A stretch of DNA of 64,000 nucleotides from an uncultured Victivallaceae bacterium (GTDB lineage Bacteria; Verrucomicrobiota; Lentisphaeria; Victivallales; GWF2-50-93). The position numbers and the translations under genes are program-made. The stretch covers positions 7,264 to 71,263 of the forward strand of contig CAZWRV010000011.1 of assembly GCA_964636325.1 (NCBI GenBank). Direction: 5' to 3'. How positions within the stretch are numbered: position 1 is the first letter of the stretch; each line of letters opens with the position of its first letter. This document shows, piece by piece, positions 1 through 64,000 of the stretch. The notes beneath the pieces were generated by a model. It made no database searches, had not been told where the DNA came from, and worked only from the letters and a program-made list of their open reading frames with translations.

Positions 1-302
1 CGTTTTGTTCAGGATGCAGCACCATAACAGTGATTACATCGGCTCCCGATGGCGCGGACATATCCCTGGACGGCAGCCGCATCGGCAAGACGCCGTTCAC
101 CTGCAAGGTCGGCTCGAAGTTCGGCATATTCAACAAGTATATGTTCAAGGCCGAAAAGGAAGGCTATAAGCCTGAGCTCCTCATATTTCAGGAACCTTCG
201 TACTTCAGCGGCGCATCAGGGGCCGTGCCTGACACGATACACTTCGATCTCAAGCCTGAAAAGCCCGCCGTTCCGGAGGAAGAGAAGCCCGGGGGCAAGT
301 AG
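1..302 (+). CDS. PEGA-domain protein, C-terminal part (5' end probably just outside window)
   Basis: Frame 3 is open from base 3. The translation ...FCSGCSTITVITSAPDGADISLDGSRIGKTPF... fits the PEGA-domain pattern, and SGC may be a lipobox. Stop at 300-302. Confidence 0.5.
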   Translation, partial: FCSGCSTITVITSAPDGADISLDGSRIGKTPFTCKVGSKFGIFNKYMFKAEKEGYKPELLIFQEPSYFSGASGAVPDTIHFDLKPEKPAVPEEEKPGGK

Positions 303-310
303 TTCCGGCG

Positions 311-1702
311 CTATTTCCTTTTCTTTCCGCAGATCTCCTTCGCTATCCTCTTAAGCGCCTCGGCCTGGAACTTCGGGTCGATGGCGATAAGCGGATTCGC
401 CGCAGAGACGGTGACCGTGGCAGTGGACTTCTTCAGTTCGTCCTCGAGCTTGCCCACGGTGCCGTTGAAGGAATATTTGCTCCCTGGCTTGATCTCCTTG
501 ACGTCTGTAGGCAGGCCGATCTTGTCCAGTATGGCGATGAACGGTTCGGGATCGAGCTCCTCGACGTTCACCATCCTGCAGGCATCCCACTTGCCGTTGG
601 CGATGAGCATGGCGGCGGCGACCGGGGGGACTCCCGCAGTGTAGCTTATACCCTGCGACTCGACCTCCTTGTAGCACTCGTGGTGGTCGGAGACCTGGTA
701 GATGAGGACCTCGCGCTTCTTCCCGTTCTTCCAGCCCTTGACGAAGTTGCCGATGCATGTCTTGCCGGTGTAGGTGGGCGCAAGCGTCTTAGGATCGGGA
801 AGCAGTGCTTTAACGACTTTCAGCGGCACAACTTCCTGGCCGGTTGTGAGCTTCACCGGGAGATGGGAGAGGAATCCGATCGTGCGCAGGACGGTGAAGA
901 CGTTGATGTAGTGGTTGCCGAAGCCCATCCAGAAGCGGATGCTGTTGGCATCCATGTTCTTGGACAGCGAGTGCAGCTCGTCGTGGCCGTTGAGGTATAT
1001 CGGGCACTCGCCTACGACCGGGAAGTCGTAAATCCTTTTTACAGAATGCGTCGGATACTCCTTCCACTTGCGGTCGATCCATGTCCAGACCTTGATGAAC
1101 TCGCGGAAGTTGATTTCGGGGTCGAAGTTGGTGGCGAAGTATCTGCCGTGCCTTCCGGCGTTGACGTCCATGATGTCGATGGTGTCGATCCTGTCGAAGT
1201 AGCGTTTCTGTGCGAGGGCGCAGTATGCGTTGACGACGCCGGGGTCGAATCCCGCTCCGAGGAGGGCGGTGAGGCCGGCCTTCCTGCAGCGGTCCTTCCT
1301 TTTCCACTCGTAGTTGGCGTACCACGGCGGCTTCTCGCAGACCTTGTCAGGCTCCTCGTGTATGGCGGTGTCCATGTATGCCGCGCCGGTCTGCAGGCAC
1401 GCCTCGAGGACCGACATGTTGACGAACGCGTTGCCGAGGTTGATGACGATCTCGGACTTAGTCTCCTTGATGAGCTTCGCGGTGGCGGGGATGTCCAGTG
1501 CGTCGAGCTGGCGGGAATAGAGTTTCTTAGTGCTGTCCTTCAGGTGCCTCTTCTTCATGACGCTCTTGATGATCTCGTCGCACTTCGACTGGGTGCGCGA
1601 GGCGATGCAGATGTCACCTAGCAGATCGTTGTTCATCGCCGCCTTGTGCGCGGTGACATGCGCTACGCCGCCCGCACCGATTATCAGGACGTTCCTCTTC
1701 AT
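311..1702 (-). CDS. carboxynorspermidine synthase/dehydrogenase (saccharopine dehydrogenase family)
   Basis: ORF 311..1852 trimmed to ATG at 1702, giving MKRNVLIIGAGGVAHVTAHKAA (Rossmann GxGxxG). Family-typical blocks GAGFDPGV, FATNFDPE, ISYTAGVP. Adjacent to nspC. About 50-aa C-terminal extension. Confidence 0.8.
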   Translation of the reverse strand: MKRNVLIIGAGGVAHVTAHKAAMNNDLLGDICIASRTQSKCDEIIKSVMKKRHLKDSTKKLYSRQLDALDIPATAKLIKETKSEIVINLGNAFVNMSVLEACLQTGAAYMDTAIHEEPDKVCEKPPWYANYEWKRKDRCRKAGLTALLGAGFDPGVVNAYCALAQKRYFDRIDTIDIMDVNAGRHGRYFATNFDPEINFREFIKVWTWIDRKWKEYPTHSVKRIYDFPVVGECPIYLNGHDELHSLSKNMDANSIRFWMGFGNHYINVFTVLRTIGFLSHLPVKLTTGQEVVPLKVVKALLPDPKTLAPTYTGKTCIGNFVKGWKNGKKREVLIYQVSDHHECYKEVESQGISYTAGVPPVAAAMLIANGKWDACRMVNVEELDPEPFIAILDKIGLPTDVKEIKPGSKYSFNGTVGKLEDELKKSTATVTVSAANPLIAIDPKFQAEALKRIAKEICGKKRK

Positions 1703-1792
1703 ATAGCCGCTCCTTGATGCTGTGTGGAGTTTCAATTTATGATCTCGAACAATTATCACGGTTATCCATATTTTCAAGGTGGTGTTTGGCCT

Positions 1793-1811
1793 TTGCGCGT
1801 GGCGCGCGCAA
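1793..1811. repeat. single copy of the 19-nt GC palindromic unit (ttgcgcgtggcgcgcgcaa)
   Basis: Near-identical to the units at 33827, 33887, 33947, 42223 and 42282. Its flanks (gtttggccttt / taaag) resemble the array linker ends. Confidence 0.7.
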
Positions 1812-1883
1812 TAAAGAAAACTGAAGAGGTCCTCGCATGCAGATTTTGCCATTCGCGCCTGGAAGCCGCAAGATACTCAAGTT

Positions 1884-2990
1884 TCAGGAGAGGCTGTTCT
1901 TGAAGTCCTCGTAGTTGAACGAGCGGATCTCTTCGATTTTGCCGTCGAGTCTGCGGACGGCGATTGAAGGCATGGGAACGCCGTTGAACCAGTTTTTCTT
2001 GACCATGGTGTAGCCGGCCGCGTCGGCGATGCGGACCTGGCCGCCGGGCTTGAGCTTCTTCGCGATCCTGTAGGTTCCGAATACGTCGCCTGCGAGGCAT
2101 GAGCGCCCCGCGATCATGAACTTGTGCGGCCCGGGGCCGGGGGATGCGAGCTTCGCGGTCGTGCGGTAGACGAGTTGGTCGAGCATGTGGGCCTCCAGCG
2201 AAGCGTCGATTATCGCGATGTCGATCCTGTTGCGGACGACGTCCAGGACTGTGGTGACAAGCTCGGCGGTGTTAGTGATTGCGGCCTCTCCGGGTTCGAG
2301 ATATATCTGGACTCCGTATCTACCGCGGAATTCCTTGAGCTTCTTGCAGAAAGCATCAAGCGGATAACCTTTCTTGGTGAAAAAAATCCCGCCGCCGAAG
2401 CTGACCCATTCCATCTTCTTAAGCAGGGCGCCGTATTTGCGGCCGATGAGGTCCAGCGAGGATGACAGCTGGGGGAAGTCGTCGTTCTCGCAGTTGAAGT
2501 GGAACATCAGGCCGCTCAGATGCGATGCCAGATCGTGCAGCTTCTTCATGTCTGTGACTCCGAGCCTGGAATATTTCCTTGCTGGATCCGCAAGATCGAA
2601 ATGGGAATAGCTGATGCCGGGATTCGCCCTGAGGCCGAGCTTGACTCCGCGGGCGTACTTCATAAACATCTCAAGCTGGGAGGCGGAGTTGAAGATTACC
2701 TTGTCCGCGAACTTCACTAGAGCCTTTATGTCGTCGGATGAGTATCCGACGCTGAACGCATGTGTCTCCTTACCGAACTTCTCGTAGCCCAGCCTGGCCT
2801 CGAAGAGCGAGCTGCTCGTGGTCCCGTCCATGTATTTCCGCATCAGGGGAAATACGCACCATGTCGAGAAGCACTTGAGGGCCAGGACCGACTTGGCGCC
2901 GGATTTTTCGCGGACGCGGGCGATCAGCTCCATGTTCCTGATGAGCTTCTGTTCGTCGATGAAGTAGTATGGGGTGGCAATCTGTTTCAT
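1884..2990 (-). CDS. nspC: carboxynorspermidine decarboxylase
   Basis: 368 aa starting MKQIATPYYFIDEQKL. PLP-decarboxylase (alanine racemase fold) pattern typical of NspC. Lies directly upstream of the CANSDH gene on the same strand. Confidence 0.8.
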   Translation of the reverse strand: MKQIATPYYFIDEQKLIRNMELIARVREKSGAKSVLALKCFSTWCVFPLMRKYMDGTTSSSLFEARLGYEKFGKETHAFSVGYSSDDIKALVKFADKVIFNSASQLEMFMKYARGVKLGLRANPGISYSHFDLADPARKYSRLGVTDMKKLHDLASHLSGLMFHFNCENDDFPQLSSSLDLIGRKYGALLKKMEWVSFGGGIFFTKKGYPLDAFCKKLKEFRGRYGVQIYLEPGEAAITNTAELVTTVLDVVRNRIDIAIIDASLEAHMLDQLVYRTTAKLASPGPGPHKFMIAGRSCLAGDVFGTYRIAKKLKPGGQVRIADAAGYTMVKKNWFNGVPMPSIAVRRLDGKIEEIRSFNYEDFKNSLS

Positions 2991-2993
2991 GTC

Positions 2994-3731
2994 TCAGAGT
3001 CCGCCGGTGACTTCGAGCACTGCGCCGGTGATGTATGAGGAGTCCCTGGACGCGAGGAAGATGACGGCCGATGCGACCTCTTCTGGTTTTCCGAATCGGC
3101 GCATGGGGATCATGCTTTTGTATGCGTTCCTCTGATCCTCGGGGAGGTCGGCTATGAGTTCGGTGTCTATGAATCCCGGGGATACGCAGTTGACGGTTAT
3201 CTGACGCCTGGCGGCCTCCTTGGCTAGCGACTTTGTGAACGCGACCTGTCCCGCCTTGGAGGCGGCGTAGTTGGCCTGGCCCTGGAAGCCCATGCTGCCG
3301 GACGGCGAGGTGATTGATATTATCCTGCCGAAGCGGTTCTCCATCATCTTGAGCAGGGCGAACTTGCTCATGGCGTAAGTCCCGCCGAGATTAGTTGAGA
3401 GGACGGCGTTCCAGTCCTCAGGGGGCATCATTCCGACAGCGTTGTCCTTCCTGACACCTGCATTGTTCACTAGCACCTCGAGGGACTTTTTCCTGAGTGA
3501 ATACTCCTTGAAGAACGCCTCGGCGGCCTTGTAGTCCGAAATGTCGAGGCGGGCGGTTTCCAGGCGGTCTTCCGGATGCCTGGACTTGAAGGCCTGCGCC
3601 GCAGCCTCGTTGCCCTGGTAGAGCGCTGTCACATTAGCACCCCTCGTGAGGAACGCCTCAGATATGGCGAGGCCGATACCGCGGGTGCCGCCTGTGATTA
3701 TTACGTTCCAACCGTTGAAGTCAAAGTCCAT
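2994..3731 (-). CDS. short-chain dehydrogenase/reductase, FabG-like 3-oxoacyl reductase
   Basis: TGGTRGIG cofactor motif, NNAG, and catalytic S...YAASK motif; 245 aa. Confidence 0.7.
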   Translation of the reverse strand: MDFDFNGWNVIITGGTRGIGLAISEAFLTRGANVTALYQGNEAAAQAFKSRHPEDRLETARLDISDYKAAEAFFKEYSLRKKSLEVLVNNAGVRKDNAVGMMPPEDWNAVLSTNLGGTYAMSKFALLKMMENRFGRIISITSPSGSMGFQGQANYAASKAGQVAFTKSLAKEAARRQITVNCVSPGFIDTELIADLPEDQRNAYKSMIPMRRFGKPEEVASAVIFLASRDSSYITGAVLEVTGGL

Positions 3732-3875
3732 GGTTCATATTTCCTGTCTCGAGGATACTCATGGCGTAAATATTCATTGAACTACGCCCTTTCACTGAAT
3801 ATATACCTCATGGCAGCGGTCGCCGGAAAGACGGGCAGCCGGAAATTCCAGGCCGCCTTCCGGGAAATATGAAAT

Positions 3876-3905
3876 AAAAAATTCCGGCCGGGCCGGAATT
3901 TTTTC
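3876..3905 (-). terminator. Rho-independent terminator after rplQ (symmetric, potentially bidirectional)
   Basis: Perfect palindrome aattccggcc-g-ggccggaatt (3880-3900) flanked by an A-run on + (a T-run on the minus strand) and a T-run on +. Lies 24 nt after the rplQ stop. Confidence 0.7.
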
Positions 3906-3928
3906 TGGGCGAAGCTGAACCTGGGAAA

Positions 3929-4459
3929 TCAGGCCGGGGCAGGTGCTTCCTTCTTTTCCTCCGGGGCCGGGGCATCGGAGGTTCCGGGCTTATCGTCCTT
4001 TTTCTCGGGCTTCTTCTCGGCCTCGGTCTTCTTCCTTTTCTTCTTAGGCTTCGGCTGGACGGCGCCTTCCTCGACCCACTGCAGGAGGCACATTTCGGCG
4101 GAGTCGCCCTTGCGCGGCCCCAGCTTAATGATCCTGGTGTAGCCGCCGTTCCTTTCCGCGTATCGCGGGGCGATCTCGGAGAAGAGCTTTTCCACGGCGG
4201 TCATGAATCCCTTCATCGGCGCTTCGCGCTTTGCGACCGGGACGTCGAATATCCTGGAGATGACGAGGCGCCTGCGGTGGAGGCCGCCCTTCTTGGCGAG
4301 TGTGACCATCTTCTCGGCCAGGCGCCGGGTGCCCTTGGCCTTTTCGAGCGTGGTCTTGATCTGGCCGTGGTGGATCAGGCTTGCGACCTGGTTGGCGAGG
4401 AGAGCCTTCCTATGTTCGGAAGTCCGTCCGAGCTTGAACGTGAGCTTGCGATGGCGCAT
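3929..4459 (-). CDS. rplQ: 50S ribosomal protein L17 with Lys/Pro/Ala/Glu-rich C-terminal tail
   Basis: [24 protein letters not shown]... is the canonical L17 N-terminus. 176 aa against about 127 typical. Tail sequence [23 protein letters not shown]... Confidence 0.9.
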
Positions 4460-5487
4460 TATTTCTCCTCCTGGTCTTCGGAGTGCAGTTTCTTGGTTTC
4501 GTTTTCAACGATGGTCTTCATCTCGTCGCTGAATGTCATTCCGAGGGAGAGCCCGAGAGTTGAGAGCTTCTGCTTGATTTCCTCGAGGGACTTCTTGCCG
4601 AAGTTCCTGTATTTGAGCATTTTGGACTCCGTCTTCATGCAGAGGTCGCCGATGAGCTTGATGTTCGCGTTTCTCAGGCAGTTCTGGGCCCTTACTGAGA
4701 GCTCGATGTTGTCGACGGACTGGATCAGCGTCTTGTGCATCTTCCTCTCCTCTTCGGTGAGGGATGCGAGCATGCCCTCGTCTCCGGCCAGCGTCCCCAG
4801 GAATGGCCTCAGATGGTCCTGCAGTATCTTCGCCGACTTTTCCAGTGCGTCCTTGGGGTTGATCCTGCCGTCGGTCCATATTTCGAGGACGAGGCTGTCC
4901 TTCTCCGTCTCCTCGCCTACGCGGGCGGCTCCGACGTTGTAGCGGACCCTGGTCACGGGGCTGTAAAGGGCATCAACGGGTATGGTGCCGAGCGGCTTGT
5001 CGGGGTTCTTGTTCTTTTCGGACGGGAGCCATCCGCGGCCCTTGGTTATTTCCAGCTCAGCCCGGAAGTTGATGTCCTTGTCGAGTGTGCAGATTACCTG
5101 CTCGGGGTTGAGTATGACGACAGTTCCGTCGGTGACTATGTCCGCTCCGGTTACCGTGCCCTCCTTGTTCTTTCTGATCTCTAGATTCTTCGGAGTTTCC
5201 CCAGTGCAGTTGAGGCGTATGCGCTTGAGGTTGAGGACTATTTCCGTGACGTCCTCGACCACGTGTGGGAGGGTCTGGAACTCGTGCGATGCTCCTTCGA
5301 TGCGTATGGATGAGATGGCATGGCCTTCCAGGGAGGACAGGAGTATCCTTCTGAGAGAATTGCCGAGAGTGTGGCCGAATCCGCTCTGGAATGGGGCGGC
5401 AGTGAACTTCGCGTAGGTATCGGTGGCGGTCGACTCATCCATGTCTAGGCTTCGCGGCATCGGAAACGCGGTTGAGGATGAAAGCAT
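4459..5487 (-). CDS. rpoA: DNA-directed RNA polymerase subunit alpha
   Basis: [20 protein letters not shown] motif; 342 aa. The stop overlaps the rplQ start (TAATG). Confidence 0.9.
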
Positions 5488-5571
5488 AACTAAATTACCT
5501 CCAAGTTTATATATGAATTAAAGTGGATGTCGATGGCTGCGGCCTGGCGCCACACGCCAGGCCGCGCAGGT

Positions 5572-6063
5572 TCAGACCCTGCGCCTCTTCGGGGGCCTGC
5601 AGCCGTTGTGGGGGACCGGTGTGATGTCCTGAAGGGCTACGATGCCCAGCCCTGCGGCGGCGATTCCCCGGACCGCGGACTCTCGTCCCGCTCCGGGGCC
5701 CTTGATCCTAACTTCGGTCTCCTTCATCCCGAGGGTCATGGCCTTTTTTGCGGCGTCTGTCGCAACAAGCTGCGCGACATAGGCGGTGCTTTTCCTGGAT
5801 CCCTTGAATCCGCACTTGCCCGCGCTTGACCAGCAGAGGACGTTGCCATGGAGGTCGGTGAATACGACCTTGGTGTTGTTGAAGGTCGCATGGACGTATG
5901 CGATTCCGGTTGGGACGATCCTGCCCCCCTTCATCTTCTTCTTTGCGGGTATCTGTGCGGCCTCCTGGCCGTCCGCAGGAAGGTTCTGCAGCTCCGCCGG
6001 ATCCTGCTGCTGGGGTTTGCCTTCCTCCTTCTCCTTTTTCTTGGCGCTCTTATCGTCAGCCAT
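5572..6063 (-). CDS. rpsK: 30S ribosomal protein S11 with charged N-terminal extension
   Basis: The core [24 protein letters not shown]...GFKGSRKST...[13 protein letters not shown] is canonical S11. About 45 extra N-terminal residues. Confidence 0.9.
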
Positions 6064-6096
6064 TTTTCAGCCTTTCAAGTGTCTGTTTTGGTTGAT

Positions 6097-6585
6097 CTAC
6101 TTTTTTTCGGCGGGTGCGGCGGGCTTTTTTGCGCCGCCTGCCGGTGCAGCCTGCGCCTGGGCAGGAGCGGTTCCGCCGCCCTGCGGGGCGCCGGTAGCGA
6201 GTTCCTTCCTCTGGCTCTTTTCACGGACCGCGCCGACGGTCTGCTTCTTGCCCTTCCTTGTCCTGGCGTTGGTCTTGGTGCGCTGGCCGCGTACCGGGAG
6301 TCCTCTGCGGTGCCTCTGGCCGCGGTAGCATCCGATGGAGACGAGGCGCCTGATGTCCTGGGAGACCATCCGGCGGAGGTCGCCCTCTATGGTGTAGTCG
6401 GTCTGGAGGATTGAGGTGATCCTTGCGATCTGCTCGTCGTTGAGCTGGTCGGCCTTGAGGCCCTCCGGCACCTGGGCCTTCTTGATTATCTCGAGGGCTC
6501 TGGCCGGGCCGATCCCGTAGATGTAGCGCAGCGAATATTCGATGCGCTTCTTGCCTGGTATGTCCACTCCTAGAATCCGCGGCAT
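6097..6585 (-). CDS. rpsM: 30S ribosomal protein S13 with Ala/Pro/Lys-rich C-terminal extension
   Basis: MPRILGVDIPGKKRIEYSLRYIYGIG... is the canonical S13 N-terminus. 162 aa against about 118 typical. Confidence 0.9.
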   Translation of the reverse strand: MPRILGVDIPGKKRIEYSLRYIYGIGPARALEIIKKAQVPEGLKADQLNDEQIARITSILQTDYTIEGDLRRMVSQDIRRLVSIGCYRGQRHRRGLPVRGQRTKTNARTRKGKKQTVGAVREKSQRKELATGAPQGGGTAPAQAQAAPAGGAKKPAAPAEKK

Positions 6586-6609
6586 ATTAATAATCCTTTC
6601 AGGTTAATG

Positions 6610-6726
6610 TCACCCTTGCCTCTGCTTGTGTCTTGCGTTGCGGGAGCAGGTCACCCTGACTACGCCCTTCCGCTTGATGATCTGGCAGTTCTCGCAGCGT
6701 CTCTTTATCGAGGCCCTCACTTTCAT
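6610..6726 (-). CDS. rpmJ: 50S ribosomal protein L36
   Basis: Hand-translated, below the ORF-track size cutoff: [43 protein letters not shown] lies 8 nt upstream of the ATG. The 82-aa track ORF 6599..6847 is a different frame. Confidence 0.9.
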
Positions 6727-6859
6727 CTTGGACTCCTGTATTGCTTTCGGATTGAGCCTCTCCGAAAATGTTTCCATTCCATAGTGTGTCTGGTGATAAA
6801 TACAAATATAGAGCCGGATAATTTATTTCACTGGAAGTGTAAATCAAGGATTATTTGCT

Positions 6860-6898
6860 TTTTTTTCAAAAAAATGCGGATCCATATGTTTTCCGCAT
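6860..6898 (-). terminator. Rho-independent terminator after the Zn-ribbon gene
   Basis: 7-bp stem (6874-6880 atgcgga / 6892-6898 tccgcat) followed on the minus strand by TTTTTT. Starts 9 nt after the stop at 6907. Confidence 0.6.
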
Positions 6899-6906
6899 GG
6901 GGGAGC

Positions 6907-7188
6907 TCATTCCATTCCGGACTGTCCGGTGAAGTTGAAAGGGATTTCGTGGCTGTAAGGGTGCTGCCTGGTCAACCACTGGTCGATCATGGGCTTGAGC
7001 AGATAGTTTTCCAGCTCGCTGTCCATTTCGAGATGGTGGTCGCAGTAGGGGCACGTGGCGAAGTGCTCTATGTCGTCCCTGAAGATGATCTCGAAGCATT
7101 TCGGGCAGAGAAGCAGCTTGTCGTTGTATGCGGCGAAATGCTTGAACCTGTGCTGCGCCGGGTTCTCTGTCTTTGCGAATCTGTCCAT
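6907..7188 (-). CDS. small Cys4 zinc-ribbon protein, unknown function
   Basis: CPKC...CPYC pair in MDRFAKTENPAQHRFKHFAAYNDKLLLCPKCFEII...CPYCDHHL. The ORF extends to 7266; I prefer the internal Met27 start. Has its own terminator. Confidence 0.45.
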   Translation of the reverse strand: MDRFAKTENPAQHRFKHFAAYNDKLLLCPKCFEIIFRDDIEHFATCPYCDHHLEMDSELENYLLKPMIDQWLTRQHPYSHEIPFNFTGQSGME

Positions 7189-7432
7189 GTGCGGCGAACC
7201 TGCTGTTAGATTCAGATTTCCCGACCCGCCCACTGTGACAAGCTTGAAAAGGCCGGGAAAGGTCAATGTGGTTTTTCAGGGCTGGACGCCGGAAATCTGA
7301 ATGAAATACCTTACCTTGAGTCGGTATTTCGCCACATTTTTTCCGCGGATCAGGATGTCTGAGTTTATATGACTGCCAATATACCGCGCGGGATCGGGAA
7401 ATCAAATCGTTGCGGCGTTTTAATGAATGTGC

Positions 7433-9169
7433 TCAGTAGATCCGCTTGACGGCACGCGTGGCCGTGTTGGACTCCGTGTGGCTGATAGGTATGGTGAAGG
7501 AGATGGTGCAGCGCTTGCCCTTTTCGCCGCTTGCGGAAATTGTTCCGCCGTGCGCCTCGACGATCCTCTTCGAGACGGTCAGGCCCAGTCCGGTGCCTGC
7601 CGAGCCCTTCGACGTGTAGAAGAGGTCGAAAATCTTCTGCGCTTCCTCGTTGCTTATGCCGATACCGTCGTCGGTGACGGAGATGACGATGTATTCCTTG
7701 CCCTCGTCGTAGGCGGCGTCGACGTAGATTGAGCCGGCCTTCGACTTGTCGTCGACGCTTTCCTTCTTGGTGTTGATGGCGTGTTCCGCGTTGCAGATGA
7801 GGTTCAGGAGGACCCTGTGCAGTCCGTGGCTGTCGAACTCCGCGAAGAAGGGGGTGTCCTTGATGTCGGGGTTGACCTTCAGCTCGATGCCCTCCTGGCT
7901 CATCTGCGGGACGAGCAGTTCGATGACGTCCTTGATGACGTTGTTGAGGTCGCCCATCTTCATGTTGGGCTTCTGCTCGCTGGTGAGGTTGAGCAGGTCG
8001 AGAACGAGGTTGCCGAGCCTCCTGTGGTTCTTGCTGAGGATTCCGAGTGATTCGGCGGCGAGCGCGAGGTCCTTCTCGTCTATCGCCATCTGCAGCAGGT
8101 TCAGGCTGCCGTCCAGTCCGGCGAGGATGTTCTTGATGTGGTGGGAGAGGTTGGCCGCGGTGGTGCCGGTGGCGACGAGCCTTTCGTTCTTAAGGTTGAA
8201 CTCGAGCAGCCTTATGTTTTCAAGGGCGAGGCCGGCGGTGTGGCCGATGACGGTCAGCAGCCTCAGGTCGTCCTGCGTGTATTTGTCCGTGGCGCTGGTC
8301 ATGGTCAGATAGACCATTCCGGTCAGCTGCTGGTTGACGATCATGGGCACGCACATCGTGCTTTTCACCTGGGGAGCCCCGACTGCGGTCGCCTGCTTTC
8401 CGGCGTAGGGGTCGACCGAGAGGACCGACTCGCGGTTCTCCTTGACGAAGTCGACGATCGTCTTGCTGATTTCGCTTTCCGGGATGTTCTGGATGGGGCC
8501 GCTCTTGTCCTTGCCGGCCACCGGCACGAATATGCCCTTTTCCAGGTTGTAGATGATAAGGAAGGCCTTCTCCACGGTCATTATGTTGAATATCGCCCCG
8601 AGAATCTTCTGGTGGAGCTTTTCCGGCGTTGCGGTGGACGCGATCTGGTTCTGGAACTTGTAGACCGATGTGAGTATCTTGTTCTGTTCGGCGGCTGCCT
8701 TGACGGCGTCCGGCGCCGGCTTCTCCGCCGTGGATGAGGGTATGAACGTCTCAGGCTGGAGGCTGTATGTGAGGAACGGCAGGCTTACCGAGACCGTATC
8801 CTCGCCGGAGTATATGTTGAAGAGTTCGAAGAGGGTGTTCCCGATCCTGACGGGCGTCTTGGGGGGGATGAGCGCCTTGCCTGCGACCCTCTGGCCCACC
8901 ATCCAGGTTCCGTTCGTGCTCTCGAGATCCTCGAGGAACCACTTGCCCTCCTCCCATGAGAGCCTGCAGTGCACCCTTGAGACCAGGTTGTCGTGGAAGA
9001 CGATGTCGGCCTCGTTGGAACGGCCTATGGTCTGAGTCTGGCTCTTGAGGGGTATCTCAGTACCCTTCATCGCGCCGCCGATTATCTTTATCACGAAGTC
9101 GCCGCTGCTAGCCGCGGCCGACCTGCTTTTGCTTTGCATTTGTTGAGGCATGGGAACTCCGGAAATCAT
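7433..9169 (-). CDS. FHA-GAF-histidine kinase (cytoplasmic sensor kinase)
   Basis: FHA signature (IGRSNEADIVFHDNLVSRVHCRL...STNGT), central GAF-like region, H-box LSHHIKNIL, ATPase boxes DDGIGI and GTGLGL. No TM segment seen. Confidence 0.75.
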   Translation of the reverse strand: MISGVPMPQQMQSKSRSAAASSGDFVIKIIGGAMKGTEIPLKSQTQTIGRSNEADIVFHDNLVSRVHCRLSWEEGKWFLEDLESTNGTWMVGQRVAGKALIPPKTPVRIGNTLFELFNIYSGEDTVSVSLPFLTYSLQPETFIPSSTAEKPAPDAVKAAAEQNKILTSVYKFQNQIASTATPEKLHQKILGAIFNIMTVEKAFLIIYNLEKGIFVPVAGKDKSGPIQNIPESEISKTIVDFVKENRESVLSVDPYAGKQATAVGAPQVKSTMCVPMIVNQQLTGMVYLTMTSATDKYTQDDLRLLTVIGHTAGLALENIRLLEFNLKNERLVATGTTAANLSHHIKNILAGLDGSLNLLQMAIDEKDLALAAESLGILSKNHRRLGNLVLDLLNLTSEQKPNMKMGDLNNVIKDVIELLVPQMSQEGIELKVNPDIKDTPFFAEFDSHGLHRVLLNLICNAEHAINTKKESVDDKSKAGSIYVDAAYDEGKEYIVISVTDDGIGISNEEAQKIFDLFYTSKGSAGTGLGLTVSKRIVEAHGGTISASGEKGKRCTISFTIPISHTESNTATRAVKRIY

Positions 9170-9198
9170 CCGATAAGTTAAACGCGGAGAGTGCTATT

Positions 9199-10194
9199 TC
9201 AAACATTTTTCCGCGAATCTTTCAATTGAATGTCGGGAAACTGGACGTCCCTTCCAGCGCAGTCGCCGACGGCGGCGAGGATTTCGGCGAGCTGACATGC
9301 CGCCTCCGGCCACTTCATTCCGAGGCATTCCTCCGCGAATTTCGCGACTCCTGGAAGCTTGACGAAGACAGGCAGGGGAGTGTCCACCGTTCCGGGCCTG
9401 TCCAGGACGGCCTCGTATATCGCCGCAGTTTCCGCAATGGCCGGGGCGATGCTCCTGAGGCCTGGCATGAGCTGCATGTCGAGGATAGGCGCCGCCAGGC
9501 CGAGCGACCTCGCGAGAATATGCAGGTCCAGCGAGATTTTCACGGAAGGGAAGAATTTGTTGGCGGGGCAGGGGACCAGTATGCCTTCCAGGGAAAGCGC
9601 CAATGTTTCACGGGACATCCGGCCCTCTATTTCGGTCCTGGGCACATGCCATGGGGCGGGACAGCCCGTCGCCGGAGCGGCCATCCGCGGTAGGCCGGCA
9701 GGGAGCCTTTCGGGATCGGCGCCCCTTTCCAGCATGTATCTGGCGATTTCAATGACAAGTCCGCGAGGGGCCGCCGCGATTCCGAGCTTCAGCAAGGCGT
9801 CGGCGGTCCGTCCGGCCGCGGAGTCGATTGCGGAGGAGTCCGCCCTGAATGCGGCCTCTATCAGCGGGCGCAGCGCGGAAGGTTCTGGAGGGAGTCCGTC
9901 CCCGGCCTGGAACTTGCGCCTGTATGCCCATGATATCTCGGGCAGTCCGGCCTTTTCGAGGAAGCCGCAGATGAATGAGTCGATCTGGCCGGGTGCGAAG
10001 ATCATGCCGTCCCTCGCCTCCTGCCTGAGCAGGTATTCTGCGGAAAAGGCGATGTCCTCGGACATCTCGCCGCCTCCGAAGCCGCAGTCCCTGCAGCACT
10101 CCGAAAGTCTCGCGCGGAGCTCTTCAAAGTCGTAGAATTCGCGGCGGCCGTCCCCGAGCAGGGTGACCACCGCTGCTTCACTTATTCTTATCAT
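9199..10194 (-). CDS. hypothetical protein
   Basis: 331-aa ORF whose 5' end overlaps the nrdR 3' end by 17 nt, so probably co-transcribed. No motif recognised. Confidence 0.5.
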   Translation of the reverse strand: MIRISEAAVVTLLGDGRREFYDFEELRARLSECCRDCGFGGGEMSEDIAFSAEYLLRQEARDGMIFAPGQIDSFICGFLEKAGLPEISWAYRRKFQAGDGLPPEPSALRPLIEAAFRADSSAIDSAAGRTADALLKLGIAAAPRGLVIEIARYMLERGADPERLPAGLPRMAAPATGCPAPWHVPRTEIEGRMSRETLALSLEGILVPCPANKFFPSVKISLDLHILARSLGLAAPILDMQLMPGLRSIAPAIAETAAIYEAVLDRPGTVDTPLPVFVKLPGVAKFAEECLGMKWPEAACQLAEILAAVGDCAGRDVQFPDIQLKDSRKNV

Positions 10195-10645
10195 TGCCGT
10201 GCCCCAGAATCCTTATCTCGTCTATGAACTGATCGATGTCCTTGAACTGCCTGTAGACCGACGCGAACCTGACATAAGCGACGTCGTCCAGATCCTTGAG
10301 CGCCTTCATGACCCTGTTTCCGAGTTCGACCGTCGTGACCTCCCTGTCGAAGTCGCGTTCGACTCCGGTGACGATCGCGTCGCATATCCGGTCTATTTCC
10401 ACCGGGCTCACAGGCCGCTTCCAGCATGCCTTCTCGATCCCCGCACGGATCTTTTCCCTCTCGAAGTCCTCGCGCTGGCTGTTCTTCTTTATCACCTTGA
10501 GCTCGACCGGGATGACTGTCTCGAACGTGGTGAAGCGGTGGCCGCAGCTCTGGCAGACACGGCGCCGCCGGACTCCGGCCCCCTCCTTGATTATCCTCGA
10601 ATCTATGACCTTGTCCTCAAGGCAGTAGCAGTGCGGGCATCGCAT
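10178..10645 (-). CDS. nrdR: transcriptional repressor NrdR
   Basis: N-terminal zinc ribbon MRCPHC...CQSCGHRFTTFE plus an ATP-cone (VIKKNSQREDFEREKI...); 155 aa. Confidence 0.9.
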   Translation of the reverse strand: MRCPHCYCLEDKVIDSRIIKEGAGVRRRRVCQSCGHRFTTFETVIPVELKVIKKNSQREDFEREKIRAGIEKACWKRPVSPVEIDRICDAIVTGVERDFDREVTTVELGNRVMKALKDLDDVAYVRFASVYRQFKDIDQFIDEIRILGHGNDKNK

Positions 10646-10874
10646 AGTCCGTCCAAAGTTGGCAGTTAAAGTATGAATTCAGCAAAAGGGCGCAGTTTGC
10701 TGGATTCATACACTTGTCCCGTTCTGCGGGGTTTCGAGCTTCGCGCTTCGGATTTTATACAACGCATAAAGCATGGAGCTCTGAGATAAAGACTCTTTAT
10801 GGCTTACCATAGGTCTGAATCGACGGCGCGTCAAATCGGAATGAATTCGGCAGGTTACGGCATAATGCTCCTGG

Positions 10875-12596
10875 TTATTGGCGATCTTGCATCCTTTTCA
10901 TCTGGGCGTCGAGCTTTTCGAGCTCCTTCCTGAGCTCCGGCTGCGAAGGCCACCTTGCAAGGGATTCCTCCCAAACCTTCTTCGCCTCCGCGCTCCTGCC
11001 CTGGTTGGCGAGGAGCGCGCCGAGGTTGTGGTATGCCCTTTTGTTGCCGGTGTGCAGGGATATCGCCGTGAGCAGAGCCTTCTCCGCCTCGTCATGCCTG
11101 CCGCTCCTGGCCAGGTACAAGCCCTTGTTGGCGAAGGCGTTGGAATACCTGGGGTAAATCAAGATGGCCTTCTCGCAGGCCCAGACTGCGTTTTTGAAGT
11201 CGCCGCCGTTTCCATACCGCACCGCAAGATTGTTCCACATCTTCGCGCTGTGCGGCGATGTGAGGACGCCCACTTCCGCGAGCCTCCGCTCCGATTCCCA
11301 TTCCGGGCAGCGCTTCTGCGTCCTCGCGCCGAGGCATATCACCGCCGCCAGGAAGACGAGCAGCATCGGCCAGAAACTTTCGAAACGCGAAATCCGCAGG
11401 AAAACGACGGCGCAGAAGATCGAAACCCATAGGGAAGGGAGGTAGAACAGGCGCTCGGCCAGGATTGTCCCGGCGGGGACGACGAGGTTTCCGCCCGGTA
11501 TGATAGAGACCACGTATGCCATGGTCATGAACAGGCAGAAGCGCCGGAGGCGCGGATATGCCCTGGCGGCCGCGGCCGGAATCCCCAGGAACAGCAGAAG
11601 GGTGAGCCAGGCATAGGGGTCGAAGACCGACTTCGACGGCAGGATCTGTGCGAACGAATAGTCGTGGGATAGGACGGCCGGCCAGAAGAACTTGGCCAGC
11701 ATGACCCCCTGCAGCCTCACCGCCGAAACCGCCTGAAGAGGCTGCCCGACGGTCGCCAGGACATTGTCGATCCCGGGCTCGAAGTTCTCCTTCGCGGGAA
11801 AGACCGTTCCGAAGACCGCCGCACGGGAGGCGATGTAGACGGCCATGACTCCGGCATAGAGCAGATATTTCTTCGGGATGGACAGCCTGACGCCCGGCAG
11901 GTTCGGCTTCCTGCCGAGTCGTATCCGCCTCAGATAAATATCCTGGAGGAGGCAGAGCAGGATGAATACTACTCCGTGCTCCTTGCTCCAGCACGCCAGG
12001 AGGAAGGATGCCCCGGCCGCAAACGACCACGCAAGGGGACGCCCCTTCATCGAATGAAATATCAGGCCGGAGAGCAGGAAGAGCAGGCAGAGGAGCTCAC
12101 CTCTGCCGAAGGCCGGGACTACCGCCTCAGTGTGGATCGGATGCACCGCGAAGAGCAGCGCCGCGGCCAGCGCCGGAAGCCTGCCCAGCCTCAGCCGCAC
12201 CGCATATTTGAACACGAGCAGGACGACGATGAAGTGCAGGGCCAGGTTCGTGGCCCTGAACGCCGGAGAACTCAGGCCGAAAAGCTGCTTGCCCAGCCAG
12301 TATGTGAAAATCGTCACCGGCCTGTAGAGGCCCTGCTGCTGCCCGCCGTTCCAGAACCCGCGCGTCCAGCATTCGAGCGGATCCGCATCGCCCTTGTAAA
12401 GGGGATCTTCGACTATCAGCGGAACGTCGTCGAAGACGAAATCGCCCTCCCATGACTTGAAGTATGGAAGGAGGACGGCGAGCAGCAGCGTCATGAATAT
12501 CTGCACCGCGCCAAGCCGCGCCAGGAAGACCGTAGTGCTGGACTTCAATACGGACTTCTTCGGACATGTGTCGGATTCGGGATATTGAATGGTCAT
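10875..12596 (-). CDS. polytopic membrane protein with C-terminal TPR repeats (TMTC/GT-C-like, DUF1736-type)
   Basis: N-terminal EGDFVFDDVPLIVEDP motif, more than 8 hydrophobic segments, C-terminal TPR-like repeats. Paralog of 12758..14425. Confidence 0.6.
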   Translation of the reverse strand: MTIQYPESDTCPKKSVLKSSTTVFLARLGAVQIFMTLLLAVLLPYFKSWEGDFVFDDVPLIVEDPLYKGDADPLECWTRGFWNGGQQQGLYRPVTIFTYWLGKQLFGLSSPAFRATNLALHFIVVLLVFKYAVRLRLGRLPALAAALLFAVHPIHTEAVVPAFGRGELLCLLFLLSGLIFHSMKGRPLAWSFAAGASFLLACWSKEHGVVFILLCLLQDIYLRRIRLGRKPNLPGVRLSIPKKYLLYAGVMAVYIASRAAVFGTVFPAKENFEPGIDNVLATVGQPLQAVSAVRLQGVMLAKFFWPAVLSHDYSFAQILPSKSVFDPYAWLTLLLFLGIPAAAARAYPRLRRFCLFMTMAYVVSIIPGGNLVVPAGTILAERLFYLPSLWVSIFCAVVFLRISRFESFWPMLLVFLAAVICLGARTQKRCPEWESERRLAEVGVLTSPHSAKMWNNLAVRYGNGGDFKNAVWACEKAILIYPRYSNAFANKGLYLARSGRHDEAEKALLTAISLHTGNKRAYHNLGALLANQGRSAEAKKVWEESLARWPSQPELRKELEKLDAQMKRMQDRQ

Positions 12597-12757
12597 TCGG
12601 TATCATTCCATGGGGGGCCGGATGTGTTGATCCCTGGATCGCTGACTATTAAGGACTTATGCACGATTTAATCCTTGAACAACATGCATATTATACGATC
12701 AAAGCAGCCGACCGACTTCGGCCAACCCCCAGACCCCTTACGGGCGACTTGCAGCTT

Positions 12758-14425
12758 TTATTTATCCTGCCGCTTCCTGATGTCATCCTCCAGGATGCCG
12801 AGCGACTTTTTGATCATCGGCTGCGAGGGGTTTAGCTCGAGCGACCTGAGCCACATCTTCTTCGCGTCGCCGAGCCGGTCTCCGTTTGCGAGTATCGCAC
12901 CGAGCTTGTTGTAGACCTCGGTATCCCGGCTGTCAAGCGAGACCAGCTTCTCCAGGTCAGCCCGGGCCTCGTCCATCCTTCCGAGCTTGATGAGGTAGAA
13001 CGCCCTGTTCTTCAGCGTCCTCTTTGATTCCGGATATATTTCAAGCGATTTCCGGCATGCCTCTACGGCGGCCTCCATCTCGCCGTGATTGGCCAGTTCG
13101 ACGGCGATGTTGTTCCATGTCTTCGTGCTGAACGGCGCGGTCCGCGTGCCCGCAATACAGATGTTCATCTGAGTGGCCCAGTCCTCGTTCCGGACGATTG
13201 TCCTTGCGGTGCAGGCTGCCAGGATGAGCAGGCAGAGTCCTATGCCGATCAATGCGTTCATCCGCCGGGCCAGCTGCACGAGGACGAGCGACGCCGCCAG
13301 GATGGACCAGGCGCTGGGCAAGTAGAAGAGCCTCTCGCCGAATATGGTTCCGGTCGGAGTGATTATGTTGGACGCCGGCAGTACCGAGACCACATAGAAT
13401 ACGGTCATGAGCAGCACCAGCTTTTTCTTCCTGCCGGCCGCGGCCAGCAGGATGGCCGCTCCGGCAAGCATCGCCAGCACGGCAAGCCAGGCCGAGATGT
13501 CAAATGCGCTTTCTGCCGGCATCAGCTGCTTGTAGGAATAGTCGTGTGAGAGGACTGACGGCCAGAGCTGCTTCCAAAGCGCGAGCCCCTGCAGTTTCAG
13601 GGCGCTCACTATGCGTATGCCCGGGGAACATAATGCGAGCGGGTTGTCGCCCATGGGATCGAAATGCTCTAGCGACGGCAGGAAGGAGCCGGAATACGCG
13701 ATCCTCGCCCACGCCGCGGCCGCGAAGGCCGCGCAGTAGAAGGCGTATCTCCAGGCCAGCGGTCGCAAGAGCACCGCGTGCGGCGCCAGGAAGCCGGCAT
13801 AACAGTCGTATGCGATGCAGAGCGGGATCAATATTATTCCGTGCTCCTTCGACCAGAATCCGAATACCGCGCACAGCATCACGCCCAGGGCCGCCGCCCG
13901 GCTCCGGTAGGAATACGTATGAAGGAGAAGGCCCGCGAACACGAAGAACGCGCATAGGAGTTCCGCCCTTCCGAAGGCGGGAGTCACCGCCTCGGTATGC
14001 AGCGGATGAACCGCGAATATCGCAGCGGCCAGCAGCGAGGCCGCGCGCCCCGCCCTGAACCTGAGCGCAAGCTTGTACAGCATCAGCACCGCGAGCGAGT
14101 GGATCAGCAGATTGAATATCCTGAACGCCGGCGGCCAGGCGCCGCTCAGCCGCATGTTGAGCCAGTATGTGAACGTCGCGAAGGGCCTGTAGAGACCCTG
14201 CGAGAATCCGCTCGACCAGAAGTCACGCTTCCAGCAGTCCAGCATGCGGCCTTCGCCGTAGAAAGGATCGTTCTGCAGGAGAGGAATGTCGTCGAAGACA
14301 AATTCACCTTCGATCCCGTTCATGTAGCAAAGCAGGATGCACGCGGGCAGGATTATCCAGTCCAAGGCGAGAAGCCTCGACGTCAGTTTGAAGTGTCTCA
14401 CTGTCGCATCAGGTCCCATGGACAC
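12758..14425 (-). CDS. polytopic membrane protein with C-terminal TPR repeats (TMTC/GT-C-like), tandem paralog
   Basis: IEGEFVFDDIPLLQNDP, and HPLHTEAVTPAFGRAELL (compare HPIHTEAVVPAFGRGELL in the neighbour). Same architecture. Confidence 0.6.
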   Translation of the reverse strand: MSMGPDATVRHFKLTSRLLALDWIILPACILLCYMNGIEGEFVFDDIPLLQNDPFYGEGRMLDCWKRDFWSSGFSQGLYRPFATFTYWLNMRLSGAWPPAFRIFNLLIHSLAVLMLYKLALRFRAGRAASLLAAAIFAVHPLHTEAVTPAFGRAELLCAFFVFAGLLLHTYSYRSRAAALGVMLCAVFGFWSKEHGIILIPLCIAYDCYAGFLAPHAVLLRPLAWRYAFYCAAFAAAAWARIAYSGSFLPSLEHFDPMGDNPLALCSPGIRIVSALKLQGLALWKQLWPSVLSHDYSYKQLMPAESAFDISAWLAVLAMLAGAAILLAAAGRKKKLVLLMTVFYVVSVLPASNIITPTGTIFGERLFYLPSAWSILAASLVLVQLARRMNALIGIGLCLLILAACTARTIVRNEDWATQMNICIAGTRTAPFSTKTWNNIAVELANHGEMEAAVEACRKSLEIYPESKRTLKNRAFYLIKLGRMDEARADLEKLVSLDSRDTEVYNKLGAILANGDRLGDAKKMWLRSLELNPSQPMIKKSLGILEDDIRKRQDK

Positions 14426-14745
14426 CGTCCGGCGTATGAATTAGGCGCTGAATATTCTACCTCCGGCTGCAGAAGACGCGGAGTCGGCAGTTTCTGCCGC
14501 AGCAGATGGAATTTAACCCGTATCAGGAAACTTTCCTGGCAATTTCCAATAAAACGGGCATTCTTGATTCTCACCGCCTCGGCACCTCAGCGGCTTTTCG
14601 GTTCCGGATTCCAATTTGCCATTGTATCTCATTAATGTTCAGGAAATTGCATAAAAATATCTCCGAAATGTGATGTCGGTATTGAAAAACAGGTCCGGCG
14701 GTATATCTTTACCGTCCAAATCTTTCATCCACCCATCCGTTTAAC

Positions 14746-14822
14746 GGGGGCGTAGCTCAATTGGTTAGAGCGCCAGCCTGTCACGCTGGAGGTTGCGGGT
14801 TCGAGCCCCGTCGCTCTCGCCA
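14746..14822 (+). tRNA. tRNA-Asp (anticodon GTC), CCA encoded
   Basis: Hand-folded cloverleaf. Acceptor GGGGGCG/CGCTCTC (two G-U pairs), D-arm GCTC/GAGC, anticodon stem CCAGC/GCTGG with loop CTGTCAC (GTC at 14780-14782), T-arm GCGGG-TTCGAGC-CCCGT, then G-CCA. Confidence 0.9.
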
Positions 14823-15273
14823 TTTTCTCATAGGAGAAATGGTTTTTTTGCCCCTTCTGTTGTGCTCCTGTTGTGCTCAAAGGGGTTAAAATCTTGTCCC
14901 CAACTAGCTCGCTTAGTTCCGAAAGTCGTCCCTTTGTTGTTCTGGCGTAAGTGTTCATGGTGAGGATTGGCGTTGAGTGTCGGGCAAGGCTTTGCGCCTC
15001 TTTCGCATTGGCACCTGATTCAAGCACCAATGTGACGTAAGCGACGCGGCAAGCGTGAAAGCCTATCTCCCCTTCCGAGGTTTTCTTGGGAATACCTGCC
15101 TTTTTAAGGTCTATGTCGAGATTATGGGCAAGATGCGTTGCAGGCACAAAAAGCAAGGGGTTTTCAGGCGCTTTATATGGCCTCCGGGCAGCTTTAAAGC
15201 TGGCCATGTAGAGGTTTTCCGCCGTTCTATTTTTTATGCTCTCAAGCAACTGGGCGACTAGAGATTTGGGCAA
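14823..15273 (-). pseudogene. tyrosine recombinase/integrase, C-terminal catalytic fragment only
   Basis: GFHACRVAYVTLVLESGANAKEAQSLARHSTPILTMNTYA matches the H-x-x-R ... H ... Y integrase box II. The N-terminal ~200 aa, including the box I Arg, are missing; an in-frame TGA lies just upstream of 15273. The ORF runs on through the tRNA only because no stop occurs. Confidence 0.7.
14869..14888 (+). repeat. 20-nt repeat gttgtgctcctgttgtgctc (internal tandem TGTTGTGCTC x2), copy 1
   Basis: Identical to 16839-16858. Lies 46 nt inside the left att-like repeat. Confidence 0.8.
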
Positions 15274-15314
15274 AGTTCATATAAGTTTTTCAAGGATGTT
15301 CGCCTTAGCCGTGC

Positions 15315-15503
15315 ATGGATGAAAACAATGAAATTGAAAAACTGGTTGCAAGGCTGAGGGAAGCCATCTCTGGCGATTTCAGCCCGAGGTTTGACGATCT
15401 TTCTTCGAAAATCCAGGATCTTGAGGACAACATAAACGAGGCTCTTGAGGTTCTTAACGAAAGAAGATACGCGGGAGATGCCAAGGAGTATTACGAGGAA
15501 TGA
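15315..15503 (+). CDS. small acidic coiled-coil protein, unknown function
   Basis: 62 aa, MDENNEIEKLVARLREAISGDF...; ATG start; coding-like composition within the AT-rich island. Confidence 0.4.
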   Translation: MDENNEIEKLVARLREAISGDFSPRFDDLSSKIQDLEDNINEALEVLNERRYAGDAKEYYEE

Positions 15504-15590
15504 GTCAACCCGATTCATCCGGAGTAAACTCGGAAGGCTTTCCCTGATATAGAAAAAAGAATCTGGATCAGAAGCGGAATCGTCGAGGAA

Positions 15591-15875
15591 TTGGATTGCA
15601 GGCAGTCAAAACTTCTTGAGTTCGTACTTGAGAGAATCAGATATTACTACAGGGAGCTTTACAGGACAAAGCCCTGTTATCAGTATCCTCTGACTCTTTT
15701 CCGTCTCAAGAAGCTTTGCGGGAGAAACTCGGTTTCCTTGGTTAACGCAGTCAGGATGCTTGCCAATACAGTTCCATTGGGCACTGATGAGGAACCCCCG
15801 ATTTACTATGACAGGATAAAATCCGAAAAAAACAAATGCCACAGGCCATACAGGATTTATTTGAGAAAAGCTTGA
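15591..15875 (+). CDS. hypothetical basic protein (island cargo)
   Basis: 94-aa ORF with TTG start, Arg/Lys/Tyr-rich. No motif recognised. Confidence 0.35.
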   Translation: MDCRQSKLLEFVLERIRYYYRELYRTKPCYQYPLTLFRLKKLCGRNSVSLVNAVRMLANTVPLGTDEEPPIYYDRIKSEKNKCHRPYRIYLRKA

Positions 15876-15985
15876 CAGGAAACTCAGTTTTTAATTCTGG
15901 AGTCTCCCGCCGCTCCGACGAGTCGTGTGCCCATTCTCGCGGCGGGAATCAAATCATGTCGTTATTAAAAAAGTGATTGGATAAT

Positions 15986-16390
15986 CTATTCCAGGTATTT
16001 TTTCACAAAGTCTGAAGGCTTGATTATAGTTATTCCGTTAATCCCTGAAAGATTCAGAAGATGTTTGTCACCGGAGATAATTATCTTCACCCCGGAAGCA
16101 ATAGCGCAGGCGATAAACTTGTCATCATCAGGATCGTCTTTTATGAAATTGGGGGTATGCAGGACATCAACAAGCAGGATGTTTGAGGTCAGAAGATTCC
16201 AGAAGGAATCCATGTCGGAAAAGCTGTATTTCCCTTGAAGCCTCATTAAAACCCTATGGTATTCATCAAGGATTGGGGCTGAGGCTACAAGAGTAAGTTT
16301 CTTCGATTTCCAATTCTCAAGAATCTTTCCGGGAACGCCATTGAAAAACAGTGCCGAGGCTAAAACATTCGTGTCAATGACAATTTTCAC
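15986..16390 (-). CDS. PIN-domain toxin (VapC-like)
   Basis: MKIVIDTNVLASALFF... with acidic residues at PIN positions (D6, E43-region, D/DD near 87-90, D108). 134 aa. 4-nt overlap with the upstream antitoxin gene. Confidence 0.75.
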   Translation of the reverse strand: MKIVIDTNVLASALFFNGVPGKILENWKSKKLTLVASAPILDEYHRVLMRLQGKYSFSDMDSFWNLLTSNILLVDVLHTPNFIKDDPDDDKFIACAIASGVKIIISGDKHLLNLSGINGITIIKPSDFVKKYLE

Positions 16391-16647
16391 TTGTTTCTCA
16401 CATCGGCTATCGCATCGTCAATATCGCTCTGTTTCATTCCGAGCACTTTCGCCTCTTTTCGCAGACTTGACACGATTCTATCAAAGTCATCGAAGGATGG
16501 GGCTGTCACATTTTTCAAGATAATGGTATCATTTTTCGCGGAAAGATAGAATTTGGAGCCTTTCTTTATGCCATATTTTCTTCTTATTCCAAGGGGAATC
16601 GGCAAATCGCCTCTCTGCGATACTGTTATAACTGCTGAATTTTCCAT
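16387..16647 (-). CDS. AbrB/SpoVT/MazE-family antitoxin
   Basis: VITVSQRGDLPIPLGIRRKYGIKKGSKFYL is the swapped-hairpin AbrB-type motif. 86 aa. Directly upstream of, and overlapping, the PIN gene. Confidence 0.7.
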   Translation of the reverse strand: MENSAVITVSQRGDLPIPLGIRRKYGIKKGSKFYLSAKNDTIILKNVTAPSFDDFDRIVSSLRKEAKVLGMKQSDIDDAIADVRNK

Positions 16648-16838
16648 GTTTTCACCTCTAATTTTAACCAGATTATATCATTCCTGCCAGGATTTTTCAA
16701 TAGTCTTTTTTCATTTCTTACTTGATGTGGATGACTCAATCATCAAAAGGATTCCCTTTTTCATGGCTTCGGGCAGGTCCGGCCAGGCTTCAAAAACCCT
16801 TTCAGGTCTGAATTATCGGGCAATTTTACGGCTTTTCC

Positions 16839-16858
16839 GTTGTGCTCCTGTTGTGCTC
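16839..16858 (+). repeat. 20-nt repeat gttgtgctcctgttgtgctc, copy 2
   Basis: Identical to 14869-14888. Lies 171 nt inside the right att-like repeat. Confidence 0.8.
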
Positions 16859-17029
16859 CGATTATGCTTTTGGGCTGTCCCACGCTTGTTTTGCCAATGT
16901 CGCCTTTTGTCCCATTCTTGACATTAGCATCATCTGCATTATATTCATCATCAACCTGTTGTGACACGCTTTGTCCCATGGTTGACAGGTTTTGTCCTTT
17001 GTTCGACAAATGCCGGTTTTGGGTCAAAT

Positions 17030-17056
17030 CGGGTTCGAGCCCCGTCGCTCCCGCCA
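17030..17056 (+). repeat. attR-like duplicate of the tRNA-Asp 3' end
   Basis: cgggttcgagccccgtcgctcCcgcca against tRNA 14796-14822 cgggttcgagccccgtcgctcTcgcca. Confidence 0.85.
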
Positions 17057-17349
17057 TCCCATGAAATTCTATCGCCCGCTTGAAAATCCGCCCTTCCTAA
17101 TTCTTGAATCTGCGGATTGGCAATGTAAGATATTACAATTGAGCCGCTTGGGTAAATATTCAGCGGAAGGGCGTAGTTCGCTGGATATTTACGGCAGCTT
17201 CAGTGTTTTAAGGCGTCTATCCTTCAATCGTTTATTAAACATGGAGATGAACTGACATCAAATCCCTTTCTGCAAAGCTGTGCTTCGCGCTGACCGCCCT
17301 TGTCCTGATATTCCTATCATGGAATTTCAGCTTCAAGCAGTCAAGGTTC

Positions 17350-19926
17350 GTGGCGCCTGTCGCGTATGTCTTCGCCGGCGGGAAGGCCTACGTCCTCGAA
17401 CGCGAGAGGAACACCGTCCTGTGCATCGGCGGGTTCGATGATCTGGCGCATGGTCTGTGCCTTGAATCGGCCGCCAGGATCGAACCAGACGACAGCCAGT
17501 CCTACTACATGGTCAGGCAGATGTATCCGGGCCCTGGCGGCGGATTCGTCATATGCAGCTACGTTCATTCCAAGAAGACCAACACGCACGAGGGCTACCG
17601 CTTCAGCTTCTACAGGGATTTCAATTCGGCGCCGCAGGACATTTTCAAGGTCGTCTTCGGCAAGGACCTCAAGTTCTTCCCCGAATTCAAATACTGCTTC
17701 GACCGGGATGGGAACCATTACTTCGTCAACAATTATCCCGGCAGGAAGAACATCTTCAAGCTGCCCGCCTCGGCGGCCGGCGCCGTGATGGAGGGGATGG
17801 ACCTCCCCCCGGAAGTCGCCGAAATGGGCGAGCAGAACACCGACAAATCCTCATGGATGAGCGCCGCAATAGGCCAGGACGGCCGTATATACGTTTCCTC
17901 AGCCCTTTCCGGGAAGGTAGTGGAATATTCGCAGGACGGGAGACCCAGCAGGGAGATAGGAACCGTGGGTTTCGGGGAGGACGACATCCTCTCGCCCTCG
18001 GACATATTCTTCGTGGCCATGCCGGGCTCGAAGTCAAGCCTCCTTACAGTCGCGAGCGCCGGCTCAAGATCCTGGGTTCAGTTCGACTCCGAAGGCAGGC
18101 CTGCCGCTTCGTTCCGTCCGCTGGCGGAAGGCTATCCGTATCAGGACATCCTGGTCAAAAGGCTCTTCGAAGGCTGCGGCGCCTGCGCGCTTGCCTTCGA
18201 CCTCGCCAACAGGGCCGCGGTCAAATATGACGGCAGATATTCCGTATTTCCGTCGTTCCACGAAGCCCATCCGTTCAGGTTCGCCATGCTGGTGGCGGGA
18301 TCCCTCCTCCTTTCGCTGTTCCTGTGCTGCGGCGAGGGATGCTACAGGAAGATGGCCGGGCTCAGAATACCATTCTTCTTCAAGTTGCTGCTGGTAATCA
18401 TCCCGGTGCTCGTCGTCGGCTCACTCCTCATTGTCGGAACCTTCGCCAAGATACTGAACTCCGAGCTGAAGGCCGAGTGGGAAAGGCGGTCCGCCAACAT
18501 CGCGGTCGCCGTGGTCAGAAGCGTTTCCGTGGAGGATCTGGAGCAGCTGAGGAATCCGGAGGACCGCGACAGCAAGCTCTACGAAATAATATACAAGAAG
18601 GTCGACAACATCGCAGGGAAGACGGACGTCGAGTTCACTCCAAAGTGGATCATCCACAAGATTTCGGGCAGCAAGTACTTCTTCGGCGTCAACATTTGGA
18701 AGGGGCCCCTCTTCGAACCGTTCATAGTGCCAAGGGACAGGGACATGTTCATCAAGGTCCTCAAGGAGAAGAAGCCCCAGTTCGGCTCTTTCATCGACGA
18801 CCAGGGCGAATGGTACAGCTACCTCCATCCTATACAGAACAAGAACGGCGTCGTCGTAAATGTCCTTGAGCTATACCGTCCGACGGAAATGCTGGACAGA
18901 GTCGTCCACAGGCTGGAGAAGAAGGTATGGATCACGATACTGTCCATATCCGCGGTCGGCGCGCTGATACTGCTGGCGTTCTCCTTCTTCTTCACCTATC
19001 CGCTGCGGAAGCTTATCGCCGGCACGAAGACACTGAGCACGGGCAACTTCGACTGCCAGATCAAGCTGGCCACAAACGACGAGATGGGCGACCTGGCCAA
19101 GGCCTTCAACACCATGGCGGTAGACCTAAAGAACTTCACCAGGGATCTCGCCGAAACCACCGCGCGAAAGGAGAAGATCGAGAGCGAGCTGCGCATCGCG
19201 CACGACATACAGATGAGCATCGTCCCCCATACGTTCCCTCCGTTCCCCGAGCGCCAGGAGTTCGATATCTACGCCGTGCTCTATCCGGCCAGGGAGGTGG
19301 GCGGAGACCTCTACGACTTCTTCTTCATCGACAAGGATCATCTCTGCTTCGCCGTCGGGGACGTAGCCGACAAAGGAGTCCCGGCGTCGCTATTCATGGC
19401 CGTCACCCGCACTCTGCTCAGGGCCAAGGCGTCTTATCCGGACGATCCCGGCAGAGTGATCACCCAGATGAACACGGAACTGAGCATCGACAACACGACC
19501 GTCATGTTCGTCACATTCCTTTTCGTGATACTTGACGTGGCGACAGGGGAGATATGCTTCTGCAACGCCGGGCACAACCCGATGTTCGTCCGCAGGAAAG
19601 GCGGCACCGTCGAAAAGGTCGGCAAGATACACGGGATGCCTCTCGGAGTTGCCGCGCTTGCCGGATACGGCTTCGACAGGCTTCTCCTCGCACCCGGCGA
19701 CTCGGTGATACTCTACACGGACGGAGTCACGGAGGCACTCGGCGACAACTGGGAGCTGTTCGGCGACAAGAGGCTCACCGACTCAATATCCCAGACCGCT
19801 GGCCTGTCCGCCGAGGAAACCGTTAAAAGGATACATTCCGACGTCGGAGCCTTCATCAAGGACAACGAACCCTCCGACGACATCACCATCCTTGCGCTCA
19901 GATACCATGGCGCCGCGGAGCGGTAA
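17350..19926 (+). CDS. membrane sensor with HAMP domain and PP2C/SpoIIE serine phosphatase (RsbU-like)
   Basis: N-terminal beta-propeller-like region, TM segments, HAMP (PLRKLIAGTKTLSTGNFDCQIKLATNDEMGDLAKAFNTM), and PP2C block (REVGGDLYDFF...GDVADKGVPASLFM...TDGVTEA). The GTG start at 17350 is doubtful (see findings). Confidence 0.8.
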   Translation: MAPVAYVFAGGKAYVLERERNTVLCIGGFDDLAHGLCLESAARIEPDDSQSYYMVRQMYPGPGGGFVICSYVHSKKTNTHEGYRFSFYRDFNSAPQDIFKVVFGKDLKFFPEFKYCFDRDGNHYFVNNYPGRKNIFKLPASAAGAVMEGMDLPPEVAEMGEQNTDKSSWMSAAIGQDGRIYVSSALSGKVVEYSQDGRPSREIGTVGFGEDDILSPSDIFFVAMPGSKSSLLTVASAGSRSWVQFDSEGRPAASFRPLAEGYPYQDILVKRLFEGCGACALAFDLANRAAVKYDGRYSVFPSFHEAHPFRFAMLVAGSLLLSLFLCCGEGCYRKMAGLRIPFFFKLLLVIIPVLVVGSLLIVGTFAKILNSELKAEWERRSANIAVAVVRSVSVEDLEQLRNPEDRDSKLYEIIYKKVDNIAGKTDVEFTPKWIIHKISGSKYFFGVNIWKGPLFEPFIVPRDRDMFIKVLKEKKPQFGSFIDDQGEWYSYLHPIQNKNGVVVNVLELYRPTEMLDRVVHRLEKKVWITILSISAVGALILLAFSFFFTYPLRKLIAGTKTLSTGNFDCQIKLATNDEMGDLAKAFNTMAVDLKNFTRDLAETTARKEKIESELRIAHDIQMSIVPHTFPPFPERQEFDIYAVLYPAREVGGDLYDFFFIDKDHLCFAVGDVADKGVPASLFMAVTRTLLRAKASYPDDPGRVITQMNTELSIDNTTVMFVTFLFVILDVATGEICFCNAGHNPMFVRRKGGTVEKVGKIHGMPLGVAALAGYGFDRLLLAPGDSVILYTDGVTEALGDNWELFGDKRLTDSISQTAGLSAEETVKRIHSDVGAFIKDNEPSDDITILALRYHGAAER

Positions 19927-20029
19927 ATGCCCGAATTATCCGGCTGCCGTCCTTTGCACACTGGATTGCAGGAGTTAGTTTAAAGGTCAACTTCAGGCAA
20001 CCTGCAATCATAGCCCGGGACAGCGAGGC

Positions 20030-21157
20030 ATGGCAAAATCCAAGCTTTCAATCTGGAAAAAAGTCTTCTTTTCAGGAGTAATACTGGCAGTCCTTTTCGG
20101 GCTTTCAGCGGCGCTTTATCTGGCATTTGTCGCATACCGCTGCAGGGACTTCTACGGAAGCCGCAACAGATGGTCAGGCGCTCCTTATCGGACAGATGGC
20201 GAATACGGATTCCTCCCCAATCCCGGCCAGCTCTCACACCATAAGATACAATACGGCGACGACGTCCCTGTCCTCTTCGACAGCCGTGGCTTCCGCATTC
20301 CCGCCGACAATTCGCTTAGCCAGGATGGAAGACGTCCGCTCATTCTTTTCCTCGGATGTTCGTTCACCCATGGCTACGGCGTGCCTCAGGAGAGGACGTT
20401 CTCATATCTCGCGGCCGACAAGCTCGGAGGCTGCGCCCTGAACGCGGGAGTCAGCGGCTGGGGCTACGCCCAAATTCTGTTGAGGGCCAGGAAGCTGATT
20501 CCGGAACTGAAGCCGGACATTGTCGTCCTTCAGTATTCGCCATGGCTCGTGAACAGGGCACAGAAGGTCTACGCCCCCACAAACTGGGCCAGAACTCCCG
20601 TCCCGTATTTCTTCGAGAGATCGGGCCGTATCGGCATTCAACCGCCTGCATTCGTCTCCTATAACCTCACGCCCTTCGCCTCGCTGGGCGGCGAGAGCGT
20701 GTCGTTCTCCAGGTTCGTCCTGAACTATGGACTCCCCCTCTATTTGCACGATGATTGGCATGGTCTGGCGACCGGCGCCAAGAGAATCATGCGCATGCTG
20801 CCTCCGCCCTGTGAAAACCGCCGGCTGATTATTAAGGAGGTGGTGGACGAGGTAGGGGACCTCTGCAAAAAGAACAATGCCAAGCTGCTGGTTCTGAAGC
20901 TCTTCAGCAACTACGGGGACGACATCGACAAGGACGACCTTTCCGCCGTCAAGTGCGAGATCGTCGACAGCTATCCGGCCCTGGTCGCCGGAATCTCCGA
21001 GAAGACCAAGGATGTCTGGCGCAGGGAATACATGATATGGAGGGGAACCCCTGTAAAATTGGTTGACGACCACCCGAACGAAAAGGCGCATGAAATCATC
21101 GCGGCTGAAATAGCGAGGAAAATCAGGGAGATGAGCAAGGAGGACGAGGGAAAATGA
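20030..21157 (+). CDS. membrane-anchored SGNH/GDSL-like hydrolase
   Basis: N-terminal TM helix. Block I-like LILFLGCSFTHGYGV (Cys where the usual Asp of GDS sits) and block V-like DDHPNEKAHEIIA (DxxH). Confidence 0.45.
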   Translation: MAKSKLSIWKKVFFSGVILAVLFGLSAALYLAFVAYRCRDFYGSRNRWSGAPYRTDGEYGFLPNPGQLSHHKIQYGDDVPVLFDSRGFRIPADNSLSQDGRRPLILFLGCSFTHGYGVPQERTFSYLAADKLGGCALNAGVSGWGYAQILLRARKLIPELKPDIVVLQYSPWLVNRAQKVYAPTNWARTPVPYFFERSGRIGIQPPAFVSYNLTPFASLGGESVSFSRFVLNYGLPLYLHDDWHGLATGAKRIMRMLPPPCENRRLIIKEVVDEVGDLCKKNNAKLLVLKLFSNYGDDIDKDDLSAVKCEIVDSYPALVAGISEKTKDVWRREYMIWRGTPVKLVDDHPNEKAHEIIAAEIARKIREMSKEDEGK

Positions 21158-21909
21158 AATACACCATAGACGAGATGCGCTACTTTCTCAAGGACAGCGT
21201 CAGGAAGGCCTTTGACTTCTCAACAACGGCGCAGAGCAGGGGGCTCCCGCCTCCTCCGATCCAGAAACCGTGCGACCCTAAGGCAGTAAAGACGGTTCTT
21301 CCGGACTGGAAGAAGCTCCCCGGCGTATCGGCGACCTCCCTGGCGGACGCGATCGGCAGGCGCGAGAGCCGCAGGAATTTTTCCGGGAAACCCCTGGCTC
21401 TCGATGAGCTTTCATTTCTCCTGTGGGCGACCCAGGGAATCCGGAAGAAGCTCCCGTCCGGCCACGCGCTGCGCACAGTGCCTTCCGCCGGTGCCAGGCA
21501 TTCTTTCGAGACTTACCTTTGCGTCTTCAATGTGGAAGGCCTTTCCGAAGGCATCTATCGTTATCTCCCGCTGGACCATTCGCTTGCGCATCTAGTGTCG
21601 CCGAAAAACTTCGCTGCCAGGACTTCCGAGGCCGCGTTCGGGCAGGGGTTCGCCGCTGACTGCGCCGCGACGTTCGTCTGGACAACCGTCCCCGAGCGGA
21701 TGGAATGGCGCTACGGACTCGCCGCGCACCGGGTTATAGCTCTGGACGCAGGCCACGTATGCCAGAACCTCTACCTCGCCTGCGAGGCGATAGGCGCAGG
21801 GACATGCGCAATCGCCGCGTACGACCAGGACTTAGTAGACAAACTCATCGGCGTCGACGGCAAGGACGAATTCACAGTCTACATGGCACCCGTCGGGAAG
21901 ATGAAGTGA
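21154..21909 (+). CDS. SagB-type dehydrogenase / nitroreductase-family protein
   Basis: RRESRRNFSGKPLALDELSFLLWATQGI...VPSAGARHSFETYL...GIYRYLP pattern. ATGA overlap with the upstream gene. Confidence 0.7.
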   Translation: MKYTIDEMRYFLKDSVRKAFDFSTTAQSRGLPPPPIQKPCDPKAVKTVLPDWKKLPGVSATSLADAIGRRESRRNFSGKPLALDELSFLLWATQGIRKKLPSGHALRTVPSAGARHSFETYLCVFNVEGLSEGIYRYLPLDHSLAHLVSPKNFAARTSEAAFGQGFAADCAATFVWTTVPERMEWRYGLAAHRVIALDAGHVCQNLYLACEAIGAGTCAIAAYDQDLVDKLIGVDGKDEFTVYMAPVGKMK

Positions 21910-21945
21910 TGGATATACTCCGTTAGGCTGAAAAATTTACATTTT

Positions 21946-22094
21946 GATTGCGGAGATTCCGGGAATTGCTCCGTGTTCTGAGAGGCCGCCGATACCGGGG
22001 TATCGAAGGCACTCGAAGGGCGCGGAGCAAAACCGAAAGACCGCAATCCGTCAGGACGGACGAGAATCTCCGGAGTGCGCAAGCTTGCTTGCGC
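21946..22094 (+). promoter_or_regulatory. structured 5' leader / candidate cis-regulatory RNA upstream of 22131
   Basis: Nested helices 21951-21959/22064-22072 (9 bp) and 21966-21973/22023-22030 (8 bp). Hairpins at 21991-22004, 22047-22060 and 22077-22094. Competing 8-bp pairing 21946-21953/22041-22048. Confidence 0.3.
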
Positions 22095-22130
22095 CGCAGG
22101 ATACCAATCGAAAGGGTTTGAGCTTGAGAA

Positions 22131-23207
22131 ATGAATTCCTCTGTGATAAAAGTGGTTGAAGATTCGCTGGCCGCGTTCGCCAAGGATGCGCCTCTGATGC
22201 TGCCGCAGACCGAGGAAATCGCCGGAAGACTTGCGCACGGCGGAAGCTTGTTCCTCTCAGGTAGTCCGGGCCTGGTCTCGGAATTCAGCCGCAGGGCAGG
22301 GGGGCTGATGATGGTGCAAATTCTGAAGGCGGGCAGCCTGCCTGGGGCGGGGGACGTCGTTATGGAATTCCTACAGCAAGATCAGACTTGCGTTTCCCCT
22401 CCGTCCGGCGGACCATCCCTCAAGATCGGCATTGACGCTTTTCCTGGTCGCCCGGACAGCCTGAAGGTCTCGTTTTCTGCGAAGTTCGCAGGAATCTCGA
22501 GTCCGCTTGCGACCTCGGCCGCAGGATGGATATTCTTCGGGGAACTGATAGCGGCCCTGACTCGGCTCGGCAGAATGCCCGTCATATATCAGAGCGTGGG
22601 CATGTATGACGGCTGGCCGAGGATACACAAGTATGGGACTGGAAAGATTTCCTTCCATGACAAGCACGGGGTGCCGCCGGTAGAACCCTGTCTGCTCGCC
22701 GGCAGGTATGCCGGCGCTGTGAAGGGAATGCTTGAGAGGTTTCAAGAAAGAGAGCGGCGCAAGCTGGATATCCTCGGTGAATGGCTCCGCGAGGCCGGCA
22801 CTGCAGGGAAGCGCCGCTTCATGTACGGCATGGGGCACCTGGTCCCATACGAGGTCGAAAGCCCGGAGATGAAAAAGTTTTTTGAAACCGGCAAGTGGAA
22901 TGCCGGTTTCAATAATCCCCAGGGGGCTGATGATGCTTTCGTTTCCGGAGACCTGCTCGTCCACATAGGCTACCAGCTCCCCCCGGCGACACTCCTTGAA
23001 AAGCTTAAAAAGGCCGGAGCTAGGGCGGCATATCTGTCGCTGCACTGCGATAGGGACTTCGCGGACGATCCGGAAGTCCTATGGTTCGATCCAATGTGGC
23101 CATGGTCGGACGCATGTATACCCTTGGACGGGTACGACATCCCGATACTGGCCTCGTCCGGCGTCGTAAATTCCGCCATCGCGTGGGAGATAAGGCGGAT
23201 GCTCTGA
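22131..23207 (+). CDS. hypothetical protein (two Rossmann-like halves?)
   Basis: 358-aa ORF with ATG start. No confident motif; GGSLFLSGSPG is loosely SIS-like. Confidence 0.5.
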   Translation: MNSSVIKVVEDSLAAFAKDAPLMLPQTEEIAGRLAHGGSLFLSGSPGLVSEFSRRAGGLMMVQILKAGSLPGAGDVVMEFLQQDQTCVSPPSGGPSLKIGIDAFPGRPDSLKVSFSAKFAGISSPLATSAAGWIFFGELIAALTRLGRMPVIYQSVGMYDGWPRIHKYGTGKISFHDKHGVPPVEPCLLAGRYAGAVKGMLERFQERERRKLDILGEWLREAGTAGKRRFMYGMGHLVPYEVESPEMKKFFETGKWNAGFNNPQGADDAFVSGDLLVHIGYQLPPATLLEKLKKAGARAAYLSLHCDRDFADDPEVLWFDPMWPWSDACIPLDGYDIPILASSGVVNSAIAWEIRRML

Positions 23208-23307
23208 AAGAAATAATTCCGGATTGAAAAATCATAAGGTGCGAATTATATTTCTATACCTTGATGAACGGAATTATTTTTATCAATTTTAATTTTCCGT
23301 TGCCGCC

Positions 23308-24009
23308 ATGAAAGATCGCCATTTCACCCTTATCGAACTTTTGGTGGTGATTGCGATAATCGCAATCCTTGCGGCGATGCTGCTTCCGGCGCTCAACAGC
23401 GCCAGGGACATGGCGCGCCAGTCAATCTGCATCGCCAACCAGAAGCAGATCATCCTCTCATGCTTCAGCTATGCGAACGACTACTGCGACTACATGCCGC
23501 CGAGCCATTCCGGCTCCATGAACGACTGGGGTGACGGAGTGACGATGGAATTCATCTACCAGATCGGCATGCTCGTCCATGTGGGACTTATCCCGGCGAA
23601 GGCCGAGCTCGTGAACTGCCCCGGCCGCACTCCGATCTGGAGCGGATCCGGCTACTGGGGTCAGCGGGTATGCGGCTACGCACTGCTGTATCCGGCGCAG
23701 TATGGATCCGACTACAACATCTACACCTTGCGCCAGGCGATGAAGGCACCGATGCCGATAGCGAACGCGTCATACTGGCTGAAATATCCGCTGGCCTGCT
23801 ACGTCGCCGACGATCCCAGTCCCGTATCCGCCATGCTCCAGGATATTCCGCACAAGGCCAGGGGCGTGGTCCGTTCGGGCATTGACGGCTCCACCGGATT
23901 CTTCAAGTCCGATCCGAGGACATGGCAGGGCTATTCCTGGGCCTTGAGCCCTCCGAGGGGCAACAACTACTTCTTCAGCATGAGCTGGAAGACAATAAAC
24001 GACCAGTGA
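23308..24009 (+). CDS. prepilin-type N-terminal cleavage/methylation domain protein (H-X9-DG-like pseudopilin family)
   Basis: [33 protein letters not shown] is the classic type IV prepilin leader plus hydrophobic helix. A C-terminal H-x10-DG ([13 protein letters not shown]) resembles the PVC-typical family. Confidence 0.8.
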
Positions 24010-24023
24010 TGGGACAGGCTAAA

Positions 24024-24197
24024 GCGAGCTTCGCTCGCAACCCAAAATACCAAGCTCCAAATTCCAAATCACAAATAAAATTCCAATATGCAAGTTCCAA
24101 ACACCGCAATTCAAAGTTTGGATTTTCATATTTGGGATTTGAGATTTATCTGGAATTTGGTGCTTGGAGCTTGGTGTTTGTAAACGTTTAAAACATA
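24024..24197. repeat. ~175-nt CCAAA/TTTGG-rich quasi-palindromic intergenic element, copy A
   Basis: Starts with GC hairpin gcgagc-ttc-gctcgc right after the stop codon, then imperfect inverted arms. About 80% alignable by eye to copy B (28750-28923). Confidence 0.75.
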
Positions 24198-24229
24198 ACA
24201 GCCTAAGACATACACATTTAAGCCAGTCC

Positions 24230-27200
24230 CTACTTCTCCTTATTCCGGATTTGCCTTGCCGCGTGCCGGGCCGCCTCCCGAACGTCCATGCTCTGGTCCG
24301 TCCGCGCCATCTTTTCAATATCGGAAAGAAATTCCGTCGCATGCATGAACACCAGCGCTCCGACAGTGAAACCACGGTACGTCTCATCAGGACAGTGAAG
24401 GGTATACTTAAGTGAAGAAATCCCTTCTCCCGCACACATTCTTTTCGCCAGTCTGCGTATTTCGCGATCCTCGTCGTCCTTGAGTGCCTCGAGCTCCTTC
24501 ATCGCCTCGGCCGTGCCCAGGCGTAGCAGTGCGCATGCCGCGACAAAGCGATCCCACGAACCATGAGAACCCAAATATTTCTTCAGCACCGGGATGGACT
24601 GCGGGTGGCTGCGGCCCATGAATGCAAGCGTGCAGGCGGCCGCGAGATCGGCATTGTCTTCATTGGATTTCTCGTCCAATCCCCTCCGGGAAAGCAGCGC
24701 CTCAAGATTCGGGATGGAGCGGGGATCGCGGATTTTCGCCATAGCAAATCCGGCCGCTGCGGCCGCAAAGCTCTCCTGCGGATTGAGGTCCAAGGACGCG
24801 GCCAGGAAGTCCGTCGCACGCGGATCGCCCAAATTCCCGAATGTGACGCATAGGTCATAGATGAGGTTGTCGGGCGCGTGCTCCGCATAGGCGAGCAGCG
24901 GCGCCACCGCCTGCGGGTTTCCAATCTCGCCTAGCGCATCGATAATGTTTCCCTGGATATTCTTGTATTTCCCGTCCACAAGCATCTTGAGTAGAATCGG
25001 GACACTGTCGGTGTTGCCCATCGTTCCAAGTGCGGATATCACGCCGACGAGCAATTCCGCATCCGTCTCGTCCAGCGCATTGACAAGGAACTCATAGGCA
25101 TCCGGACAGTCAAAGCTGCCAAGGGCTTTTGCCGCAGCGACTTTTACAACTTTTATCGGATCGTTCTTGAAGACTGACATTAGGACGGGGACGGCCTCAT
25201 TACGGCCGGTCTTGCCGAGCGCCTCTACAGCCATCCCTCTGACTTGCCACCTGGGATCCTTGAGCGTCTCCACAAGAACCTTGTGCGCGGCAGGATCGTT
25301 GAAGTTGCCGATCGCGTCCAAGGCATCCTCCCTGATCTCGCTGTCGAGATTGTCGGCGTAAAGCGAAAGTATCGCCGGAAGCATGTCCGCCTCGCATCTC
25401 TGCACCAGTGACTTGATAGCCAAACGTCTGATGTACAAATCTCCGTCCCCCAGCGCAGCGACCAGAATATCCTTAGCCTCACCATTGTTGAATATCCCGA
25501 TGAGCCTCAACGCATCCCTCCTTAACGACCTGTCGGTTGCAGTATTGAAGACAGATATGAGATTGGGTAGGAATGAGTCGTCGCCCCTGTTTCCTATGAG
25601 CCTCAGAGCATCCTTGCGGATTTCCATGTCATCATCCGTCAACGCTTTGCACAACATATCACGGGCCCGATCGCCGAGGATGCCTGCTAGGGCACGGAAG
25701 GCATCTAGCCTTACGCTTGGGTCTGGTTCCTTCTCGAATGCCAGCTTCAAGGATGCGGCCGCGGAATCGCCGCCGATTTTTCCGAGCGCGTTCGCCGCCG
25801 TCCGGCGCCTGTATGAATCCACGTCTTCTGGCGTGGATTTGCCGGGATTTTTTATGGCTGATAGCAGAATCTTTGTAAGGAACGGCTCAGTTTCCGGGTC
25901 GGCGATCACTTCCAATAACTCAACGAGCTGGGATTGAGCCTGCTCCTGCTTGTCGCCGATTCTGGAAATGAAATCCTTAAGAAAAGGTTTCACCGCCTTT
26001 TTGTCTATCTGGACCAGCGACCGCATGGCATGGAGCTTGATGCTGTCCGGATGGTCGCCGCGAATGATTTCCTCAAGCAGGGATACGGTTTCAGGCCTCT
26101 TGAAACTTCCGAGCATTGAAATGGCCGGATTCGACGAGATGTCCTTTCCGTTCCTCAGGGACTCGCTCAAAATCTCAAAGGCTTCGTCGGTCTGGAACTT
26201 CCCTATGCTTGCGATGAGATGATAACGGAGATACTTGTGCTGAGGCGAATCCAACAGTTTTTTCAATTCAGGAATAATGGCCGCGCCTTTTATGTCTGTC
26301 AGCGCGTCAAAGACGGCTTCAAGAAGCCGGTCCTCATCCCTTGTCCTATCTTGCCGTGCTGAATCATCGTCCTTCCGAGCCTCGAGGAATGCGAGCAGTT
26401 CCGGCACGGCTTTCTCCGAGCGGATTCTTCCAAGTATCCTCACGGCGTAATACCGAACCCCGGGATTCTTTTCATTCTTGAACGCGGAAATGACATTTTC
26501 GACGCCGCCCGCGTCCAGAACTGCGGGATCTCGGAAGATTGTTTCGAGGACTGACTCCCTGATTTTCGGATTGGGATCGTCTTTCAGGAACCCAAGCAGG
26601 ATGGGGAGGCAAGTCCGGCATTTTTCACCGTAAAGACTTCCTATAAGGCTTGAGCGGACTTCCGGGGCGGAATCGTCCTTCAGTATGCCGGCGAGAAGGT
26701 TCCGGACGCTGTCGTCGATATCAACATTTGAGGCGATGACGCTGACAAGACTGCATCTCACCCTTGTGTCACCCTCGCTTTCAAGCGCCTCGAGCAAGGT
26801 GCGGGATATCGACGGATCTACCAGGCGCGGACCGGGCAAGGAAACAAGAGAATGGACGAGGGCGCTTCTCACCTCGGGATCCGGATCGTTCTTCAACGAT
26901 GAAAGCATCTGCGGCAGGGCGCCCATCTCTATGAACGAATAAAGGTAGGTGGCTATGTGGGAGCGGACTTCCGGCGAACTGTCACTCCTGAGCGCCTTGA
27001 TCAATGCCGGAAGGGAACTTGGAGACTCAAGGATCACAATTGATCCTGCCGCGCAGGCGCGTATTCTCGACTCGGGATCGTTGAGCAGCGCCTCTTCCAG
27101 CGCCGGAAGCGCCTTGGGGCTGGCAAGTTCGCCGAGGACCCCGGCGCAGAAAAGCCGAACGACCAGCCTGTTGTGAGGCTTGAGTCTCTTAGCCAGGATT

Positions 27201-27502
27201 GGAATGGCCTTGGGCCCATAAACCTCGACCTGCTCTTTCACTTCATAGCGGTTCACATATTTTCTTTTAAGCAGCCGCTCAAGGATGGGCAGTTTCCTGT
27301 CCAGCCTATATCTGCTCAGTAAATCCAGCAGTTGTTCGCGAAGTCCGCGCTGGTTCCCGGAGTCGTCATAGATCCTGTCCAGCTGGCCGTTTATCTTCCG
27401 TTCGAGCTTCGCCTCCGGCCGCATGAACCAGCAAAATCCCGCCACGGCAAGCAGGACGCAGGAAAGAACAACCGCATACCTGAAATGTTTTCTCTTATTC
27501 AT
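24230..27502 (-). CDS. large HEAT-repeat protein with N-terminal membrane anchor
   Basis: 1090 aa. N-terminal hydrophobic segment (VVLSCVLLAVAGFCWF) followed by more than 20 HEAT/PBS-lyase-like repeats (recurrent D..PEVR..A..aLg). Confidence 0.7.
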   Translation of the reverse strand: MNKRKHFRYAVVLSCVLLAVAGFCWFMRPEAKLERKINGQLDRIYDDSGNQRGLREQLLDLLSRYRLDRKLPILERLLKRKYVNRYEVKEQVEVYGPKAIPILAKRLKPHNRLVVRLFCAGVLGELASPKALPALEEALLNDPESRIRACAAGSIVILESPSSLPALIKALRSDSSPEVRSHIATYLYSFIEMGALPQMLSSLKNDPDPEVRSALVHSLVSLPGPRLVDPSISRTLLEALESEGDTRVRCSLVSVIASNVDIDDSVRNLLAGILKDDSAPEVRSSLIGSLYGEKCRTCLPILLGFLKDDPNPKIRESVLETIFRDPAVLDAGGVENVISAFKNEKNPGVRYYAVRILGRIRSEKAVPELLAFLEARKDDDSARQDRTRDEDRLLEAVFDALTDIKGAAIIPELKKLLDSPQHKYLRYHLIASIGKFQTDEAFEILSESLRNGKDISSNPAISMLGSFKRPETVSLLEEIIRGDHPDSIKLHAMRSLVQIDKKAVKPFLKDFISRIGDKQEQAQSQLVELLEVIADPETEPFLTKILLSAIKNPGKSTPEDVDSYRRRTAANALGKIGGDSAAASLKLAFEKEPDPSVRLDAFRALAGILGDRARDMLCKALTDDDMEIRKDALRLIGNRGDDSFLPNLISVFNTATDRSLRRDALRLIGIFNNGEAKDILVAALGDGDLYIRRLAIKSLVQRCEADMLPAILSLYADNLDSEIREDALDAIGNFNDPAAHKVLVETLKDPRWQVRGMAVEALGKTGRNEAVPVLMSVFKNDPIKVVKVAAAKALGSFDCPDAYEFLVNALDETDAELLVGVISALGTMGNTDSVPILLKMLVDGKYKNIQGNIIDALGEIGNPQAVAPLLAYAEHAPDNLIYDLCVTFGNLGDPRATDFLAASLDLNPQESFAAAAAGFAMAKIRDPRSIPNLEALLSRRGLDEKSNEDNADLAAACTLAFMGRSHPQSIPVLKKYLGSHGSWDRFVAACALLRLGTAEAMKELEALKDDEDREIRRLAKRMCAGEGISSLKYTLHCPDETYRGFTVGALVFMHATEFLSDIEKMARTDQSMDVREAARHAARQIRNKEK

Positions 27503-27731
27503 TCCTTAATATAGCATAAATTACGACCGCAATCGTCCGCGGCCGATTGCAGTCGATTGCAGTCGTATTTATTCCGGAATTCATTTTAAATATTCCACGT
27601 CCGACCCGTGGACGGGCACGTAGCCGAGCTGGTGCTCGGCGTTCCCAGGGATGATTGAGTTGCAGACGGGGAACTACCCGTTATATTCAGGCAAGCGCGT
27701 CCATGAAAATTAAGAAGGAAGTTAAAGAAAG

Positions 27732-28748
27732 ATGAAAAAGGAGTCCAAGCCCAAGATTGTCATCAAGCAGCCGCCGCTGCTGTTCAACCAGTCGCAGAAA
27801 CTCATCTCGAAGATCCAGAAGATCATCGGCACGGGCATCATCTGCTACTGGACGTCCAGCAGGGGGAGCGTCTGCGACAACGACGTGGTAGGTCTCTACG
27901 AAGTCTTGAAGAAGCTGGGTCGCGGGAAGAAGATAGCGCTCTTCCTCAAGTCGCACGGCGGCAGCGTGGAGCCGACTCTGCGGATAGTGAACCTCATCCG
28001 CGAATACTACGCTCACGTGACCGCGCTGGTGCCGCTGGAATGCGCGTCGGCCGCGACGATGATCGCCGTCGGCGCAAACGAGATACAGATGGGGCCGCTG
28101 GCGCACCTGACCGCGATCGACTCGTCTCTCACCCACGACCTCTCGCCGATCGACACCAGGGACAACCGCAAGGTGAGCGTCAGCCAGGACGAGCTCGGCC
28201 GCATTGTCAAGCTCTGGAACGCCAACTCCAAGGCCAACGACGGCAATCCGTACGGCGACATCTTCAAATACATCCATCCCCTCGTCGTAGGCGCCATCGA
28301 CCGTTCAAGCTCGCTCTCCACGCAGATCTGCAGGGAGATACTTTCCTACCACATCAGAAACGAGGAGGAGGCGGACCGCATCAGCAGGCACCTCAACTCA
28401 AGCTATCCTTCCCATTCATATCCGATTACGCTTAGGGAGGCGAAGCGCATCGGGCTTTCCGCGACCGCCCTGGACAAGGACGTCAACGGCCTCCTGATCG
28501 ACCTTAACGAAATATACTCTGAGATGGCGCAGAAGGCCCTCACCGACTATGACGAGTGCAAGTACCACGACAACGAGATTCTGAACATCATCGAGTCCCG
28601 CGGAGTGCAGATCTACTACCAGAACGACAAGGACTGGAACTACCTCAAGGAGGAGCGCCGCTACCAGAGCCTCAACGACAACAGCTCATGGCGCAAGATC
28701 GAGCTGGTCAACGGCAAGCAGGTCAAGACGCAGTTCCATATACGCTGA
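27732..28748 (+). CDS. Clp-fold serine protease, SDH ('serine dehydrogenase proteinase') family-like
   Basis: IICYWTSSRGSVCDNDVVGLYEVLKKLGRGKKIALFLKSHGGSVEPTLRIVNLIREYYAHVTALVPLECASAATMIAVGANEIQMGP matches my memory of the SDH/ClpP-like family pattern (hTpGG...S-A-[AG]-T). Confidence 0.5.
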   Translation: MKKESKPKIVIKQPPLLFNQSQKLISKIQKIIGTGIICYWTSSRGSVCDNDVVGLYEVLKKLGRGKKIALFLKSHGGSVEPTLRIVNLIREYYAHVTALVPLECASAATMIAVGANEIQMGPLAHLTAIDSSLTHDLSPIDTRDNRKVSVSQDELGRIVKLWNANSKANDGNPYGDIFKYIHPLVVGAIDRSSSLSTQICREILSYHIRNEEEADRISRHLNSSYPSHSYPITLREAKRIGLSATALDKDVNGLLIDLNEIYSEMAQKALTDYDECKYHDNEILNIIESRGVQIYYQNDKDWNYLKEERRYQSLNDNSSWRKIELVNGKQVKTQFHIR

Positions 28749-28749
28749 G

Positions 28750-28923
28750 GCGGGCAACGCCCGCAACCCAAAATTCCAAGCTCCAAAATCCAAATCACAA
28801 ATAAATTCCAATTATCAAATTCCAAACGGCGCGACTCAGAGTTTGGATATTGAAGTTTGAGATTTGAGATTTATTTGGAATTTGGTGCTTGGAAGTTTGG
28901 AATTTACAAACGCTAAAAGCATA
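28750..28923. repeat. ~175-nt CCAAA/TTTGG-rich quasi-palindromic intergenic element, copy B
   Basis: GC hairpin gcgggc-aac-gcccgc right after the stop, then arms centred on ccaaac...gtttgg. Same head and tail (aaacg.t.aaa.cata) as copy A. Confidence 0.75.
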
Positions 28924-28949
28924 GAAGTGTAAAACGAAGACACTGGGCT

Positions 28950-29768
28950 ATGTGTCCGGAATCGCATCAAAACCTGGAACTTACCGACGCAAAGAAGGTC
29001 GACGAGGCGCTTGGGGCGATAGCCCGTGACGACATCCGCGCGGCCGAACGTCTTCTGCTTGAGGTTGTCGCGAACACGCCGCCTGGATATTCCAACGAAC
29101 AGGAGGACGGCGGGACTGCTTCGATAAGGTTCTGGGACCAGGCCTCGTTCATCCATTTCGTCATGTGGGAGAAGGACCATGGGGTCGAGAGGAGCATCAA
29201 CTGGCTCCCCAACGCCTATCCGAGGGCATACTACTATCTGGGATTCATCTGCGTCAAGCGGAAGGAATATTTCAGGGCTGTCGAATTTCTCGACAAGGGG
29301 CTGGAACTGGAACCGTCCAATCCGAACTTCAAGTTCGAGAAGGCCCATGCGCTGGTAAATACTGGATACCATAAGGAGGCGCTCGCCCTCTATGAGGGGG
29401 TCAATGGGCTCGGTCCCTACGTCAGCGCCCGCGAGCTTGGCGTGGCCCGGCGGGGATGCGGCTTCGTGCTGATTGAGATGGGGCGGCTTGACGAAGCAGA
29501 GGCCGCCTTCAAGTCATCCTTGGAGATCGATCCCGCCAATAAGATCGCGCTCAGCGAACTGCAATACATCGATCACTTGCGCAAGGGCGGCCGGAAAAGC
29601 GACACGGAAAGCATCTCAACTACCGGCGCCGACCTGTCGAACTGCGCCATCTGCGGCAGGAAATTCGAGGAAGGGGCCGCTGTCTCCATGGACGGAATGC
29701 CGGCCTTCATCTGCCGGAGCTGCGAAGGAAGGCTGACCAGGAAGTGGTGGCAGTTCTGGAAGTGGTAA
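28950..29768 (+). CDS. TPR-repeat protein with C-terminal CxxC...CxxC zinc ribbon and Trp-rich tail
   Basis: TPR-like helices (AYYYLGFICVKRKEYFRAVEFLDKGLELEPSNP...). C-terminus CAICGRKFEEG...FICRSCEGRLTRKWWQFWKW. Confidence 0.6.
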   Translation: MCPESHQNLELTDAKKVDEALGAIARDDIRAAERLLLEVVANTPPGYSNEQEDGGTASIRFWDQASFIHFVMWEKDHGVERSINWLPNAYPRAYYYLGFICVKRKEYFRAVEFLDKGLELEPSNPNFKFEKAHALVNTGYHKEALALYEGVNGLGPYVSARELGVARRGCGFVLIEMGRLDEAEAAFKSSLEIDPANKIALSELQYIDHLRKGGRKSDTESISTTGADLSNCAICGRKFEEGAAVSMDGMPAFICRSCEGRLTRKWWQFWKW

Positions 29769-29853
29769 TTGTAATTTCTTTCACAAGGGGCTAAGTTTTT
29801 CCCTGAGAGAATCGACAAAATCATTTGTCGATATTTTTCACGAGGGTCTGCCG

Positions 29854-31722
29854 GTGACACCCAAGGAACTTGAACAGACAATAAGGACCTTGCTTCAGAG
29901 GCCGATGGCCGACACGGAACTGCGCGACCAGCTTGAGAAGCTTGCGGAGGCCGAGGCTTCCTTCTCCGGATTCACCTGGCTCTTCGGCCCGGAGCTGTAC
30001 CGCCGCAACCGCATCCTCTTCCGCCCGTTCATCCTGTCGCGCTTCAGCACATACATGGTCCTGCCCAAGTGGAGGGTCGAAGAAATAAAATGGAAAGGTC
30101 CCAAGGCGGGGATACTCGATCCCTGGCTCGCGGAAGTCGACCGCAACGACGACGTGGAGCTTTTCCGCAAGCTCTACGAATGGAAGCTGAGCGCCCAGTT
30201 CGACTGGAGGATGCGCGACAAGAAGTCGGAGACGCTCCGCAAGGAACTGCTTGCCCGCTTCCGCGGCGCGGCCAACGCCCCTCAGCGCGAGACGGTGCTG
30301 CGCAAGCTCGACCTCTGGTTCAACCTCGATGAAGCCACCGCATGTTCGATATATGAAATCGACCACCGTGCGGCAGGCCCGTTCATCCTGCGCCACCTGC
30401 CCAGCTCATGGTTCAGCGGGGAGCAGAAGCGGACTTTGTGGGGCAGAATGCATTCATTGGCCGACCAGCGCCGCGACGAGGATTTCCGCTGGCGCCTCTA
30501 CCGTCGTCAAGTGCCTCTGCCCGACTGGACCAAGGAATGCCTTGGCCTCTGCGACAACGTCAGCGATCCGTCCAAGTTGGTCCAGGAACTGCTCAGACGC
30601 CACCCTGAAGGCTATGGGATCAATCTGGCCGACGGGTTCTACCAGATGGTCCAGCGCAGGGGCCGCGACGTCTTCCCGTATGTGATGCGCCATCTCCGCC
30701 AGGTCTGGGGCGGATGGTTCGGCCGCGGCAGCTACGGCCGGATGGCCGATCTGGCACGCCAGCACGGCTGGTGGGATCTCTGGGCGGCGCTCATCCGGGT
30801 CTGCAGCGGACCGAAGGAGTTCAACAAGGAAATACATTCCATCCTGACGGACAGCAGCCTGACCAAGAAGCTTGCCGAGGAGCGCCTGCTCGCGCTGGCC
30901 GGAGTTTCGCGCGAATGGAACTGGCCCGGCCTCGGCATCGCGACGGTGCATCAGCTTGAGGAGTCCACGGCGATGCTGTTCTATGAGCGATTCCCCGACC
31001 TGCTGCGCGGCCCCTTCAAGCTGCACGTCCAGGGCAACATGTGGGGCGAGACTTATCCGAAGCTCCTCGACCGCTTCCTCGCGGACGGCGACGAGGAAAT
31101 GGTCGATCATCTGGCCAGCCGCATCATCACGCGTTCCGGCCGTTGGGGCAATGCGCAGAAGCTTCTCGCGGAAGCCGAAAAGCTGGCCGACTACTACGGC
31201 GCGATGAAGTCAGACGAGGCAGTCTTTTCACGGCGCGCCGCGAGCGTCCTGGGGAGGATACCGGCATACTCGATATGGCAGTATAATCCGCTGGTCCAGG
31301 AGAACAGGCTGGCCCGGCTGCTCTTCGAGCGCTCCGCCTCCTCGTATCTGGCCGATCCGTGCAGCGTATCGGATCTCGTGGAGGCCGCGGAGATACACGT
31401 GATGGCGCTTGCTTACCGCGCGCTGGGACTCGACGACGACCGTGCCCGCGAGCAGGCCGTCCATCATCTGCCGCTCCTTATGGGGACGCTACTCCGCCCG
31501 ATGCAGCGGGGCACGCGCATCCTGGCGTTCGGCGCGCTCGCAAACGCCGCCGTAAGCGCGGAGACCGCACGAACCGTTCTGGACCGGGCCCGCGACGCAA
31601 TGTTTCTCCCGGACCTGCGCTACCCGAAGGAGGATCTCCTAGGGCTCATCGCAAAATTGCTGCGGCACTGGCCCGAACTGCGCGGTCCCGGCGAACAGCC
31701 GGTGATCTACAAGAAGCAGTGA
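29854..31722 (+). CDS. hypothetical all-alpha (ARM/HEAT-like?) protein, 622 aa
   Basis: Long ORF with coding-like composition, Trp/Arg/Leu-rich helical sequence. No catalytic motif recognised. Ends 62 nt before the SWIM gene. Confidence 0.55.
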   Translation: MTPKELEQTIRTLLQRPMADTELRDQLEKLAEAEASFSGFTWLFGPELYRRNRILFRPFILSRFSTYMVLPKWRVEEIKWKGPKAGILDPWLAEVDRNDDVELFRKLYEWKLSAQFDWRMRDKKSETLRKELLARFRGAANAPQRETVLRKLDLWFNLDEATACSIYEIDHRAAGPFILRHLPSSWFSGEQKRTLWGRMHSLADQRRDEDFRWRLYRRQVPLPDWTKECLGLCDNVSDPSKLVQELLRRHPEGYGINLADGFYQMVQRRGRDVFPYVMRHLRQVWGGWFGRGSYGRMADLARQHGWWDLWAALIRVCSGPKEFNKEIHSILTDSSLTKKLAEERLLALAGVSREWNWPGLGIATVHQLEESTAMLFYERFPDLLRGPFKLHVQGNMWGETYPKLLDRFLADGDEEMVDHLASRIITRSGRWGNAQKLLAEAEKLADYYGAMKSDEAVFSRRAASVLGRIPAYSIWQYNPLVQENRLARLLFERSASSYLADPCSVSDLVEAAEIHVMALAYRALGLDDDRAREQAVHHLPLLMGTLLRPMQRGTRILAFGALANAAVSAETARTVLDRARDAMFLPDLRYPKEDLLGLIAKLLRHWPELRGPGEQPVIYKKQ

Positions 31723-31783
31723 ATAGTTGGATAACTGGTTACTGTGCGCGGCGATTATTCGCCGCGATTATAAAAGGAGCACG

Positions 31784-33397
31784 ATGATAGCCCTTTTCGA
31801 CTATGCGAGCCCCAGCACCTTGGAATCGCAGCGGGACCGCGCCCTGCTCGGGATTTCTGCGAACGCGCGCCGTCCCGTGCGCTTCCACGGGAAGCTGTTG
31901 CGCAACGTGCCGCTCCTTCGCTTCACGCTGCGGGCCCTCGGCGAGGCGATATGGTCCGACGACTCTTGGTCAAGCCAGGGCGAATTCGGAATGTGGATAC
32001 TCGATCCCGTCATCACGGTTCATCCGGACCGAATCTTCTTCGAGGCGTTCAGCCAGGATCAGAGCGTCTATGCGATGGTCGTGGCAAATCCTCGGATGTT
32101 CGCGGCCGAAGGCGAAGTGATTACGGGGACGACAAACGTCGACTTCAGCGCCTGGCTGTGGGGCGCCTTGAATGAACTTCGCTCCAGCCGCGAAACCTGG
32201 CTGCGCATAGGCCCCGAAGGCTTCGAGGTAAGGACGAAGCGCGCCGGAGGCCGTTTCGAACAGAAGGTCGACCTGCCGGACCACTGGGTCCGCGGATTCC
32301 TCCAGGTGACCGCCGCCATGGCAATGCCAGGGACTCGCATCACGGTGCGTCCCGCGGATCTTCTTGCCGCAATACGTTTCCTGCGGTATACGAAGGCGAA
32401 GCTCTCACCCAGGGCCCTGCGCTACGAATTCAATCCCGGCGAGGATGCGCGCATCGTCCTCGAACCCTGGGAGCATGTAGTCCCTCTGCGCGGCGCGGAA
32501 CATAATTACACCGAACCGCGGACTGTCCGTACCTGGGGGCGCCGCCGTCTCAAGCTCATCGAACCGCTACTGCCTTTCGCGACCAGCGTGGACATCTACC
32601 TGAAGGGCAGGGGGCTTCCGAGCTTCTATGCTGTAAAGATGCCCGACCTGACTTTCGTGCTCGGGCTTTCCGGCTGGACCCAGCAGCAATGGACCGACAA
32701 CGGAAGCTTCGATCTGCTCTCGGAGGCTGAAGCGCCGGAACCGGATCTGATCGACAAAGTCCAGCAGCATCTGGCCGCCAGCTTCCATGCCTCGCCGAAG
32801 GATATGGCCGCCGCCATCGGCTGTGCGCCCGATCTCGTCTGGCACGCATGCGAGCGGCTATGCCGTCAGGGACGGGCAATCTTCGACGTCGAATCCCGCG
32901 CCTTCCGCCACCGCCGGCTTTTCGAGGCGCCGGTAGACGAATCGAAGCTCTTCCCTCCCGACGAGCGCCGCGAGCGCGCCAAGGCTCTGCTGGCGGGCAA
33001 TTCCGTCTCGATCTCGCGCTGCGAGCCTCAGGAGACGCGGAAGACAAAGAAGCTCAAGAACCCCAACGGCGCACCGTTTACACGCGAGATAATCTACCGC
33101 GACTGGATTGTCTCCGGCGTCGCAGGCAAGGAGAAGGGCACCGAAATCGTGATCGGCGACACGGGCCGCATCATTTTCGGTAAATGTTCCTGCGCATTCT
33201 TCCAGGAAAACCTTATGGGCAAAGGCCCGTGCGAACACATGATTGCCCTCTTCCAAGCCAGCGCCGACTCGCGCAAGGACCTCCCAACCTCCGTCCCGGC
33301 GGCGGCAAGTCCGCCCCCGCTACCAAAGCAGGACAAGGGCAGCGAAGAGGAGAATGAGGCGGAGCCCGAGGACGGGGGCGGGGAAGAAAAGGAATAA
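31784..33397 (+). CDS. SWIM zinc-finger protein
   Basis: C-terminal SWIM signature GKCSCAFFQENLMGKGPCEHMIALF (CxC...CxH). Start moved to ATG 31784 behind AAAGGAG (31773-31779). Acidic Glu/Gly tail. Confidence 0.7.
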   Translation: MIALFDYASPSTLESQRDRALLGISANARRPVRFHGKLLRNVPLLRFTLRALGEAIWSDDSWSSQGEFGMWILDPVITVHPDRIFFEAFSQDQSVYAMVVANPRMFAAEGEVITGTTNVDFSAWLWGALNELRSSRETWLRIGPEGFEVRTKRAGGRFEQKVDLPDHWVRGFLQVTAAMAMPGTRITVRPADLLAAIRFLRYTKAKLSPRALRYEFNPGEDARIVLEPWEHVVPLRGAEHNYTEPRTVRTWGRRRLKLIEPLLPFATSVDIYLKGRGLPSFYAVKMPDLTFVLGLSGWTQQQWTDNGSFDLLSEAEAPEPDLIDKVQQHLAASFHASPKDMAAAIGCAPDLVWHACERLCRQGRAIFDVESRAFRHRRLFEAPVDESKLFPPDERRERAKALLAGNSVSISRCEPQETRKTKKLKNPNGAPFTREIIYRDWIVSGVAGKEKGTEIVIGDTGRIIFGKCSCAFFQENLMGKGPCEHMIALFQASADSRKDLPTSVPAAASPPPLPKQDKGSEEENEAEPEDGGGEEKE

Positions 33398-33467
33398 TCA
33401 GCCCATGACCGTTTTTTTGAGTTTTGAAATTGGTTCGATGCGGCTGTAGCAGTATAACTTGTAAAAA

Positions 33468-33642
33468 CATGGATCCGGAGGAGGTCCGGCGGCGAAGGAT
33501 TAGCCTAGATTGCCGCGGTGTTTCGCCGCGGTGGGGCAATGCCAGCCATACATCGCCAGGGTTCCCAACGTTCGCAACGTAGGGAAGCCCTGAGTCCAGG
33601 GCCTCGAAAGTGATCCGCCGCCGGGCCTCCTCCGGATCCATG
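33468..33642 (+). ncRNA. candidate structured RNA (possible retron msr-msd) closed by a 27-bp stem
   Basis: 33468-33494 pairs with 33616-33642 (26 Watson-Crick pairs plus one U-G that is A-C on the opposite strand). Internal hairpins at 33509-33540 and 33557-33592. Lies 354 nt upstream of the RT on the same strand. Confidence 0.4.
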
Positions 33643-33681
33643 GAAAACTGCGGGATTAGCAGTTTTGTCGGTTGGAAACTC

Positions 33682-33736
33682 GATGGAGGGCGAAGTCGTG
33701 CTGAGCCGCGGTTGAGCTTGGCTCAACCCTCCGGAA
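33682..33736 (+). repeat. 55-nt direct repeat, left copy (contains hairpin ggttgagc-ttg-gctcaacc)
   Basis: 54/55 identical to 35363-35417. Confidence 0.85.
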
Positions 33737-33826
33737 TAAGACAAAGATAGCGTCAAAGATGGTGAGTTTCAGGAAGTGCCGTATATCCGCCTCGGCGGAC
33801 AGTTTTGTCAGTGAGCAACAAGTAGT

Positions 33827-33965
33827 TTGCGCGCGGCGCGCGCAATAACACAGAACACGGCATTCCTCGTATGCGGGGTTTGCTTTTTGCGCGCGGCGCG
33901 CGCAATAACACAGAACACGGCATTCCTCGTATGCGGGGTTTGCTTTTTGCGCGCGGCGCGCGCAA
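33827..33965. repeat. array of three 19-nt GC palindromic units (ttgcgcgcggcgcgcgcaa) with identical 41-nt linkers, 60-bp period
   Basis: Units at 33827-33845, 33887-33905 and 33947-33965. Sequence lines 33841-33900 and 33901-33960 are identical. Confidence 0.9.
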
Positions 33966-33995
33966 GCTACCCGTCGAGTTTCAGGAGAGTTTCAA

Positions 33996-35294
33996 GTGGG
34001 CTTTTTTCAATGGATTAAAGAGCTTATGGGAGGTCCGCGCAGGCGCGACATCTCCCGTCTTTCCCCGTCCGAAGGGGAGGGTGCCGATGATTCCGCCGCG
34101 GAACTTGTGGACGTCTCTGGCGGCCCTTTGAAGGAGCACCACCGCCGTCTGGCCCTGCGCGACCGCCGCCTGCTTCCGAAAGTCAAGTCGGTCACGCGCG
34201 CGATGGGTTTGACAAGGCGCAAAAAGGTGATGGGGAAGGCCGAGGCGGACCGTCTTTTCAGCGGAACCTTGCGGACCCGTAACCGTAAGCTCCGCGACCT
34301 TTTGGCCGACGAGGAACAGCTCAAGCGCTACGGCCTGCCGTTGTGGAATACTGAAGAAGACCTCGCCGCGTGCCTCGGCGTTTCCATCAAGGAATTATGG
34401 TTCTTCTCCATCCACCGGCAGAGGGAGAGGCAGCCGCACTATGTCACGTTTTCAATCCTCAAGCGTTCGGGCGGGAGCAGGCTCATCATGGCGCCTAAGC
34501 GCCGCCTGAAGGCGATCCAGAGGAAACTACTGGCCCTGCTGGTCGAAAAGCTGCCGGTGAGCGAACACGCCCACGCATTCCGCCGGGGCAGAAGTGTCCG
34601 CACCGGCGCCGAACCCCACGTCCGCAAGCGCCTGATCCTGCATCTTGATCTGAAGGATTTCTTCCCTTCGGTCACTTTCGCGCGCGTCCGAGGGATGCTG
34701 ATCGCCTACGGGTATTCCTATCCGGTCGCTTCGACCCTTGCGGTCCTGATGACCGAGGCTGAACGCCAGCCGGTCGAGGAGGACGGGAAGGTGTACCATG
34801 TCCCCGTCGGGCCGCGCCACTGCGTGCAGGGTGCGCCGACGAGTCCGGGCATCTGCAATTCGATGCTTCTCCGGCTGGACCGGCGACTTGCCGGACTGGC
34901 GGCGAAGCATTCGCTTTCATATACGCGCTATGCCGACGACATCGCCTTCTCCGGCGACGTTGAACGTCCCGCCGCGCACAAGATCCGCGCGGCCGCGTCA
35001 CGGATCATCGCGGAGGAGGGATTCCTGGTCAACGCGGAGAAGACGCGCCTCATGGGAAGTGGAGCACGGCACTCCGTCACCGGGGTCGTTGTGAATCAGA
35101 CTCTTGGGCTTTCGCGCAAGGATCGGCGCCGCATGAGGGCGGCCGCGCACCGGCTTGTGAAAGGGCAGGCGGGCGCTTCCCCGGAACGCACGCAGGCCTG
35201 GCTCGACGGACGGATCGCTTACCTGCACATGCTCAACCCGCAGCAGGCGGACGCGATAAGGAATCTCCAATGTCCGACAAGGAATATTCATTGA
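33996..35294 (+). CDS. retron-type reverse transcriptase
   Basis: GTG start 6 nt after AGGAGAG. Motifs RGRSVRTGAEPH, LHLDLKDFFPSV, QGAPTSPGICN, YTRYADDIAFSG, RHSVTGVVVN. No maturase or endonuclease domain. About 130-aa N-terminal extension. Confidence 0.8.
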   Translation: MGFFQWIKELMGGPRRRDISRLSPSEGEGADDSAAELVDVSGGPLKEHHRRLALRDRRLLPKVKSVTRAMGLTRRKKVMGKAEADRLFSGTLRTRNRKLRDLLADEEQLKRYGLPLWNTEEDLAACLGVSIKELWFFSIHRQRERQPHYVTFSILKRSGGSRLIMAPKRRLKAIQRKLLALLVEKLPVSEHAHAFRRGRSVRTGAEPHVRKRLILHLDLKDFFPSVTFARVRGMLIAYGYSYPVASTLAVLMTEAERQPVEEDGKVYHVPVGPRHCVQGAPTSPGICNSMLLRLDRRLAGLAAKHSLSYTRYADDIAFSGDVERPAAHKIRAAASRIIAEEGFLVNAEKTRLMGSGARHSVTGVVVNQTLGLSRKDRRRMRAAAHRLVKGQAGASPERTQAWLDGRIAYLHMLNPQQADAIRNLQCPTRNIH

Positions 35295-35362
35295 TCAATA
35301 TAATGGAGCCAATTTCAAAATGCGGTTGAGCACAGCTCAACCCTCCACGATTTCTCCGCCTA

Positions 35363-35417
35363 GATGGAGGGCGAAGCCGTGCTGAGCCGCGGTTGAGCTT
35401 GGCTCAACCCTCCGGAA
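35363..35417 (+). repeat. 55-nt direct repeat, right copy
   Basis: 54/55 identical to 33682-33736. An extra copy of the hairpin module (ggttgagc-aca-gctcaaccctcc) lies at 35324-35346. Confidence 0.85.
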
Positions 35418-35459
35418 GACGACAAAATTACCGACAAAGATTTTCAAATTACAGGAGAG

Positions 35460-36881
35460 ATGGCGATGAGAAAGAACACGTTCGCAGTGATGTTCGGGAA
35501 CCGGGGATTCTTTCCGGAAACTCTGATATCGGGGGCGAGAAAGGAAATCGGAGCGGCGCTGAAGAAGGCCGGCTACGGGGCGTTGATGATGGAACCGTCG
35601 GAGACCAGATACGGCGCCATCGAGACTCCTGCGGAAGGTGAGAAGTTCGCAAAATTCCTAGAGCGGAACAGGGGCAGATACGACGGCGTGATCATCTGCC
35701 TTCCCAATTTCGGAGACGAGACCGGAGCGGTCGCCGCCGTCCGCGACTGCGGAACTCCCATACTCGTCCAGGCCTACCCCGATGAACTCGACAAGATGTC
35801 GATGGCGACTCGCAGGGACTCGTTCTGCGGCAAGTTTTCCGTCATGGATGTCCTCTGCCAGTACGGCATATCCTTCAGCGCGCTGACGCCGCACACGGTC
35901 CATCCGGTTTCCGCGGAGTTCTCGGACAATCTGGACGTCTTCGCGGGGATATGCAGGATTGTCAACGGAATGAGGCGATTCACGGTCGGCGCGATAGGCG
36001 CCAGGACGACCGCCTTCAAGACAGTGCGCTTCGACGAGCTCGCCCTGCAGAAATACGGGATAACCACCGAGACGCTCGACCTTTCCGAAGTTGTGCTCAG
36101 GGTGAACTCGCTCAAAACGTCCGATCCGAAGGTGAAGGCCAAGGCGGCCGTCCTCAGAAGATACGCCTGCTGGAAAGGAACCCCTGCGGAATCATTCGAA
36201 AACATCGCGAAGCTCGCGTTGGTCCTCGACCGCATCGTCGAGGAATACAAGATGGACGCACTTTCGCTGAGATGCTGGATCGAGCTGGAGAAGCTTTTGA
36301 AGCTTTCCCCATGCGTGATCCTCAGCGAGATGAACAACCGCGGCATCCCCGCGGCGTGCGAGCTGGACGTCTGCAACGCGGTGGCGATGAGGGCGCTGAG
36401 CCTGGCCTCCGAAGCTCCGTCCGCATGCCTCGACTGGAACAACAACTTCGGCGGCGAATCAGACAAGTGCATCCTCTTCCACTGCGGCCCCGTCCCTCAG
36501 AAGATGATGGCCGGAAAGGGTCTGATCGTAGACCATCCGATGTTTGCGAAGGCGCTCGGCGCCGGATGCGGCTTCGGCTGCAACACCGGCAGAATATCGC
36601 CTTCGCCGTTCACATATTCGAGCGCGAAGACGCAGGACGGCAAGCTGCATTTCTACCTGGGGCAGGGGGCTTTCACTGACGACGCCGTCCCCAGCGAATT
36701 CTTCGGCTGCGCCGGAGTCGCCAGGATCGACGGACTGCAGAAAAAACTTCAGTCCATCGGATACAACGGCTACAGGCACCATGTAAGCGTCACCTTCGGC
36801 GAACATGGACGCGCGGTAAACGAGGCCTTCGCAAGATACTTGAAATACGAATGCATGGCGCTGGACGATTTCGGCGTGTGA
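35460..36881 (+). CDS. L-fucose/L-arabinose isomerase-family protein
   Basis: 473 aa. The N-terminus FAVMFGNRGFFPETLISGARKEI and overall size resemble the COG2407-type sugar isomerases (from memory). Confidence 0.5.
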   Translation: MAMRKNTFAVMFGNRGFFPETLISGARKEIGAALKKAGYGALMMEPSETRYGAIETPAEGEKFAKFLERNRGRYDGVIICLPNFGDETGAVAAVRDCGTPILVQAYPDELDKMSMATRRDSFCGKFSVMDVLCQYGISFSALTPHTVHPVSAEFSDNLDVFAGICRIVNGMRRFTVGAIGARTTAFKTVRFDELALQKYGITTETLDLSEVVLRVNSLKTSDPKVKAKAAVLRRYACWKGTPAESFENIAKLALVLDRIVEEYKMDALSLRCWIELEKLLKLSPCVILSEMNNRGIPAACELDVCNAVAMRALSLASEAPSACLDWNNNFGGESDKCILFHCGPVPQKMMAGKGLIVDHPMFAKALGAGCGFGCNTGRISPSPFTYSSAKTQDGKLHFYLGQGAFTDDAVPSEFFGCAGVARIDGLQKKLQSIGYNGYRHHVSVTFGEHGRAVNEAFARYLKYECMALDDFGV

Positions 36882-36891
36882 AAGGCGGAAA

Positions 36892-38943
36892 GTGGCAAAC
36901 AGATTTTTAAGGTTAGCGGCTGTCTTTGCCCTTTCTCTCCCATCCATATGCGGTGCAGAGGAGAAGAAACCCGCCCCCGCGCCGGCTCCGCTGGGACCGA
37001 CGATACAGCCCAACATATTCGACATCCCCGCATTGCACATGAACTATCTGGCGATCCAGGCGCAGGTTCAGGCGCTTTTCCAGCAGGAGAACTTCCCCGA
37101 AGCCGAGAAGGGTTGCCGCATGGCGCTCGAGCTCATCCCGAATGACATCGCAACTCACTTCAGGCTGGGATGCGTCCTTGCCGCCGAAGGCAGGAAGGAC
37201 GAGGCCGTCAAGTCGCTGCAGAAGGCCGTTTCGCTGGGCTTCAACAATCCGGCGATGCTGAAAGGGGAAAAAGCCCTTGCACCTCTCCAGGACATGGATG
37301 ACTTCAAGGCGCTGCTCAAGAAGTCCGAGACCGCCAAACCGGATCCCGCCGCAGCATGGAACTATCCGTGCGAGCCCGCTGAAATCAAGGATGCGGTGGC
37401 GATGGTCACGGAGAAGAACACGACATATGACCCCCAGATTGGAATTCTTAAGTCGTTCTTCAAGTTTCCCGAGCCGAAGCCGGATCTGCCGGTCGCGGTC
37501 GGCCTTGGCGAAGCCGGCGATCTCCTGAGGAAATGGTATTCGGAAAAGACTGCGGCCGGCAACTGGGGCGACCTTTACGACAACCACGACGGCGACCATT
37601 CCAACATGGACTACGCGGCCTTTCCGCAGCTCGCGAGGATAGAGTTCGGCGACACTCCGAAGAAGAAGGGCTTTGCATCGGGGCTCCAGACTCTTTTCCT
37701 CTACAATGGCCCGACGATCGGCAACTCCTCGACGGCGGTGACGGACCCGTTCATATTCCGCTCGATACCGCGCCTGGCGCTCACAGGCGGACGCGGGCAG
37801 ATGCTTTTCGTCCAGTATGTCTCCAACCACATGTATTTCTATCCGGAGCACGCCGACCATGATCCCGGCCGCAACGGCCAGGGAGGATATGGCGATCTCA
37901 TTCCTGCAAACACTCCATACTATATAATATCGCAGGGATCGAGCTTTTCAGACAAGGTGTTCATGGACGCCGTATGCGCGGCGATGGCGTCTTTCACGCC
38001 GGAAGTCAAGACCGAACTCGTGAAGAACGGCGCGCTCATGCCGGCGATGCAGATGATATTCCGGATGTCGAACAAGACGGTCAAGTCCGACGACGACTAC
38101 CTTTCCGGCAAGGCGCACCCCAGCGTGTTCGACGGGAACCAGCTGGACATGATCCGCATGATGAAGATGGCCCACGATATGACCGCGGACTGCCTCCCGC
38201 CGTTCGTCCAGCTAAAAGTGAAGGAGGAGGACCAGCCGGTCCCCGGGATCGACTATTTCGGAATCCCCGGCGCCGAGAAGCTGTTCGACACGCCGTGCGC
38301 GGTCGCCCGCGTCGCCAGATCGGTCAAATATGCCAGGCGCATGCTTGTCAGCGCCGAGGACAGCCGCGACCTGAAAGGCAAGGCCCTCTCCTATTGCTGG
38401 GTGCTCCTGAGGGGCGACCCCGCGAAGGTCTCAATCAAGAAGTCTAACATCTCTGGCTCCGAAGCTGAAATCATCGTCTCCTGGCACGACCGGTTCCCCA
38501 TATCTCTGGGCAATCCATTGGAAAGCAACAGGGTGGACATAGGTGTCTTCGCGAAGAACCATAAATATTTCTCGCCGCCGGCCTTTATCTCCATCCTCTT
38601 CAACGACAGCGAAAAACGGACTTACGACTCGAAGAACAGGATCACATCGGTGGACTACAACGATCCTGCCGTGGGCAAGAACTATGTCGACCCGATGCTC
38701 TTCACTAAGAAGAACTGGCGCGACGAATATCATTACGACGCTAAAGGCGCGATGACCGGATGGACCAGGATACGCGCCGACTCGAAGGAGGAGTTCACCG
38801 CGGGCGGACTGCTTGTCGCCAAAACCGACGCTTCCGGTAAACCGATTGAGGGAAGGAAGGTGAACTACGTCGTCAAGCAGAACCAAAACGCGATGGCTGA
38901 ACTCGTCGAAACTCCGACACAGGAAACCGTATTGTTCAAGTAG
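36892..38943 (+). CDS. secreted protein, N-terminal TPR-like region, unknown function
   Basis: Signal peptide MANRFLRLAAVFALSLPSICGAEE; 683 aa. TPR-like helices near residues 60-130. Confidence 0.55.
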   Translation: MANRFLRLAAVFALSLPSICGAEEKKPAPAPAPLGPTIQPNIFDIPALHMNYLAIQAQVQALFQQENFPEAEKGCRMALELIPNDIATHFRLGCVLAAEGRKDEAVKSLQKAVSLGFNNPAMLKGEKALAPLQDMDDFKALLKKSETAKPDPAAAWNYPCEPAEIKDAVAMVTEKNTTYDPQIGILKSFFKFPEPKPDLPVAVGLGEAGDLLRKWYSEKTAAGNWGDLYDNHDGDHSNMDYAAFPQLARIEFGDTPKKKGFASGLQTLFLYNGPTIGNSSTAVTDPFIFRSIPRLALTGGRGQMLFVQYVSNHMYFYPEHADHDPGRNGQGGYGDLIPANTPYYIISQGSSFSDKVFMDAVCAAMASFTPEVKTELVKNGALMPAMQMIFRMSNKTVKSDDDYLSGKAHPSVFDGNQLDMIRMMKMAHDMTADCLPPFVQLKVKEEDQPVPGIDYFGIPGAEKLFDTPCAVARVARSVKYARRMLVSAEDSRDLKGKALSYCWVLLRGDPAKVSIKKSNISGSEAEIIVSWHDRFPISLGNPLESNRVDIGVFAKNHKYFSPPAFISILFNDSEKRTYDSKNRITSVDYNDPAVGKNYVDPMLFTKKNWRDEYHYDAKGAMTGWTRIRADSKEEFTAGGLLVAKTDASGKPIEGRKVNYVVKQNQNAMAELVETPTQETVLFK

Positions 38944-39056
38944 CGCCTTACAAGAGGAATTCTTCTATTTTATTACGGACACTCATCTCACCTGAACTCC
39001 TTTCAAAACTCGGCAAACGGCTCAGCTCGGCTTCGCCCTCCGCGCACGAATTGAGT

Positions 39057-39296
39057 TCAAGCTTTTGCTCGCCAGCCCGCGCACTTTCTGAACAGGAAGA
39101 CGAACTTGGCCGTATAGCAAGCAGACCAGAAAGACAGCCAGACTATGAACAGGAGCATGATCGGTCGCGTCATGCTGGGGAATTCATCGGACGGATTCAT
39201 GATCGGGCCGGAGGTGCTCAGGAAAAGGATGACGGCGATTAGTCCCGTCAAGAACCATTCGACATGTCCCCGCTTCCACATATGCTTGCCCTGCAA
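39057..39296 (-). CDS. small two-TM membrane protein (tentative)
   Basis: 79-aa ORF with two hydrophobic helices (FLTGLIAVILFLS, IMLLFIVWLSFWSACY). No homology recognised. Confidence 0.3.
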   Translation of the reverse strand: MQGKHMWKRGHVEWFLTGLIAVILFLSTSGPIMNPSDEFPSMTRPIMLLFIVWLSFWSACYTAKFVFLFRKCAGWRAKA

Positions 39297-39528
39297 TCAG
39301 GATTGGCCGATTGCAAATTACGCCACTTCCCACTGGCACTCAAGGCATATTAAGGACAAAACGCTCATCACAATTCCGACTTGACTTGCTCGGGGCTTGA
39401 TTCGAGTTCTAACCCAATCATCCAATCATCCAATCTTCCATCCTTTATTGTTGTGCGGGAAGCCCTTGATTTTATCATCTGGCGGTGGCATATTACAGCT
39501 TAAATTCTAAATTCTTGAGAGGTGTGCA

Positions 39529-40095
39529 ATGAGTGTTGACATCAACGGTCTGCTAGACTATTCAGAAGAGCACATGATGAAGGCTGTCGAGCACATGCAG
39601 TCGGACTTCAGCGCGGTGAGGACCGGCAAGGCTTCTCCCGGACTGGTGGAAAATCTCATGGTCGAATACTACGGGACACCTACCAGGCTCAAGGAGCTTG
39701 CGGGCATAACGACTCCGGAGGCGAGGCTTCTTGTAATCCAGCCGTGGGATCCGACGTCCGTCCCCGCCATTGAAAAGGCGATACTCGCCTCCAACATCGG
39801 CATATCCCCCGTGAACGACGGCAGGATAATCAGGCTCCCGATTCCGGAACTGAGCGAGGAGCGCCGCGCCGCCCTCACGAAGCAGGTCAAGTCCCGTGCC
39901 GAGGATGCCAGGGTCGCTATCAGGAATGTCCGGAGGGAGGCCAACGAACTCGCCAAGAAGGCCCAGAAGGACAGCAAGATTTCCGAGGACGATCTTAAGA
40001 TCAAGCTCGAGAAAATCCAGAAGCTCACCGACGACTACATCAAGGAAGTCGACGAATGCCTGAAGAAGAAGGAAGCCGAGCTGATGACAATATAG
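39529..40095 (+). CDS. frr: ribosome recycling factor
   Basis: 188 aa. ...VRTGKASPGLVENLMVEYYGTPTRLKELAGITTPEARLLVIQPWD... is the canonical RRF sequence. Confidence 0.9.
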   Translation: MSVDINGLLDYSEEHMMKAVEHMQSDFSAVRTGKASPGLVENLMVEYYGTPTRLKELAGITTPEARLLVIQPWDPTSVPAIEKAILASNIGISPVNDGRIIRLPIPELSEERRAALTKQVKSRAEDARVAIRNVRREANELAKKAQKDSKISEDDLKIKLEKIQKLTDDYIKEVDECLKKKEAELMTI

Positions 40096-40118
40096 CCTGG
40101 ATGCCCCAGGCTTATTTT
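40095..40118 (+). terminator. Rho-independent terminator after frr
   Basis: gcctgg-atgcc-ccaggc stem-loop starting at the stop codon, followed by TTATTTT. Confidence 0.55.
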
Positions 40119-40233
40119 CAGATTTTCTGTTTTGCCGTCTTTTCAGTGAAGGCTGTTATGCATTACGACCGCGTCGGAATCATTCATTGTCGCCGGAAAA
40201 TCTGAACTGTGGTTAGAAGGATGGTGCTGTATT

Positions 40234-42147
40234 TTGGCCGCCGTCAGAAAACATTACCTTCTGATTCTGGCTGTCGTCGTGGTGGCTGCGTTTCTTCTGC
40301 GCCTGGAGGTCTGCCGGGAGCTTCTCGCCAATGATCCGAGCGTGAGCAGGCCTCCCCCAGCCACCGACATGGCCACCTACATGAAGCTGGCGGCGGAGGT
40401 CGCCGCCGGCGAATATGGTTCGAAACCGTTCTACTACCAGCCGTTCTACTACGCGGTCTTCCTGCCGTCGATCTACCTTGTCTTCGGCAAGGGGACGATC
40501 TGGCCGGTGCTGCTGTCGCAGTGCCTGCTCGGCGCAGCGACAGTCTGGCTGGCTGCGATTTCCGCAGGAATGCTGGCCGGGAAACGGGCTTCCGTAATCA
40601 CCGCGGTGCTCGCCGCCTTTTCCACGATCCTTGTCTTCTACACGCCGTATTTCCTGCTTGAGACTCTTCAGTCGTTCTGGCTGGCGCTGATACTTTATCT
40701 TTCGCTCGTTTCGATCCGGCGCGGCAAGCTCTGGCTATGGCTGCTGACCGGCCTGGCGGTCGGGTGTTCGATATTGACACGCGGCAACATATGGCTCATG
40801 GTTCCGGGAATCGCGCTGTTTGCTCTTCTGTCAGGTAAAATGAAAAAGTCCTCTGGCTCACCTACTGAAACTCGCCGAAAAATGGTGTGGACTTCCCTGT
40901 CCGCGAAATTCGCAGGTTGGGGTACCTGCGCCGTTTCATGTTCCATGTTGATTATTTTTCTTTCTGGCGTGATCCTCCCGCAGATCCCCTTTTTCATGCA
41001 CAACACAAAGGTCTGCGGCAAGTTCACCGGTCCCTCTACCGCGGGTTCCGCGGTCCTCGCGCTCGGCAACACGCCTGAGGCGCCGCCCGGCGGAAGGAAT
41101 CCCAACCTTGGCCCTGGACCGATGGAATATCCGGAGACTTACAAATATTGGATGGACACTCAGTCGGAGATGCCGGTTTCGAGGAGGATCCGGCAATGGT
41201 TCTTGTCTGAGCCCGGGGCGTTCCTGGAACTGCAGTTCAGAAAACTGCTTCTTTTCTGGGACGCGTCCGAGATTCCGAACAACGTCTCGCTGCTTCACAA
41301 CGGCAAGAGGAGTACGGCCTTGAACTCTGCAGCCCTCATCCCGACATCTGTAATTCTCGCCGCCTGCATAGGTGCAATATTCCTGTTCCTGGCCGGATTG
41401 CTCAGGGGAAGGCTTCATCTCGGCAAACTGCTGTCCACAAGGAAGTTGCAGTCGTCCGCATTATTGTGGATGATCTTCTCGTTCTGGGCTGCGACGGCGG
41501 CGTTCTACATTCTGGCTAGGTTCCGCGTGCCGGGAGTCCCGCTGTGCGCGGTCGCCGCGGGGATTTTCATCCACGGATTCATTTCGGAGATGAATGCCCG
41601 TTCTCGGCGGCGATTCAGGATACTTGTCCTGCCGGCGCTCCTCTTCTCTGTCATAGTGGTCTTCTTCGGATATGACATCTACCGATTCCGTTTTGAGGCC
41701 GGCGTAATGCGTATTGTCCGGCCCGCGGGAACCCATGTCAGGCTCTCGGACAGGACGCTTGTCGTGGACAACGGCCCGTTTACGTTCGGCGGATGGGGGG
41801 AAATAGCAGTGGAGCCCGGTAAAACAATTGTAAAGGAATTTGCGCAGGTCAAAGAACCCAGGGATGGAACAGTCGAATTCATAATGCCAGTCCTGGACGA
41901 TACTCCGAAGGACACGGTCTTCTCTATCAACGGAGTTTCCGCAGAAGTCTCATTCTCGCAATGCAACCCGCCCGAGATCAGCAAGACTGTGCCTTTCAAC
42001 GGCGGCAAATTTGAAATACGCCTGGAGAAAAGCGCCTCGCCGGTTTTCCTGCTTATGGACTTCCAGAGGAACTACGGCCGGACATCCCTGGACGGCAAGA
42101 AAGGTCTGGGGGAACTCGTCTGCAGGATACATGTCCGGCCTGAGTGA
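40234..42147 (+). CDS. glycosyltransferase family 39 / ArnT-like polytopic membrane protein
   Basis: TTG start, more than 10 hydrophobic segments, GT-C-like N-terminal region (YYQPFYYAVFLPSIY...), C-terminal soluble domain. Confidence 0.5.
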   Translation: MAAVRKHYLLILAVVVVAAFLLRLEVCRELLANDPSVSRPPPATDMATYMKLAAEVAAGEYGSKPFYYQPFYYAVFLPSIYLVFGKGTIWPVLLSQCLLGAATVWLAAISAGMLAGKRASVITAVLAAFSTILVFYTPYFLLETLQSFWLALILYLSLVSIRRGKLWLWLLTGLAVGCSILTRGNIWLMVPGIALFALLSGKMKKSSGSPTETRRKMVWTSLSAKFAGWGTCAVSCSMLIIFLSGVILPQIPFFMHNTKVCGKFTGPSTAGSAVLALGNTPEAPPGGRNPNLGPGPMEYPETYKYWMDTQSEMPVSRRIRQWFLSEPGAFLELQFRKLLLFWDASEIPNNVSLLHNGKRSTALNSAALIPTSVILAACIGAIFLFLAGLLRGRLHLGKLLSTRKLQSSALLWMIFSFWAATAAFYILARFRVPGVPLCAVAAGIFIHGFISEMNARSRRRFRILVLPALLFSVIVVFFGYDIYRFRFEAGVMRIVRPAGTHVRLSDRTLVVDNGPFTFGGWGEIAVEPGKTIVKEFAQVKEPRDGTVEFIMPVLDDTPKDTVFSINGVSAEVSFSQCNPPEISKTVPFNGGKFEIRLEKSASPVFLLMDFQRNYGRTSLDGKKGLGELVCRIHVRPE

Positions 42148-42222
42148 TTTGCGCGATCCGGGTTGCAAGTTCCTGTTGAAGTGCAAACTTACACGCTTGC
42201 GAATCACAGCCTGCGAAGTAGT

Positions 42223-42300
42223 TTGCGCGCGCCGCGCGCAATCAACGGAACACGGTATTCCTCGCATGCGGAGTTTGCCCTTTGCGCGCGGCGCGCGCAA
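42223..42300. repeat. two 19-nt GC palindromic units with a 40-nt linker (59-bp period)
   Basis: Units at 42223-42241 and 42282-42300. Linker and flanks are about 85% alignable by eye to the array at 33827-33965. Confidence 0.85.
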
Positions 42301-42469
42301 GCTACTCATCGAGCTCCATGCGAGTGTCGAACCCCGAGCGTGAAGCGCCTCTGGGTTTTGTCAGCGAGAAACTCGAAGTACGCCGCTCGATCCGAGAGCG
42401 GCCTAATCTAAATAATGTCGCACTCGGATCGTGCGACGTACTTGAGCCAAGTTTCAGGAGAGATGCCCG

Positions 42470-44194
42470 ATGAGAATGTCAGCGCTGGTAGGAAGAAGGA
42501 TAAAGGAGGATCCGAAGGACGCCAAGACGGCGAGCCACAGGTTCCTCGTGAGGGGCGGATATATCAGGCCGGTGTCGGCGGGAATATATTCGATATTGCC
42601 GATCGGCAAGCGGATTCTGGCGAAGATCGAAAAGATCATCCGCGAGGAGATGGATGCCATCGACGGGCAGGAGGTGCTGATGCCGGTGGTCCTGCCGAGG
42701 GAGCTGTGGGAGGAGTCAGGGAGGTACAAGTCGGTCGGCGCGGAGCTGCTGCGCTTCAAGGACCGCAACGACAAGGACATGCTGCTCGGCATGACGCACG
42801 AGGAGGCGGTCGTCCACCTGCTGCGCACCGAAGTGAACAGCTACCGTCAGCTCCCTGTCATGCTCTACCAGATCCAGACGAAATACAGGGACGAGGCGCG
42901 GCCGCGCGCCGGCCTGATACGCGTCCGTGAGTTCACGATGAAGGACGCATATTCCTTCCACTCCTCGCAGGAGTGCCTTGACAAGTATTATCTGAAGGCG
43001 CACGCCGCATACGAGAGGATTTTCAGGCGTGTCGGGTTCAAGGACGTAATTTCGATAGAGTCCAATCCGGGGATGATGGGCGGCAAGGTTTCGCACGAGT
43101 TCATGGCGATTGCTGAGTGCGGCGAGGACACTATCTTCATTTCTCCTGGCGGAGAATACAAGTCGAACCGCGAAGTCGCGGTGTCGCCCGTGCAGTTTGC
43201 GAAGGCGGAACCGCTCCCGCTGGAGAAGGTCCACACGCCCGGAAAGAAGACGATCGAGGAGGTGGCGGCCTTCCTGGGCGCGAAGCCGGAGGACACCGGC
43301 AAGGCTGTTTTCTATGTCGGCACGGACGGCGCCCTCGTCTTCGCGATGATACGCGGCGACTTCGAGGTGAACGAGTCGAAGCTGTGCAACCACCTCAGGC
43401 AGCCGGAGCTGGCGTTCGCGAACGACGCTCAAATAAAGAAATGCGGCGCGGAACCCGGCTACGCCTCCCCGATGTCGCTGGATCCGGGCAAGGTCCGGAT
43501 CGTGGTGGACAGGTCCGTGGCAGAGTCCTCCAACCTGATCGTCGGAGCAAACGAGCCCGACTACCACTACAGGAACTTCAACTTCTCCCGCGACATCCAT
43601 GGCGCGGAAGTGGTCGACATCGCCACAGTCAGGGAAGGGGACCCTTGCCCCGTGACCGGCAAGCCGCTGCTGATGAAGCGCGGAATCGAGGTGGGTAACA
43701 TCTTCAAGCTAGGCACAAAATATTCGGAATCAATGAACTGCACGTTCCTTGACCAGAACGGCAAGCCGCACCCGATGATCATGGGCTGCTACGGCATAGG
43801 CGTAGGCAGGACGATGGCCGGGGTGATCGAGCAGTCATGCGACGCATACGGCCCGATATGGCCGATGTCCATCGCGCCCTACCAGCTCCACCTCTGCGCG
43901 CTCAATCCGAACCAGGCGGATGTCGGACCGGTATCCGACAAGCTCTACGCGGAACTCTGCGCCGCCGGGATCGAAGTCCTCTACGACGACAGGGGTGAGA
44001 AGGCCGGATTCATGTTCAACGACGCCGACCTCATCGGGGTTCCGTTCCGCATCACCGTCTCGCCGAAGACACTGGCCAGCGCCCAGGTCGAGTTCAAGAT
44101 CCGCGGCACCAAGGAGAACCACTACTTCCCGCTCGCCGGACTCGCCGAGAAGATGAAGGCGATGATCGCGGAGGAGATGGGGAAATATTGTTAA
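42470..44194 (+). CDS. proS: prolyl-tRNA synthetase
   Basis: MRMSALVGRRIKEDPKDAKTASHRFLVRGGYIRPVSAGIYSILP... 574 aa, bacterial-type with an editing-domain-sized insertion. Confidence 0.9.
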   Translation: MRMSALVGRRIKEDPKDAKTASHRFLVRGGYIRPVSAGIYSILPIGKRILAKIEKIIREEMDAIDGQEVLMPVVLPRELWEESGRYKSVGAELLRFKDRNDKDMLLGMTHEEAVVHLLRTEVNSYRQLPVMLYQIQTKYRDEARPRAGLIRVREFTMKDAYSFHSSQECLDKYYLKAHAAYERIFRRVGFKDVISIESNPGMMGGKVSHEFMAIAECGEDTIFISPGGEYKSNREVAVSPVQFAKAEPLPLEKVHTPGKKTIEEVAAFLGAKPEDTGKAVFYVGTDGALVFAMIRGDFEVNESKLCNHLRQPELAFANDAQIKKCGAEPGYASPMSLDPGKVRIVVDRSVAESSNLIVGANEPDYHYRNFNFSRDIHGAEVVDIATVREGDPCPVTGKPLLMKRGIEVGNIFKLGTKYSESMNCTFLDQNGKPHPMIMGCYGIGVGRTMAGVIEQSCDAYGPIWPMSIAPYQLHLCALNPNQADVGPVSDKLYAELCAAGIEVLYDDRGEKAGFMFNDADLIGVPFRITVSPKTLASAQVEFKIRGTKENHYFPLAGLAEKMKAMIAEEMGKYC

Positions 44195-44325
44195 TGGTTA
44201 TTAGTTATTGGTTAGCCGGTTCCGCTAGTCGCGAGTCCCCGGATGGCGAACATTTTGCGACAGGGCACGGTTGGTTTCGCCAGGTTTCGGACATTATGCA
44301 ATTGACAGCGGGAGCTTGCGGCCAA

Positions 44326-44844
44326 CTATTGGCTGACAAAGATCAGCTTATCAGTGTCGAAGCCCAGCGACCTGGCCTTTTCGACTAGTTTTTTCTTGAC
44401 GCCATCGTCCATGTCAGGAGTTCTCGAAAGGAGCCAGAGGTAGGACTTGCTCGGTCCGCAGACAAGGGCATACCGATATTTCTCGCGGTCAAGCTCGGCG
44501 ACGATGTAGCTTCCGTAAAAAGGCCAGAAGAAGCTCACCTTTAGGAATCCGACATCCGGGCCCTCCACAAAGTATGCGACTCCCTTCGCCTCTTTCCACT
44601 CGTTCTGTTTTTCGGAAAATCCGCGGTTTGTGACGGAAATACCCTTGTCGTCCCTCATCGCGTATTCGGCGGTGACCTTGCAGAGGCCCCTTTCAAAACT
44701 GTGGTCGAGCCTCGCGATTTCGTGCCACTTACCGAGATATCTTTCCGCGTCGAAATCCTTCACGGGCTCAACACCCTGGGGAACTTTGACGGAACCGCAG
44801 CCGGCCATGGCTAATGCGATGCATGATAAAAGGCATGTGCGCAT
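44326..44844 (-). CDS. blc: outer-membrane lipocalin lipoprotein
   Basis: Lipobox LAMAGC. FDAERYLGKWHEIARLDHSFERG and YLWLLSRTP are lipocalin signature blocks. Confidence 0.85.
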   Translation of the reverse strand: MRTCLLSCIALAMAGCGSVKVPQGVEPVKDFDAERYLGKWHEIARLDHSFERGLCKVTAEYAMRDDKGISVTNRGFSEKQNEWKEAKGVAYFVEGPDVGFLKVSFFWPFYGSYIVAELDREKYRYALVCGPSKSYLWLLSRTPDMDDGVKKKLVEKARSLGFDTDKLIFVSQ

Positions 44845-44853
44845 GTTGGAAGT

Positions 44854-47382
44854 TCACGCCCTATGTTGGAAATATTTGCCGTCCAAACGTTTGGTGCCGG
44901 ATCGGCCGAAGCGGACATCCATGTCAAGGGCGGCGCCGGCGGTGCCCTTGATTTTAAGGCGATGCATTCCTTTAGCCAGGGGGACGGGGATGAACCACCA
45001 CGTGCTTCCCTCGCGCCTGGGCCAGTCGATATTCACGTCGCTGACACAAATGGAGGAAATCCTTGTGTCTGAAGGCATGATCTGGAGCTGGAACACGTCG
45101 TCGTCCGCGACCGTGAAGTAGCCTTCCAGCTCGAAGTCGGCGTCCTTTTCGGCGCCTGCCTTGGCGAGCCAGCCGCCTTCAATTTTATGGACGGTGGCAG
45201 GCTTGTCCTTGGCCTTTACGATGAATCCGGGCTCAAGCTTTTCCTTGAAATCCGCAAGCGGCCCGATCAGGTCGGGGGGGATGATGTCGAGCTTGATAGG
45301 CCGGCCGACTATTTTATCGTCGTTCTTTCCGCCGATGATTGCGACGGGGACGAGGGTGACCGGGCCGAGGCCTAGCCCCCTGGCGTCAATCCTGATTTTT
45401 GCAGAAGGTCCGGGCGCCGAGGCGACGATCTGCGAATTCTGGAATATCCGCAGCTGCGCGGCCTTTTCCGCCGCGACATCTATCTCGATGAAGGAGTTGA
45501 GCCTGCATTCTTTTGGAGAGGTGAGGACGGCCTTCAGTTCGTTTTTTGAGTTGGCGAAAATCATCCGGCATGATGTTTCAGCAACTACTCCGGGGACTTC
45601 GGCGAAGTCCGCAGACACCTTGACGTCATGGAATCCGTCCGCATACTTTGAGCTGTCGAGGACGAATCGTGCGTCCGCCGGCCTGGCTTCGCATGCGAGC
45701 CTGCCGTCGATGAAGAGGGAATATCGGAAAGGCTTCAGGATGCTATCCTTTATTTTCGGAGAGACGAGGACATTTCCCGAAAGGACCTTGCCTTCCTCGA
45801 CACCTTCCGCCCAGAGTTCGACCTTGCGGCCCCAGGGCCTGCAAAGGGGATCGCCCATGATCAGAAGCTGGTAGGGGCCGGTCACCGACATGTAGTATGA
45901 CTCTGCGAGGGTATACCCCTGGACATATGGCAGATAGATGAACGCGGTGGCGAACTTGGCCTGCATCGCATACGGTTCTGCCACGGTGCCCGAGGCGCCT
46001 GCCGCGCCGTTGCGGATGAATTCGGTGAGCGGGGTTTGTCCGTCGTATTCGCCCATCATGCCCCCGCAGCTTGTAAGATGGTCGCAGATTGCGCCGGGGA
46101 CGATCGTGCTTCCGGAGTTCTTCCACATGAAGTCTGCAATGCCGACGAACGCTCCGGCGACGTCGTCCTTCTTGTGCGGAAGGATGCCGTCATCCACTAC
46201 GGCGTTGACTCCTAGCTCCTTAAGCTTGTCGGCCGCCAGGTAGAAAGCCCATTCCCTGGTCGTGGAGCGTATGTCGCTGTTCTTCATGAAATAAATCGTG
46301 CCTCTGGGCGCGGTGAAATCCGCTTTCGCTGAGCGGCGGAGGGATTCGATCGACTCGGCAATGGACATCCCTCTGCCGCTGGTGCAGGCGAGCATTGTGG
46401 AGAGCATGTATGAAAGGCCCTGCTGGCTGTTTGATACGGGCATCCCGTCCGGCCCCCAGCAGATCGACGACTTGAAGGGCTGCGGCTGGGAAATGGGTAT
46501 TTTAGCCTCCTTCATCCTGGCTAGCAGCTTCTGGAAGTCCTCCCTCTCCCTGATTCCGACCAGATCCTTGTCGTTGGAGGTCTGGCTCCAGTCGATCCAG
46601 CCTGCGGCGAACGCCTTTTCCAGGAGCGCCATTGCCTGTTCGGATTTGCCCAGCCTGGCGTTGCAGCATGCGGTATTGTAGATGAGTTCGAAGTTGTTCG
46701 GATGCTTGCCGAGCAGTTCGGTCATCGCCGCGAGGGACTTCTCGAGGTTCTGCCTGGCGTCCTCAGGGCTGGCCGGGGCAGGGGAGGGGATGCCCGGAAG
46801 TCCTGCGGTCATCAGCTTGAGTGATTCCATATACTTCATCTGCTCAGCCTGTTCCCACGGAGCGTCTTCCATCCTGAGCAGTATCCGCATCGCATACATG
46901 TTTATGCTAAGGCCGTTCGGGCCGAGGTAGGCGGGATTCCTGGTCGAGACGAAATTATGCAGATATGTCAGGCCGCTCAGGGAGGCCGTCGGGGACATGA
47001 CCGGCACCGGTCTGGCACCTCCAAGATCCTGGGACGCATCAACCGAAGTCGGGAAGTCGCTTGAATATGCCACGCAGTCTATCTGCCCTTCAAGGCCGCG
47101 CTCCTTGACGGCCGCGAAAATCGAAGTCAGCACATCCTGCCTGAACGACTCGACGGTGATCCTTTCGAAAGATGGTATCCCTTCGACATAGACGACGTTG
47201 CAGGGTGGTATTGACCTGAGCGCCACGTATTCGTTCGCGACGGTCCTTGAGACCCAACTGTCGGAGTTCACGACCACCAACGTGTTTTCAGGGCCGATCC
47301 CGGAAAGCATTTCCGCGGCGGGAACGGCGCAGAGCGCCAGCGCCAGCAGCAAGGCGCTTGTCGGATTCTTGCGTTTAGGCAT
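44854..47382 (-). CDS. large secreted protein, unknown function (TIGR03790-like N-terminus?, TPR segment)
   Basis: Signal peptide. The N-terminal NTLVVVNSDSWVSRTVANEYVALRSIPPCNVVYV resembles TIGR03790 from memory. An internal TPR-like segment is present. Confidence 0.5.
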   Translation of the reverse strand: MPKRKNPTSALLLALALCAVPAAEMLSGIGPENTLVVVNSDSWVSRTVANEYVALRSIPPCNVVYVEGIPSFERITVESFRQDVLTSIFAAVKERGLEGQIDCVAYSSDFPTSVDASQDLGGARPVPVMSPTASLSGLTYLHNFVSTRNPAYLGPNGLSINMYAMRILLRMEDAPWEQAEQMKYMESLKLMTAGLPGIPSPAPASPEDARQNLEKSLAAMTELLGKHPNNFELIYNTACCNARLGKSEQAMALLEKAFAAGWIDWSQTSNDKDLVGIREREDFQKLLARMKEAKIPISQPQPFKSSICWGPDGMPVSNSQQGLSYMLSTMLACTSGRGMSIAESIESLRRSAKADFTAPRGTIYFMKNSDIRSTTREWAFYLAADKLKELGVNAVVDDGILPHKKDDVAGAFVGIADFMWKNSGSTIVPGAICDHLTSCGGMMGEYDGQTPLTEFIRNGAAGASGTVAEPYAMQAKFATAFIYLPYVQGYTLAESYYMSVTGPYQLLIMGDPLCRPWGRKVELWAEGVEEGKVLSGNVLVSPKIKDSILKPFRYSLFIDGRLACEARPADARFVLDSSKYADGFHDVKVSADFAEVPGVVAETSCRMIFANSKNELKAVLTSPKECRLNSFIEIDVAAEKAAQLRIFQNSQIVASAPGPSAKIRIDARGLGLGPVTLVPVAIIGGKNDDKIVGRPIKLDIIPPDLIGPLADFKEKLEPGFIVKAKDKPATVHKIEGGWLAKAGAEKDADFELEGYFTVADDDVFQLQIMPSDTRISSICVSDVNIDWPRREGSTWWFIPVPLAKGMHRLKIKGTAGAALDMDVRFGRSGTKRLDGKYFQHRA

Positions 47383-47552
47383 ATGGGATATCTCCTTGGA
47401 ACTTGAACTTCTTTGCCGATAACATTGTTGCGGATCTTGTCGTCTCTTGGTTCATGCCGCCTCGGGCGATGAGGTCGTGTAAAATAGTCGATTGCTCCGG
47501 GAAATCAAACGCTGCGCAGGCTTGCCCGGAGGCGATCCGTATGATATTGTAA

Positions 47553-49271
47553 ATGCCGGATATTTTCAGATTAAATTCATGGGGCCAGATGGAATTCAAC
47601 CGGCGCATACTGATTGTGGACGACGACGAATCCCTTCGATTCATCCTCTCGAAGTTCCTTTCGCATTCGGGTATGAGGAGCAAGGCCGGCGAAGTCATAT
47701 CGAGCGCCATCAGCGAGATATCAGGCCAGCCTCCGGTGGAGAAGGCCGGCCAGATCCTGGACGCGCCGTATGATGTGGATACTGCCCCGCAGGGCGAGAT
47801 CGGATACGAGAAGGTGAGGCAGGCCTTCGAAACAGGCCGCCCATACGCCCTCATGTTCGTAGACATGCGCATGCCCCCGGGCTGGGACGGTCTGAAGACG
47901 ATGGATATGGTATGGAAGGCCGACCCGAAAATACAGGTGGTCCTCCTCACCGCCTATTCCGACTATTCGTGGCAGCAGATGGTCGGCACCATAGGCAAGA
48001 GGGACAACTTCATCATCCTCAAGAAGCCTTTCGACATCGCCGAGATATCCCAGGTGGCCCTGGCGCTGACCCAGAAATACAACCTCGAGCGCGAGACCGA
48101 GGAGAGGATGGCCAAGCTGAGGCTCGCGGAAGAGGAGCTGAGGCTCGCCCAGGCTCACCTGGAGAACATCTTCCAGGCCATACCCTCCATGCTCCTCTCC
48201 GTCACCTCCGACGGGATCGTCCGCCATTTCAACTCTTCGGCGGGAAGCTTCATCCGGAAGCTTAACCCTGGCCGCGCCGCCGCCGGCTCGAAGTTCTGGG
48301 AGCTGATACCGGTTCTCGGCGGCGAATTCAGGAGCGACTTCGAGTCAATACTCCGCCCGCACCTTTACCACAAGGTCAGGCGCATAGAGACTGAGGGTTC
48401 CGAAAACAAGTTCCTGGACGTCTCCATGTTCCCGCTTTCTTCCGACGGGGCGGGGGACGGTATCGTCATAAGGATAGACGACGTCACCGAGGCAGTGAGG
48501 AAGGACGAGCATATCCGCCAGATGCAGAAGATGGAGACCGTCGGCAACCTCGCCATCGGAATCGCCCACGACTTCAAGAACGTCATAGGCGCCATCAGAA
48601 GCACCACCGACTCCATAAACTACTCACTTGAAAACACGACCCAGGGCAAGCAGCTCGCCCCCGTCATCAAGAGCGACCTCGAAATCATCGAGGAGTCCGT
48701 GCTCCGCGGCCAGGACATGATCAAGCAGCTCATGTCCATATCCAACCACCAGGAGCTGCCCATGACAGACTCCGACCTCAACGTCCTCGCCCAGAACGTC
48801 CTCAGGATTTGCCGCAACATCTTCCCGGAATCGATAGAGTTCAAGACCAAGTACTACGAGACCCCGGCGGTCGCAAGAGTCTATCCGGTCCAGATCGAAC
48901 AGGTCCTCCTCAACCTCTGCGTCAACGCCTGCCATGCGATGACCACGATGCGCCCACCGGAGGAATGGCAGGGCGGCTCCCTGATACTGACGGTGGACAA
49001 GATCTACGTCGGCGAGAACATGGTCGAATACATCCCCGAGGCGAGCATAGGCTACTACTGGATACTCAGGGTGGGGGACACAGGAGTCGGAATGGACAAG
49101 GAGACACTGAAGAAGATATACGACCCCTTCTTTACCACCAAGAAGGAGGGCAGCGGCCTCGGCCTCACAATGGTCTACAACATTATCAAGCAGCACCGCG
49201 GCTTCATCGACGTCTTTTCGGAGCCCGGAAACGGAACCACCTTTTTCATCTTTATACCGTCGCCCAGTTGA
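47553..49271 (+). CDS. receiver-PAS-histidine kinase (cytoplasmic hybrid)
   Basis: REC (ILIVDDDESLRF...FVDMRMPPGWDGL...LLTAYSDYSW), PAS-like region, H-box IAHDFKNVIGAI, ATPase boxes GDTGVGM and GSGLGL. Confidence 0.8.
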   Translation: MPDIFRLNSWGQMEFNRRILIVDDDESLRFILSKFLSHSGMRSKAGEVISSAISEISGQPPVEKAGQILDAPYDVDTAPQGEIGYEKVRQAFETGRPYALMFVDMRMPPGWDGLKTMDMVWKADPKIQVVLLTAYSDYSWQQMVGTIGKRDNFIILKKPFDIAEISQVALALTQKYNLERETEERMAKLRLAEEELRLAQAHLENIFQAIPSMLLSVTSDGIVRHFNSSAGSFIRKLNPGRAAAGSKFWELIPVLGGEFRSDFESILRPHLYHKVRRIETEGSENKFLDVSMFPLSSDGAGDGIVIRIDDVTEAVRKDEHIRQMQKMETVGNLAIGIAHDFKNVIGAIRSTTDSINYSLENTTQGKQLAPVIKSDLEIIEESVLRGQDMIKQLMSISNHQELPMTDSDLNVLAQNVLRICRNIFPESIEFKTKYYETPAVARVYPVQIEQVLLNLCVNACHAMTTMRPPEEWQGGSLILTVDKIYVGENMVEYIPEASIGYYWILRVGDTGVGMDKETLKKIYDPFFTTKKEGSGLGLTMVYNIIKQHRGFIDVFSEPGNGTTFFIFIPSPS

Positions 49272-49372
49272 AAGGGCAACGTCCGGAACTATCTTATTCA
49301 ACAAAGAATTTAGACGGAGCACACCACGCCGTTTTGCCGGATTCATACCGATAGGACAGGCAGCGAGGGCCG

Positions 49373-51514
49373 ATGATTGACGCAGTCAGGAAGCTTCCAC
49401 TCCTCTACAGGACATACGCCATGCTGGGCATCATGTTCCTCTGCGTCATTGTCCTCAACATATTCGCGTATTTCTCCATAATGCACATCGGCGAAATATA
49501 CGCCTCATGGTCAAACGCCGCCGTGAACCTCAAGCTGAAGGTGATGGCCGCGGACATCACCCTAAGGGCACTCGTCACAGGAAGCACCGTCAAGGACATG
49601 AACGGGGTATGGGATCCGCTGGACCAGGCCGAGTCAATAGCGAAATCTTCCCTGAAGCTCGCTGACGATTCGCCGCTCCTTTCGAGCATGAAGGACTACA
49701 GGCAGTTTCTCGTCGACATCTTCGTCGTCCCCGAGGGCCAGGAGCCGAAGCCGATACCACAGGACTTCTTCACCACCTACACAGGCAAGTTCGACGCCCT
49801 TATCGGGAACATCGAGACATTCAAGTCGCTGATGGACAAATCGATCTCCGGGCGCCTGCGGATATTCAAGGTCATCTATGTTTTCATCATGGTGAACATC
49901 TTGCTGCTTTTCGTGATCGTCGTATTCTCTGTAGGCAAGCACACCAGGATGTGCGAGATTGTCCAGAACGAGCTGGCCGACACCAAGAACAACCTCGACA
50001 TCATACTCAACTCAACCGACTCGCTCCTTGTCACCGTCGACAAGGAGATGACGATCACCCACCTCAACAACGCTGCGTCAAGGTATCTCGGCGCCGATCC
50101 GGCACAGTCCGTAGGCCGTAAGCTCGCCCAGACGGCTCCCATGCTCGAAGGCTACCTGCCGGAGATATCGAAGGTTTTCTATTCCGGAAAGCCGGCCGAA
50201 TTCTACCGGGAGAAGATACTTTTCTGCGACGGCACCGAAAGGTTCTACAACATCACCGCCAACCAGCTCCTCCACGGCGCCGGTGGAGTCGTCATACGCA
50301 TAGAGGACATCACGGCGCCCGAAGTCCGCGAGGAGCAGATCAGGCAGTCCCAGAAGATGGAGGTCGTCGAAAACATCATCGAAAGCCTCACCAACGACTT
50401 CAACAACGTCCTCGGCGCCATAAACGCTTCCGTATCCATGCTCAAGTTCACCTCCGAAAAGGGGCCGGTCCAGCCGTCCGACCTGAAGAACAGCATAGAG
50501 ATAATAGAGAACTCCATAGAGCGCGCAGTCGTCATGGTCCGCCAGCTCACGTCCATCTCGAAGAGACAGGAACTCACCCTTTCGCCCGTCGACCTCAACA
50601 TCTCCGTCAGCCATGTCATCAAGATATGTGAAAAGTCCTTCGACAAGCGGATATCCCTCAAGACCGCCTTCGCCGCCTTGAGGGCCATGGTCAAGGGCGA
50701 CCCCGCCCTCATCGAGACGGTCATACTCAACCTCTGCGAGAACGCCGCCCACGCAATGACCATAATGAAGGGTGCAAGCCAGCAGTGGGGCGGCGAACTG
50801 AGAATTTCCGTCACTTATGTCCTGCCGGACTCCAACTTCAGGGCCATGCACCCGAACGCCACTAAGAAGTCATACTGGGCTATCAGCGTCTCCGACACTG
50901 GTGTCGGGATAGACCGCGAAGTCATGCCTCACATCTTCGACCCCTTCTACTCCACCAAGGGCAAGAACCGGGGCATGGGGCTCGGGCTCTCAACGATAAG
51001 GGAAATAGTGGGGCAGCACAGCGGATTCATAGACATAGCCTCAGTCCCCGGCGAAGGCACGACCGCCACCGTCTATATTCCCGAAATAGAGGAACAGATT
51101 TCCAAAGTCCTCAAGTTCCAGGTCGAGGCCGAAGTCCCTATCCCCACAGGCGCAGGACTGATACTGGTAGTCGACGACGAAGGCATAATGCGCAAGACCG
51201 CCCACAGCATCCTCACCAAGCTCGGCTACGAAGTCATCTTCGCCGAGAACGGCATCCAGGCCATCGACACCTACAGCCGCAGAGGCAAGGACATCAGCAT
51301 GGTCATGCTCGACCTCTCCATGCCAAAGATGGACGGCAAGGAAACCTTCGTCGAACTCAAGAAGATCAATCCGCTCATAAAGGCCATAATCGTCTCGGGC
51401 ATGGAGACCGACAAGCGAATCAACGAGATGATCGCCATGGGCGCGAAGAGCTATGTCCCCAAGCCGTATTCGATGATTTCACTGGCGCAGGCGGTGAAGA
51501 AGGTCATCGGATGA
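49373..51514 (+). CDS. membrane sensor hybrid histidine kinase with C-terminal receiver
   Basis: Two TM segments, PAS-like region, an H-box-like TNDFNNVLGAI, ATPase boxes DTGVGI and GMGLGL, REC (LVVDDEGIMR...DLSMPKMDG). Confidence 0.8.
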   Translation: MIDAVRKLPLLYRTYAMLGIMFLCVIVLNIFAYFSIMHIGEIYASWSNAAVNLKLKVMAADITLRALVTGSTVKDMNGVWDPLDQAESIAKSSLKLADDSPLLSSMKDYRQFLVDIFVVPEGQEPKPIPQDFFTTYTGKFDALIGNIETFKSLMDKSISGRLRIFKVIYVFIMVNILLLFVIVVFSVGKHTRMCEIVQNELADTKNNLDIILNSTDSLLVTVDKEMTITHLNNAASRYLGADPAQSVGRKLAQTAPMLEGYLPEISKVFYSGKPAEFYREKILFCDGTERFYNITANQLLHGAGGVVIRIEDITAPEVREEQIRQSQKMEVVENIIESLTNDFNNVLGAINASVSMLKFTSEKGPVQPSDLKNSIEIIENSIERAVVMVRQLTSISKRQELTLSPVDLNISVSHVIKICEKSFDKRISLKTAFAALRAMVKGDPALIETVILNLCENAAHAMTIMKGASQQWGGELRISVTYVLPDSNFRAMHPNATKKSYWAISVSDTGVGIDREVMPHIFDPFYSTKGKNRGMGLGLSTIREIVGQHSGFIDIASVPGEGTTATVYIPEIEEQISKVLKFQVEAEVPIPTGAGLILVVDDEGIMRKTAHSILTKLGYEVIFAENGIQAIDTYSRRGKDISMVMLDLSMPKMDGKETFVELKKINPLIKAIIVSGMETDKRINEMIAMGAKSYVPKPYSMISLAQAVKKVIG

Positions 51515-52020
51515 CGGCGATATCCTCAACTTCCATATCCCTTGACCTCCATGAGCTGTCCGGAAACTTCATAGGTTAGGAAGCAGTGGACAAGCCCCCT
51601 TGCGGAGTCGGCAGTTCCGTCTCGACAAGACCGGGCCCGATGCCCCCAGAATGATTTTTTAATGGTATCTATTTTTTTGATTTTTTCATCGCGCTGAAAA
51701 ATGGATGCTTAATCATCCGGAAATCAAGCGGGAGGGGCAGTTACACAGTCTCATCCCTGAAAATCCCATGTTTCCCCGGCATTTCCCTTTGCTGATTGGG
51801 TTTTCCCCTCCGGGCCCGCCGCGGCGGGTGCAGGAAGAGGTTTTTCTGCAAAGTTCTGCCCGGTTTTACCCGCTCCCATCCTTGAAATCCCGTCCTGACT
51901 TGCTACCTTCAACCTATGGTTAAAATCAAAATTCCTAACAGTCAGTAACCTATTGGGGATTTGGTCACTTGGAATTTAAATATCCACAAGGACATATGCT
52001 GTAACTCTTGCAAGGGGCTA

Positions 52021-52581
52021 ATGAGGGTAAGGACATACGGCGATCCGGCGCTTGCGCGCAAAGCGTTGCCTGTCAGGGCGATGGACAAGGCAGTCCTTCG
52101 CCTCGCCGGATCGCTGGTGGAGATGATGCACGAGCACGACGGGATCGGCCTTGCCGCGACGCAGCTGGGGAAGGAACTGCGGATGGTTGCGCTCAACGTC
52201 CCCCAGCCCAGGAGGCAGGACGGCTCGCTCGCCCATCCGCTTTCGCCCGGGGAGATCGAGCTTCTTCCACTCATGCCTCTGGTTCTGGTGAACCCTGAAA
52301 TAGTCTCGTTTTCGCCGTTCGAAGGAGTCCGCGAGGAGGGTTGCCTCAGCGTACCGAAGATATACGCCCCGGTCTCGCGGCCTGTGTCGGTAATACTCAG
52401 GGCACGCGTCTGCGAAGGCGCCGAGATCATGCTGGAATGCGCCGGACTTCTCGGAAGGGCAGTCCAGCACGAGATAGACCATCTCGACGGGATTCTTTTC
52501 GTCCAGAGGGTCGTGCCGGATGAGCTGGAGAAGATCAGCAAGGAACTTGAAAAGCTCGCCAAGGGTAAGGGAGGGAACTGA
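52021..52581 (+). CDS. def: peptide deformylase
   Basis: GIGLAATQLG, EGCLSVP and HEIDHLDG motifs. Start moved to Met21 (MRVRTYGDP) of ORF 51961..52581. Confidence 0.9.
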   Translation: MRVRTYGDPALARKALPVRAMDKAVLRLAGSLVEMMHEHDGIGLAATQLGKELRMVALNVPQPRRQDGSLAHPLSPGEIELLPLMPLVLVNPEIVSFSPFEGVREEGCLSVPKIYAPVSRPVSVILRARVCEGAEIMLECAGLLGRAVQHEIDHLDGILFVQRVVPDELEKISKELEKLAKGKGGN

Positions 52582-53501
52582 TGGACGCTCTCCCGAAGAA
52601 ATCGTTCCTGTGGGCGGCGTTCGGCGTCTGCAAGGGGACTGATGCGTTCGTCGAGATCGCCATGTTCCCCACGATTAAGACAGCCTTCCATTTCATACTA
52701 TTCGCCTGCATCGCGTCTGTAATTTCGGCCGGACTCAGGACTTCCTTAACATACGCAGGGACCATCGGGAGATTCTGCGCCGCGTTCGAGGGGCAGTTCG
52801 GACATGTTTCAAATTCAGGGGCGAAAGGTGTTCTGCCTTCCCTTAGCCCGGAGACTTCGCGCTCGATGGTGGTCGACAATATCAGGGTGGACTACATTTC
52901 CGGGGAGGGGAAGGGGCCAGGCTTCAGGCCTGACGACGGGATTTCGAACTGCGGACTGCTATGGATGCCGAAGTCCATGGTCTTCTGGGGAAGGAACGGG
53001 CCGAAGTTCCGCTTCTTCTCGCTGGCCGACCTTTCACCGAGCCGGAACAAGATATCGACTGGTACCGCGGATCAGGTGCTGGCCTACGCACAGGCGACGC
53101 CGCTGCCGGCCGACCTTGCCTCGCAGATCCCTTCAGCAAGCCTCATCACGCTGAAGAACGCCCTGATCGTATCGGCCTTCCTGCTCAGCGGCGCCAACGT
53201 CTTCCTTGTGACAGTCCTGTTCATCCCGCTTTTCGCGCTTTTCTCCACGTTCTTCTTTTCGGCATCTGCCACCGGCATGATCATTCCGATGAGGTTCAGG
53301 AACATCCTGAACGTGGCAATATATTCAAGCTTCCCCGGCATACTGATCGCGTCGCTGTTCCATGGCTTCGACATCCCGTACGTTGAATACCAGACAATGT
53401 GCGTAATCTGCTTCCTGATATATTTCACAGTAGTGCTCAACAATCTGCAGAGGAAGGCTAGGCCTTCGTCCAGCGAGGAGTCCGACTATGACGATTTCTG
53501 A
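52581..53501 (+). CDS. polytopic membrane protein, unknown function
   Basis: 306 aa with several hydrophobic helices. The start overlaps the def stop (TGATG). Confidence 0.55.
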   Translation: MDALPKKSFLWAAFGVCKGTDAFVEIAMFPTIKTAFHFILFACIASVISAGLRTSLTYAGTIGRFCAAFEGQFGHVSNSGAKGVLPSLSPETSRSMVVDNIRVDYISGEGKGPGFRPDDGISNCGLLWMPKSMVFWGRNGPKFRFFSLADLSPSRNKISTGTADQVLAYAQATPLPADLASQIPSASLITLKNALIVSAFLLSGANVFLVTVLFIPLFALFSTFFFSASATGMIIPMRFRNILNVAIYSSFPGILIASLFHGFDIPYVEYQTMCVICFLIYFTVVLNNLQRKARPSSSEESDYDDF

Positions 53502-54231
53502 AGTATGTCCGGGCGGACCGCTGTCGGAATACGGCGCCGCCAGATGGTATGAGAACCTTTCAAGCCATACGTTTCCGACCAGCTTCGTTAAACTGCGCCC
53601 GATGGAGGTGCAGAGCCTGGCCGAGGGCGAGAAGTCCGGCAGCCATGCCGATGAAGTGATCGCCAGACTGTCGCAGCCGATGAACGCCTATCCCGGCAAC
53701 TGCTTCGTCTTCACCGACCATTATGCTCCGACCGACACTGAGAGGTTCGCGTTGAAGGGCGGCGCCGTTTATTCGCCCGAGAGCGCATGGAAGTTCCTGG
53801 CTCTTAGCGCGAAGATACGCAGGGCTGCGTCCGAAGGTCTGGTGGAGCATCTCTGCGTGCGCCCGTTCAGGCGGATCACCAGGCCACGCGAGTTCAGGCT
53901 CTTCATTCACAAGGGTGTCCTGAGCGCCATGAGCCAGTACTGGCTCGTCCGCCATTTCAGGAGGCTGCAGGGGGTGAGGCAGCGCTACTGGGATATGGCC
54001 GAAAAGTTCGTCACCGAGATCTCATGGCTGCTGCCGCAGCACACGCTGGTGATGGACGTTTATTTCACCGCCAAGGGGCAGATACTCATAATAGACATCA
54101 ATCCCTGGGGACCTCCGACGGATCCGCTGCTCATGCAGACCTGGGAGCGGGACTGGGATGCCCCCGTCCGGATAGCGACCATAATCCCGCCGCCGGAAAC
54201 CATTTCCGGAGACGTGAAGGTTTCATTTTAG
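53488..54231 (+). CDS. CDC123/D123-family ATP-grasp-like protein
   Basis: LCVRPFRRITRPREFRLFIHKGVLSAMSQY and VMDVYFTAKGQILIIDINPWGPPTDPLLMQTWERDW match the D123 family blocks (EFRcFV..isQ; D.y....liDfNP....TD.LLF.W). Overlaps the upstream gene by 14 nt. Confidence 0.55.
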   Translation: MTISEVCPGGPLSEYGAARWYENLSSHTFPTSFVKLRPMEVQSLAEGEKSGSHADEVIARLSQPMNAYPGNCFVFTDHYAPTDTERFALKGGAVYSPESAWKFLALSAKIRRAASEGLVEHLCVRPFRRITRPREFRLFIHKGVLSAMSQYWLVRHFRRLQGVRQRYWDMAEKFVTEISWLLPQHTLVMDVYFTAKGQILIIDINPWGPPTDPLLMQTWERDWDAPVRIATIIPPPETISGDVKVSF

Positions 54232-54313
54232 CGTCCTTATTTTTGGCATCTATGCGGGGTTGAGTGTTTGTTGTCGGACATCAAATCTGGTTGTGGGTGA
54301 AGCCCGCCTTAAG

Positions 54314-56194
54314 ATGAAATCATATCTGCTCGTATTCTTTCTTTTCTTCTCCGCGGCCTTGCACGGCGCAGGGATCGCAGTCGAGCGCCTCGAATGGGGG
54401 TTCGACGGCAAGGTGTCGCTGAACCAATTCAACATGCTGCGGGTGCTTTTCAGCAACCAGTCGGACAAGCCGTTCGACGGCGAGGTGATCCTGCAGAGGT
54501 CCTATTTCGGCGGGGGGGCGGGCCCGGGGGGGGTTTGTTGGGGGGGGGGGGGGGGGGGCGGGCCGCGCATCGGCCTTCCGTCCGCCAGGGAACTTTATAT
54601 CACGCCGCATTCAGCGAAATGGGTGCTTTTCTCGCCGTTCGTGAGATCCGACAACATGGAATGGATCATCAGGTGGGGCGACGGTAAGGGGGCGTCCTAC
54701 AACGTGTCCAGGCCCCCGGCGGGTCCTCCGGCCACGGTGCTTCTGCGTCCCGATAACATCCTCTACGGGAAGTCGAAGCTCCGCAGCTTCGAGGACGCAT
54801 TCTTCCCGCCGTCGGTTTCCCTCTGCGCCGGTCTGGACACCGTCGTGATCGCCGAACCGCCCCGCTTCACTCCGGTCCAGTGCCAGGCGTTCCTCGACTG
54901 GCTGCGGAGCGGTGGTACCGCCGTGGTCGTCCACGGCCCGGACGGCAGATATCCTCTCTTTCCGCCGGAGCTTGCGGTGCTGGACTCCACGGCGGAGGAT
55001 GCCGCGGGCGCGGGAAGGATCGCCAGGTTCCCCGTCGCAACTGCGGATGTGTCGCTGGAGTTCCTGAGGGGGAAGGGGCTTGTGGACAGGCCCGACGGAG
55101 ACGGCGGCCAGGCGCACGCGCCCGGCGACTACTACTATTACTCGAGCTATGACAGCATACAGAGTTCGATGTCACAGTATTTCAAGGTACTTGTGGCGAC
55201 CGAGCACAACTGGTGGCTCATATTTTCCGTGGCTCTAGGGTATGTGTTCGTAATATCGTTCGGCAACCAGTATGTCGCGCGGAAAACGAGGAACACTGCA
55301 ATCCCTTTCATCTTCTTCGGCGCCATGGTGGCGCTCTTCTGCGTGTTTTTCGCGTTTGTCGGCAGGAGGGGGACCGGCGAGATTACCTGCGTCCACGACA
55401 TCAGCTACGCCCGCGACTGCGGGGACGGCGCGTTCAACGTGTCCCAGTGGGCCAGCGTCTTCGTGACTTCGACCGGGCGCTACACCGTGGCCCATCCCGG
55501 CGAATACAGGTACTACGCCGACTGCTCGTACGATGACACCAACGTCGACGGAGTCATCTCCAGCGGCAAGGCCGGGAACGTGCGCCTCAGGATCCCGCTG
55601 TATTCCTCGAAGGACATCTTCTGCCAGGGATGCATGGAATGTCCGGGCGCGGCATTCTCCCTTAAGGACGTCGGATTCGGCAAGGATTCGCTTTCCTCCT
55701 TGGAAGTCGCAGCCTCCCCAAAATTCGGCGGCAATATCCATGGCGCATGGGCGGTCCACAAGGACAGGCTCTACACGATGACGGCTAAGGACTCCTCAAG
55801 CTTTTCAATCGGGCGCGGGCAGCCTCTTGACAAATATCTTGAGGAATGGGCCCGGAGTCACGCCAACGACTTCTACAAATACATGTATGGATATGGCGAA
55901 AAGAAAAAAGTTGACGAGATGGAAATCCTCTCCACTCTCAAGTCTTCCATCGTTCCGCGGCTCATAGCCAGGAGCCTGGAGAAAGGCGGAGATTCCCAGG
56001 ACGGAAGGACTGCAAAGATCAGGAAACCTACGTCCGGCGCACTGGAGCTGTATGTCCTGGCCGACACTCCGCCCACCTTTCAGGCGGTCGGAGAAAATCT
56101 TGGAGTCAAGAACGGGCGTACCCTCTTCCACTTCAGCTTCACGGTGAAGGAGCCTGCAGACGGAAAGGGCGGGGCACCGCCGGAGGGGAAGTAA
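54314..56194 (+). CDS. membrane protein with secreted N-terminal domain; contains Gly-run encoded by a G19 tract
   Basis: Start moved to MKSYLLVFFLFFSAALHG (signal peptide). Central TM pair. AGLDTVVIAEPPRFTPVQCQAFLDWLRSGGTAVVV is loosely DUF4350/GldG-like. Precedes ABC-2 transporter genes. Confidence 0.6.
   Translation: MKSYLLVFFLFFSAALHGAGIAVERLEWGFDGKVSLNQFNMLRVLFSNQSDKPFDGEVILQRSYFGGGAGPGGVCWGGGGGGGPRIGLPSARELYITPHSAKWVLFSPFVRSDNMEWIIRWGDGKGASYNVSRPPAGPPATVLLRPDNILYGKSKLRSFEDAFFPPSVSLCAGLDTVVIAEPPRFTPVQCQAFLDWLRSGGTAVVVHGPDGRYPLFPPELAVLDSTAEDAAGAGRIARFPVATADVSLEFLRGKGLVDRPDGDGGQAHAPGDYYYYSSYDSIQSSMSQYFKVLVATEHNWWLIFSVALGYVFVISFGNQYVARKTRNTAIPFIFFGAMVALFCVFFAFVGRRGTGEITCVHDISYARDCGDGAFNVSQWASVFVTSTGRYTVAHPGEYRYYADCSYDDTNVDGVISSGKAGNVRLRIPLYSSKDIFCQGCMECPGAAFSLKDVGFGKDSLSSLEVAASPKFGGNIHGAWAVHKDRLYTMTAKDSSSFSIGRGQPLDKYLEEWARSHANDFYKYMYGYGEKKKVDEMEILSTLKSSIVPRLIARSLEKGGDSQDGRTAKIRKPTSGALELYVLADTPPTFQAVGENLGVKNGRTLFHFSFTVKEPADGKGGAPPEGK
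54540..54558 (+). repeat. G19 homopolymer inside CDS (with G7 at 54512-54518 and G8 at 54526-54533)
   Basis: Counted directly. Encodes W-GGGGGGG-P in frame. Confidence 0.95.
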
Positions 56195-56411
56195 GAGAGT
56201 GGGGGGGGGCGCGCCAGACAGTAGGAAAGCCGAAAGGTGAATTGTAGGTCGCGGGCCACGAAGTCATCGTGTGATTGAGTTGCCGGATTGCTGATAATGT
56301 GGGCTCGTCCGCAAGTCCCTGTCCCTCTCCATCACGCCGATAGGTTGCGACAGGCATCGGCAGGTTTCGAGAATTGGATTTTGCTGATCAAAGAACACAT
56401 GAGGAAATACC

Positions 56412-57386
56412 ATGTCTGAATCATCAAACGTCCCGGACGTCCCGGCCCTAGCTTTCCTGAACCTATTCCACAAGTTCAAGTACAACCACGTCCTGAAGAA
56501 CGTCACGTTCTCGGTCGCGAGGAACTCGATACACGGCTTCGTGGGACCGAACGGCGCGGGGAAGACGACGACGCTGAAGCTGTCGGCCACGATATTGAGG
56601 CCGCAGGGCGAGAATGTCATCAAGGTCTTCGGGCGCGACGTCGGCAGGGACTATGTGGAGGTGAGGAAGAGGATAGGTTTCATGCCCGACTACTTCACCA
56701 TGTACAAGCAGATGACCGTCTTCGAATACCTGGACTTCTTCGCGGCGGCCTACGGCCTCGTGCAAAGGGACCGCGACAAGGTGATCGGCGACCTGCTCGA
56801 CCTTACGGACATGGGCGCCAGAAAGAACGACCGCCTGCCGACGCTCTCGCGGGGCATGCAGCAGCGCGTAAGCCTGGCGCGTGTTCTGGTGCACGATCCG
56901 GAGCTGCTCCTGCTGGACGAGCCGGCCAGCGGCCTCGACCCCAGGGCCAGGATCGAGCTCATGGAGATACTCAAGGAGCTGCAGGGCATGGGCAAGACGA
57001 TATTCATCAGCTCGCACATCCTCAGCGAGCTGGCCGATCTCTGCGACAGCGTGACGATCATCGATACGGGCACGATAAAATATTCCGGGCCGATCGTGGA
57101 CCTGCTAAGGCACGGCGGCGCCGAAACACAGGTCTACAGGATCGGTCTCAAGGAGGCCTGCCCCGCCGCGGCCGAGGAGCTCAAGAGGACGAAAGGCGTC
57201 ATCGAGGTCGCAACAGAAAGGGACGGCCTTGACCTGAAAGTCTCGATCGACTGCGCGCAGGCCTCGACGAATTCAATCATCGAGGCCGCGATGAAGGGCG
57301 GCGCGCAGATCGCCTTCTTCAAGGAGGAGATGAAGCATCTCAACCAGGTCTTCCTGGACCTCACCAGCAGGGGAAAGGACATCTGA
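56412..57386 (+). CDS. ABC transporter ATP-binding protein (ABC-2 type)
   Basis: Walker A GPNGAGKTT, signature LSRGMQQR, Walker B LLLLDEP. Confidence 0.9.
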   Translation: MSESSNVPDVPALAFLNLFHKFKYNHVLKNVTFSVARNSIHGFVGPNGAGKTTTLKLSATILRPQGENVIKVFGRDVGRDYVEVRKRIGFMPDYFTMYKQMTVFEYLDFFAAAYGLVQRDRDKVIGDLLDLTDMGARKNDRLPTLSRGMQQRVSLARVLVHDPELLLLDEPASGLDPRARIELMEILKELQGMGKTIFISSHILSELADLCDSVTIIDTGTIKYSGPIVDLLRHGGAETQVYRIGLKEACPAAAEELKRTKGVIEVATERDGLDLKVSIDCAQASTNSIIEAAMKGGAQIAFFKEEMKHLNQVFLDLTSRGKDI

Positions 57387-58963
57387 TGAGAATCCCCCTC
57401 CCCAACATGGTCCTCTTCAAATACAGCCTTCGTACGGACATCCTTCAGTGGCAGAACTATCTGTCGCGCCTGATCATGATGATCATAATACTCTTCATAC
57501 TGCTGGAGTTTGTCCTTCCCGGAGCGTTCAGGAGGTCCGGCAGCGGCCTTAACTTCTTCGTCTCGATATCCATGATCAATATCGTGTTCATCAACCTTTT
57601 GGCCGTGTCGTTCTTCTCGTCCGCGGTCACGGAGGAGAAGGAGGCCGAGTCGCTGGCGCTTCTCCTGATGACCGGCCTGAGCCCGTTCACGATGCTGCTG
57701 AGCAAGAGCACCAGCAAGCTGATCCTCGGGATGACGCTTATCGTAGCGCAGATACCGTTCATAGTTCTTGCAGTTACGCTGGGCGGGGTGGGCTTGGACC
57801 AGATATTTTCAGTTTACCTGGTGATACTGGCGCATACGGTCCTGCTCTGCAGCATGGCCCTGCTTCCGTCGGTTATATTCAACGAGACCGTCACGGCGGC
57901 ATGCTTCACGTTCCTGGGGATCGCTGCATTCCACTTCTCCACCGCATACTGGGAGACCCTCAACTTCCTTTCGCCGTTCTATGCCGTGATCCAGATGACA
58001 AGGAATTATTCCTTCGACATCTTCGTTTTGGTGTGGAATCCGGCCGTAAACATCTTGGTTGGCGCGGCCATCTTCGTCATTTCGTTCGGACTCTTCAACC
58101 GGTTCTCGCGCTCCGGCGGGAAGGGAGGCGAGGGGAGGATCGCCGCTCTGAAGCAGATTTCCGGCAGGAACCGCTTCAAGGGCTGGCTCGGGGCGGGAAG
58201 GGCGTGGAGATACGCGTTCGCATGGAAGGAATACTTCTTCACTGCGGGCGGAAAGCTCACCGCGCTGAGCAGCGCCGTTACTTTCGCAGTCCTCTTCGCC
58301 GGCATATACATATATTTCGGATATGTGAAGGGCGACATGTCGTTCAAGGATCTGCTCTGGGGTATACTGGTGGTCTCGATCATCGCCTGCATATTGAAGA
58401 TGATATATGTCACCGGAACCTTCCTTGGCAACGAGGTATGGAGCAAGACCCTGCCGGCGCTGGTGATTCTGCCCGTGCCTATAAAGAGGATACTGCGCCA
58501 GAAGCTCGCCGGCGGGATGCTGATGCTCCTCCCTTCCCTCGGCTTCATCGCATTGTCAATCGTTCTCCTGATAGGAATGGACTTCGACAACTTCTGCAGG
58601 GACGTGGACAACATACGCCTGGACGAGTTCTTCACCGAAAGCGCCATGGTGACGATGTCATATCTGGCGCTCTACGCCATAAAGCTCGTCTTCTTCTTCT
58701 ACCTATACGCATACGTCTCGATGGTGGTGAGATACGGCTCGATCGTCGTCGCCGGCCTGATATTTATCGGCGTTGGTATCGCGCTGGGCCTCCCAGGCTA
58801 CATACTTCTTGCGACCAGCGCCATTATGACGGGGGTGGGCGGGTCGTTTTTAGGCGGCATGTCCATCGGCATCATGATAAGCGCGGCGGGGCACCTCGTG
58901 GGCATATTTCTCCTGAGGAGCATGTCCTACAGGAAGATCGAACAGCTCGCGGGAAGCATATAG
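57386..58963 (+). CDS. ABC-2-type transporter permease (large, about 12 TM)
   Basis: 525-aa highly hydrophobic protein, start-stop coupled to the ATPase gene. Confidence 0.7.
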   Translation: MRIPLPNMVLFKYSLRTDILQWQNYLSRLIMMIIILFILLEFVLPGAFRRSGSGLNFFVSISMINIVFINLLAVSFFSSAVTEEKEAESLALLLMTGLSPFTMLLSKSTSKLILGMTLIVAQIPFIVLAVTLGGVGLDQIFSVYLVILAHTVLLCSMALLPSVIFNETVTAACFTFLGIAAFHFSTAYWETLNFLSPFYAVIQMTRNYSFDIFVLVWNPAVNILVGAAIFVISFGLFNRFSRSGGKGGEGRIAALKQISGRNRFKGWLGAGRAWRYAFAWKEYFFTAGGKLTALSSAVTFAVLFAGIYIYFGYVKGDMSFKDLLWGILVVSIIACILKMIYVTGTFLGNEVWSKTLPALVILPVPIKRILRQKLAGGMLMLLPSLGFIALSIVLLIGMDFDNFCRDVDNIRLDEFFTESAMVTMSYLALYAIKLVFFFYLYAYVSMVVRYGSIVVAGLIFIGVGIALGLPGYILLATSAIMTGVGGSFLGGMSIGIMISAAGHLVGIFLLRSMSYRKIEQLAGSI

Positions 58964-58991
58964 TCTGAGTTATCCGCATCAGGCGGATAAT

Positions 58992-60056
58992 TCAGATATA
59001 CTGCCTGTATTTCTTGCCCAGGAACTGAATGTTCCGCGATATGAGGTCGTTCCTCTGGCGGACGCATGCGGCGGACCTCAGCGGATCCTCCGGCGTGTTC
59101 TCGAGGTAGTCCAGTAGGACTTCCACGGTGCTTGTCGCAAGATGGATCCTGGTGTCCGACGATGCGTAGTAGATGAATATCCTCCCATCGTCCTTTGCCA
59201 CCGCGCCGTTGCAGAAGAGGACGTTCGAGACGTCGCCGGTCCGCTCCGCGCCCATCGGGGCGAGGAAATATCCGCCCGGCCTTCTGATGACCTTTTCCGG
59301 ATGCTTCAGGTCGCATAGGAACGCGTAGAGGACGTATCTCAGTCCGGCGGCCGTATTCCTGACCCCGTGCGCTATGTGGATCCAGCCCTTGGAGGTCTTG
59401 ATCGGCGGCGCGCCCATGCCGTTCTTCCCCTCCTTGATCGTGTGGTACGCCCTCGGTTCCATTATGAACTCATCGCCGATTCTGGCGTGCTCGACGCTGT
59501 CGGACAGGGCCCATCCGATGCCGCCGCCTTTGCCGGCCTCCATGAACGCGTCCTGCGGCCTCGTGTAGAAGGCGTATTTGCCGTTTATGAATTCCGGATG
59601 GAGGACGACGTTGCGCTGCTGCGGTGATTCCGACTTGATGTCGTCGAGGCGCTCCCATTTCTCCAGGTCCTTGGTCCTCACGAGTCCGCACTGCGCGACG
59701 GCGCTGGACATATCCCAGGCTGGGGCGGACGTGTCCTTCCGCTCGGTGCAGAATATCCCGTAGATCCAGCCGTCTTCATGGCGGACCAGCCGCATGTCGC
59801 AGACGTTCACGTCGGGATTGTCCGTCTCCGGGATGACGGCAGGCCGGTCGCGGAAGCGGAATCCGTCCACGCCGTTCCTGCTCTCCGCCACCGCGAAGAA
59901 CGACTTCCTGTCCACGCCCTCGATCCTGGCCACCAGGCAGATTTTCCCGTCGAACTCGATTGTTCCGGTGTTGAACTTGGAAATATTTTTTCGGATAAGT
60001 ATGCCGCCTTCGCCGAAGGCGGCACTGGGCGACTTTGGCGAAGTCGCCATACTCAT
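58992..60056 (-). CDS. glycoside hydrolase family 130 (beta-mannoside phosphorylase/hydrolase-like)
   Basis: [20 protein letters not shown]...[19 protein letters not shown]...[10 protein letters not shown]...[13 protein letters not shown] is the typical GH130 five-bladed propeller pattern. Start moved to Met24. Confidence 0.7.
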
Positions 60057-60152
60057 ATCCCGGCGCGCCGTGAGGGTGCATTTTTGCCGCAGGAAAAACT
60101 TAGCCCCATGCAGAATATAATGCAAAATAAATTTTGCGTCCCGCAGAATTTA

Positions 60153-61964
60153 TCATATCTCCTGAGAGAGCCTGAATTCCCTGTAGAGCTTGGCGTATGT
60201 TCCGCCCATCTTGAGGAGCTGGCGGTGGGTGCCGCGCTCGGCGATCCTTCCGTTGAGTATGACAAGGACGATGTCCGCGTTCTTGATGGTGCTGAGGCGG
60301 TGGGCGACTATGAAGCTTGTCCGTCCGGCGAGAAGCTTCGCCAGCGCGGACTGTATTTTCGCCTCAGTTATGGCGTCGACGGAGCTTGTGGCCTCGTCCA
60401 GGATGAGTATCTTGGGGTCGGCCAGCATCGCCCTGCTGAAGCAGATGAGCTGCCGCTGTCCGAGCGACAGTCCGACCCCGTTCTCTCCGACCCTGGTGTC
60501 GAATCCGTCGGGCAGCGCCTCGATGATGTCGAGGCAGTCGATCTTTGCCGCCGCCTCTTTCGCATCGGCCGCAGTCGCCCCGTGCTTCCCGATCAGTATG
60601 TTTTCGAGGACTGTCCCCGAGAAGAGAAAGTTCTGCTGGATCACGATGCCGATCTGCTCCCTCAGCGGCGCGCTTCTTATTTTAAGGATGTCCGTGCCGT
60701 CGATGGTTATCTGGCCTTCGTCGGGGATGTAGAACTTCGCCACCAGGTTGGTGATCGTGCTCTTGCCGCCGCCGGTAGGCCCGACGAGCGCGACAATCTT
60801 CCCCGGATCGGCCCTGAAGCTTATCCCATGGAGGATTTTCTTGCCCTTCACATAGGAGAAGCCGACGTCGCGGAACTCCACGCAGCCTCTGATCTCCTTG
60901 ACTGGCTCCGCGTCGGGGGCGTCCTCCCAGTCCGGCTTCGCCTCGAGGAAGTTGAGGACGCGCTCCGCACCGGTCATCGCCGTAAGCGCCTGGTTGTACT
61001 GGCCGGCGAGCACCTGTATCGGGGAGAAGAAGTAGTTGGACAGGAAGAGGAACTGGATGAGGCTGCCGATCGGCATCGGCGATTCCGGGCTCAGCACCCT
61101 GTAGCCGCCGATCAGGACTAGCGCCGACAGGAAAATCTGGCTGTTGAGCTCCAGCAGCGGGATGAACACCGATTCCGTCTCGGTCACCCGCAGGTTGTAT
61201 TTCGAGTGGTCGTAGACCAGATCCTTGAATATCTGCGCGTTGACGTCCTGCCGCGCGAAGCCCTGGATAACCTTGATGCCCTTGATGGACTCGGCTACCG
61301 TGGCGGTAACTCGGCTGAAGCTCTCCTGCACCTCGCGGTAGGCGTGTATCAGCCGCAGTCTGAAGTAGCGGTTTATCCCCCATATCACCGGGGCCATCGC
61401 GAGCATTATAAGGAACATCGTCCAGTCGTAGTAGATCATCATGACGGACGCTACAAGCATCGAGCCCGCCTGGACGACGCTCACGAACACGACGTTCTGT
61501 ATCCCCATCCTCACAGATTCGGCGTCGGACGTGAAGCGGCTTATGATTCTTCCGAGCCTGGTTGCGCTGAAGAACCCCATCTGCATCCCGAGCAGCTTGC
61601 TGAAAAGATCACGGCGTATGTCGTGGATCACGGACTCGCCGAACTCGGACGCGGTCCTCTGCCTGAAATGGAACGTGATCTGGGTGAAGAGCGTAAGAAG
61701 GAAGAATACGAGTATCCCCCAGGCTATCCCGGAACAGTCCTTGGACGTGATGGGGCCGTTGATGACTTCGCCCAGCGCCCAGGTCACGAGCGGAAGCTGA
61801 ACCGCGCGCAGGCAGACGAGGAAGACCAGCAAGTTCACCTTGCCGCGGTAGTGCTTCGCGTATTCGAAGAGCTTCCTGAATATGCCCACGTCGAGCGGAC
61901 GGACGACGGTATGGCGTTCGTCATCACGCCTTATATATGTGATCTTGGACTGCTTCAACCCCAT
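60153..61964 (-). CDS. ABC exporter, fused permease-ATPase (MsbA/MDR-like), subunit 2
   Basis: Six-TM N-terminal half. Walker A GPTGGGKST, signature LSLGQRQ, Walker B ILILDEATS. Confidence 0.85.
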   Translation of the reverse strand: MGLKQSKITYIRRDDERHTVVRPLDVGIFRKLFEYAKHYRGKVNLLVFLVCLRAVQLPLVTWALGEVINGPITSKDCSGIAWGILVFFLLTLFTQITFHFRQRTASEFGESVIHDIRRDLFSKLLGMQMGFFSATRLGRIISRFTSDAESVRMGIQNVVFVSVVQAGSMLVASVMMIYYDWTMFLIMLAMAPVIWGINRYFRLRLIHAYREVQESFSRVTATVAESIKGIKVIQGFARQDVNAQIFKDLVYDHSKYNLRVTETESVFIPLLELNSQIFLSALVLIGGYRVLSPESPMPIGSLIQFLFLSNYFFSPIQVLAGQYNQALTAMTGAERVLNFLEAKPDWEDAPDAEPVKEIRGCVEFRDVGFSYVKGKKILHGISFRADPGKIVALVGPTGGGKSTITNLVAKFYIPDEGQITIDGTDILKIRSAPLREQIGIVIQQNFLFSGTVLENILIGKHGATAADAKEAAAKIDCLDIIEALPDGFDTRVGENGVGLSLGQRQLICFSRAMLADPKILILDEATSSVDAITEAKIQSALAKLLAGRTSFIVAHRLSTIKNADIVLVILNGRIAERGTHRQLLKMGGTYAKLYREFRLSQEI

Positions 61965-62096
61965 TGATCAGCTCCTGCCTGGATGCGGCGGTCCAGTGAC
62001 TCCCGCCGAAAATATGTATAAAAGATGGTTCCGCGGCTCTTTGACATCGTGACTCCGTGATGCCGCAGGACTTCGCACTGGCGGATCCGACCCGGC

Positions 62097-63950
62097 CTAC
62101 GTCTGCGGCGGGACGTTCTCGTCCAGCATCTGTATGTTCGCCGTCCTCGAATAATGCCCCTTCATTCTCATGAGCTCGTCATGGGTGCCCCTCTGCGCGA
62201 TCTGCCCCTTGTGCAGGACGAGTATGATGTCGCAGCGCCTCAGGACGTTGATGCGGTGCGAGACTATGAAGGTGGTCCTGCCCTTCATGACTCCGTCTAT
62301 TGCCTCCAGTATTTCGTTCTCGGTTTCCGGATCTACCGCCGCGGTTGGGTCGTCCAGAAGCAGGATCGGCGGCTCCAGGAGCACGGCGCGGGCTATTGCC
62401 AGGCGCTGCCGCTGCCCGCCGGAAAGGTCGGAGCCCGCTTCGCCGATGACGGTATCGTAGCCCTGGGCGAGCCTCATGATGAAGTCGTGCGCCGAGGCGA
62501 TCTTCGCGGCCTTCTCCACCTGTTCCCTGGTCGCCTTCGGATGCCCGAAGGCGATGTTTGCGGCCACCGTGTTGCTGAAGAGGAAGCTTTCCTGGAAGAC
62601 CAGCCCGACGTTTTTGCGGAGGTCTTCAAGGTCTATATCCCTAAGGTTCAGGCCGTCCAGCATGATGTCGCCCTCCTTTACGTCGTAGAACCTCGGGATG
62701 AGGCTCAGCAGCGTACTCTTGCCGGAACCGGTCGTGCCGAGTATGCCGACGCTCTGCCCGGGAGTCACTGCGAAGTCGATCCCGCGCAGGACCGGTTCGC
62801 CGGGCTCGTACCAGAAGCCGACTTTCCGGAAGGAGAGATCGCCGCGGGACTTCCCGATCCTTGCGGGGCTGGCGCAGTTGTCCACGTCCGACCGCATCTC
62901 CAGTATCTCGAAGACCCTGCCCGCCGCAGTAAGGCTCTGCTGGATGTTGTCGACGACTCCGGTGATGACGTTCACCTGCGCGGAGAAGCGCTGCAGAAGC
63001 CCGAGGAACACGATCAGCCCCGTCCCCAGCGGCAGGACGTCCGTCGCGACCAGGTAGCCGCCGTAGCCAAGAAGTATCATGATGTTCATCTGGGTCAGGA
63101 ATTCCATGCCCGGCCCGAACGTCGACACCGCCATGATTATCCTGTATTTCTGGTCGCGGACCGCCGCGTTCGAACGCGCAACCTTCGCGATCTCGTCCGG
63201 TTCCCGGTTGAAGCCCTTCACGACGTGGATGCCCTGAGTCGCCTCGCAGATGTCTAGGATAAGCTTGTCGCTCAGCTCCCTGTCCTTGGCATACGAGGGC
63301 CTGAGCTTCCTAGAGAATATGAAAGACGCAAGCGCCATCGCGGGAATCATGCTCATGCAAGCGAGCGTCAGCTTGACATGAATCGACAGCATGTATATTA
63401 CGTATACCGCCAGCGACACCACAAGAATCGTACCCTGGATTATTACTCCGTCCACGAAGAGCCGCACCGACTGGACGTCGCCGGTGACCCGGTTGATCAG
63501 CGTGCTGCTGGTCCGCGAGTCGAAGAAGCGGAAGCTCATCCGCTGCAGCTTGTCGTAGACCCTGGCGCGAAGATCGACGACTATCCCCTGCTGAAGGAGC
63601 TTCGTTATCGTTATGCTGTAGTAGTAGCTGAGGACGGAGCGGACGAGCGCCAGCGCGATTATCATGCCCGATATGAGGAGGATGGCCTCCATCGGGGTCC
63701 AGGCGGACGGCGGAGCGAAGCCCAGCGGCCATGACGGCGGCTTCGACGAAGGGTTCAGCCTGTGGTTCAGGAAGTCTATCCCGACACCCATGAAGTTTAG
63801 CCCTGCGAGCGCGAAGACAAAAAGGACTATCTGTATGCTAATGGCCTTGATGCAGCCGGTCCTGTACGACCAGCTCAGGGCCAGAAGCCTCCTGAAGATT
63901 TCCGAATTAGACAACCGTTCTGCCTGTGTGTCTGTCCCTGTTTCATTCAT
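62097..63950 (-). CDS. ABC exporter, fused permease-ATPase (MsbA/MDR-like), subunit 1
   Basis: Walker A GTTGSGKST, signature LSGGQRQ, Walker B ILLLDDPTA. The ATG at 63950 overlaps the upstream gene stop. Confidence 0.85.
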   Translation of the reverse strand: MNETGTDTQAERLSNSEIFRRLLALSWSYRTGCIKAISIQIVLFVFALAGLNFMGVGIDFLNHRLNPSSKPPSWPLGFAPPSAWTPMEAILLISGMIIALALVRSVLSYYYSITITKLLQQGIVVDLRARVYDKLQRMSFRFFDSRTSSTLINRVTGDVQSVRLFVDGVIIQGTILVVSLAVYVIYMLSIHVKLTLACMSMIPAMALASFIFSRKLRPSYAKDRELSDKLILDICEATQGIHVVKGFNREPDEIAKVARSNAAVRDQKYRIIMAVSTFGPGMEFLTQMNIMILLGYGGYLVATDVLPLGTGLIVFLGLLQRFSAQVNVITGVVDNIQQSLTAAGRVFEILEMRSDVDNCASPARIGKSRGDLSFRKVGFWYEPGEPVLRGIDFAVTPGQSVGILGTTGSGKSTLLSLIPRFYDVKEGDIMLDGLNLRDIDLEDLRKNVGLVFQESFLFSNTVAANIAFGHPKATREQVEKAAKIASAHDFIMRLAQGYDTVIGEAGSDLSGGQRQRLAIARAVLLEPPILLLDDPTAAVDPETENEILEAIDGVMKGRTTFIVSHRINVLRRCDIILVLHKGQIAQRGTHDELMRMKGHYSRTANIQMLDENVPPQT

Positions 63951-64000
63951 CAAGGTACGATCTTGTTCAGCGGATATTCGACGATCCCCGTCGCCCCCGC
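63950..64000 (-). CDS. 3' end of an upstream gene (partial, unidentifiable)
   Basis: Open frame from the window edge, ...AGATGIVEYPLNKIVP*, with TGA overlapping the ABC gene ATG (TGATG). This suggests translational coupling. Confidence 0.35.
   Translation of the reverse strand, partial: AGATGIVEYPLNKIVP

Follow-up and report, generated by a model that had tools for sequence, protein, structure and literature searches.

A 175-nt structured element upstream of a type XIII retron reverse transcriptase in an uncultured Victivallaceae bacterium: very probably an Mx65-like msr-msd gene

Type XIII retrons combine a clade 10 reverse transcriptase (RT) with a winged-helix/C-terminal SWIM protein (cluster 114) and HEAT/ARM-like proteins, and the msDNA producers Mx162, Mx65, Sa163 and Ne144 belong to this type (Mestre et al., PMC7736814). 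Inside the type, Mx65 and Mx162 represent different ncRNA structure classes (Mestre 2020, PMC7736814). In published retrons, the priming guanosine is that of a conserved AGC found at the terminal stem's inner end; its context is usually TAGC, with CAGC in Mx162 and Sa163 and GAGC in Mx65, and the terminal repeats measure about 8-30 nt (PMC6868368). Mx162 has a 162-nt msd made from a 241-nt transcript (PMC6868368), and the RT of Mx65 is one of two validated retron RTs in which the Asn of the NAXXH motif is substituted (Simon et al., PMC6868368). No experimental work on type XIII function was found in the literature searched. The RT of Mx65 (Retron-Mxa2, Myxococcus xanthus) has 427 aa and its msDNA 65 nt, while the terminal repeats of Mx162 (Retron-Mxa1) and Sa163 (Retron-Sau1) are long, about 30 nt or more. 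The RT of Mx162 is only about 33% identical to that of Mx65.

The window analysed here, i.e., the whole stretch of 64,000 nucleotides from an uncultured Victivallaceae bacterium, holds a 175-nt element (33468-33642, plus strand) that is very probably an msr-msd gene belonging to an Mx65-like retron of type XIII. The earlier note, made from the sequence of the window, had already proposed it as a possible retron msr-msd on the RT strand, and this is upheld: we favour the retron reading because gene content (the RT_XIII and SWIM_XIII matches), RT-linked conservation, covariation, the priming context with its invariant AGC and the strand sense of the wobble pairs speak for it. The genes and intergenic parts around the element are as follows.

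29854-31722, plus strand: accessory gene 1, putative ARM/HEAT-like partner, 622 aa (conserved position upstream; named after clusters 216/259 of Mestre 2020)
31727-33397, plus strand: accessory gene 2, SWIM zinc-finger protein, 556 aa (PADLOC SWIM_XIII, 5e-147)
33430-33458, plus strand: weak candidate promoter, TTGGTT-17 nt-TATAAC, read from the sequence, which would start transcription at about 33465-33468
33643-33995, plus strand: expanded spacer from the ncRNA to the RT gene, 353 nt, with dispersed repeats
33996-35294, plus strand: retron RT, 432 aa, GTG start (PADLOC RT_XIII, 1.5e-128; Pfam RVT_1)

In PADLOC, RT_XIII was the best model for the RT, and the other 24 matches listed were also retron RT models. 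The NCBIfam retron models matched at 1e-58 to 1e-63, under their family-specific cut-offs. Group II RT models were far weaker, as was the Drt2 model, which reached 27.5 bits where its cut-off is 390; since the 25 best PADLOC matches also include neither a UG nor a DRT model, a DRT/UG-class defence RT was considered and rejected. All 14 relatives found in PDB sequence searches are retron RTs, with no solved relative from type XIII among them, and the closest solved structure by sequence is the RT of Ec86 (Retron-Eco1, type II-A; E 1e-35). The motifs GAEPH (aa 204-208, at the NAXXH position), YADD (312-315) and VTG (361-363) are invariant or nearly so in 26 orthologues. In region X, the Asn of NAXXH is replaced by Gly, so that this Asn is substituted both here and in the RT of Mx65, which belongs to the same RT clade. 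The N-terminus of the protein, VGFFQWIKELMGG, aligns with the orthologue consensus MSLGxWxKSLFGG, and therefore GTG 33996 is the likely start; the start given in the database, ATG 34026 (422 aa), is probably too short, judging from this alignment. The resulting 432 aa compare with a 427-aa open reading frame at one Myxococcus locus (L032, see below), and both proteins carry an N-terminal extension, as do the RTs of Mx65, Mx162 and Sa163, while the RT of Ec86, with 320 aa, is without one.

The 622-aa protein gave no Pfam, PADLOC, NCBIfam or PDB sequence match; a same-strand homologue stands upstream at 72 of the 80 orthologous loci, and we regard it as the putative ARM-like partner of type XIII retrons. 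In the 556-aa protein, residues 479-511 match Pfam SWIM (1.4e-05, above the gathering score), and a same-strand SWIM gene stands upstream at 74 of the 80 loci; in type XIII retrons this protein is the putative effector. The order of the genes (ARM-like, SWIM, ncRNA, RT) is kept in 72-74 of the 80. Mx65, as a type XIII retron, has SWIM and ARM-like partner genes, where the present locus has a SWIM gene and a putative ARM-like one, and Mx162 and Sa163 share the retron type and, with the 622-aa protein as the putative ARM-like member, the accessory gene set, whereas the effectors of Ec86 differ from the ARM-like and SWIM proteins.

The element itself consists of the following parts.

33468-33494, plus strand: 5' arm of the closing stem (a1/a2 inverted repeat), pairing over 27 positions with 33616-33642; covariation
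33498-33502, plus strand: 5' strand (GATTA) of the inner helix, pairing with 33611-33615; covariation
33503, plus strand: candidate priming (branching) guanosine, within TAGC (AGC = 33502-33504)
33512-33532, plus strand: msr hairpin, 9 bp with a UUU loop, GCCGCGGTG-TTT-CGCCGCGGT; covariation
33533-33556, plus strand: variable linker, the least conserved interior stretch
33557-33592, plus strand: msd stem-loop (predicted template of the msDNA hairpin), caggg/ccctg, ttccc/gggaa and cgt/acg; the inner helices covary
33591-33606, plus strand: helix 6, a small RNA-sense hairpin in the predicted template region (tgag/ctcg), varying through G.U wobbles only
33611-33615, plus strand: 3' strand (TGATC) of the inner helix, pairing with 33498-33502; covariation
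33616-33642, plus strand: 3' arm of the closing stem, pairing with 33468-33494; covariation

The arms of the closing stem are 27 nt long, 96% complementary and separated by 121 nt, with Watson-Crick pairs at 26 of the 27 positions and T33485/G33625 as the sole other one; the inverted-repeat search thereby bears out the stem, with its single wobble, that had been described before. Dinucleotide shuffles of the window gave no arm matches, and the arm sequence is present once only in the 64-kb window. The 175-nt stretch folds at -111.4 kcal/mol on the plus strand (z = -9.6 against shuffles) and at -105 kcal/mol on the minus strand (z = -8.6), and folding energy alone cannot choose the strand because both strands fold far better than shuffles. 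The earlier note had taken AAGGATTAGC to be entirely unpaired; this does not hold, as GATTA 33498-33502 pairs with TGATC 33611-33615 and the two covary in orthologues, so that the closing stem consists of 27 bp, then a 3-nt bulge and a further 5 bp, its inner end being the A of the invariant AGC. The length of this stem, previously thought atypical, agrees with published terminal repeats, which reach about 30 nt, and with orthologue arms of 13-33 bp. A second GGATTAGC, also listed as atypical, lies at 33653-33660 rather than at 33652-33659 as first given; it and a 15-mer similarity between 33439-33453 and 33649-33663 (12/15) were considered as possible motifs and are treated as chance, because orthologues have no counterpart of either. 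Rfam gave no match to the element (thresholds: E up to 10 for the region, gathering scores for the whole window), the scans of region and window returning only two chance matches (SAH, snoMBII-202) and one tRNA.

For comparison across genomes, 80 genome loci were retrieved with an alignment of 26 RTs, the identity of the RTs to the query being 53-72%. They come from Verrucomicrobiota, Planctomycetota, Myxococcota, several proteobacterial classes, Acidobacteriota, Eremiobacterota-like lineages and one cyanobacterium; among genome-derived RT homologues, those nearest (63-72% identity) come mostly from Verrucomicrobiota or Limisphaerales MAGs, and the host of the present element, unlike that of Mx65 (Myxococcus xanthus), is on this ground probably a verrucomicrobiotal bacterium. 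A gapless-stem script run upstream of the RTs found, in most loci, arms of 13-33 bp enclosing about 121-127 nt; the arms differ in sequence between genomes and usually stand 40-100 nt from the RT. A covariance model (R1) was built from 56 orthologous elements. It matches the window once (33476-33634, 157.8 bits), and among the 80 genome loci it gives 78 full matches, all upstream of the RT and on its strand; the two exceptions are a partial match (L007) and a locus without upstream DNA (L020). Absence of the structure from orthologous RT loci, which had been named beforehand as evidence against the retron reading, is thus not what the loci show. In loci outside model building, R1 gave 23 full matches (E 4e-30 to 2e-24).

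Because the genome loci had all been chosen through the RT, metagenomes were scanned by the core DNA pattern alone. This returned at least 120 stretches with one match each, and none in 2.9 million viral contigs. R1 confirms 78 of the 80 pattern-chosen metagenome loci that were fetched; the other two (L128 and L150) have no R1 match, L150 lying inside a long open reading frame, and were discarded as chance pattern matches. Where at least 500 nt of downstream sequence was available, a same-strand RT follows in 66 of 67 pattern-chosen loci, the exception being the chance match L150, so that confirmed elements are followed by an RT in 66 of 66. One locus (L114) that resembled a double retron holds two inverted, near-identical copies with indels and frame-shifted genes, and was set aside as it looks like a fold-back assembly artefact. 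The SWIM gene is missing at 13 confirmed elements; at the two of these that were examined (L130 and L111), the gene directly upstream encodes a homologue of the 622-aa protein (35% identity, E 5e-81). This fits a published remark according to which it is the ARM-like protein, and not the SWIM protein, with which the RT co-evolves (Mestre, PMC7736814).

Covariance analysis over orthologous loci, which the earlier note had proposed, found that the helices covary. In the MAFFT alignment of 56 elements (A2), 36 columns are invariant, all of them interior, and the RNAalifold structure of 41 pairs comprises the closing stem, the 5-bp inner helix, the msr hairpin, a two-part msd hairpin and helix 6. 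Compensatory changes occur at 26 of these 41 pairs. In a controlled count, 91.9% of cells are paired, and sliding the partners by 1-3 columns lowers this to 38-49%; the covariation score of 0.463 compares with about 0.1 for controls, and none of 500 shuffles attains any of the observed pairing or covariation measures. An alignment of 80 sequences repeats the structure (92.9% paired, covariation 0.495). All 16 modelled pairs of the closing stem show compensatory changes (54 distinct sequences), and both sides change at 4 of the 5 pairs of the inner helix, where the A-U pair adjoining the candidate priming G is kept in 53 of the 54 distinct sequences. Mean pairwise identity is 48% in the arms against 74% in the interior.

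Both interior hairpins are backed by covariation. The msr hairpin is near-invariant in sequence, with 98% of its cells paired, compensatory changes at three pairs and one invariant U.G pair, and by analogy it is likely to be an RT recognition element. Of the first hairpin as originally drawn (33509-33540), the core 33512-33532 is conserved; its outer attgcc/ggcaat extension is specific to the window, is not kept in the orthologue alignment and was dropped from the conserved hairpin. The earlier description of the second hairpin, 33557-33592 (caggg/ccctg, ttccc/gggaa, acgt/acgt), holds. With about 13 bp, and these interrupted, its stem is short for a retron, where a long stem-loop is the usual description. 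Between the two hairpins, alignment columns 66-87 (window 33533-33553) have a mean identity of 52% to the window, and the linker 33533-33556 would be where the msr's 3' end and the stop of reverse transcription are to be expected. No double compensatory change was seen in helix 6, for which support is moderate; it competes with the outer msd helix for alignment columns 125-126.

The AGC is invariant in the 56 aligned elements (56/56) and in all 79 model-aligned full-length elements, the context among the latter being CAGC in 50, TAGC in 20 and GAGC in 9. In position and context, G33503 agrees with the priming guanosines of published retrons, and the previously proposed layout with a branching G close to a1 is supported, as to its sequence context, by an AGC that is invariant at the stem's inner end. 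G33610, directly 5' of TGATC, is the predicted first template base.

With these data the element can be set beside the known ncRNAs. Myxococcus loci L028, L029, L032 and L035 carry the same element (R1 104-127 bits), and all four Myxococcus/Corallococcus loci have GAGC. At L032, the 427-aa RT open reading frame starts 6 nt after the element; its exact match is to Corallococcus macrosporus / Myxococcus fulvus HW-1 and not to M. xanthus. The matches of R1 to Myxococcus loci with GAGC and a 427-aa RT frame would indirectly suggest an Mx65-type ncRNA structure for the present element. Counted back 65 nt from the predicted first template base, the L032 sequence ends in the variable linker, and about 33544-33610 is the homologous stretch of the window; the msd here is accordingly predicted to be short, about 65 nt, like the msDNA of Mx65. 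There are differences: the priming context is TAGC here but GAGC in Mx65 and all the Myxococcus loci, the closing stem has 27 + 5 bp here against about 15-17 bp in the Myxococcus loci, and 353 nt separate the element from the RT here, but only 6 nt in L032. The CAGC of Mx162 and Sa163 is the context common to 50 of the 79 elements of this family, although the 162-nt msd of Mx162 contrasts with a whole element interior of 121 nt here. Ec86 has the same architecture of terminal repeats, TAGC, msr hairpins and an msd stem-loop.

The pairs that depart from Watson-Crick carry information on the strand, since G.U in one strand is A.C in the other. In helix 6, there are 66 G.U cells against no A.C (91 against 1 in the independent set), and in the msr hairpin 23 G.U against 3 A.C, the invariant U.G pair excluded. 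From this G.U-type variation it follows that both structures exist in plus-strand RNA. The argument for the RT strand that had been drawn from a single wobble thus generalises, as in helix 6. The closing stem shows 80 G.U against 28 A.C, a count that is biased because the locus-selection script allowed G.U there. The outer msd helix (33557-33561/33588-33592) behaves in the opposite way: it has 204 Watson-Crick cells, 1 G.U, 63 A.C or C.A and 2 others, a signal that comes mainly from two pairs, with pair 33558-33591 sharing a column with helix 6 and the related sequences not being independent; in the independent set, the counts are 276 Watson-Crick, 0 G.U, 88 A.C and 1 other. Pair 33559/33590 occurs as G-C, C-G and U-A, as well as A.C and C.A. 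As A.C in RNA is T.G in the complementary DNA, the outer msd helix looks maintained in cDNA, and these complement-sense wobbles hint at what is expected for a segment copied into msDNA. Read in this manner, helix 6 would be an RNA-sense and the outer msd helix a cDNA-sense structure, both being kept. The predicted 65-nt cDNA folds with z = -4.0.

Taken together with the retron literature, these features suggest the following course. The structural constraints on the RT strand are RNA-sense, and the plus-strand RNA would start near 33468, with any read-through continuing into the RT gene. Its ends pair (27 bp, 3-nt bulge, 5 bp), as covariation shows, enclosing the msr hairpin 33512-33532 and the msd stem-loop 33557-33592, and the end of the stem at the AGC would put the 2'-OH of G33503 beside the template base G33610. 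The RT (33996-35294) would prime from this 2'-OH and move leftward, copying the msd stem-loop and halting in the linker at about 33544-33556; msDNA synthesis from the element would in this way give a single-stranded, branched product of roughly 55-67 nt. If other retrons are a guide, msDNA and RT would work with the ARM-like and SWIM proteins, presumably in phage defence.

The spacer deserves separate treatment. The distance of the RT start from 33642, 354 nt with repeats in between, was confirmed (GTG 33996); it had been called atypical and is accounted for by dispersed repeats that recur in the window. The repeat 33682-33745 matches 35363-35426 (95%), just downstream of the RT, and the repeat 33820-33970, built of 60-nt units that each start with the G+C-rich palindrome TTTGCGCGCGGCGCGCGCAA, matches 42216-42305 (89%) and has a partial copy at 1792-1814. 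Three terminator-like hairpins lie on the plus strand of the spacer (33786-33799, 33865-33878 and 33925-33938; consensus matches only), compared with 1.3 expected for both strands of the region, and they could uncouple the ncRNA from RT expression in the source genome. As for transcription, a consensus promoter scan of 33300-34100 found no promoter-like sites and hence no sigma-70-type promoter upstream of the element, the sequence TTGGTT-17-TATAAC failing its criteria.

These observations raise the question of whether the ncRNA is genuine but the locus decaying or rewired, with the RT separated by repeats bearing terminator-like hairpins and msDNA reduced, lost or separately regulated. A spacer of 353 nt where the gap from model match to RT in orthologues has a median of about 95 nt (range 40-564 nt), made up largely of repeats found elsewhere in the window and holding more terminator-like hairpins than expected, would suit such a state. 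However, other loci also tolerate spacers of 246-564 nt, the hairpins are matches to a consensus only, the element is among the ten best R1 matches, and the RT frame is intact with all catalytic motifs, so we consider decay or rewiring very unlikely.

Another possibility is a structured cis-regulatory RNA that is not reverse transcribed, acting as a leader or attenuator of the RT mRNA or as a 3' stabiliser or terminator of the SWIM mRNA. The element is indeed intergenic, on the gene strand and highly structured, and in close relatives its 5' arm overlaps the end of the SWIM gene. Such a role would nevertheless leave unexplained why the AGC at the stem's inner end is invariant, why the partner gene is a retron-clade RT and why one helix has complement-sense wobbles only, and a leader that controls translation would poorly tolerate a distance to the RT that varies over 40-564 nt; we regard it as even less probable than decay of the locus.

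The weakest alternative, a 175-bp MITE with 27-bp terminal inverted repeats inserted by chance beside the RT gene, which the earlier note had kept in view, has next to no likelihood: long and nearly perfect terminal repeats, other small dispersed repeats in the same intergenic region and an AAAA run on both flanks speak for it, but whole element and arm occur once in the 64-kb window, about 156 other loci have one copy each, always upstream of an RT_XIII-type RT and on its strand, and the arms vary by compensatory changes below the identity of an interior conserved across phyla, which counts against it because a mobile repeat would show the opposite. We thus ruled out a MITE or REP on copy number in the window and the loci compared, and on the contrast of arm and interior identity. 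The flanks (...gtaaaaa / CATGG and CCATG / gaaaact) share an A-run alone, indistinguishable from chance, in agreement with the previous remark that there is no clear target-site duplication.

With the msr-msd reading preferred, the locus is a further member of a known retron family and adds nothing new to retron biology in that respect. The ncRNA gene completes a four-part type XIII retron locus; a previously unannotated non-coding gene is now annotated, and the RT start is corrected, at the strength given above, from ATG 34026 to GTG 33996. The ncRNA family is tightly and exclusively linked to the RT over many phyla and absent from the viral contigs searched, and the constant core of the system is formed by the putative ARM-like protein together with ncRNA and RT. 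Retron engineers might take an interest in the short predicted msDNA and its long closing stem, provided that it is expressed.

The strand-asymmetric pattern of wobble pairs is in-silico evidence of a segment that functions as cDNA. The ncRNA interior, including the stretch predicted to be copied, is conserved over at least eight phyla, with RTs about 53-72% identical. To hypothesize, the msDNA sequence might be a conserved functional ligand, e.g., a specific partner of the putative ARM-like protein, which stays with the system even at loci that lack SWIM, rather than a drifting scaffold, in a vertically inherited retron lineage; we offer this as a tentative idea that is rather doubtful at present. 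If true, complement-sense wobbles could serve to locate msd boundaries in uncharacterised retrons with no need for experiments.

The 5' arm of the msr-msd element (33468-33494) stands in a different relation to the upstream SWIM gene in the window than in related loci. In the closest Verrucomicrobiota relatives (loci L001, L003, L008 and L012) the arm overlaps the acidic C-terminal end of the SWIM gene together with its stop codon, while in the window, unlike those relatives, 70 nt separate the end of the SWIM gene from the arm. In the 60 nt upstream of the element the same four relatives conserve TTGACG-17 nt-AACAAT within the SWIM coding tail, and this motif could be the promoter of the ncRNA.

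The same ncRNA with an RT_XIII-type RT is also found without the SWIM gene, in 13 metagenomic loci (L130, L111, L081, L083, L085, L096, L113, L121, L122, L125, L126, L141 and L148). An ARM-like homologue lies directly upstream of the ncRNA in both of these that we inspected (L130 and L111; 2 of the 13). In L130 the features are as follows:

8731-8889, minus strand, ncRNA
8989-10527 and 7117-8775, accompanying genes

It was also observed that this three-part unit of L130 is embedded in a branched-chain amino-acid ABC transporter operon.

Another metagenome locus, L114, carries the element twice, as near-identical inverted copies:

1464-1620, minus strand, element copy
4522-4677, plus strand, element copy

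Small indels occur in these copies, and on their flanks the matches to SWIM and RT stand in mirror image and with frame shifts. A fold-back artefact of the assembly is the most likely explanation of the pair.

The spacer between the ncRNA and the RT gene (33643-33995) contains copies of sequences that recur in the window:

33682-33745 and 35363-35426, 64-nt direct repeat with a GGTTGAGCTTGGCTCAACC hairpin, copies 95% identical
39018-39041, minus strand, partial copy of the 64-nt repeat
33820-33970, 42216-42305 and 1792-1814, small dispersed element whose boundaries are formed by the palindrome GTAGTTTGCGCGCGGCGCGCGCAA, in copies inverted to each other
1880-1892, 33977-33989 and 42450-42462, the three occurrences of the 13-mer AGTTTCAGGAGAG

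The 64-nt repeat flanks the RT gene, with one copy in the spacer and the other directly past the RT stop, and in character it resembles a REP-like intergenic repeat. Between its palindromes the small dispersed element carries CCTCGTATGCGGGG, a terminator-like hairpin with a T-run after it; the copy at 42216-42305 is a single unit, and internal duplication has given the spacer 2.5 of these 60-nt units. Two of the three 13-mer copies lie downstream of a palindromic-repeat copy, and the one at 33977 is directly upstream of the RT start. The 13-mer may represent a shared leader or ribosome-binding context.

As for the RT itself, its database record P0001 takes ATG 34026 as the start, which gives 422 aa; the orthologue alignment favours the start at GTG 33996 (432 aa), and this longer form is also on record, as P0123. 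Downstream of the RT lies this gene:

35460-36881, gene of the L-fucose isomerase C-terminal domain family

A homologue of this gene was present in none of the 80 orthologous loci, and therefore the retron unit ends at the RT.

Follow-up and report, generated by a model that had tools for sequence, protein, structure and literature searches.

The window (the whole 64-kb stretch of DNA analysed here) contains on its plus strand a retron that the original prediction had not recognised, with the gene order HEAT/ARM-like gene, SWIM gene, msr-msd ncRNA, reverse transcriptase (RT). The first accessory gene (29854-31722, 622 aa) shows 67-74% amino acid identity to a 623-aa gene found directly 5' of the SWIM gene in four relatives (L013, L014, L092 and L095). 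It has no match in Pfam and is called HEAT/ARM-like on account of its position, its HEAT/ARM character being unsupported by any profile. The second accessory gene (31727-33397, 556 aa) encodes a type XIII SWIM zinc-finger protein (PADLOC: SWIM_XIII, 5e-147; Pfam: SWIM, 1.4e-5). The RT gene (33996-35294, 432 aa, GTG start) was identified by PADLOC as RT_XIII (1.5e-128, covering residues 67-422) and by Pfam as RVT_1 (1.3e-18); its product exhibits a VTG triplet (SVTGVVVN), and its homologues at 66-74% identity number over 100. The N-terminus is conserved in relatives, with the alignment starting at residue 1.

The locus combines an RT of the clade 10/type XIII lineage, an adjacent SWIM gene (cluster 114) and an RT-adjacent ncRNA with pairing ends, and the retron that it forms is of type XIII (Mx162/Mx65 family). 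Among type XIII retrons (Retron-Mxa1/Mx162, Mxa2/Mx65, Nex2/Ne144, Sau1/Sa163), HEAT/ARM proteins precede the SWIM gene (Mestre et al. 2020, PMC7736814), and the present locus resembles them in its RT_XIII match, in the SWIM gene that follows a HEAT/ARM-like gene, and in an ncRNA directly 5' of the RT with a long a1/a2 stem, short msr hairpins and an msd stem-loop. It differs from them in that its compact layout is interrupted, with host repeats occupying ~350 nt from the ncRNA to the RT and 70 extra nucleotides separating the SWIM stop codon from the ncRNA, whereas in the relatives the a2 arm overlaps the 3' end of the SWIM gene. Two of the relatives (L092 and L095) possess an extra upstream DUF4011-helicase-WGR gene, which is missing from the window.

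The ncRNA (33468-33642, plus strand) was delineated by its fold, its conservation in the relatives and covariation. Its fold (z = -8.9) is closed by an a2/a1 stem of 27 bp and has a hairpin in the msr (GCCGCGGUG/CGCCGCGGU) and another in the msd. The core was detected by nhmmer in all ten close relatives (90% column identity); in the alignment 97.3% of the cells at 62 pairs are paired, compensatory changes were found at 9 pairs (1.5 +/- 1.1 in shuffles, 0-3 in slid controls), and the closing stem covaries among the relatives. A covariance model built for the ncRNA matched the window only once (33462-33648, 200 bits), and did not reach more distant type XIII loci, with RTs ~30-45% identical. 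Judging from its position, a candidate branching G may lie within the invariant GGAUUAGCC (33497-33505).

The RT gene lies between two direct repeats on the plus strand. Copy 1 (33679-33760, core 33682-33736) begins 37 nt after the ncRNA and copy 2 (35360-35441, core 35363-35417) is located 19 nt 5' of the start of an isomerase-like gene (35460), so that both are outside the ncRNA. The claim that 55-bp segments on the two sides of the RT are identical at 54 positions was confirmed, with T33696 versus C35377 as the single mismatch; however, the repeat is slightly larger than was thought, since the ungapped similarity spans 82 nt with 90% identity (E = 3e-25 in a BLAST comparison within the window). 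The identity is uneven, reaching 98% in the palindromic core and ~70% in the tail, and the full copies, which are 1.68 kb apart, share an identical stretch of 39-40 nt. Weak similarity persists through an A-rich tail and a Shine-Dalgarno-like motif, copy 1 being followed by GAGTTTCAGGAAGTG, which resembles the Shine-Dalgarno/start region after copy 2. The flanks of the copies reveal no shared duplication of the target-site kind that, with terminal inverted repeats, marks a MITE (AAACTC/GATGG and CGCCTA/GATGG; GGAA/TAAG and GGAA/GACG), with the reservation that the boundaries of the element are uncertain. We reject an interpretation of the repeat as a second ncRNA or the vestige of one, as the covariance model gives one ncRNA only; two 8-mers common to the ncRNA and copy 2 (GCCTAGAT and GCCGCGGT) occur at chance level.

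Each repeat is a doublet of two inverted modules, M2 (33685-33708 in copy 1) and M3 (33708-33732). The left half of the 55-mer (M2) is ~76% identical to the reverse complement of the right half (M3), and the whole is predicted to fold into one long imperfect hairpin (copy 1: -25.3 kcal/mol, z = -2.6; copy 2: -28.0 kcal/mol, z = -3.4), in which the T/C difference preserves a base pair (U-G versus C-G). The M3 hairpin GGTTGAGC-NNN-GCTCAACC was found at exactly three sites in the 64 kb (33710, 35324 and 35391; chance expectation 0.01), with identical stems and a 3-nt centre in each, in agreement with the earlier report of one hairpin per repeat and a third one downstream of the RT. The third belongs to a post-RT singlet (35303-35346, plus strand), composed of an inverted M6 module (see below) and an M3 module, GCGGTTGAGC-ACA-GCTCAACCCTCC (35322-35346). 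The CCCUCCA/UGGAGGG pairing that had been proposed to link the singlet to repeat copy 2 is indeed present in the predicted MFE fold of 35300-35441 (z = -5.1). A fourth, partial copy, corresponding to the M2 half alone, is located on the minus strand (39018-39041; 23/24 identity to copy 2, E = 3.8e-6), between the convergent ends of a TPR gene (stop at 38943) and a small minus-strand ORF (stop at 39057), and folds poorly by itself. This partial copy, the self-complementarity of the 55-mer and the pair-preserving nature of the T/C difference had not been seen before.

Altogether, the repeat family is represented in the 64 kb by two full doublets and two single units, all inside 5.4 kb and all intergenic with respect to the ORFs of the window. 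An independent Logan assembly contig (L001, from SRR12969846) is identical to window positions 33936-35391; its upstream end is the first unique 31-mer past the tandem array and its downstream end falls inside repeat copy 2, hence the junction between the RT and that copy is not an artefact of the present assembly. Rfam searches returned no match to the repeat, the ncRNA or the palindromes described below (whole window at gathering thresholds; 33300-35500 at E <= 10), and viral contigs scanned for M3 and M2 gave no match either.

Several other repeats surround the RT gene. Module M1 (GTTTTGTCnG...AAC) is found on the plus strand at 33662-33679, with further copies at 33802-33819 and 42355-42372, and the short shared module M6 (GAGTTTTGAAAkkGGTTC) on the plus strand at 33419-33436, with inverted copies at 35303-35320 and 38994-39011; M6 is weak on its own, its exact 12-nt match being near the chance level. 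A GC-palindrome element (33820-33993, plus strand; z = -9.0) lies in the spacer before the RT: it is made up of three TTGCGCGCGGCGCGCGCAA palindromes 60 nt apart, with GTAG...GCTAC flanks, and terminates in AGTTTCAGGAGAG, which is the source of the Shine-Dalgarno sequence of the RT. A second copy (42216-42328, plus strand, 85-90% identity) occurs upstream of proS (42470) and contains two palindromes and a 25-bp stem in a 91-nt hairpin (z = -6.3). A third, degenerate copy (1781-1892, plus strand, 70% identity) includes the AGTTTCAGGAGAG tail, with no plus-strand gene after it. The layout of this element is that of a REPIN (two inverted palindromes, a ~40-nt spacer, a 91-nt hairpin, GTAG/CTAC ends), and the three sites of the family are spread over 40 kb. 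The window also harbours more intergenic repeat families, unrelated to these.

The suggestion that the repeats are a duplication made on insertion of an RT cassette can be abandoned: amino acid identity to the relatives is 67-74% for the ARM protein, 72-78% for the SWIM protein and 67-73% for the RT, i.e. the three diverge in step and the RT has therefore not been swapped in, and both the N-terminus and the position of the RT are conserved. With many relatives at ~70% identity, the retron is apparently inherited vertically. None of the repeat modules was found in the 84 loci that encode RT relatives, including the ten close relatives sharing the ncRNA. In six relatives, the aligned ncRNA block is separated from the RT start by 11-14 nt with a GGAGG-type Shine-Dalgarno sequence, versus a spacer of 347 nt in the window. 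In three others (L013, L014 and L016) the spacer is enlarged to 149-210 nt by other, lineage-specific palindromic or tandem repeats, and one 28-nt unit from the spacer of L016 was found again ~700 nt 3' of its RT. These comparisons show that, in 4 of the 11 loci compared, different palindromic repeats enlarged the spacer in independent events.

The direct repeats do not look like a part of the retron, and the explanation that we favour, and regard as probably correct, is that intergenic repeats of the host, similar to REP/REPIN/BIME elements, were inserted on either side of the native RT in a vertically inherited type XIII retron. This agrees with one of the readings offered originally, that of another dispersed intergenic repeat family, given that fragments of the repeat are found in other intergenic regions, both in the window and in other Verrucomicrobiota, that the relatives lack it and that the GC-palindrome array is dispersed. 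Like REP, REPIN and BIME sequences (Bertels & Rainey 2011, PMC3337134, PMC3116915), the units described here are short, imperfect, extragenic palindromes, an inverted pair of which makes up one long hairpin; they occur as singlets, doublets and tandem clusters, are species-specific, and have palindromic cores better conserved than their flanks. The GC-palindrome element, with ~91 nt and GTAG/CTAC ends, comes close to the 89-bp REPIN. REP sequences come in tens to hundreds of copies per genome; the counts here, for 64 kb, are two full doublets plus two single units for the repeat family and three sites for the GC-palindrome family. In contrast to these systems, the 55-mer is devoid of the GTAG head typical of REPs recognised by RAYTs, and we infer its mobility; no RAYT, IS200-like (Y1_Tnp) or other transposase was detected among the ~45 ORFs of the window, a result with little bearing on a gene that is single-copy per genome.

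It also counts against the favoured explanation that the full-length repeat occurs only twice in 64 kb, with every unit of the family within 5.4 kb, and that the weak similarity extending into the A-rich tail would be compatible, too, with the leader of the isomerase-like gene having been duplicated locally. Such a duplication, purely local and non-mobile and with no genome-wide family behind it, is the principal alternative, although we consider it rather unlikely: the leader would have been copied once into the ncRNA-RT spacer by an accident of replication or recombination, and the partial copies nearby would be the decayed products of similar local events. The distance between the full copies and the clustering of all units are in line with it, as is the resemblance of GAGTTTCAGGAAGTG to the start region after copy 2, and the 98% identity of the core suggests a recent event. 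However, a single recent event does not predict the uneven identity of core and tail, the halves of the repeat are found apart (at 35322 there is only M3, and at 39018 only M2, inverted), and the neighbouring GC-palindrome repeat is clearly dispersed over 40 kb.

Local duplication is further at odds with the occurrence of M3 at unrelated sites in other Verrucomicrobiota. Searches with a pattern of fixed stem identified M3 with identical flanks (AGCCGC...CTCC) in at least three other Verrucomicrobiota MAGs among the matches listed (L002, L004 and L007), and with a different 5' flank in a fourth (L003). These four sites are unrelated and intergenic, have no RT or SWIM gene, and gave no match in Rfam. 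Among the matches listed, M3 adjoins GTAG-type REP hairpins in two of the MAGs, and in two MAGs one and the same ~50-nt composite of two hairpins includes it, with different neighbouring genes. The M3 sites separate convergent gene ends or adjoin genes for a GDSL lipase, panE, ShlB and GH20, and the loop of the hairpin there is 4-6 nt long.

The same sites bear on the idea that the 8-3-8 palindrome GGTTGAGC-NNN-GCTCAACC is the operator of a dimeric transcription factor, regulating the isomerase-like gene, and also the RT by way of the upstream copy. The 3-nt centre in all three copies of the window would suit an operator, and two of the copies, at a distance of 67 bp from each other, are placed 51-136 nt before the start codon of the isomerase gene. 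On the other hand, the identity extends over 55-82 nt, far more than an operator would need, the loops in other Verrucomicrobiota are of 4-6 nt and stand at convergent gene ends or near unrelated genes, and the motif is missing from the 46-nt spacer upstream of the closest available isomerase homologue (L096, 82% identical), which lacks all the repeat modules; we regard an operator as highly improbable.

Only marginally better is the case for the repeats as functional parts of the retron, which we judge improbable; they would be either paired RNA hairpins with a role in terminating or insulating the msr-msd transcript and the RT mRNA, or recombination sites for the loss or regain of the RT. 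A hairpin does follow each transcription unit, 37 nt past the ncRNA and ~30-65 nt past the RT stop codon, and an identity of 39-40 nt is long enough for RecA-dependent recombination. Nevertheless, the repeats are absent from all ten close relatives, in most of which the RT starts 11-14 nt past the ncRNA block, a result that also speaks against the proposal of paired RNA elements belonging to the RT transcript. [quoted passage not shown] Dedicated sites for RT gain and loss, as had been envisaged, found no support: among the window ORFs scanned, no recombinase or integrase is encoded in or near the repeat-flanked segment, and no RT-less allele was found through the isomerase homologues (82-84% amino acid identity; DNA available from one locus, L096). 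All these homologues are in unrelated contexts devoid of a retron, and hence synteny provides no test of RT loss.

Directly oriented imperfect palindromes flanking a single gene are also reminiscent of integron attC sites. The hairpin contains GTTGAGC, which fits GTTRRRY, and GCTCAAC, which fits RYYYAAC, because it is palindromic. An attC site has the layout R'' (RYYYAAC)...L''/L'...R' (GTTRRRY), over 57-141 nt with near-symmetric pairing. Here the two heptamers of each hairpin are separated by 3 nt and do not stand in the R''...R' order, the only correctly ordered span (35335-35398, 64 nt) requires a one-sided bulge of 20 nt, no integrase is present among the scanned ORFs and the RT is native to the retron; attC was therefore rejected.

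Returning to the insertion of host REP-like repeats, we envisage that one inverted doublet (M2 and M3) landed in the ncRNA-RT spacer and the other between the RT and the next gene, beside a single M3 unit, and that the same spacer upstream of the RT also received the GC-palindrome element, which now provides the ribosome-binding site of the RT. The copies may have spread through RAYT/IS200-like transposition of single-stranded hairpins, or through exchange between copies, by gene conversion or recombination. The consequences for the retron would be neutral, or limited to the effects of hairpins at RNA 3' ends (stabilisation, partial termination), and the 39-40 nt identical stretch could occasionally lead to deletion of the RT by RecA-dependent homologous recombination, as a side effect. 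That the doublets have been co-opted, their positions behind the msr-msd RNA and behind the RT uncoupling the expression of the two, with deletion of the RT through the identical stretch in a subpopulation serving as a phase switch of the SWIM/ARM effector arm of a defence system, is a speculation to which we attach very little probability.

Rather than a mobile cassette bounded by repeats, the RT is thus best regarded as a component of a type XIII retron that is conserved and in whose spacers palindromic repeats of the host appear to have accumulated. For a large Verrucomicrobiota branch of type XIII retrons, the analysis provides a well-supported ncRNA with 171 paired-end nucleotides and a covarying closing stem. 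Since the msd-RT spacer was invaded independently by different REP-like repeats in four of the eleven loci, the tight coupling of ncRNA and RT, a feature of most retrons, can be loosened. Should the repeats affect the expression or the loss of the RT, the locus would be an example from nature of a defence system tuned by repeats of the host.

The two direct repeats reported in the original prediction to flank the reverse transcriptase (RT) gene are present as described: a single position out of 55 distinguishes 33682-33736 from 35363-35417 (T33696/C35377), and the similarity extends to an ungapped match of 82 nt at 90% identity (33679-33760 versus 35360-35441; BLAST E-value 3e-25 within the window). 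The hairpin GGTTGAGC-NNN-GCTCAACC was likewise confirmed at three sites in the window (33710, 35324 and 35391; 0.01 expected by chance), with identical stems in all three copies, and the CCCUCCA/UGGAGGG pairing proposed to join the two downstream copies appears in the predicted fold of 35300-35441 (z = -5.1). The stretch 33936-35391 is identical in a Logan contig (L001, run SRR12969846), which begins at the first unique 31-mer past the tandem array and ends inside the second repeat copy; therefore, the arrangement is not specific to this assembly. The two halves of the 55-mer are complementary to each other: the left one, M2 (GGAGGGCGAAGYCGTGCTGAGCCG), is ~76% reverse complement of the right one, the hairpin module M3 (GCGGTTGAGC-TTG-GCTCAACCCTCC), and the whole is predicted to form one imperfect hairpin (-25.3 kcal/mol, z = -2.6, for the first copy and -28.0 kcal/mol, z = -3.4, for the second), in which the sole difference between the copies swaps a C-G pair for U-G.

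The RT (33996-35294; PADLOC RT_XIII, 1.5e-128; Pfam RVT_1) is accompanied by a SWIM zinc-finger gene (31727-33397; PADLOC SWIM_XIII, 5e-147; Pfam SWIM) and, in the HEAT/ARM position, by a 622-aa ORF (29854-31722) with 67-74% identity to its counterpart in relatives. The classical myxobacterial retrons Mx162, Mx65, Ne144 and Sa163 belong to type XIII, in which a HEAT/ARM-like protein usually precedes the SWIM/winged-helix protein (Mestre et al. 2020, PMC7736814). Over 100 homologues of the RT with 66-74% identity are present in public data, one of them named as Verrucomicrobiota, and no retron relative above 75% amino acid identity was found in the collections searched; the retron described here adds one more member to a known, abundant type. 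The suggestion that the RT is a cassette inserted between the repeats was not borne out: divergence from the relatives is about equal for ARM, SWIM and RT, which marks the RT as native rather than as a gene that arrived between the repeats. Elsewhere, the window consists of ordinary chromosomal sequence (rpoA, proS, frr, two-component kinases, ABC transporters), with no integrase or transposase among the ~45 ORFs scanned. Upstream of ARM-SWIM-ncRNA-RT, two retron relatives (L092, 1-3290; L095, 419-2567) encode a DUF4011/AAA_11/AAA_12/MTES_1575 helicase-nuclease with a WGR domain, which in L092 has 1851 aa and directly precedes ARM, and in L095 is split over adjacent ORFs, with one 240-aa ORF between these and ARM. 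A TPR protein (28950-29768) occupies this position in the window; thus, this type XIII branch may be a four-gene system, trimmed in the window genome.

The msr-msd RNA (ncRNA) of the retron lies upstream of the first repeat, at 33468-33642, where a 27-bp closing stem encloses 121 nt (fold z = -8.9). Its inner 119 nt were found by nhmmer upstream of the RT in 10/10 close relatives with DNA. For the alignment (187 columns, mean identity 90%) RNAalifold predicted 62 pairs, with 97.3% of the cells paired; nine pairs show double-sided changes (shuffles 1.5 +/- 1.1, slid partners 0-3). Eight of these nine belong to the outer closing stem, the changed sequence being that of the window in seven and that of the relative L014 in the eighth; the window differs here on both strands, and its seven compensatory pairs come from this single lineage. 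The ends of the RNA pair, short hairpins lie on its 5' side and a stem-loop on its 3' side, which is the retron msr-msd layout (PMC7736814); a candidate site of the branching G is the invariant GGAUUAGCC, which sits where the closing stem ends on its inner side. The 8-mer GGATTAGC at 33652-33659, 10 nt past the end of the ncRNA, is the same as the invariant motif with the candidate branching G (33497-33504); this second occurrence may be due to chance. In relatives, the a2 arm overlaps the final SWIM codons, stop included (L092, 6800-6820; L014, 3732-3752), and in the window 70 nt (33398-33467) lie between the arm and the SWIM gene. A covariance model of the ncRNA gave a single match in the window, 33462-33648 (200 bits), and one in each close relative, and the direct repeats fall outside the ncRNA. 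The repeat modules are absent from the 84 fetched loci of RT relatives, including the 10 close relatives that share the ncRNA, and from L096, a locus of a genome with an isomerase 82% identical to that encoded 3' of the second repeat (gene start 35460); no synteny around this gene was found among the isomerase relatives examined. The conserved retron does not include the repeats, and a retron-linked function for them is very unlikely.

The halves of the repeat also occur separately: M3 alone at 35322-35346, and M2 alone, inverted, at 39018-39041 (23/24 identical, E-value 3.8e-6), between the convergent ends of a TPR gene and a small ORF. All window units of the family lie within 5.4 kb, which would fit a purely local duplication; we regard this origin as unlikely, and M3 is found beyond this genome. 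With the same flanks (AGCCGC...CTCC) and 6-nt loops it was detected in at least three other Verrucomicrobiota MAGs among the matches listed (L002, L004, L007), and in a fourth MAG among them (L003) the M3 pattern has a 4-nt loop and another 5' flank. Each of the four sites is intergenic, and neither an RT nor a SWIM gene lies near M3; the neighbours are a GDSL lipase, panE and a glycosyltransferase, a methyltransferase and ShlB, and GH20. That the hairpin, next to genes so varied, is an operator seems to us even less probable than a retron-linked role. GTAG-type REP hairpins adjoin M3 in two of the four MAGs, and in two MAGs M3 is included in a shared ~50-nt two-hairpin composite beside different genes. 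The occurrence of the halves at separate intergenic sites in the window, and of M3 in other Verrucomicrobiota, agrees with the earlier proposal of a dispersed intergenic repeat.

Within the 64-kb window the repeats resemble REP, REPIN and BIME elements in being imperfect palindromes, forming an inverted doublet hairpin and lying extragenically, and judged by sequence they appear to behave like them; they are probably palindromic repeats of the host. The definitions of an integron attC site and of a terminator, tested on the repeats, did not fit them, and, as regards the MITE definition, which calls for terminal inverted repeats with a target-site duplication, no shared flanking duplication was seen at the copies, whose element boundaries are uncertain. 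The data establish that the type XIII retron is native, that both spacers next to the RT hold host-type palindromic repeats, and that the repeat halves also occur separately at other sites. The units presumably spread as single-strand hairpins, in the way proposed for REPINs, via a RAYT/IS200-like transposase, or alternatively by recombination and gene conversion among copies. At the retron locus they would be passengers, or at most RNA 3' hairpins, and the identical stretch of 39-40 nt could allow rare RecA-dependent loss of the RT. The repeat pair is real but ordinary.

The GC-palindrome array beside the first repeat has 85-90% identity to 42216-42328 (upstream of proS) and 70% to 1781-1892, sequence matches that mark it as a dispersed element. 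Its basic form consists of two inverted palindromes with GTAG/CTAC ends and a ~40-nt spacer, predicted to fold into a 91-nt hairpin (z = -6.3), and matches the REPIN layout (PMC3337134); upstream of the RT, the copy is longer by one 60-nt unit. The 3' tail, the 13-mer AGTTTCAGGAGAG, lies 6-8 nt ahead of the RT and proS start codons. Together with its variant AAATTACAGGAGAG it is found at 33977-33989, 42450-42462 and 35447-35459, directly before the starts of RT, proS and the isomerase-like gene, and at 1880-1892 with no gene behind it; thus, the element seems to supply the present ribosome-binding site of the RT. Because the 13-mer belongs to the dispersed GC-palindrome element, unrelated genes appear to receive ribosome-binding sites from a repeat.

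The window also contains the small shared modules M1 and M6 and further, unrelated intergenic repeat families. A 46-nt inverted pair (3762-3807 and 17151-17196; 85% complementary, 13 kb apart, both sites intergenic) is another dispersed repeat. Two copies of an AT-rich, internally palindromic, MITE-like element of ~150-175 nt (24018-24179 and 28744-28900, 80-84% identical) lie shortly before the retron block, on either side of a HEAT-repeat gene (24230-27502, minus strand) and a ClpP-like gene (27732-28748). The final 28 nt of a tRNA gene (14796-14823) recur at 17030-17057 (27/28). The two copies bracket an islet of ~2.2 kb (within 14746-17057) that carries a PIN-domain toxin (15986-16390, minus strand; PIN_3, 2.6e-19) with an 86-aa ORF beside it and resembles a small toxin-antitoxin remnant integrated at a tRNA attachment site. 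In L016, a retron relative from a different lineage, a different 28-nt REP-like unit (CCCTCnCCCTGACCCTCTCCC...) likewise flanks the RT, with one copy in the ncRNA-RT spacer (1089-1116) and the other ~700 nt downstream of the RT (3258-3285).

Six close relatives have 11-14 nt between the aligned ncRNA block, which reaches 8 nt beyond the closing stem and from whose end spacer lengths are counted, and the RT start, with a GGAGG-type Shine-Dalgarno sequence inside. The spacer measures 347 nt in the window and 149-210 nt in L013, L014 and L016, where it holds other palindromic or tandem repeats (GGGAGAGGG-type hairpins, and a 54-nt tandem in L014). The expanded spacers contain different repeat families; thus, the msd-RT spacer was invaded independently in 4 of the 11 loci compared, and its repeated, independent invasion by host palindromic repeats is mildly notable.

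What the first reader, a model, noticed from the sequence alone, without database searches (positions are those of the whole stretch)
53488..54231. Bacterial CDC123/D123-like ATP-grasp encoded in the peptide deformylase operon
The 247-aa protein carries the two hallmark blocks of the D123 family: REFRLFIHKGVLSAMSQY and VMDVYFTAKGQILIIDINPWGPPTDPLLMQTW. In eukaryotes CDC123 is an eIF2 assembly factor, and the family has been described as a divergent ATP-grasp clade predicted to perform protein modification; bacterial members are rare and uncharacterised. Here it overlaps the preceding membrane-protein gene by 14 nt, and that gene is start-stop coupled to def. It is followed by a membrane protein and an ABC-2 transporter. 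This places a putative protein-ligase next to a nascent-chain-processing enzyme.
Basis: partly seen in the sequence, partly recalled or inferred. Interest (0 to 1): 0.55.

Follow-up and report, generated by a model that had tools for sequence, protein, structure and literature searches.

The report
Lysine-less bacterial CDC123 beside deformylase
This is a genuine bacterial relative of CDC123, the eukaryotic assembly factor for translation factor eIF2; it is conserved across Lentisphaerota and sits next to enzymes that process newly made proteins, but it lacks the two ATP-binding lysines that define its family.

Summary
ORF 53488-54231 (247 aa) matches Pfam D123 (62.9 bits, cutoff 24). Its confident AlphaFold model (pLDDT 90) superposes full-length on S. 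pombe and human Cdc123 (TM 0.70-0.75). It overlaps the upstream membrane-protein gene by 14 nt, and that gene shares TGATG with def.

The linkage is conserved. def->DUF1189-family membrane protein->D123 is collinear in 68 of 77 Lentisphaerota genomes, and DUF1189->D123 in 75 of 77. The downstream 644-aa protein and the ABC-2 transporter are not conserved and are not part of the unit.

Two things are new.
- In Lentisphaerales-type relatives the same clade sits in map->ffh(SRP54)->D123, and its sister lineage has ffh->D123->rseP. This repeats the link to factors acting at the ribosomal tunnel exit.
- The clade is monophyletic and has replaced both "R2K" basic residues (human K104->F75, R111->T82). 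It keeps ExR, the catalytic Asp and DxN. It has become basic (pI ~8.7) and ends in an invariant VSF-COOH.

Lentisphaerae CDC123 homologues were listed in 2015 and NCBI already names some, so the family assignment is not new. The contexts and the altered active site are undescribed in the searchable literature. Function is inferred: most likely a CDC123-like factor in co-translational protein maturation or targeting.

The parts
52021..52581 (+). def, peptide deformylase (186 aa from ATG 52021; the longest ORF starts at TTG 51961). First gene of the conserved three-gene unit.
   Evidence: Pfam Pep_deformylase 132.6 bits (cutoff 22.8). NCBIfam NF001159 134.7 bits (cutoff 125) and TIGR00079 121.3 bits (cutoff 103.95). 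The GIGLAATQ, EGCLS and HEIDH motifs are visible in the translation. The start at 52021 comes from the gene call. A def gene lies upstream of the pair in 68 of 77 related loci.
52581..53501 (+). 306-aa membrane protein of the DUF1189 (Yip1-like) family. It has one N-terminal TM helix (~34-55), a soluble segment of ~130 aa (56-185) and four C-terminal TM helices (~190-292). It is translationally coupled to def on one side and D123 on the other.
   Evidence: The window copy alone scores only E 0.75 against DUF1189. However, 23 of 26 orthologues match PF06691 (best 4.1e-9) and 12 of 26 match Yip1. Family-averaged hydropathy gives the TM segments. A DUF1189-family ORF lies directly upstream of D123 in 75 of 77 loci. 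Junctions were checked.
53488..54231 (+). 247-aa cytoplasmic CDC123/D123-family (R2K.1) ATP-grasp protein of the lysine-less Lentisphaerota clade.
   Evidence: Pfam D123 62.9 bits. AF2 model pLDDT 90.4, pTM 0.85. Foldseek top 10 are all Cdc123, TM 0.70-0.75. 478 homologues at E <= 1e-3; the 120 listed are 54-66% identical. 181 species genomes encode a relative.
53710..53733 (+). [quoted passage not shown] F75 aligns with human K104 and T82 with human R111, so both R2K basic residues are replaced. A80 aligns with human A109.
   Evidence: Profile alignment to 8phd. In the 120-sequence MAFFT alignment the K104 column is K/R in 99 of 120 and the R111 column is K/R in 91 of 120. All 20 clade representatives lack K/R at the first position. 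The role of R111 is from PMC12860950.
53890..53898 (+). [quoted passage not shown]
   Evidence: Invariant in the clade. E in 119 of 120 and R in 118 of 120 family-wide.
54055..54102 (+). D190 (human D233) through D203-I-N205 (human D246-x-N248): the acidic and Asn residues of the ATP-grasp Mg/phosphate site.
   Evidence: Invariant in the clade. D190 is D in 119 of 120, position 203 is D or E in 118 of 120, and N205 is N in 114 of 120. Direct alignment to 8phd is shown.
54208..54228 (+). C-terminal tail G241-D-V-K-V-S-F247. This clade-specific tail ends in VSF-COOH and is predicted to be extended (pLDDT ~74).
   Evidence: 95 of 120 clade proteins end in NVSF and 26 of 33 of the 231-aa subgroup end in KVSF. 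The tail is absent from other D123 proteins. It is clade-specific.

Best explanation
Shown:
- The gene encodes a compact, cytoplasmic member of the CDC123/D123 branch of ATP-grasp proteins.
- It belongs to a monophyletic clade found in Lentisphaerota, where it looks like a vertically inherited housekeeping gene.
- It is the last gene of a translationally coupled operon: def -> DUF1189 membrane protein -> D123.
- Sister lineages place the same protein directly after map-ffh, or between ffh and rseP.
- The clade keeps the nucleotide/Mg site residues (R125, E135-x-R137, D190, D203-x-N205). It has replaced both phosphate-clamping K/R residues, has become basic, and has gained an invariant VSF-COOH tail.

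Inferred:
- It works in the manner of eukaryotic CDC123. That is, it is a nucleotide-gated assembly or escort factor that grips a partner protein, rather than a RimK-type polymerising ligase.
- Its client belongs to the machinery that processes and targets nascent chains at the ribosomal tunnel exit and the membrane: SRP/Ffh, deformylase or Met-aminopeptidase, or a membrane partner such as DUF1189 or RseP.
- The remodelled phosphate site would change how, or whether, ATP is hydrolysed. Clade-specific R86, K90, R128 and R134 are candidate substitutes for the lost lysines.
For: Family and fold.

Housekeeping character:
- At least 181 species genomes carry it, and all 80 retained are Lentisphaerota, including the cultured Victivallis vadensis DSM 14823.
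- The conserved wider neighbourhood is rsmI, a TolC-like gene, gltX, def, DUF1189 and D123.
- There is no PADLOC hit.

Operon:
- Overlapping junctions with Shine-Dalgarno-like sites in the window, and gaps mostly -4 to +4 nt in other genomes.
- 68 of 77 loci are collinear with def, and 75 of 77 have DUF1189 upstream.

Independent second and third contexts:
- map -> ffh -> D123 in L090, L092, L094, L095 and L096.
- ffh -> D123 -> rseP in L085.
- Neighbour identities pass NCBIfam equivalog cutoffs.
- The K-bearing, ffh-linked P0137 is sister to the K-less clade.

Active site.

Basic pI and VSF tail.

Literature: the only activities reported for CDC123 are eIF2 assembly and ATPase activity (PMC12860950; PMC8844851 abstract, listed).
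Against: - No experiment exists on any member of this clade.
- Gene adjacency within one phylum can persist by descent without a functional link. D123 is always the distal gene, so it could simply be riding on a constitutive promoter.
- Some deep-branching members have other neighbours: D123 -> AMP-binding enzyme -> aroFGH, a polyprenyl synthase, or a pilin-like gene.
- Bacteria have no eIF2-gamma, and conservation of the partner-binding groove was not tested.
- Invariance of ExR and the acidic triad fits real catalysis at least as well as a chaperone role.
- Whether ATP still binds without K104 and R111 equivalents is unknown.
Confidence: 0.4

Rival explanations
1. It is a true ATP-grasp amide ligase. 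It activates a carboxylate as an acyl-phosphate and joins it to an amine on a protein. The most attractive target is the free alpha-amino group that exists only after deformylase or Met-aminopeptidase has acted. Other candidates are a translation protein such as ribosomal protein S6 (the RimK substrate) or EF-P.
For: - The ExR motif marks the peptide-bond-forming assemblage of ATP-grasp enzymes (PMC4431377).
- E135/R137, D190 and D203/N205 are invariant across ~55% identity divergence.
- RimK and Ddl are the next-best structural matches.
- D123 follows def or map, both of which generate free N-termini.
- In non-Victivallales lineages D123 is start-stop coupled to an AMP-forming adenylating enzyme. 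In the two loci where the gene positions were printed (L092, L094), efp lies two genes downstream.
Against: - The strand-2 lysine, described as absolutely conserved in ATP-grasp enzymes, is replaced, and so is the compensating second K/R of the R2K clade.
- No ligase product has been reported for any CDC123-family protein. Only eIF2 assembly and ATPase activity are reported.
- Neither efp nor the AMP-binding gene is near D123 in the window or in the 80 Victivallales-type loci.
- TM-scores to RimK and Ddl are only ~0.4.
Confidence: 0.22
2. The linkage to def, map and ffh is incidental. The gene rides on strongly expressed housekeeping operons, and its real role is unrelated to translation. One possibility is a small-molecule or metabolic ligase working with the AMP-binding enzyme and DAHP synthase seen beside it in other lineages.
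For: - D123 -> AMP-binding -> aroFGH or D123 -> aroFGH occurs in L084, L086-L088, L099, L100 and L102.
- Other deep branches have unrelated neighbours.
- All evidence for the translation theme is positional.
- Downstream genes are variable in Victivallales.
Against: - Two or three different arrangements each place D123 directly after a tunnel-exit factor: def, map-ffh, and ffh with rseP.
- Only a handful of such genes exist per genome, so repeated chance adjacency is unlikely. My rough estimate is about 1e-5 before allowing for post-hoc choice of category; this is inference, not a computed statistic.
- Junctions are overlap-coupled.
- The only characterised homologue also acts in translation.
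Confidence: 0.25
3. It is a conflict-system component, like the bacterial CDC123 types described in 2015. Those were an auxiliary toxin of T6SS polymorphic-toxin loci or a secreted effector aimed at eukaryotic hosts.
For: These are the only roles proposed so far for bacterial CDC123 proteins (PMC4431377). A lysine-bearing compact D123 (P0170) does sit in a phage-like or mobile context.
Against: - No VgrG, Hcp, PAAR or SUKH-type neighbours appear among the window genes scanned.
- The conserved neighbours in 77 loci are housekeeping genes.
- There is no PADLOC match.
- The distribution is phylum-wide and synteny-preserving, which is the opposite of the sporadic, HGT-driven pattern reported for conflict genes.
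- The sequence shows no signal peptide and no long disordered secretion tail.
Confidence: 0.03

Closest known systems
Eukaryotic CDC123 (human, PDB 8phd; S. pombe, PDB 4zgp), the ATP-grasp assembly factor for eIF2
   Same: - Same Pfam family.
- Same two-domain fold over the whole chain (TM 0.70-0.75).
- Same ExR, Asp and DxN residues, and the same A-P-x-D loop.
- A connection to the translation apparatus.
   Different: - About 90-100 residues shorter, with no low-complexity inserts or C-terminal extension.
- K104 and R111 equivalents are replaced by F/S and T.
- A family-conserved Asp (window position 113) is Ala.
- Basic rather than acidic.
- Invariant VSF-COOH tail.
- No eIF2-gamma exists in bacteria, so the client must differ.
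Lentisphaera araneosa CDC123 homologue (gi 494490064) and other 'lentisphaerae' R2K.1 members listed by Burroughs, Zhang and Aravind 2015
   Same: Same clade. The supplementary alignment shows VVGLDSCMPTDS and KTREFRLF, so that protein is also lysine-less.
   Different: The paper used it only as a search seed. It describes neither the loss of the R2K lysines nor the def/DUF1189 or map-ffh contexts.
Bacterial CDC123 of T6SS polymorphic-toxin loci and Legionella effector-type CDC123
   Same: Same family (R2K.1) and bacterial origin.
   Different: Those keep the two K/R residues, are sporadically distributed and sit in conflict loci. This clade is vertically conserved, lysine-less and sits in housekeeping operons.
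RimK (poly-alpha-glutamate ligase acting on ribosomal protein S6) and D-Ala-D-Ala ligase
   Same: ATP-grasp fold with ExR and acidic Mg ligands. RimK acts on a translation protein.
   Different: Only a distant structural match (E ~5e-6, TM ~0.4). Those enzymes keep the phosphate-binding lysines and the glycine-rich loop.

Membership tests
CDC123 / D123 (Pfam PF07065; R2K.1 of Burroughs et al. 2015) | Sequence match to the family profile above the curated threshold | tested here: met
   62.9 bits against a gathering score of 24, E 3.6e-17. The match covers only profile positions 149-252 of 300.
CDC123 / D123 (Pfam PF07065; R2K.1 of Burroughs et al. 2015) | Whole-chain fold of solved Cdc123, with N-terminal and C-terminal ATP-grasp domains | tested here: met
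   The AF2 model has pLDDT 90.4. Foldseek ranks 1-10 are all Cdc123 chains at E 2.5e-13 to 1.5e-12, TMq 0.70-0.75, with 231-261 aligned columns. Giant-virus CDC123 proteins are the best viral matches.
CDC123 / D123 (Pfam PF07065; R2K.1 of Burroughs et al. 2015) | [quoted passage not shown] | tested here: met
   E135-F-R137 aligns with human E177/R179. It is invariant in the clade and present in 118-119 of 120 sequences family-wide.
CDC123 / D123 (Pfam PF07065; R2K.1 of Burroughs et al. 2015) | Catalytic Asp (human D233) and the D/E-x-N motif (human D246-x-N248) | tested here: met
   D190 and D203-I-N205 align directly with 8phd. They are invariant in the clade.
CDC123 / D123 (Pfam PF07065; R2K.1 of Burroughs et al. 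2015) | The 'absolutely conserved' Lys at the end of RAGNYA strand 2 (human K104) | tested here: not met
   Window F75. All 20 clade representatives have F, S, N, Y or G. The column is K/R in 99 of 120 sequences, and among the non-clade sequences only one outlier (P0172) lacks it.
CDC123 / D123 (Pfam PF07065; R2K.1 of Burroughs et al. 2015) | Second conserved K/R in the strand 2-3 loop (human R111, which contacts the ATP beta/gamma phosphates) | tested here: not met
   Window T82, invariant in the 31-sequence clade alignment. The column is K/R in 91 of 120 sequences.
CDC123 / D123 (Pfam PF07065; R2K.1 of Burroughs et al. 2015) | ATP binding and hydrolysis; binding of a client protein's tail (eIF2-gamma domain III in eukaryotes) | not testable with these tools
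   This needs model coordinates with a ligand, or biochemistry. Bacteria have no eIF2-gamma.
T6SS-associated or Legionella-effector types of bacterial CDC123 | Neighbourhood with VgrG, Hcp, PAAR and SUKH immunity genes, or long secretion-signal extensions | tested here: not met
   The window genes scanned with Pfam, including those flanking the operon, are histidine kinases, def, DUF1189, a weak DUF4350 protein, ABC transporters and GH130. Conserved neighbours in related loci are rsmI, a TolC-like gene, gltX, def and DUF1189. The protein is only 247 aa with no extensions.
RimK-type ATP-grasp peptide ligases | Close structural or sequence match, phosphate-binding lysines, and a glycine-rich strand 2-3 loop | tested here: not met
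   Foldseek E ~5e-6 with TM ~0.4. There is no Pfam RimK hit. The lysines are absent.
DUF1189 (PF06691, Yip1-like), for the 306-aa partner | Profile match and one-plus-four TM topology | tested here: inconclusive
   The window protein itself scores E 0.75, below threshold. However, 23 of 26 syntenic orthologues match (best 4.1e-9) and the topology is consistent. The single-sequence AF2 model is unusable at pLDDT 44.7.
Peptide deformylase, for the first gene | Profile match above curated cutoffs and the three catalytic motifs | tested here: met
   Pfam 132.6 bits against 22.8. NF001159 134.7 against 125. TIGR00079 121.3 against 103.95. The GIGLAATQ, EGCLS and HEIDH motifs are in the translation.

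The most novel reading that the evidence does not exclude
A whole bacterial phylum uses a remodelled CDC123 as a housekeeping factor of co-translational protein maturation or targeting. It would act with deformylase, Met-aminopeptidase and SRP at the ribosomal tunnel exit or the membrane, possibly by modifying or escorting freshly deformylated N-termini or by assembling SRP. This would mean that CDC123's connection to translation is an ancestral bacterial trait, not something eukaryotes built from a bacterial conflict effector as proposed in 2015. It would also provide a simple bacterial system for working out what CDC123-type ATP-grasp proteins do chemically.
Probability: 0.3. Interest if true: 0.8.

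Novelty: new variant of a known kind. Interest (0 to 1): 0.55.

Why it matters
CDC123 is essential in eukaryotes, yet its chemistry is unresolved. It has an ATP-grasp fold and ATPase activity but no known ligase product. The published view of its origin is that it came from bacterial toxin or effector systems.

A vertically inherited bacterial clade wired into def and map-ffh operons offers two things:
- A hypothesis that the family's link to translation and protein biogenesis predates eukaryotes.
- A natural variant in which both phosphate-clamping basic residues are replaced while the Mg-site residues stay invariant. This can be tested directly to find out which parts of the site matter.

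It also points to a possible additional player, together with an uncharacterised DUF1189 membrane protein, in bacterial N-terminal processing and SRP targeting. That pathway is a drug target through deformylase inhibitors. If the linkage proves incidental, the finding reduces to an annotated family member with an unusual active site.

Tried and rejected
- Structure prediction of the DUF1189 partner failed. No fold search was run on it.
- The alignment of deep-branching members (A3) was too divergent for the metagenome scan. The scan with the 231-aa subgroup gave only 11 loci.
- Source names for the deep-branching proteins and their Ffh neighbours were empty, so their taxonomy is undetermined.
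- Promoter and terminator scans inside the operon were at chance level.
- Rfam found nothing in the 500-nt leader upstream of def, and only one tRNA in the whole window.
- PADLOC gave no hit for D123 or the membrane protein.
- The downstream 644-aa protein and the ABC-2 transporter were considered as part of the system and rejected: 0 of 80 loci.
- gltX and efp adjacency were considered as clues to glutamylation or EF-P modification. I did not adopt them. The gltX-def-DUF1189-D123 and D123-AMP-binding-pdxJ-efp orders are each confined to one lineage.
Its residue indices (K104, R111, D233, D246, N248) and its blocks agree with the paper and with the 8phd alignments.
Full report
OBSERVATION

- It matches Pfam D123 (PF07065) at E 3.6e-17, 62.9 bits against a gathering score of 24. 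It also has sub-threshold matches to the sister R2K_2 and R2K_3 models.
- NCBIfam has no model that matches it.
- Human CDC123 (8phd) is the best PDB sequence match: E 2.5e-6 with the single sequence and 8.3e-15 with a profile of the clade.

The junctions are as described.
- The def stop codon and the start of the next gene share TGATG at 52579-52583.
- That gene's stop (53499-53501) lies 14 nt after the D123 ATG.
- Both downstream starts have Shine-Dalgarno-like purine runs.

The def gene probably starts at ATG 52021 (186 aa), the start used in the gene call on identical metagenome contigs.

FOLD

An AlphaFold2 model built on 31 clade sequences is confident, with mean pLDDT 90.4 and pTM 0.85.
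- Foldseek against the PDB returns ten Cdc123 chains first (S. pombe 4zgp, 4zgo, 4zgn and 4zgq; human 8phd and 8phv). E-values run from 2.5e-13 to 1.5e-12 and TM-scores from 0.70 to 0.75 over essentially the whole chain.
- RimK and D-Ala-D-Ala ligases follow at E ~5e-6 and TM ~0.4.
- Against viral models the best matches are giant-virus CDC123 proteins.

So the protein is a full, compact CDC123 fold, although the Pfam match covers only the C-terminal half.

DISTRIBUTION

- The word-indexed search found 478 homologues. The top 120 are 54-66% identical and 227-256 aa long, and every name given by a source points to Lentisphaerae or Victivallales.
- A scan of one genome per GTDB species found 181 genomes encoding a relative. 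All 80 retained are Lentisphaerota, including Victivallis vadensis DSM 14823.
- An exhaustive HMM search of 1.84 billion representatives found 1911 proteins at E <= 1e-3 but only 27 below 1e-30. About 14 full-length clade representatives score above 219 bits, then scores fall to ~100 bits for other D123 proteins.
- NCBI already names some members 'cell division cycle 123 family protein'.
- Burroughs, Zhang and Aravind 2015 listed lentisphaerae among bacterial CDC123 holders and used the Lentisphaera araneosa protein as a search seed (PMC4431377).

The family assignment is therefore not new, and bacterial members are not rare in this phylum.

GENE CONTEXT

tblastn with the window's proteins and clustering of ORFs in the 80 loci give the following.
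- def -> membrane protein -> D123 is collinear in 68 of the 77 loci that have enough upstream sequence.
- A membrane protein of the same family lies directly upstream of D123 in 75 of 77.
- In six loci a Skp/OmpH-like gene (five of them) or another gene replaces def.
- Only two loci lack both def and the membrane protein.
- Intergenic distances are mostly -4 to +4 nt.
- The wider conserved order is rsmI, a TolC-like gene, gltX, def, membrane protein, D123.
- The 644-aa protein and the ABC-2 transporter downstream in the window are found in none of the 80 loci. They are not part of the unit.

The membrane protein has no Pfam hit on its own. However, 23 of 26 orthologues match DUF1189 (best 4.1e-9) and 12 match Yip1. 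Family-averaged hydropathy gives one TM helix, a ~130-aa soluble segment and four more TM helices. DUF1189 is uncharacterised in the searchable literature.

A SECOND AND THIRD CONTEXT

Look-ups of deep-branching clade members gave different but thematically related neighbourhoods.
- In the ~231-aa Lentisphaerales-type subgroup the order is map (type I Met-aminopeptidase) -> ffh (SRP54) -> D123 -> AMP-forming adenylating enzyme -> pdxJ -> efp. This order is seen in L092, L094 and L095, and in L096 as far as that contig extends (it ends within the AMP-binding gene). L090 has map -> ffh -> D123 -> pdxJ.
- P0137, which still has the strand-2 lysine, sits in ffh -> D123 -> rseP with overlaps on both sides.
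- The neighbour identities pass NCBIfam equivalog cutoffs: TIGR00500 232.7 against 171.35, TIGR00959 552 against 473, and TIGR00054 200 against 148.
- Other deep branches show D123 -> AMP-binding -> aroFGH, D123 -> aroFGH, or unrelated neighbours.

Deformylase, Met-aminopeptidase and SRP all act on the nascent chain at the ribosomal tunnel exit; this is established knowledge. So D123 has been placed directly behind such a factor in at least two independent arrangements. A lysine-bearing compact D123 outside the clade (P0170) sits in a phage-like context, which matches the conflict contexts described in 2015.

ACTIVE SITE

The 2015 paper defines the R2K clade by two basic residues in the RAGNYA domain: an 'absolutely conserved' Lys in strand 2 (human K104) and a second K/R in the next loop. 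In human CDC123 that second residue, R111, contacts the beta/gamma phosphates of ATP (PMC12860950).
- The profile alignment to 8phd, anchored on the shared A-P-x-D motif, and a 120-sequence MAFFT alignment both put window F75 at K104 and T82 at R111.
- All 20 clade representatives lack K/R at the first position, and all but one lack it at the second. Among the other sequences, all but one (the outlier P0172) keep the first.
- R125, E135-x-R137, D190 and D203-x-N205 are invariant.
- In a neighbour-joining tree the lysine-less sequences are monophyletic (20 of 20) and their sister is P0137. The ffh linkage therefore appears older than the loss of the lysines.
- Other clade-specific invariant changes are D77, A113 (Asp in 83 of 99 others), R128, R134, H156, R159 and W223, plus the C-terminal G-x-x-x-V-S-F.
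- The clade is basic, with median pI 8.7 against 5.2 for other D123 proteins. It ends in VSF-COOH almost without exception.

INTERPRETATION

Shown:
- A real, conserved gene with CDC123 family membership by sequence and fold.
- A translationally coupled def-DUF1189-D123 operon conserved across Victivallales-type genomes.
- A recurrent link to map and ffh in other lineages.
- A remodelled phosphate site with the Mg site retained.

Inferred:
- The protein acts in co-translational protein maturation or targeting.
- It acts in the CDC123 manner, as a nucleotide-gated binding or assembly factor, rather than as a polymerising ligase.

I give this reading 0.4. A genuine amide ligase, for example acting on N-termini freed by PDF or MAP, gets 0.22. 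Incidental linkage with an unrelated role, possibly metabolic and tied to the AMP-binding enzyme, gets 0.25. A conflict-system role gets 0.03.

COMPARISON AND NOVELTY

The protein passes four of six testable defining features of CDC123/R2K.1 and fails the two that give the R2K clade its name. It is best filed as a divergent sub-clade of the family.

No paper in the searchable library links CDC123 or R2K proteins with deformylase, SRP or DUF1189. My verdict is a new variant of a known kind, of moderate interest. The claims of rarity and of ligase function do not hold as stated.

Noticed in passing
window 29854-35294 (+): A three-gene block that looks like a type XIII retron defence system. 31727-33397 matches PADLOC SWIM_XIII (E 5e-147). 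33996-35294 matches RT_XIII (E 1.5e-128; Pfam RVT_1). The 622-aa protein at 29854-31722 has no Pfam or PADLOC hit and may be the third component. I did not look for the msr/msd non-coding RNA.
   Followed up: partly
window 54208-54228; clade-wide: The extreme C-terminus of the D123 clade is almost invariably [N/K]-V-S-F-COOH, on an extended tail. This resembles a hydrophobic C-terminal docking peptide of the kind PDZ domains bind. In one sister lineage the next gene is the PDZ-containing protease RseP (L085), though that protein's tail reads VDC. The tail's partner is unknown.
   Followed up: partly
L092 7696-9405, L094 7698-9389, L084 6739-8559, L095, L096, L097, L099: Outside Victivallales, D123 is start-stop coupled to a 560-606-aa AMP-forming adenylating enzyme. 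This enzyme falls below every NCBIfam cutoff and resembles long-chain fatty-acid-CoA ligases. It is often followed by pdxJ and efp, or by aroFGH. This pairs two carboxylate-activating enzymes, and its significance is unexplained.
   Followed up: partly
window 47553-51514 (+): Two large hybrid sensor proteins lie immediately upstream of def. One is a 572-aa receiver-PAS-histidine kinase by sequence appearance. The other is a 713-aa membrane histidine kinase with a C-terminal receiver. In most relatives gltX and a TolC-like gene occupy this position instead, so the window genome has a local rearrangement. A ~500-nt leader (51515-52020) precedes def, with no Rfam hit.
   Followed up: no
window 54260-58963 (+): A 644-aa membrane protein with a Gly-rich stretch and a weak DUF4350 match. 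It is followed by a GldA/DrrA-like ABC ATPase and a 525-aa multi-TM permease with no Pfam hit. Together these resemble a GldG-like auxiliary protein with an ABC-2 exporter. The set is specific to this genome and not linked to D123 elsewhere.
   Followed up: partly
L107 (contig of P0170): A lysine-bearing 243-aa D123 protein lies in a phage-like stretch of small ORFs. The stretch includes an HNH endonuclease, an Exo_endo_phos protein and an acVLRF1/eRF1-like release-factor domain protein.
   Followed up: no
window 24230-27502 (-) and 42470-44194 (+): A 1090-aa protein made almost entirely of HEAT repeats (HEAT_2, 362 bits), and a prolyl-tRNA synthetase with an editing domain. Both look ordinary; I record them only for the window inventory.
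   Followed up: no
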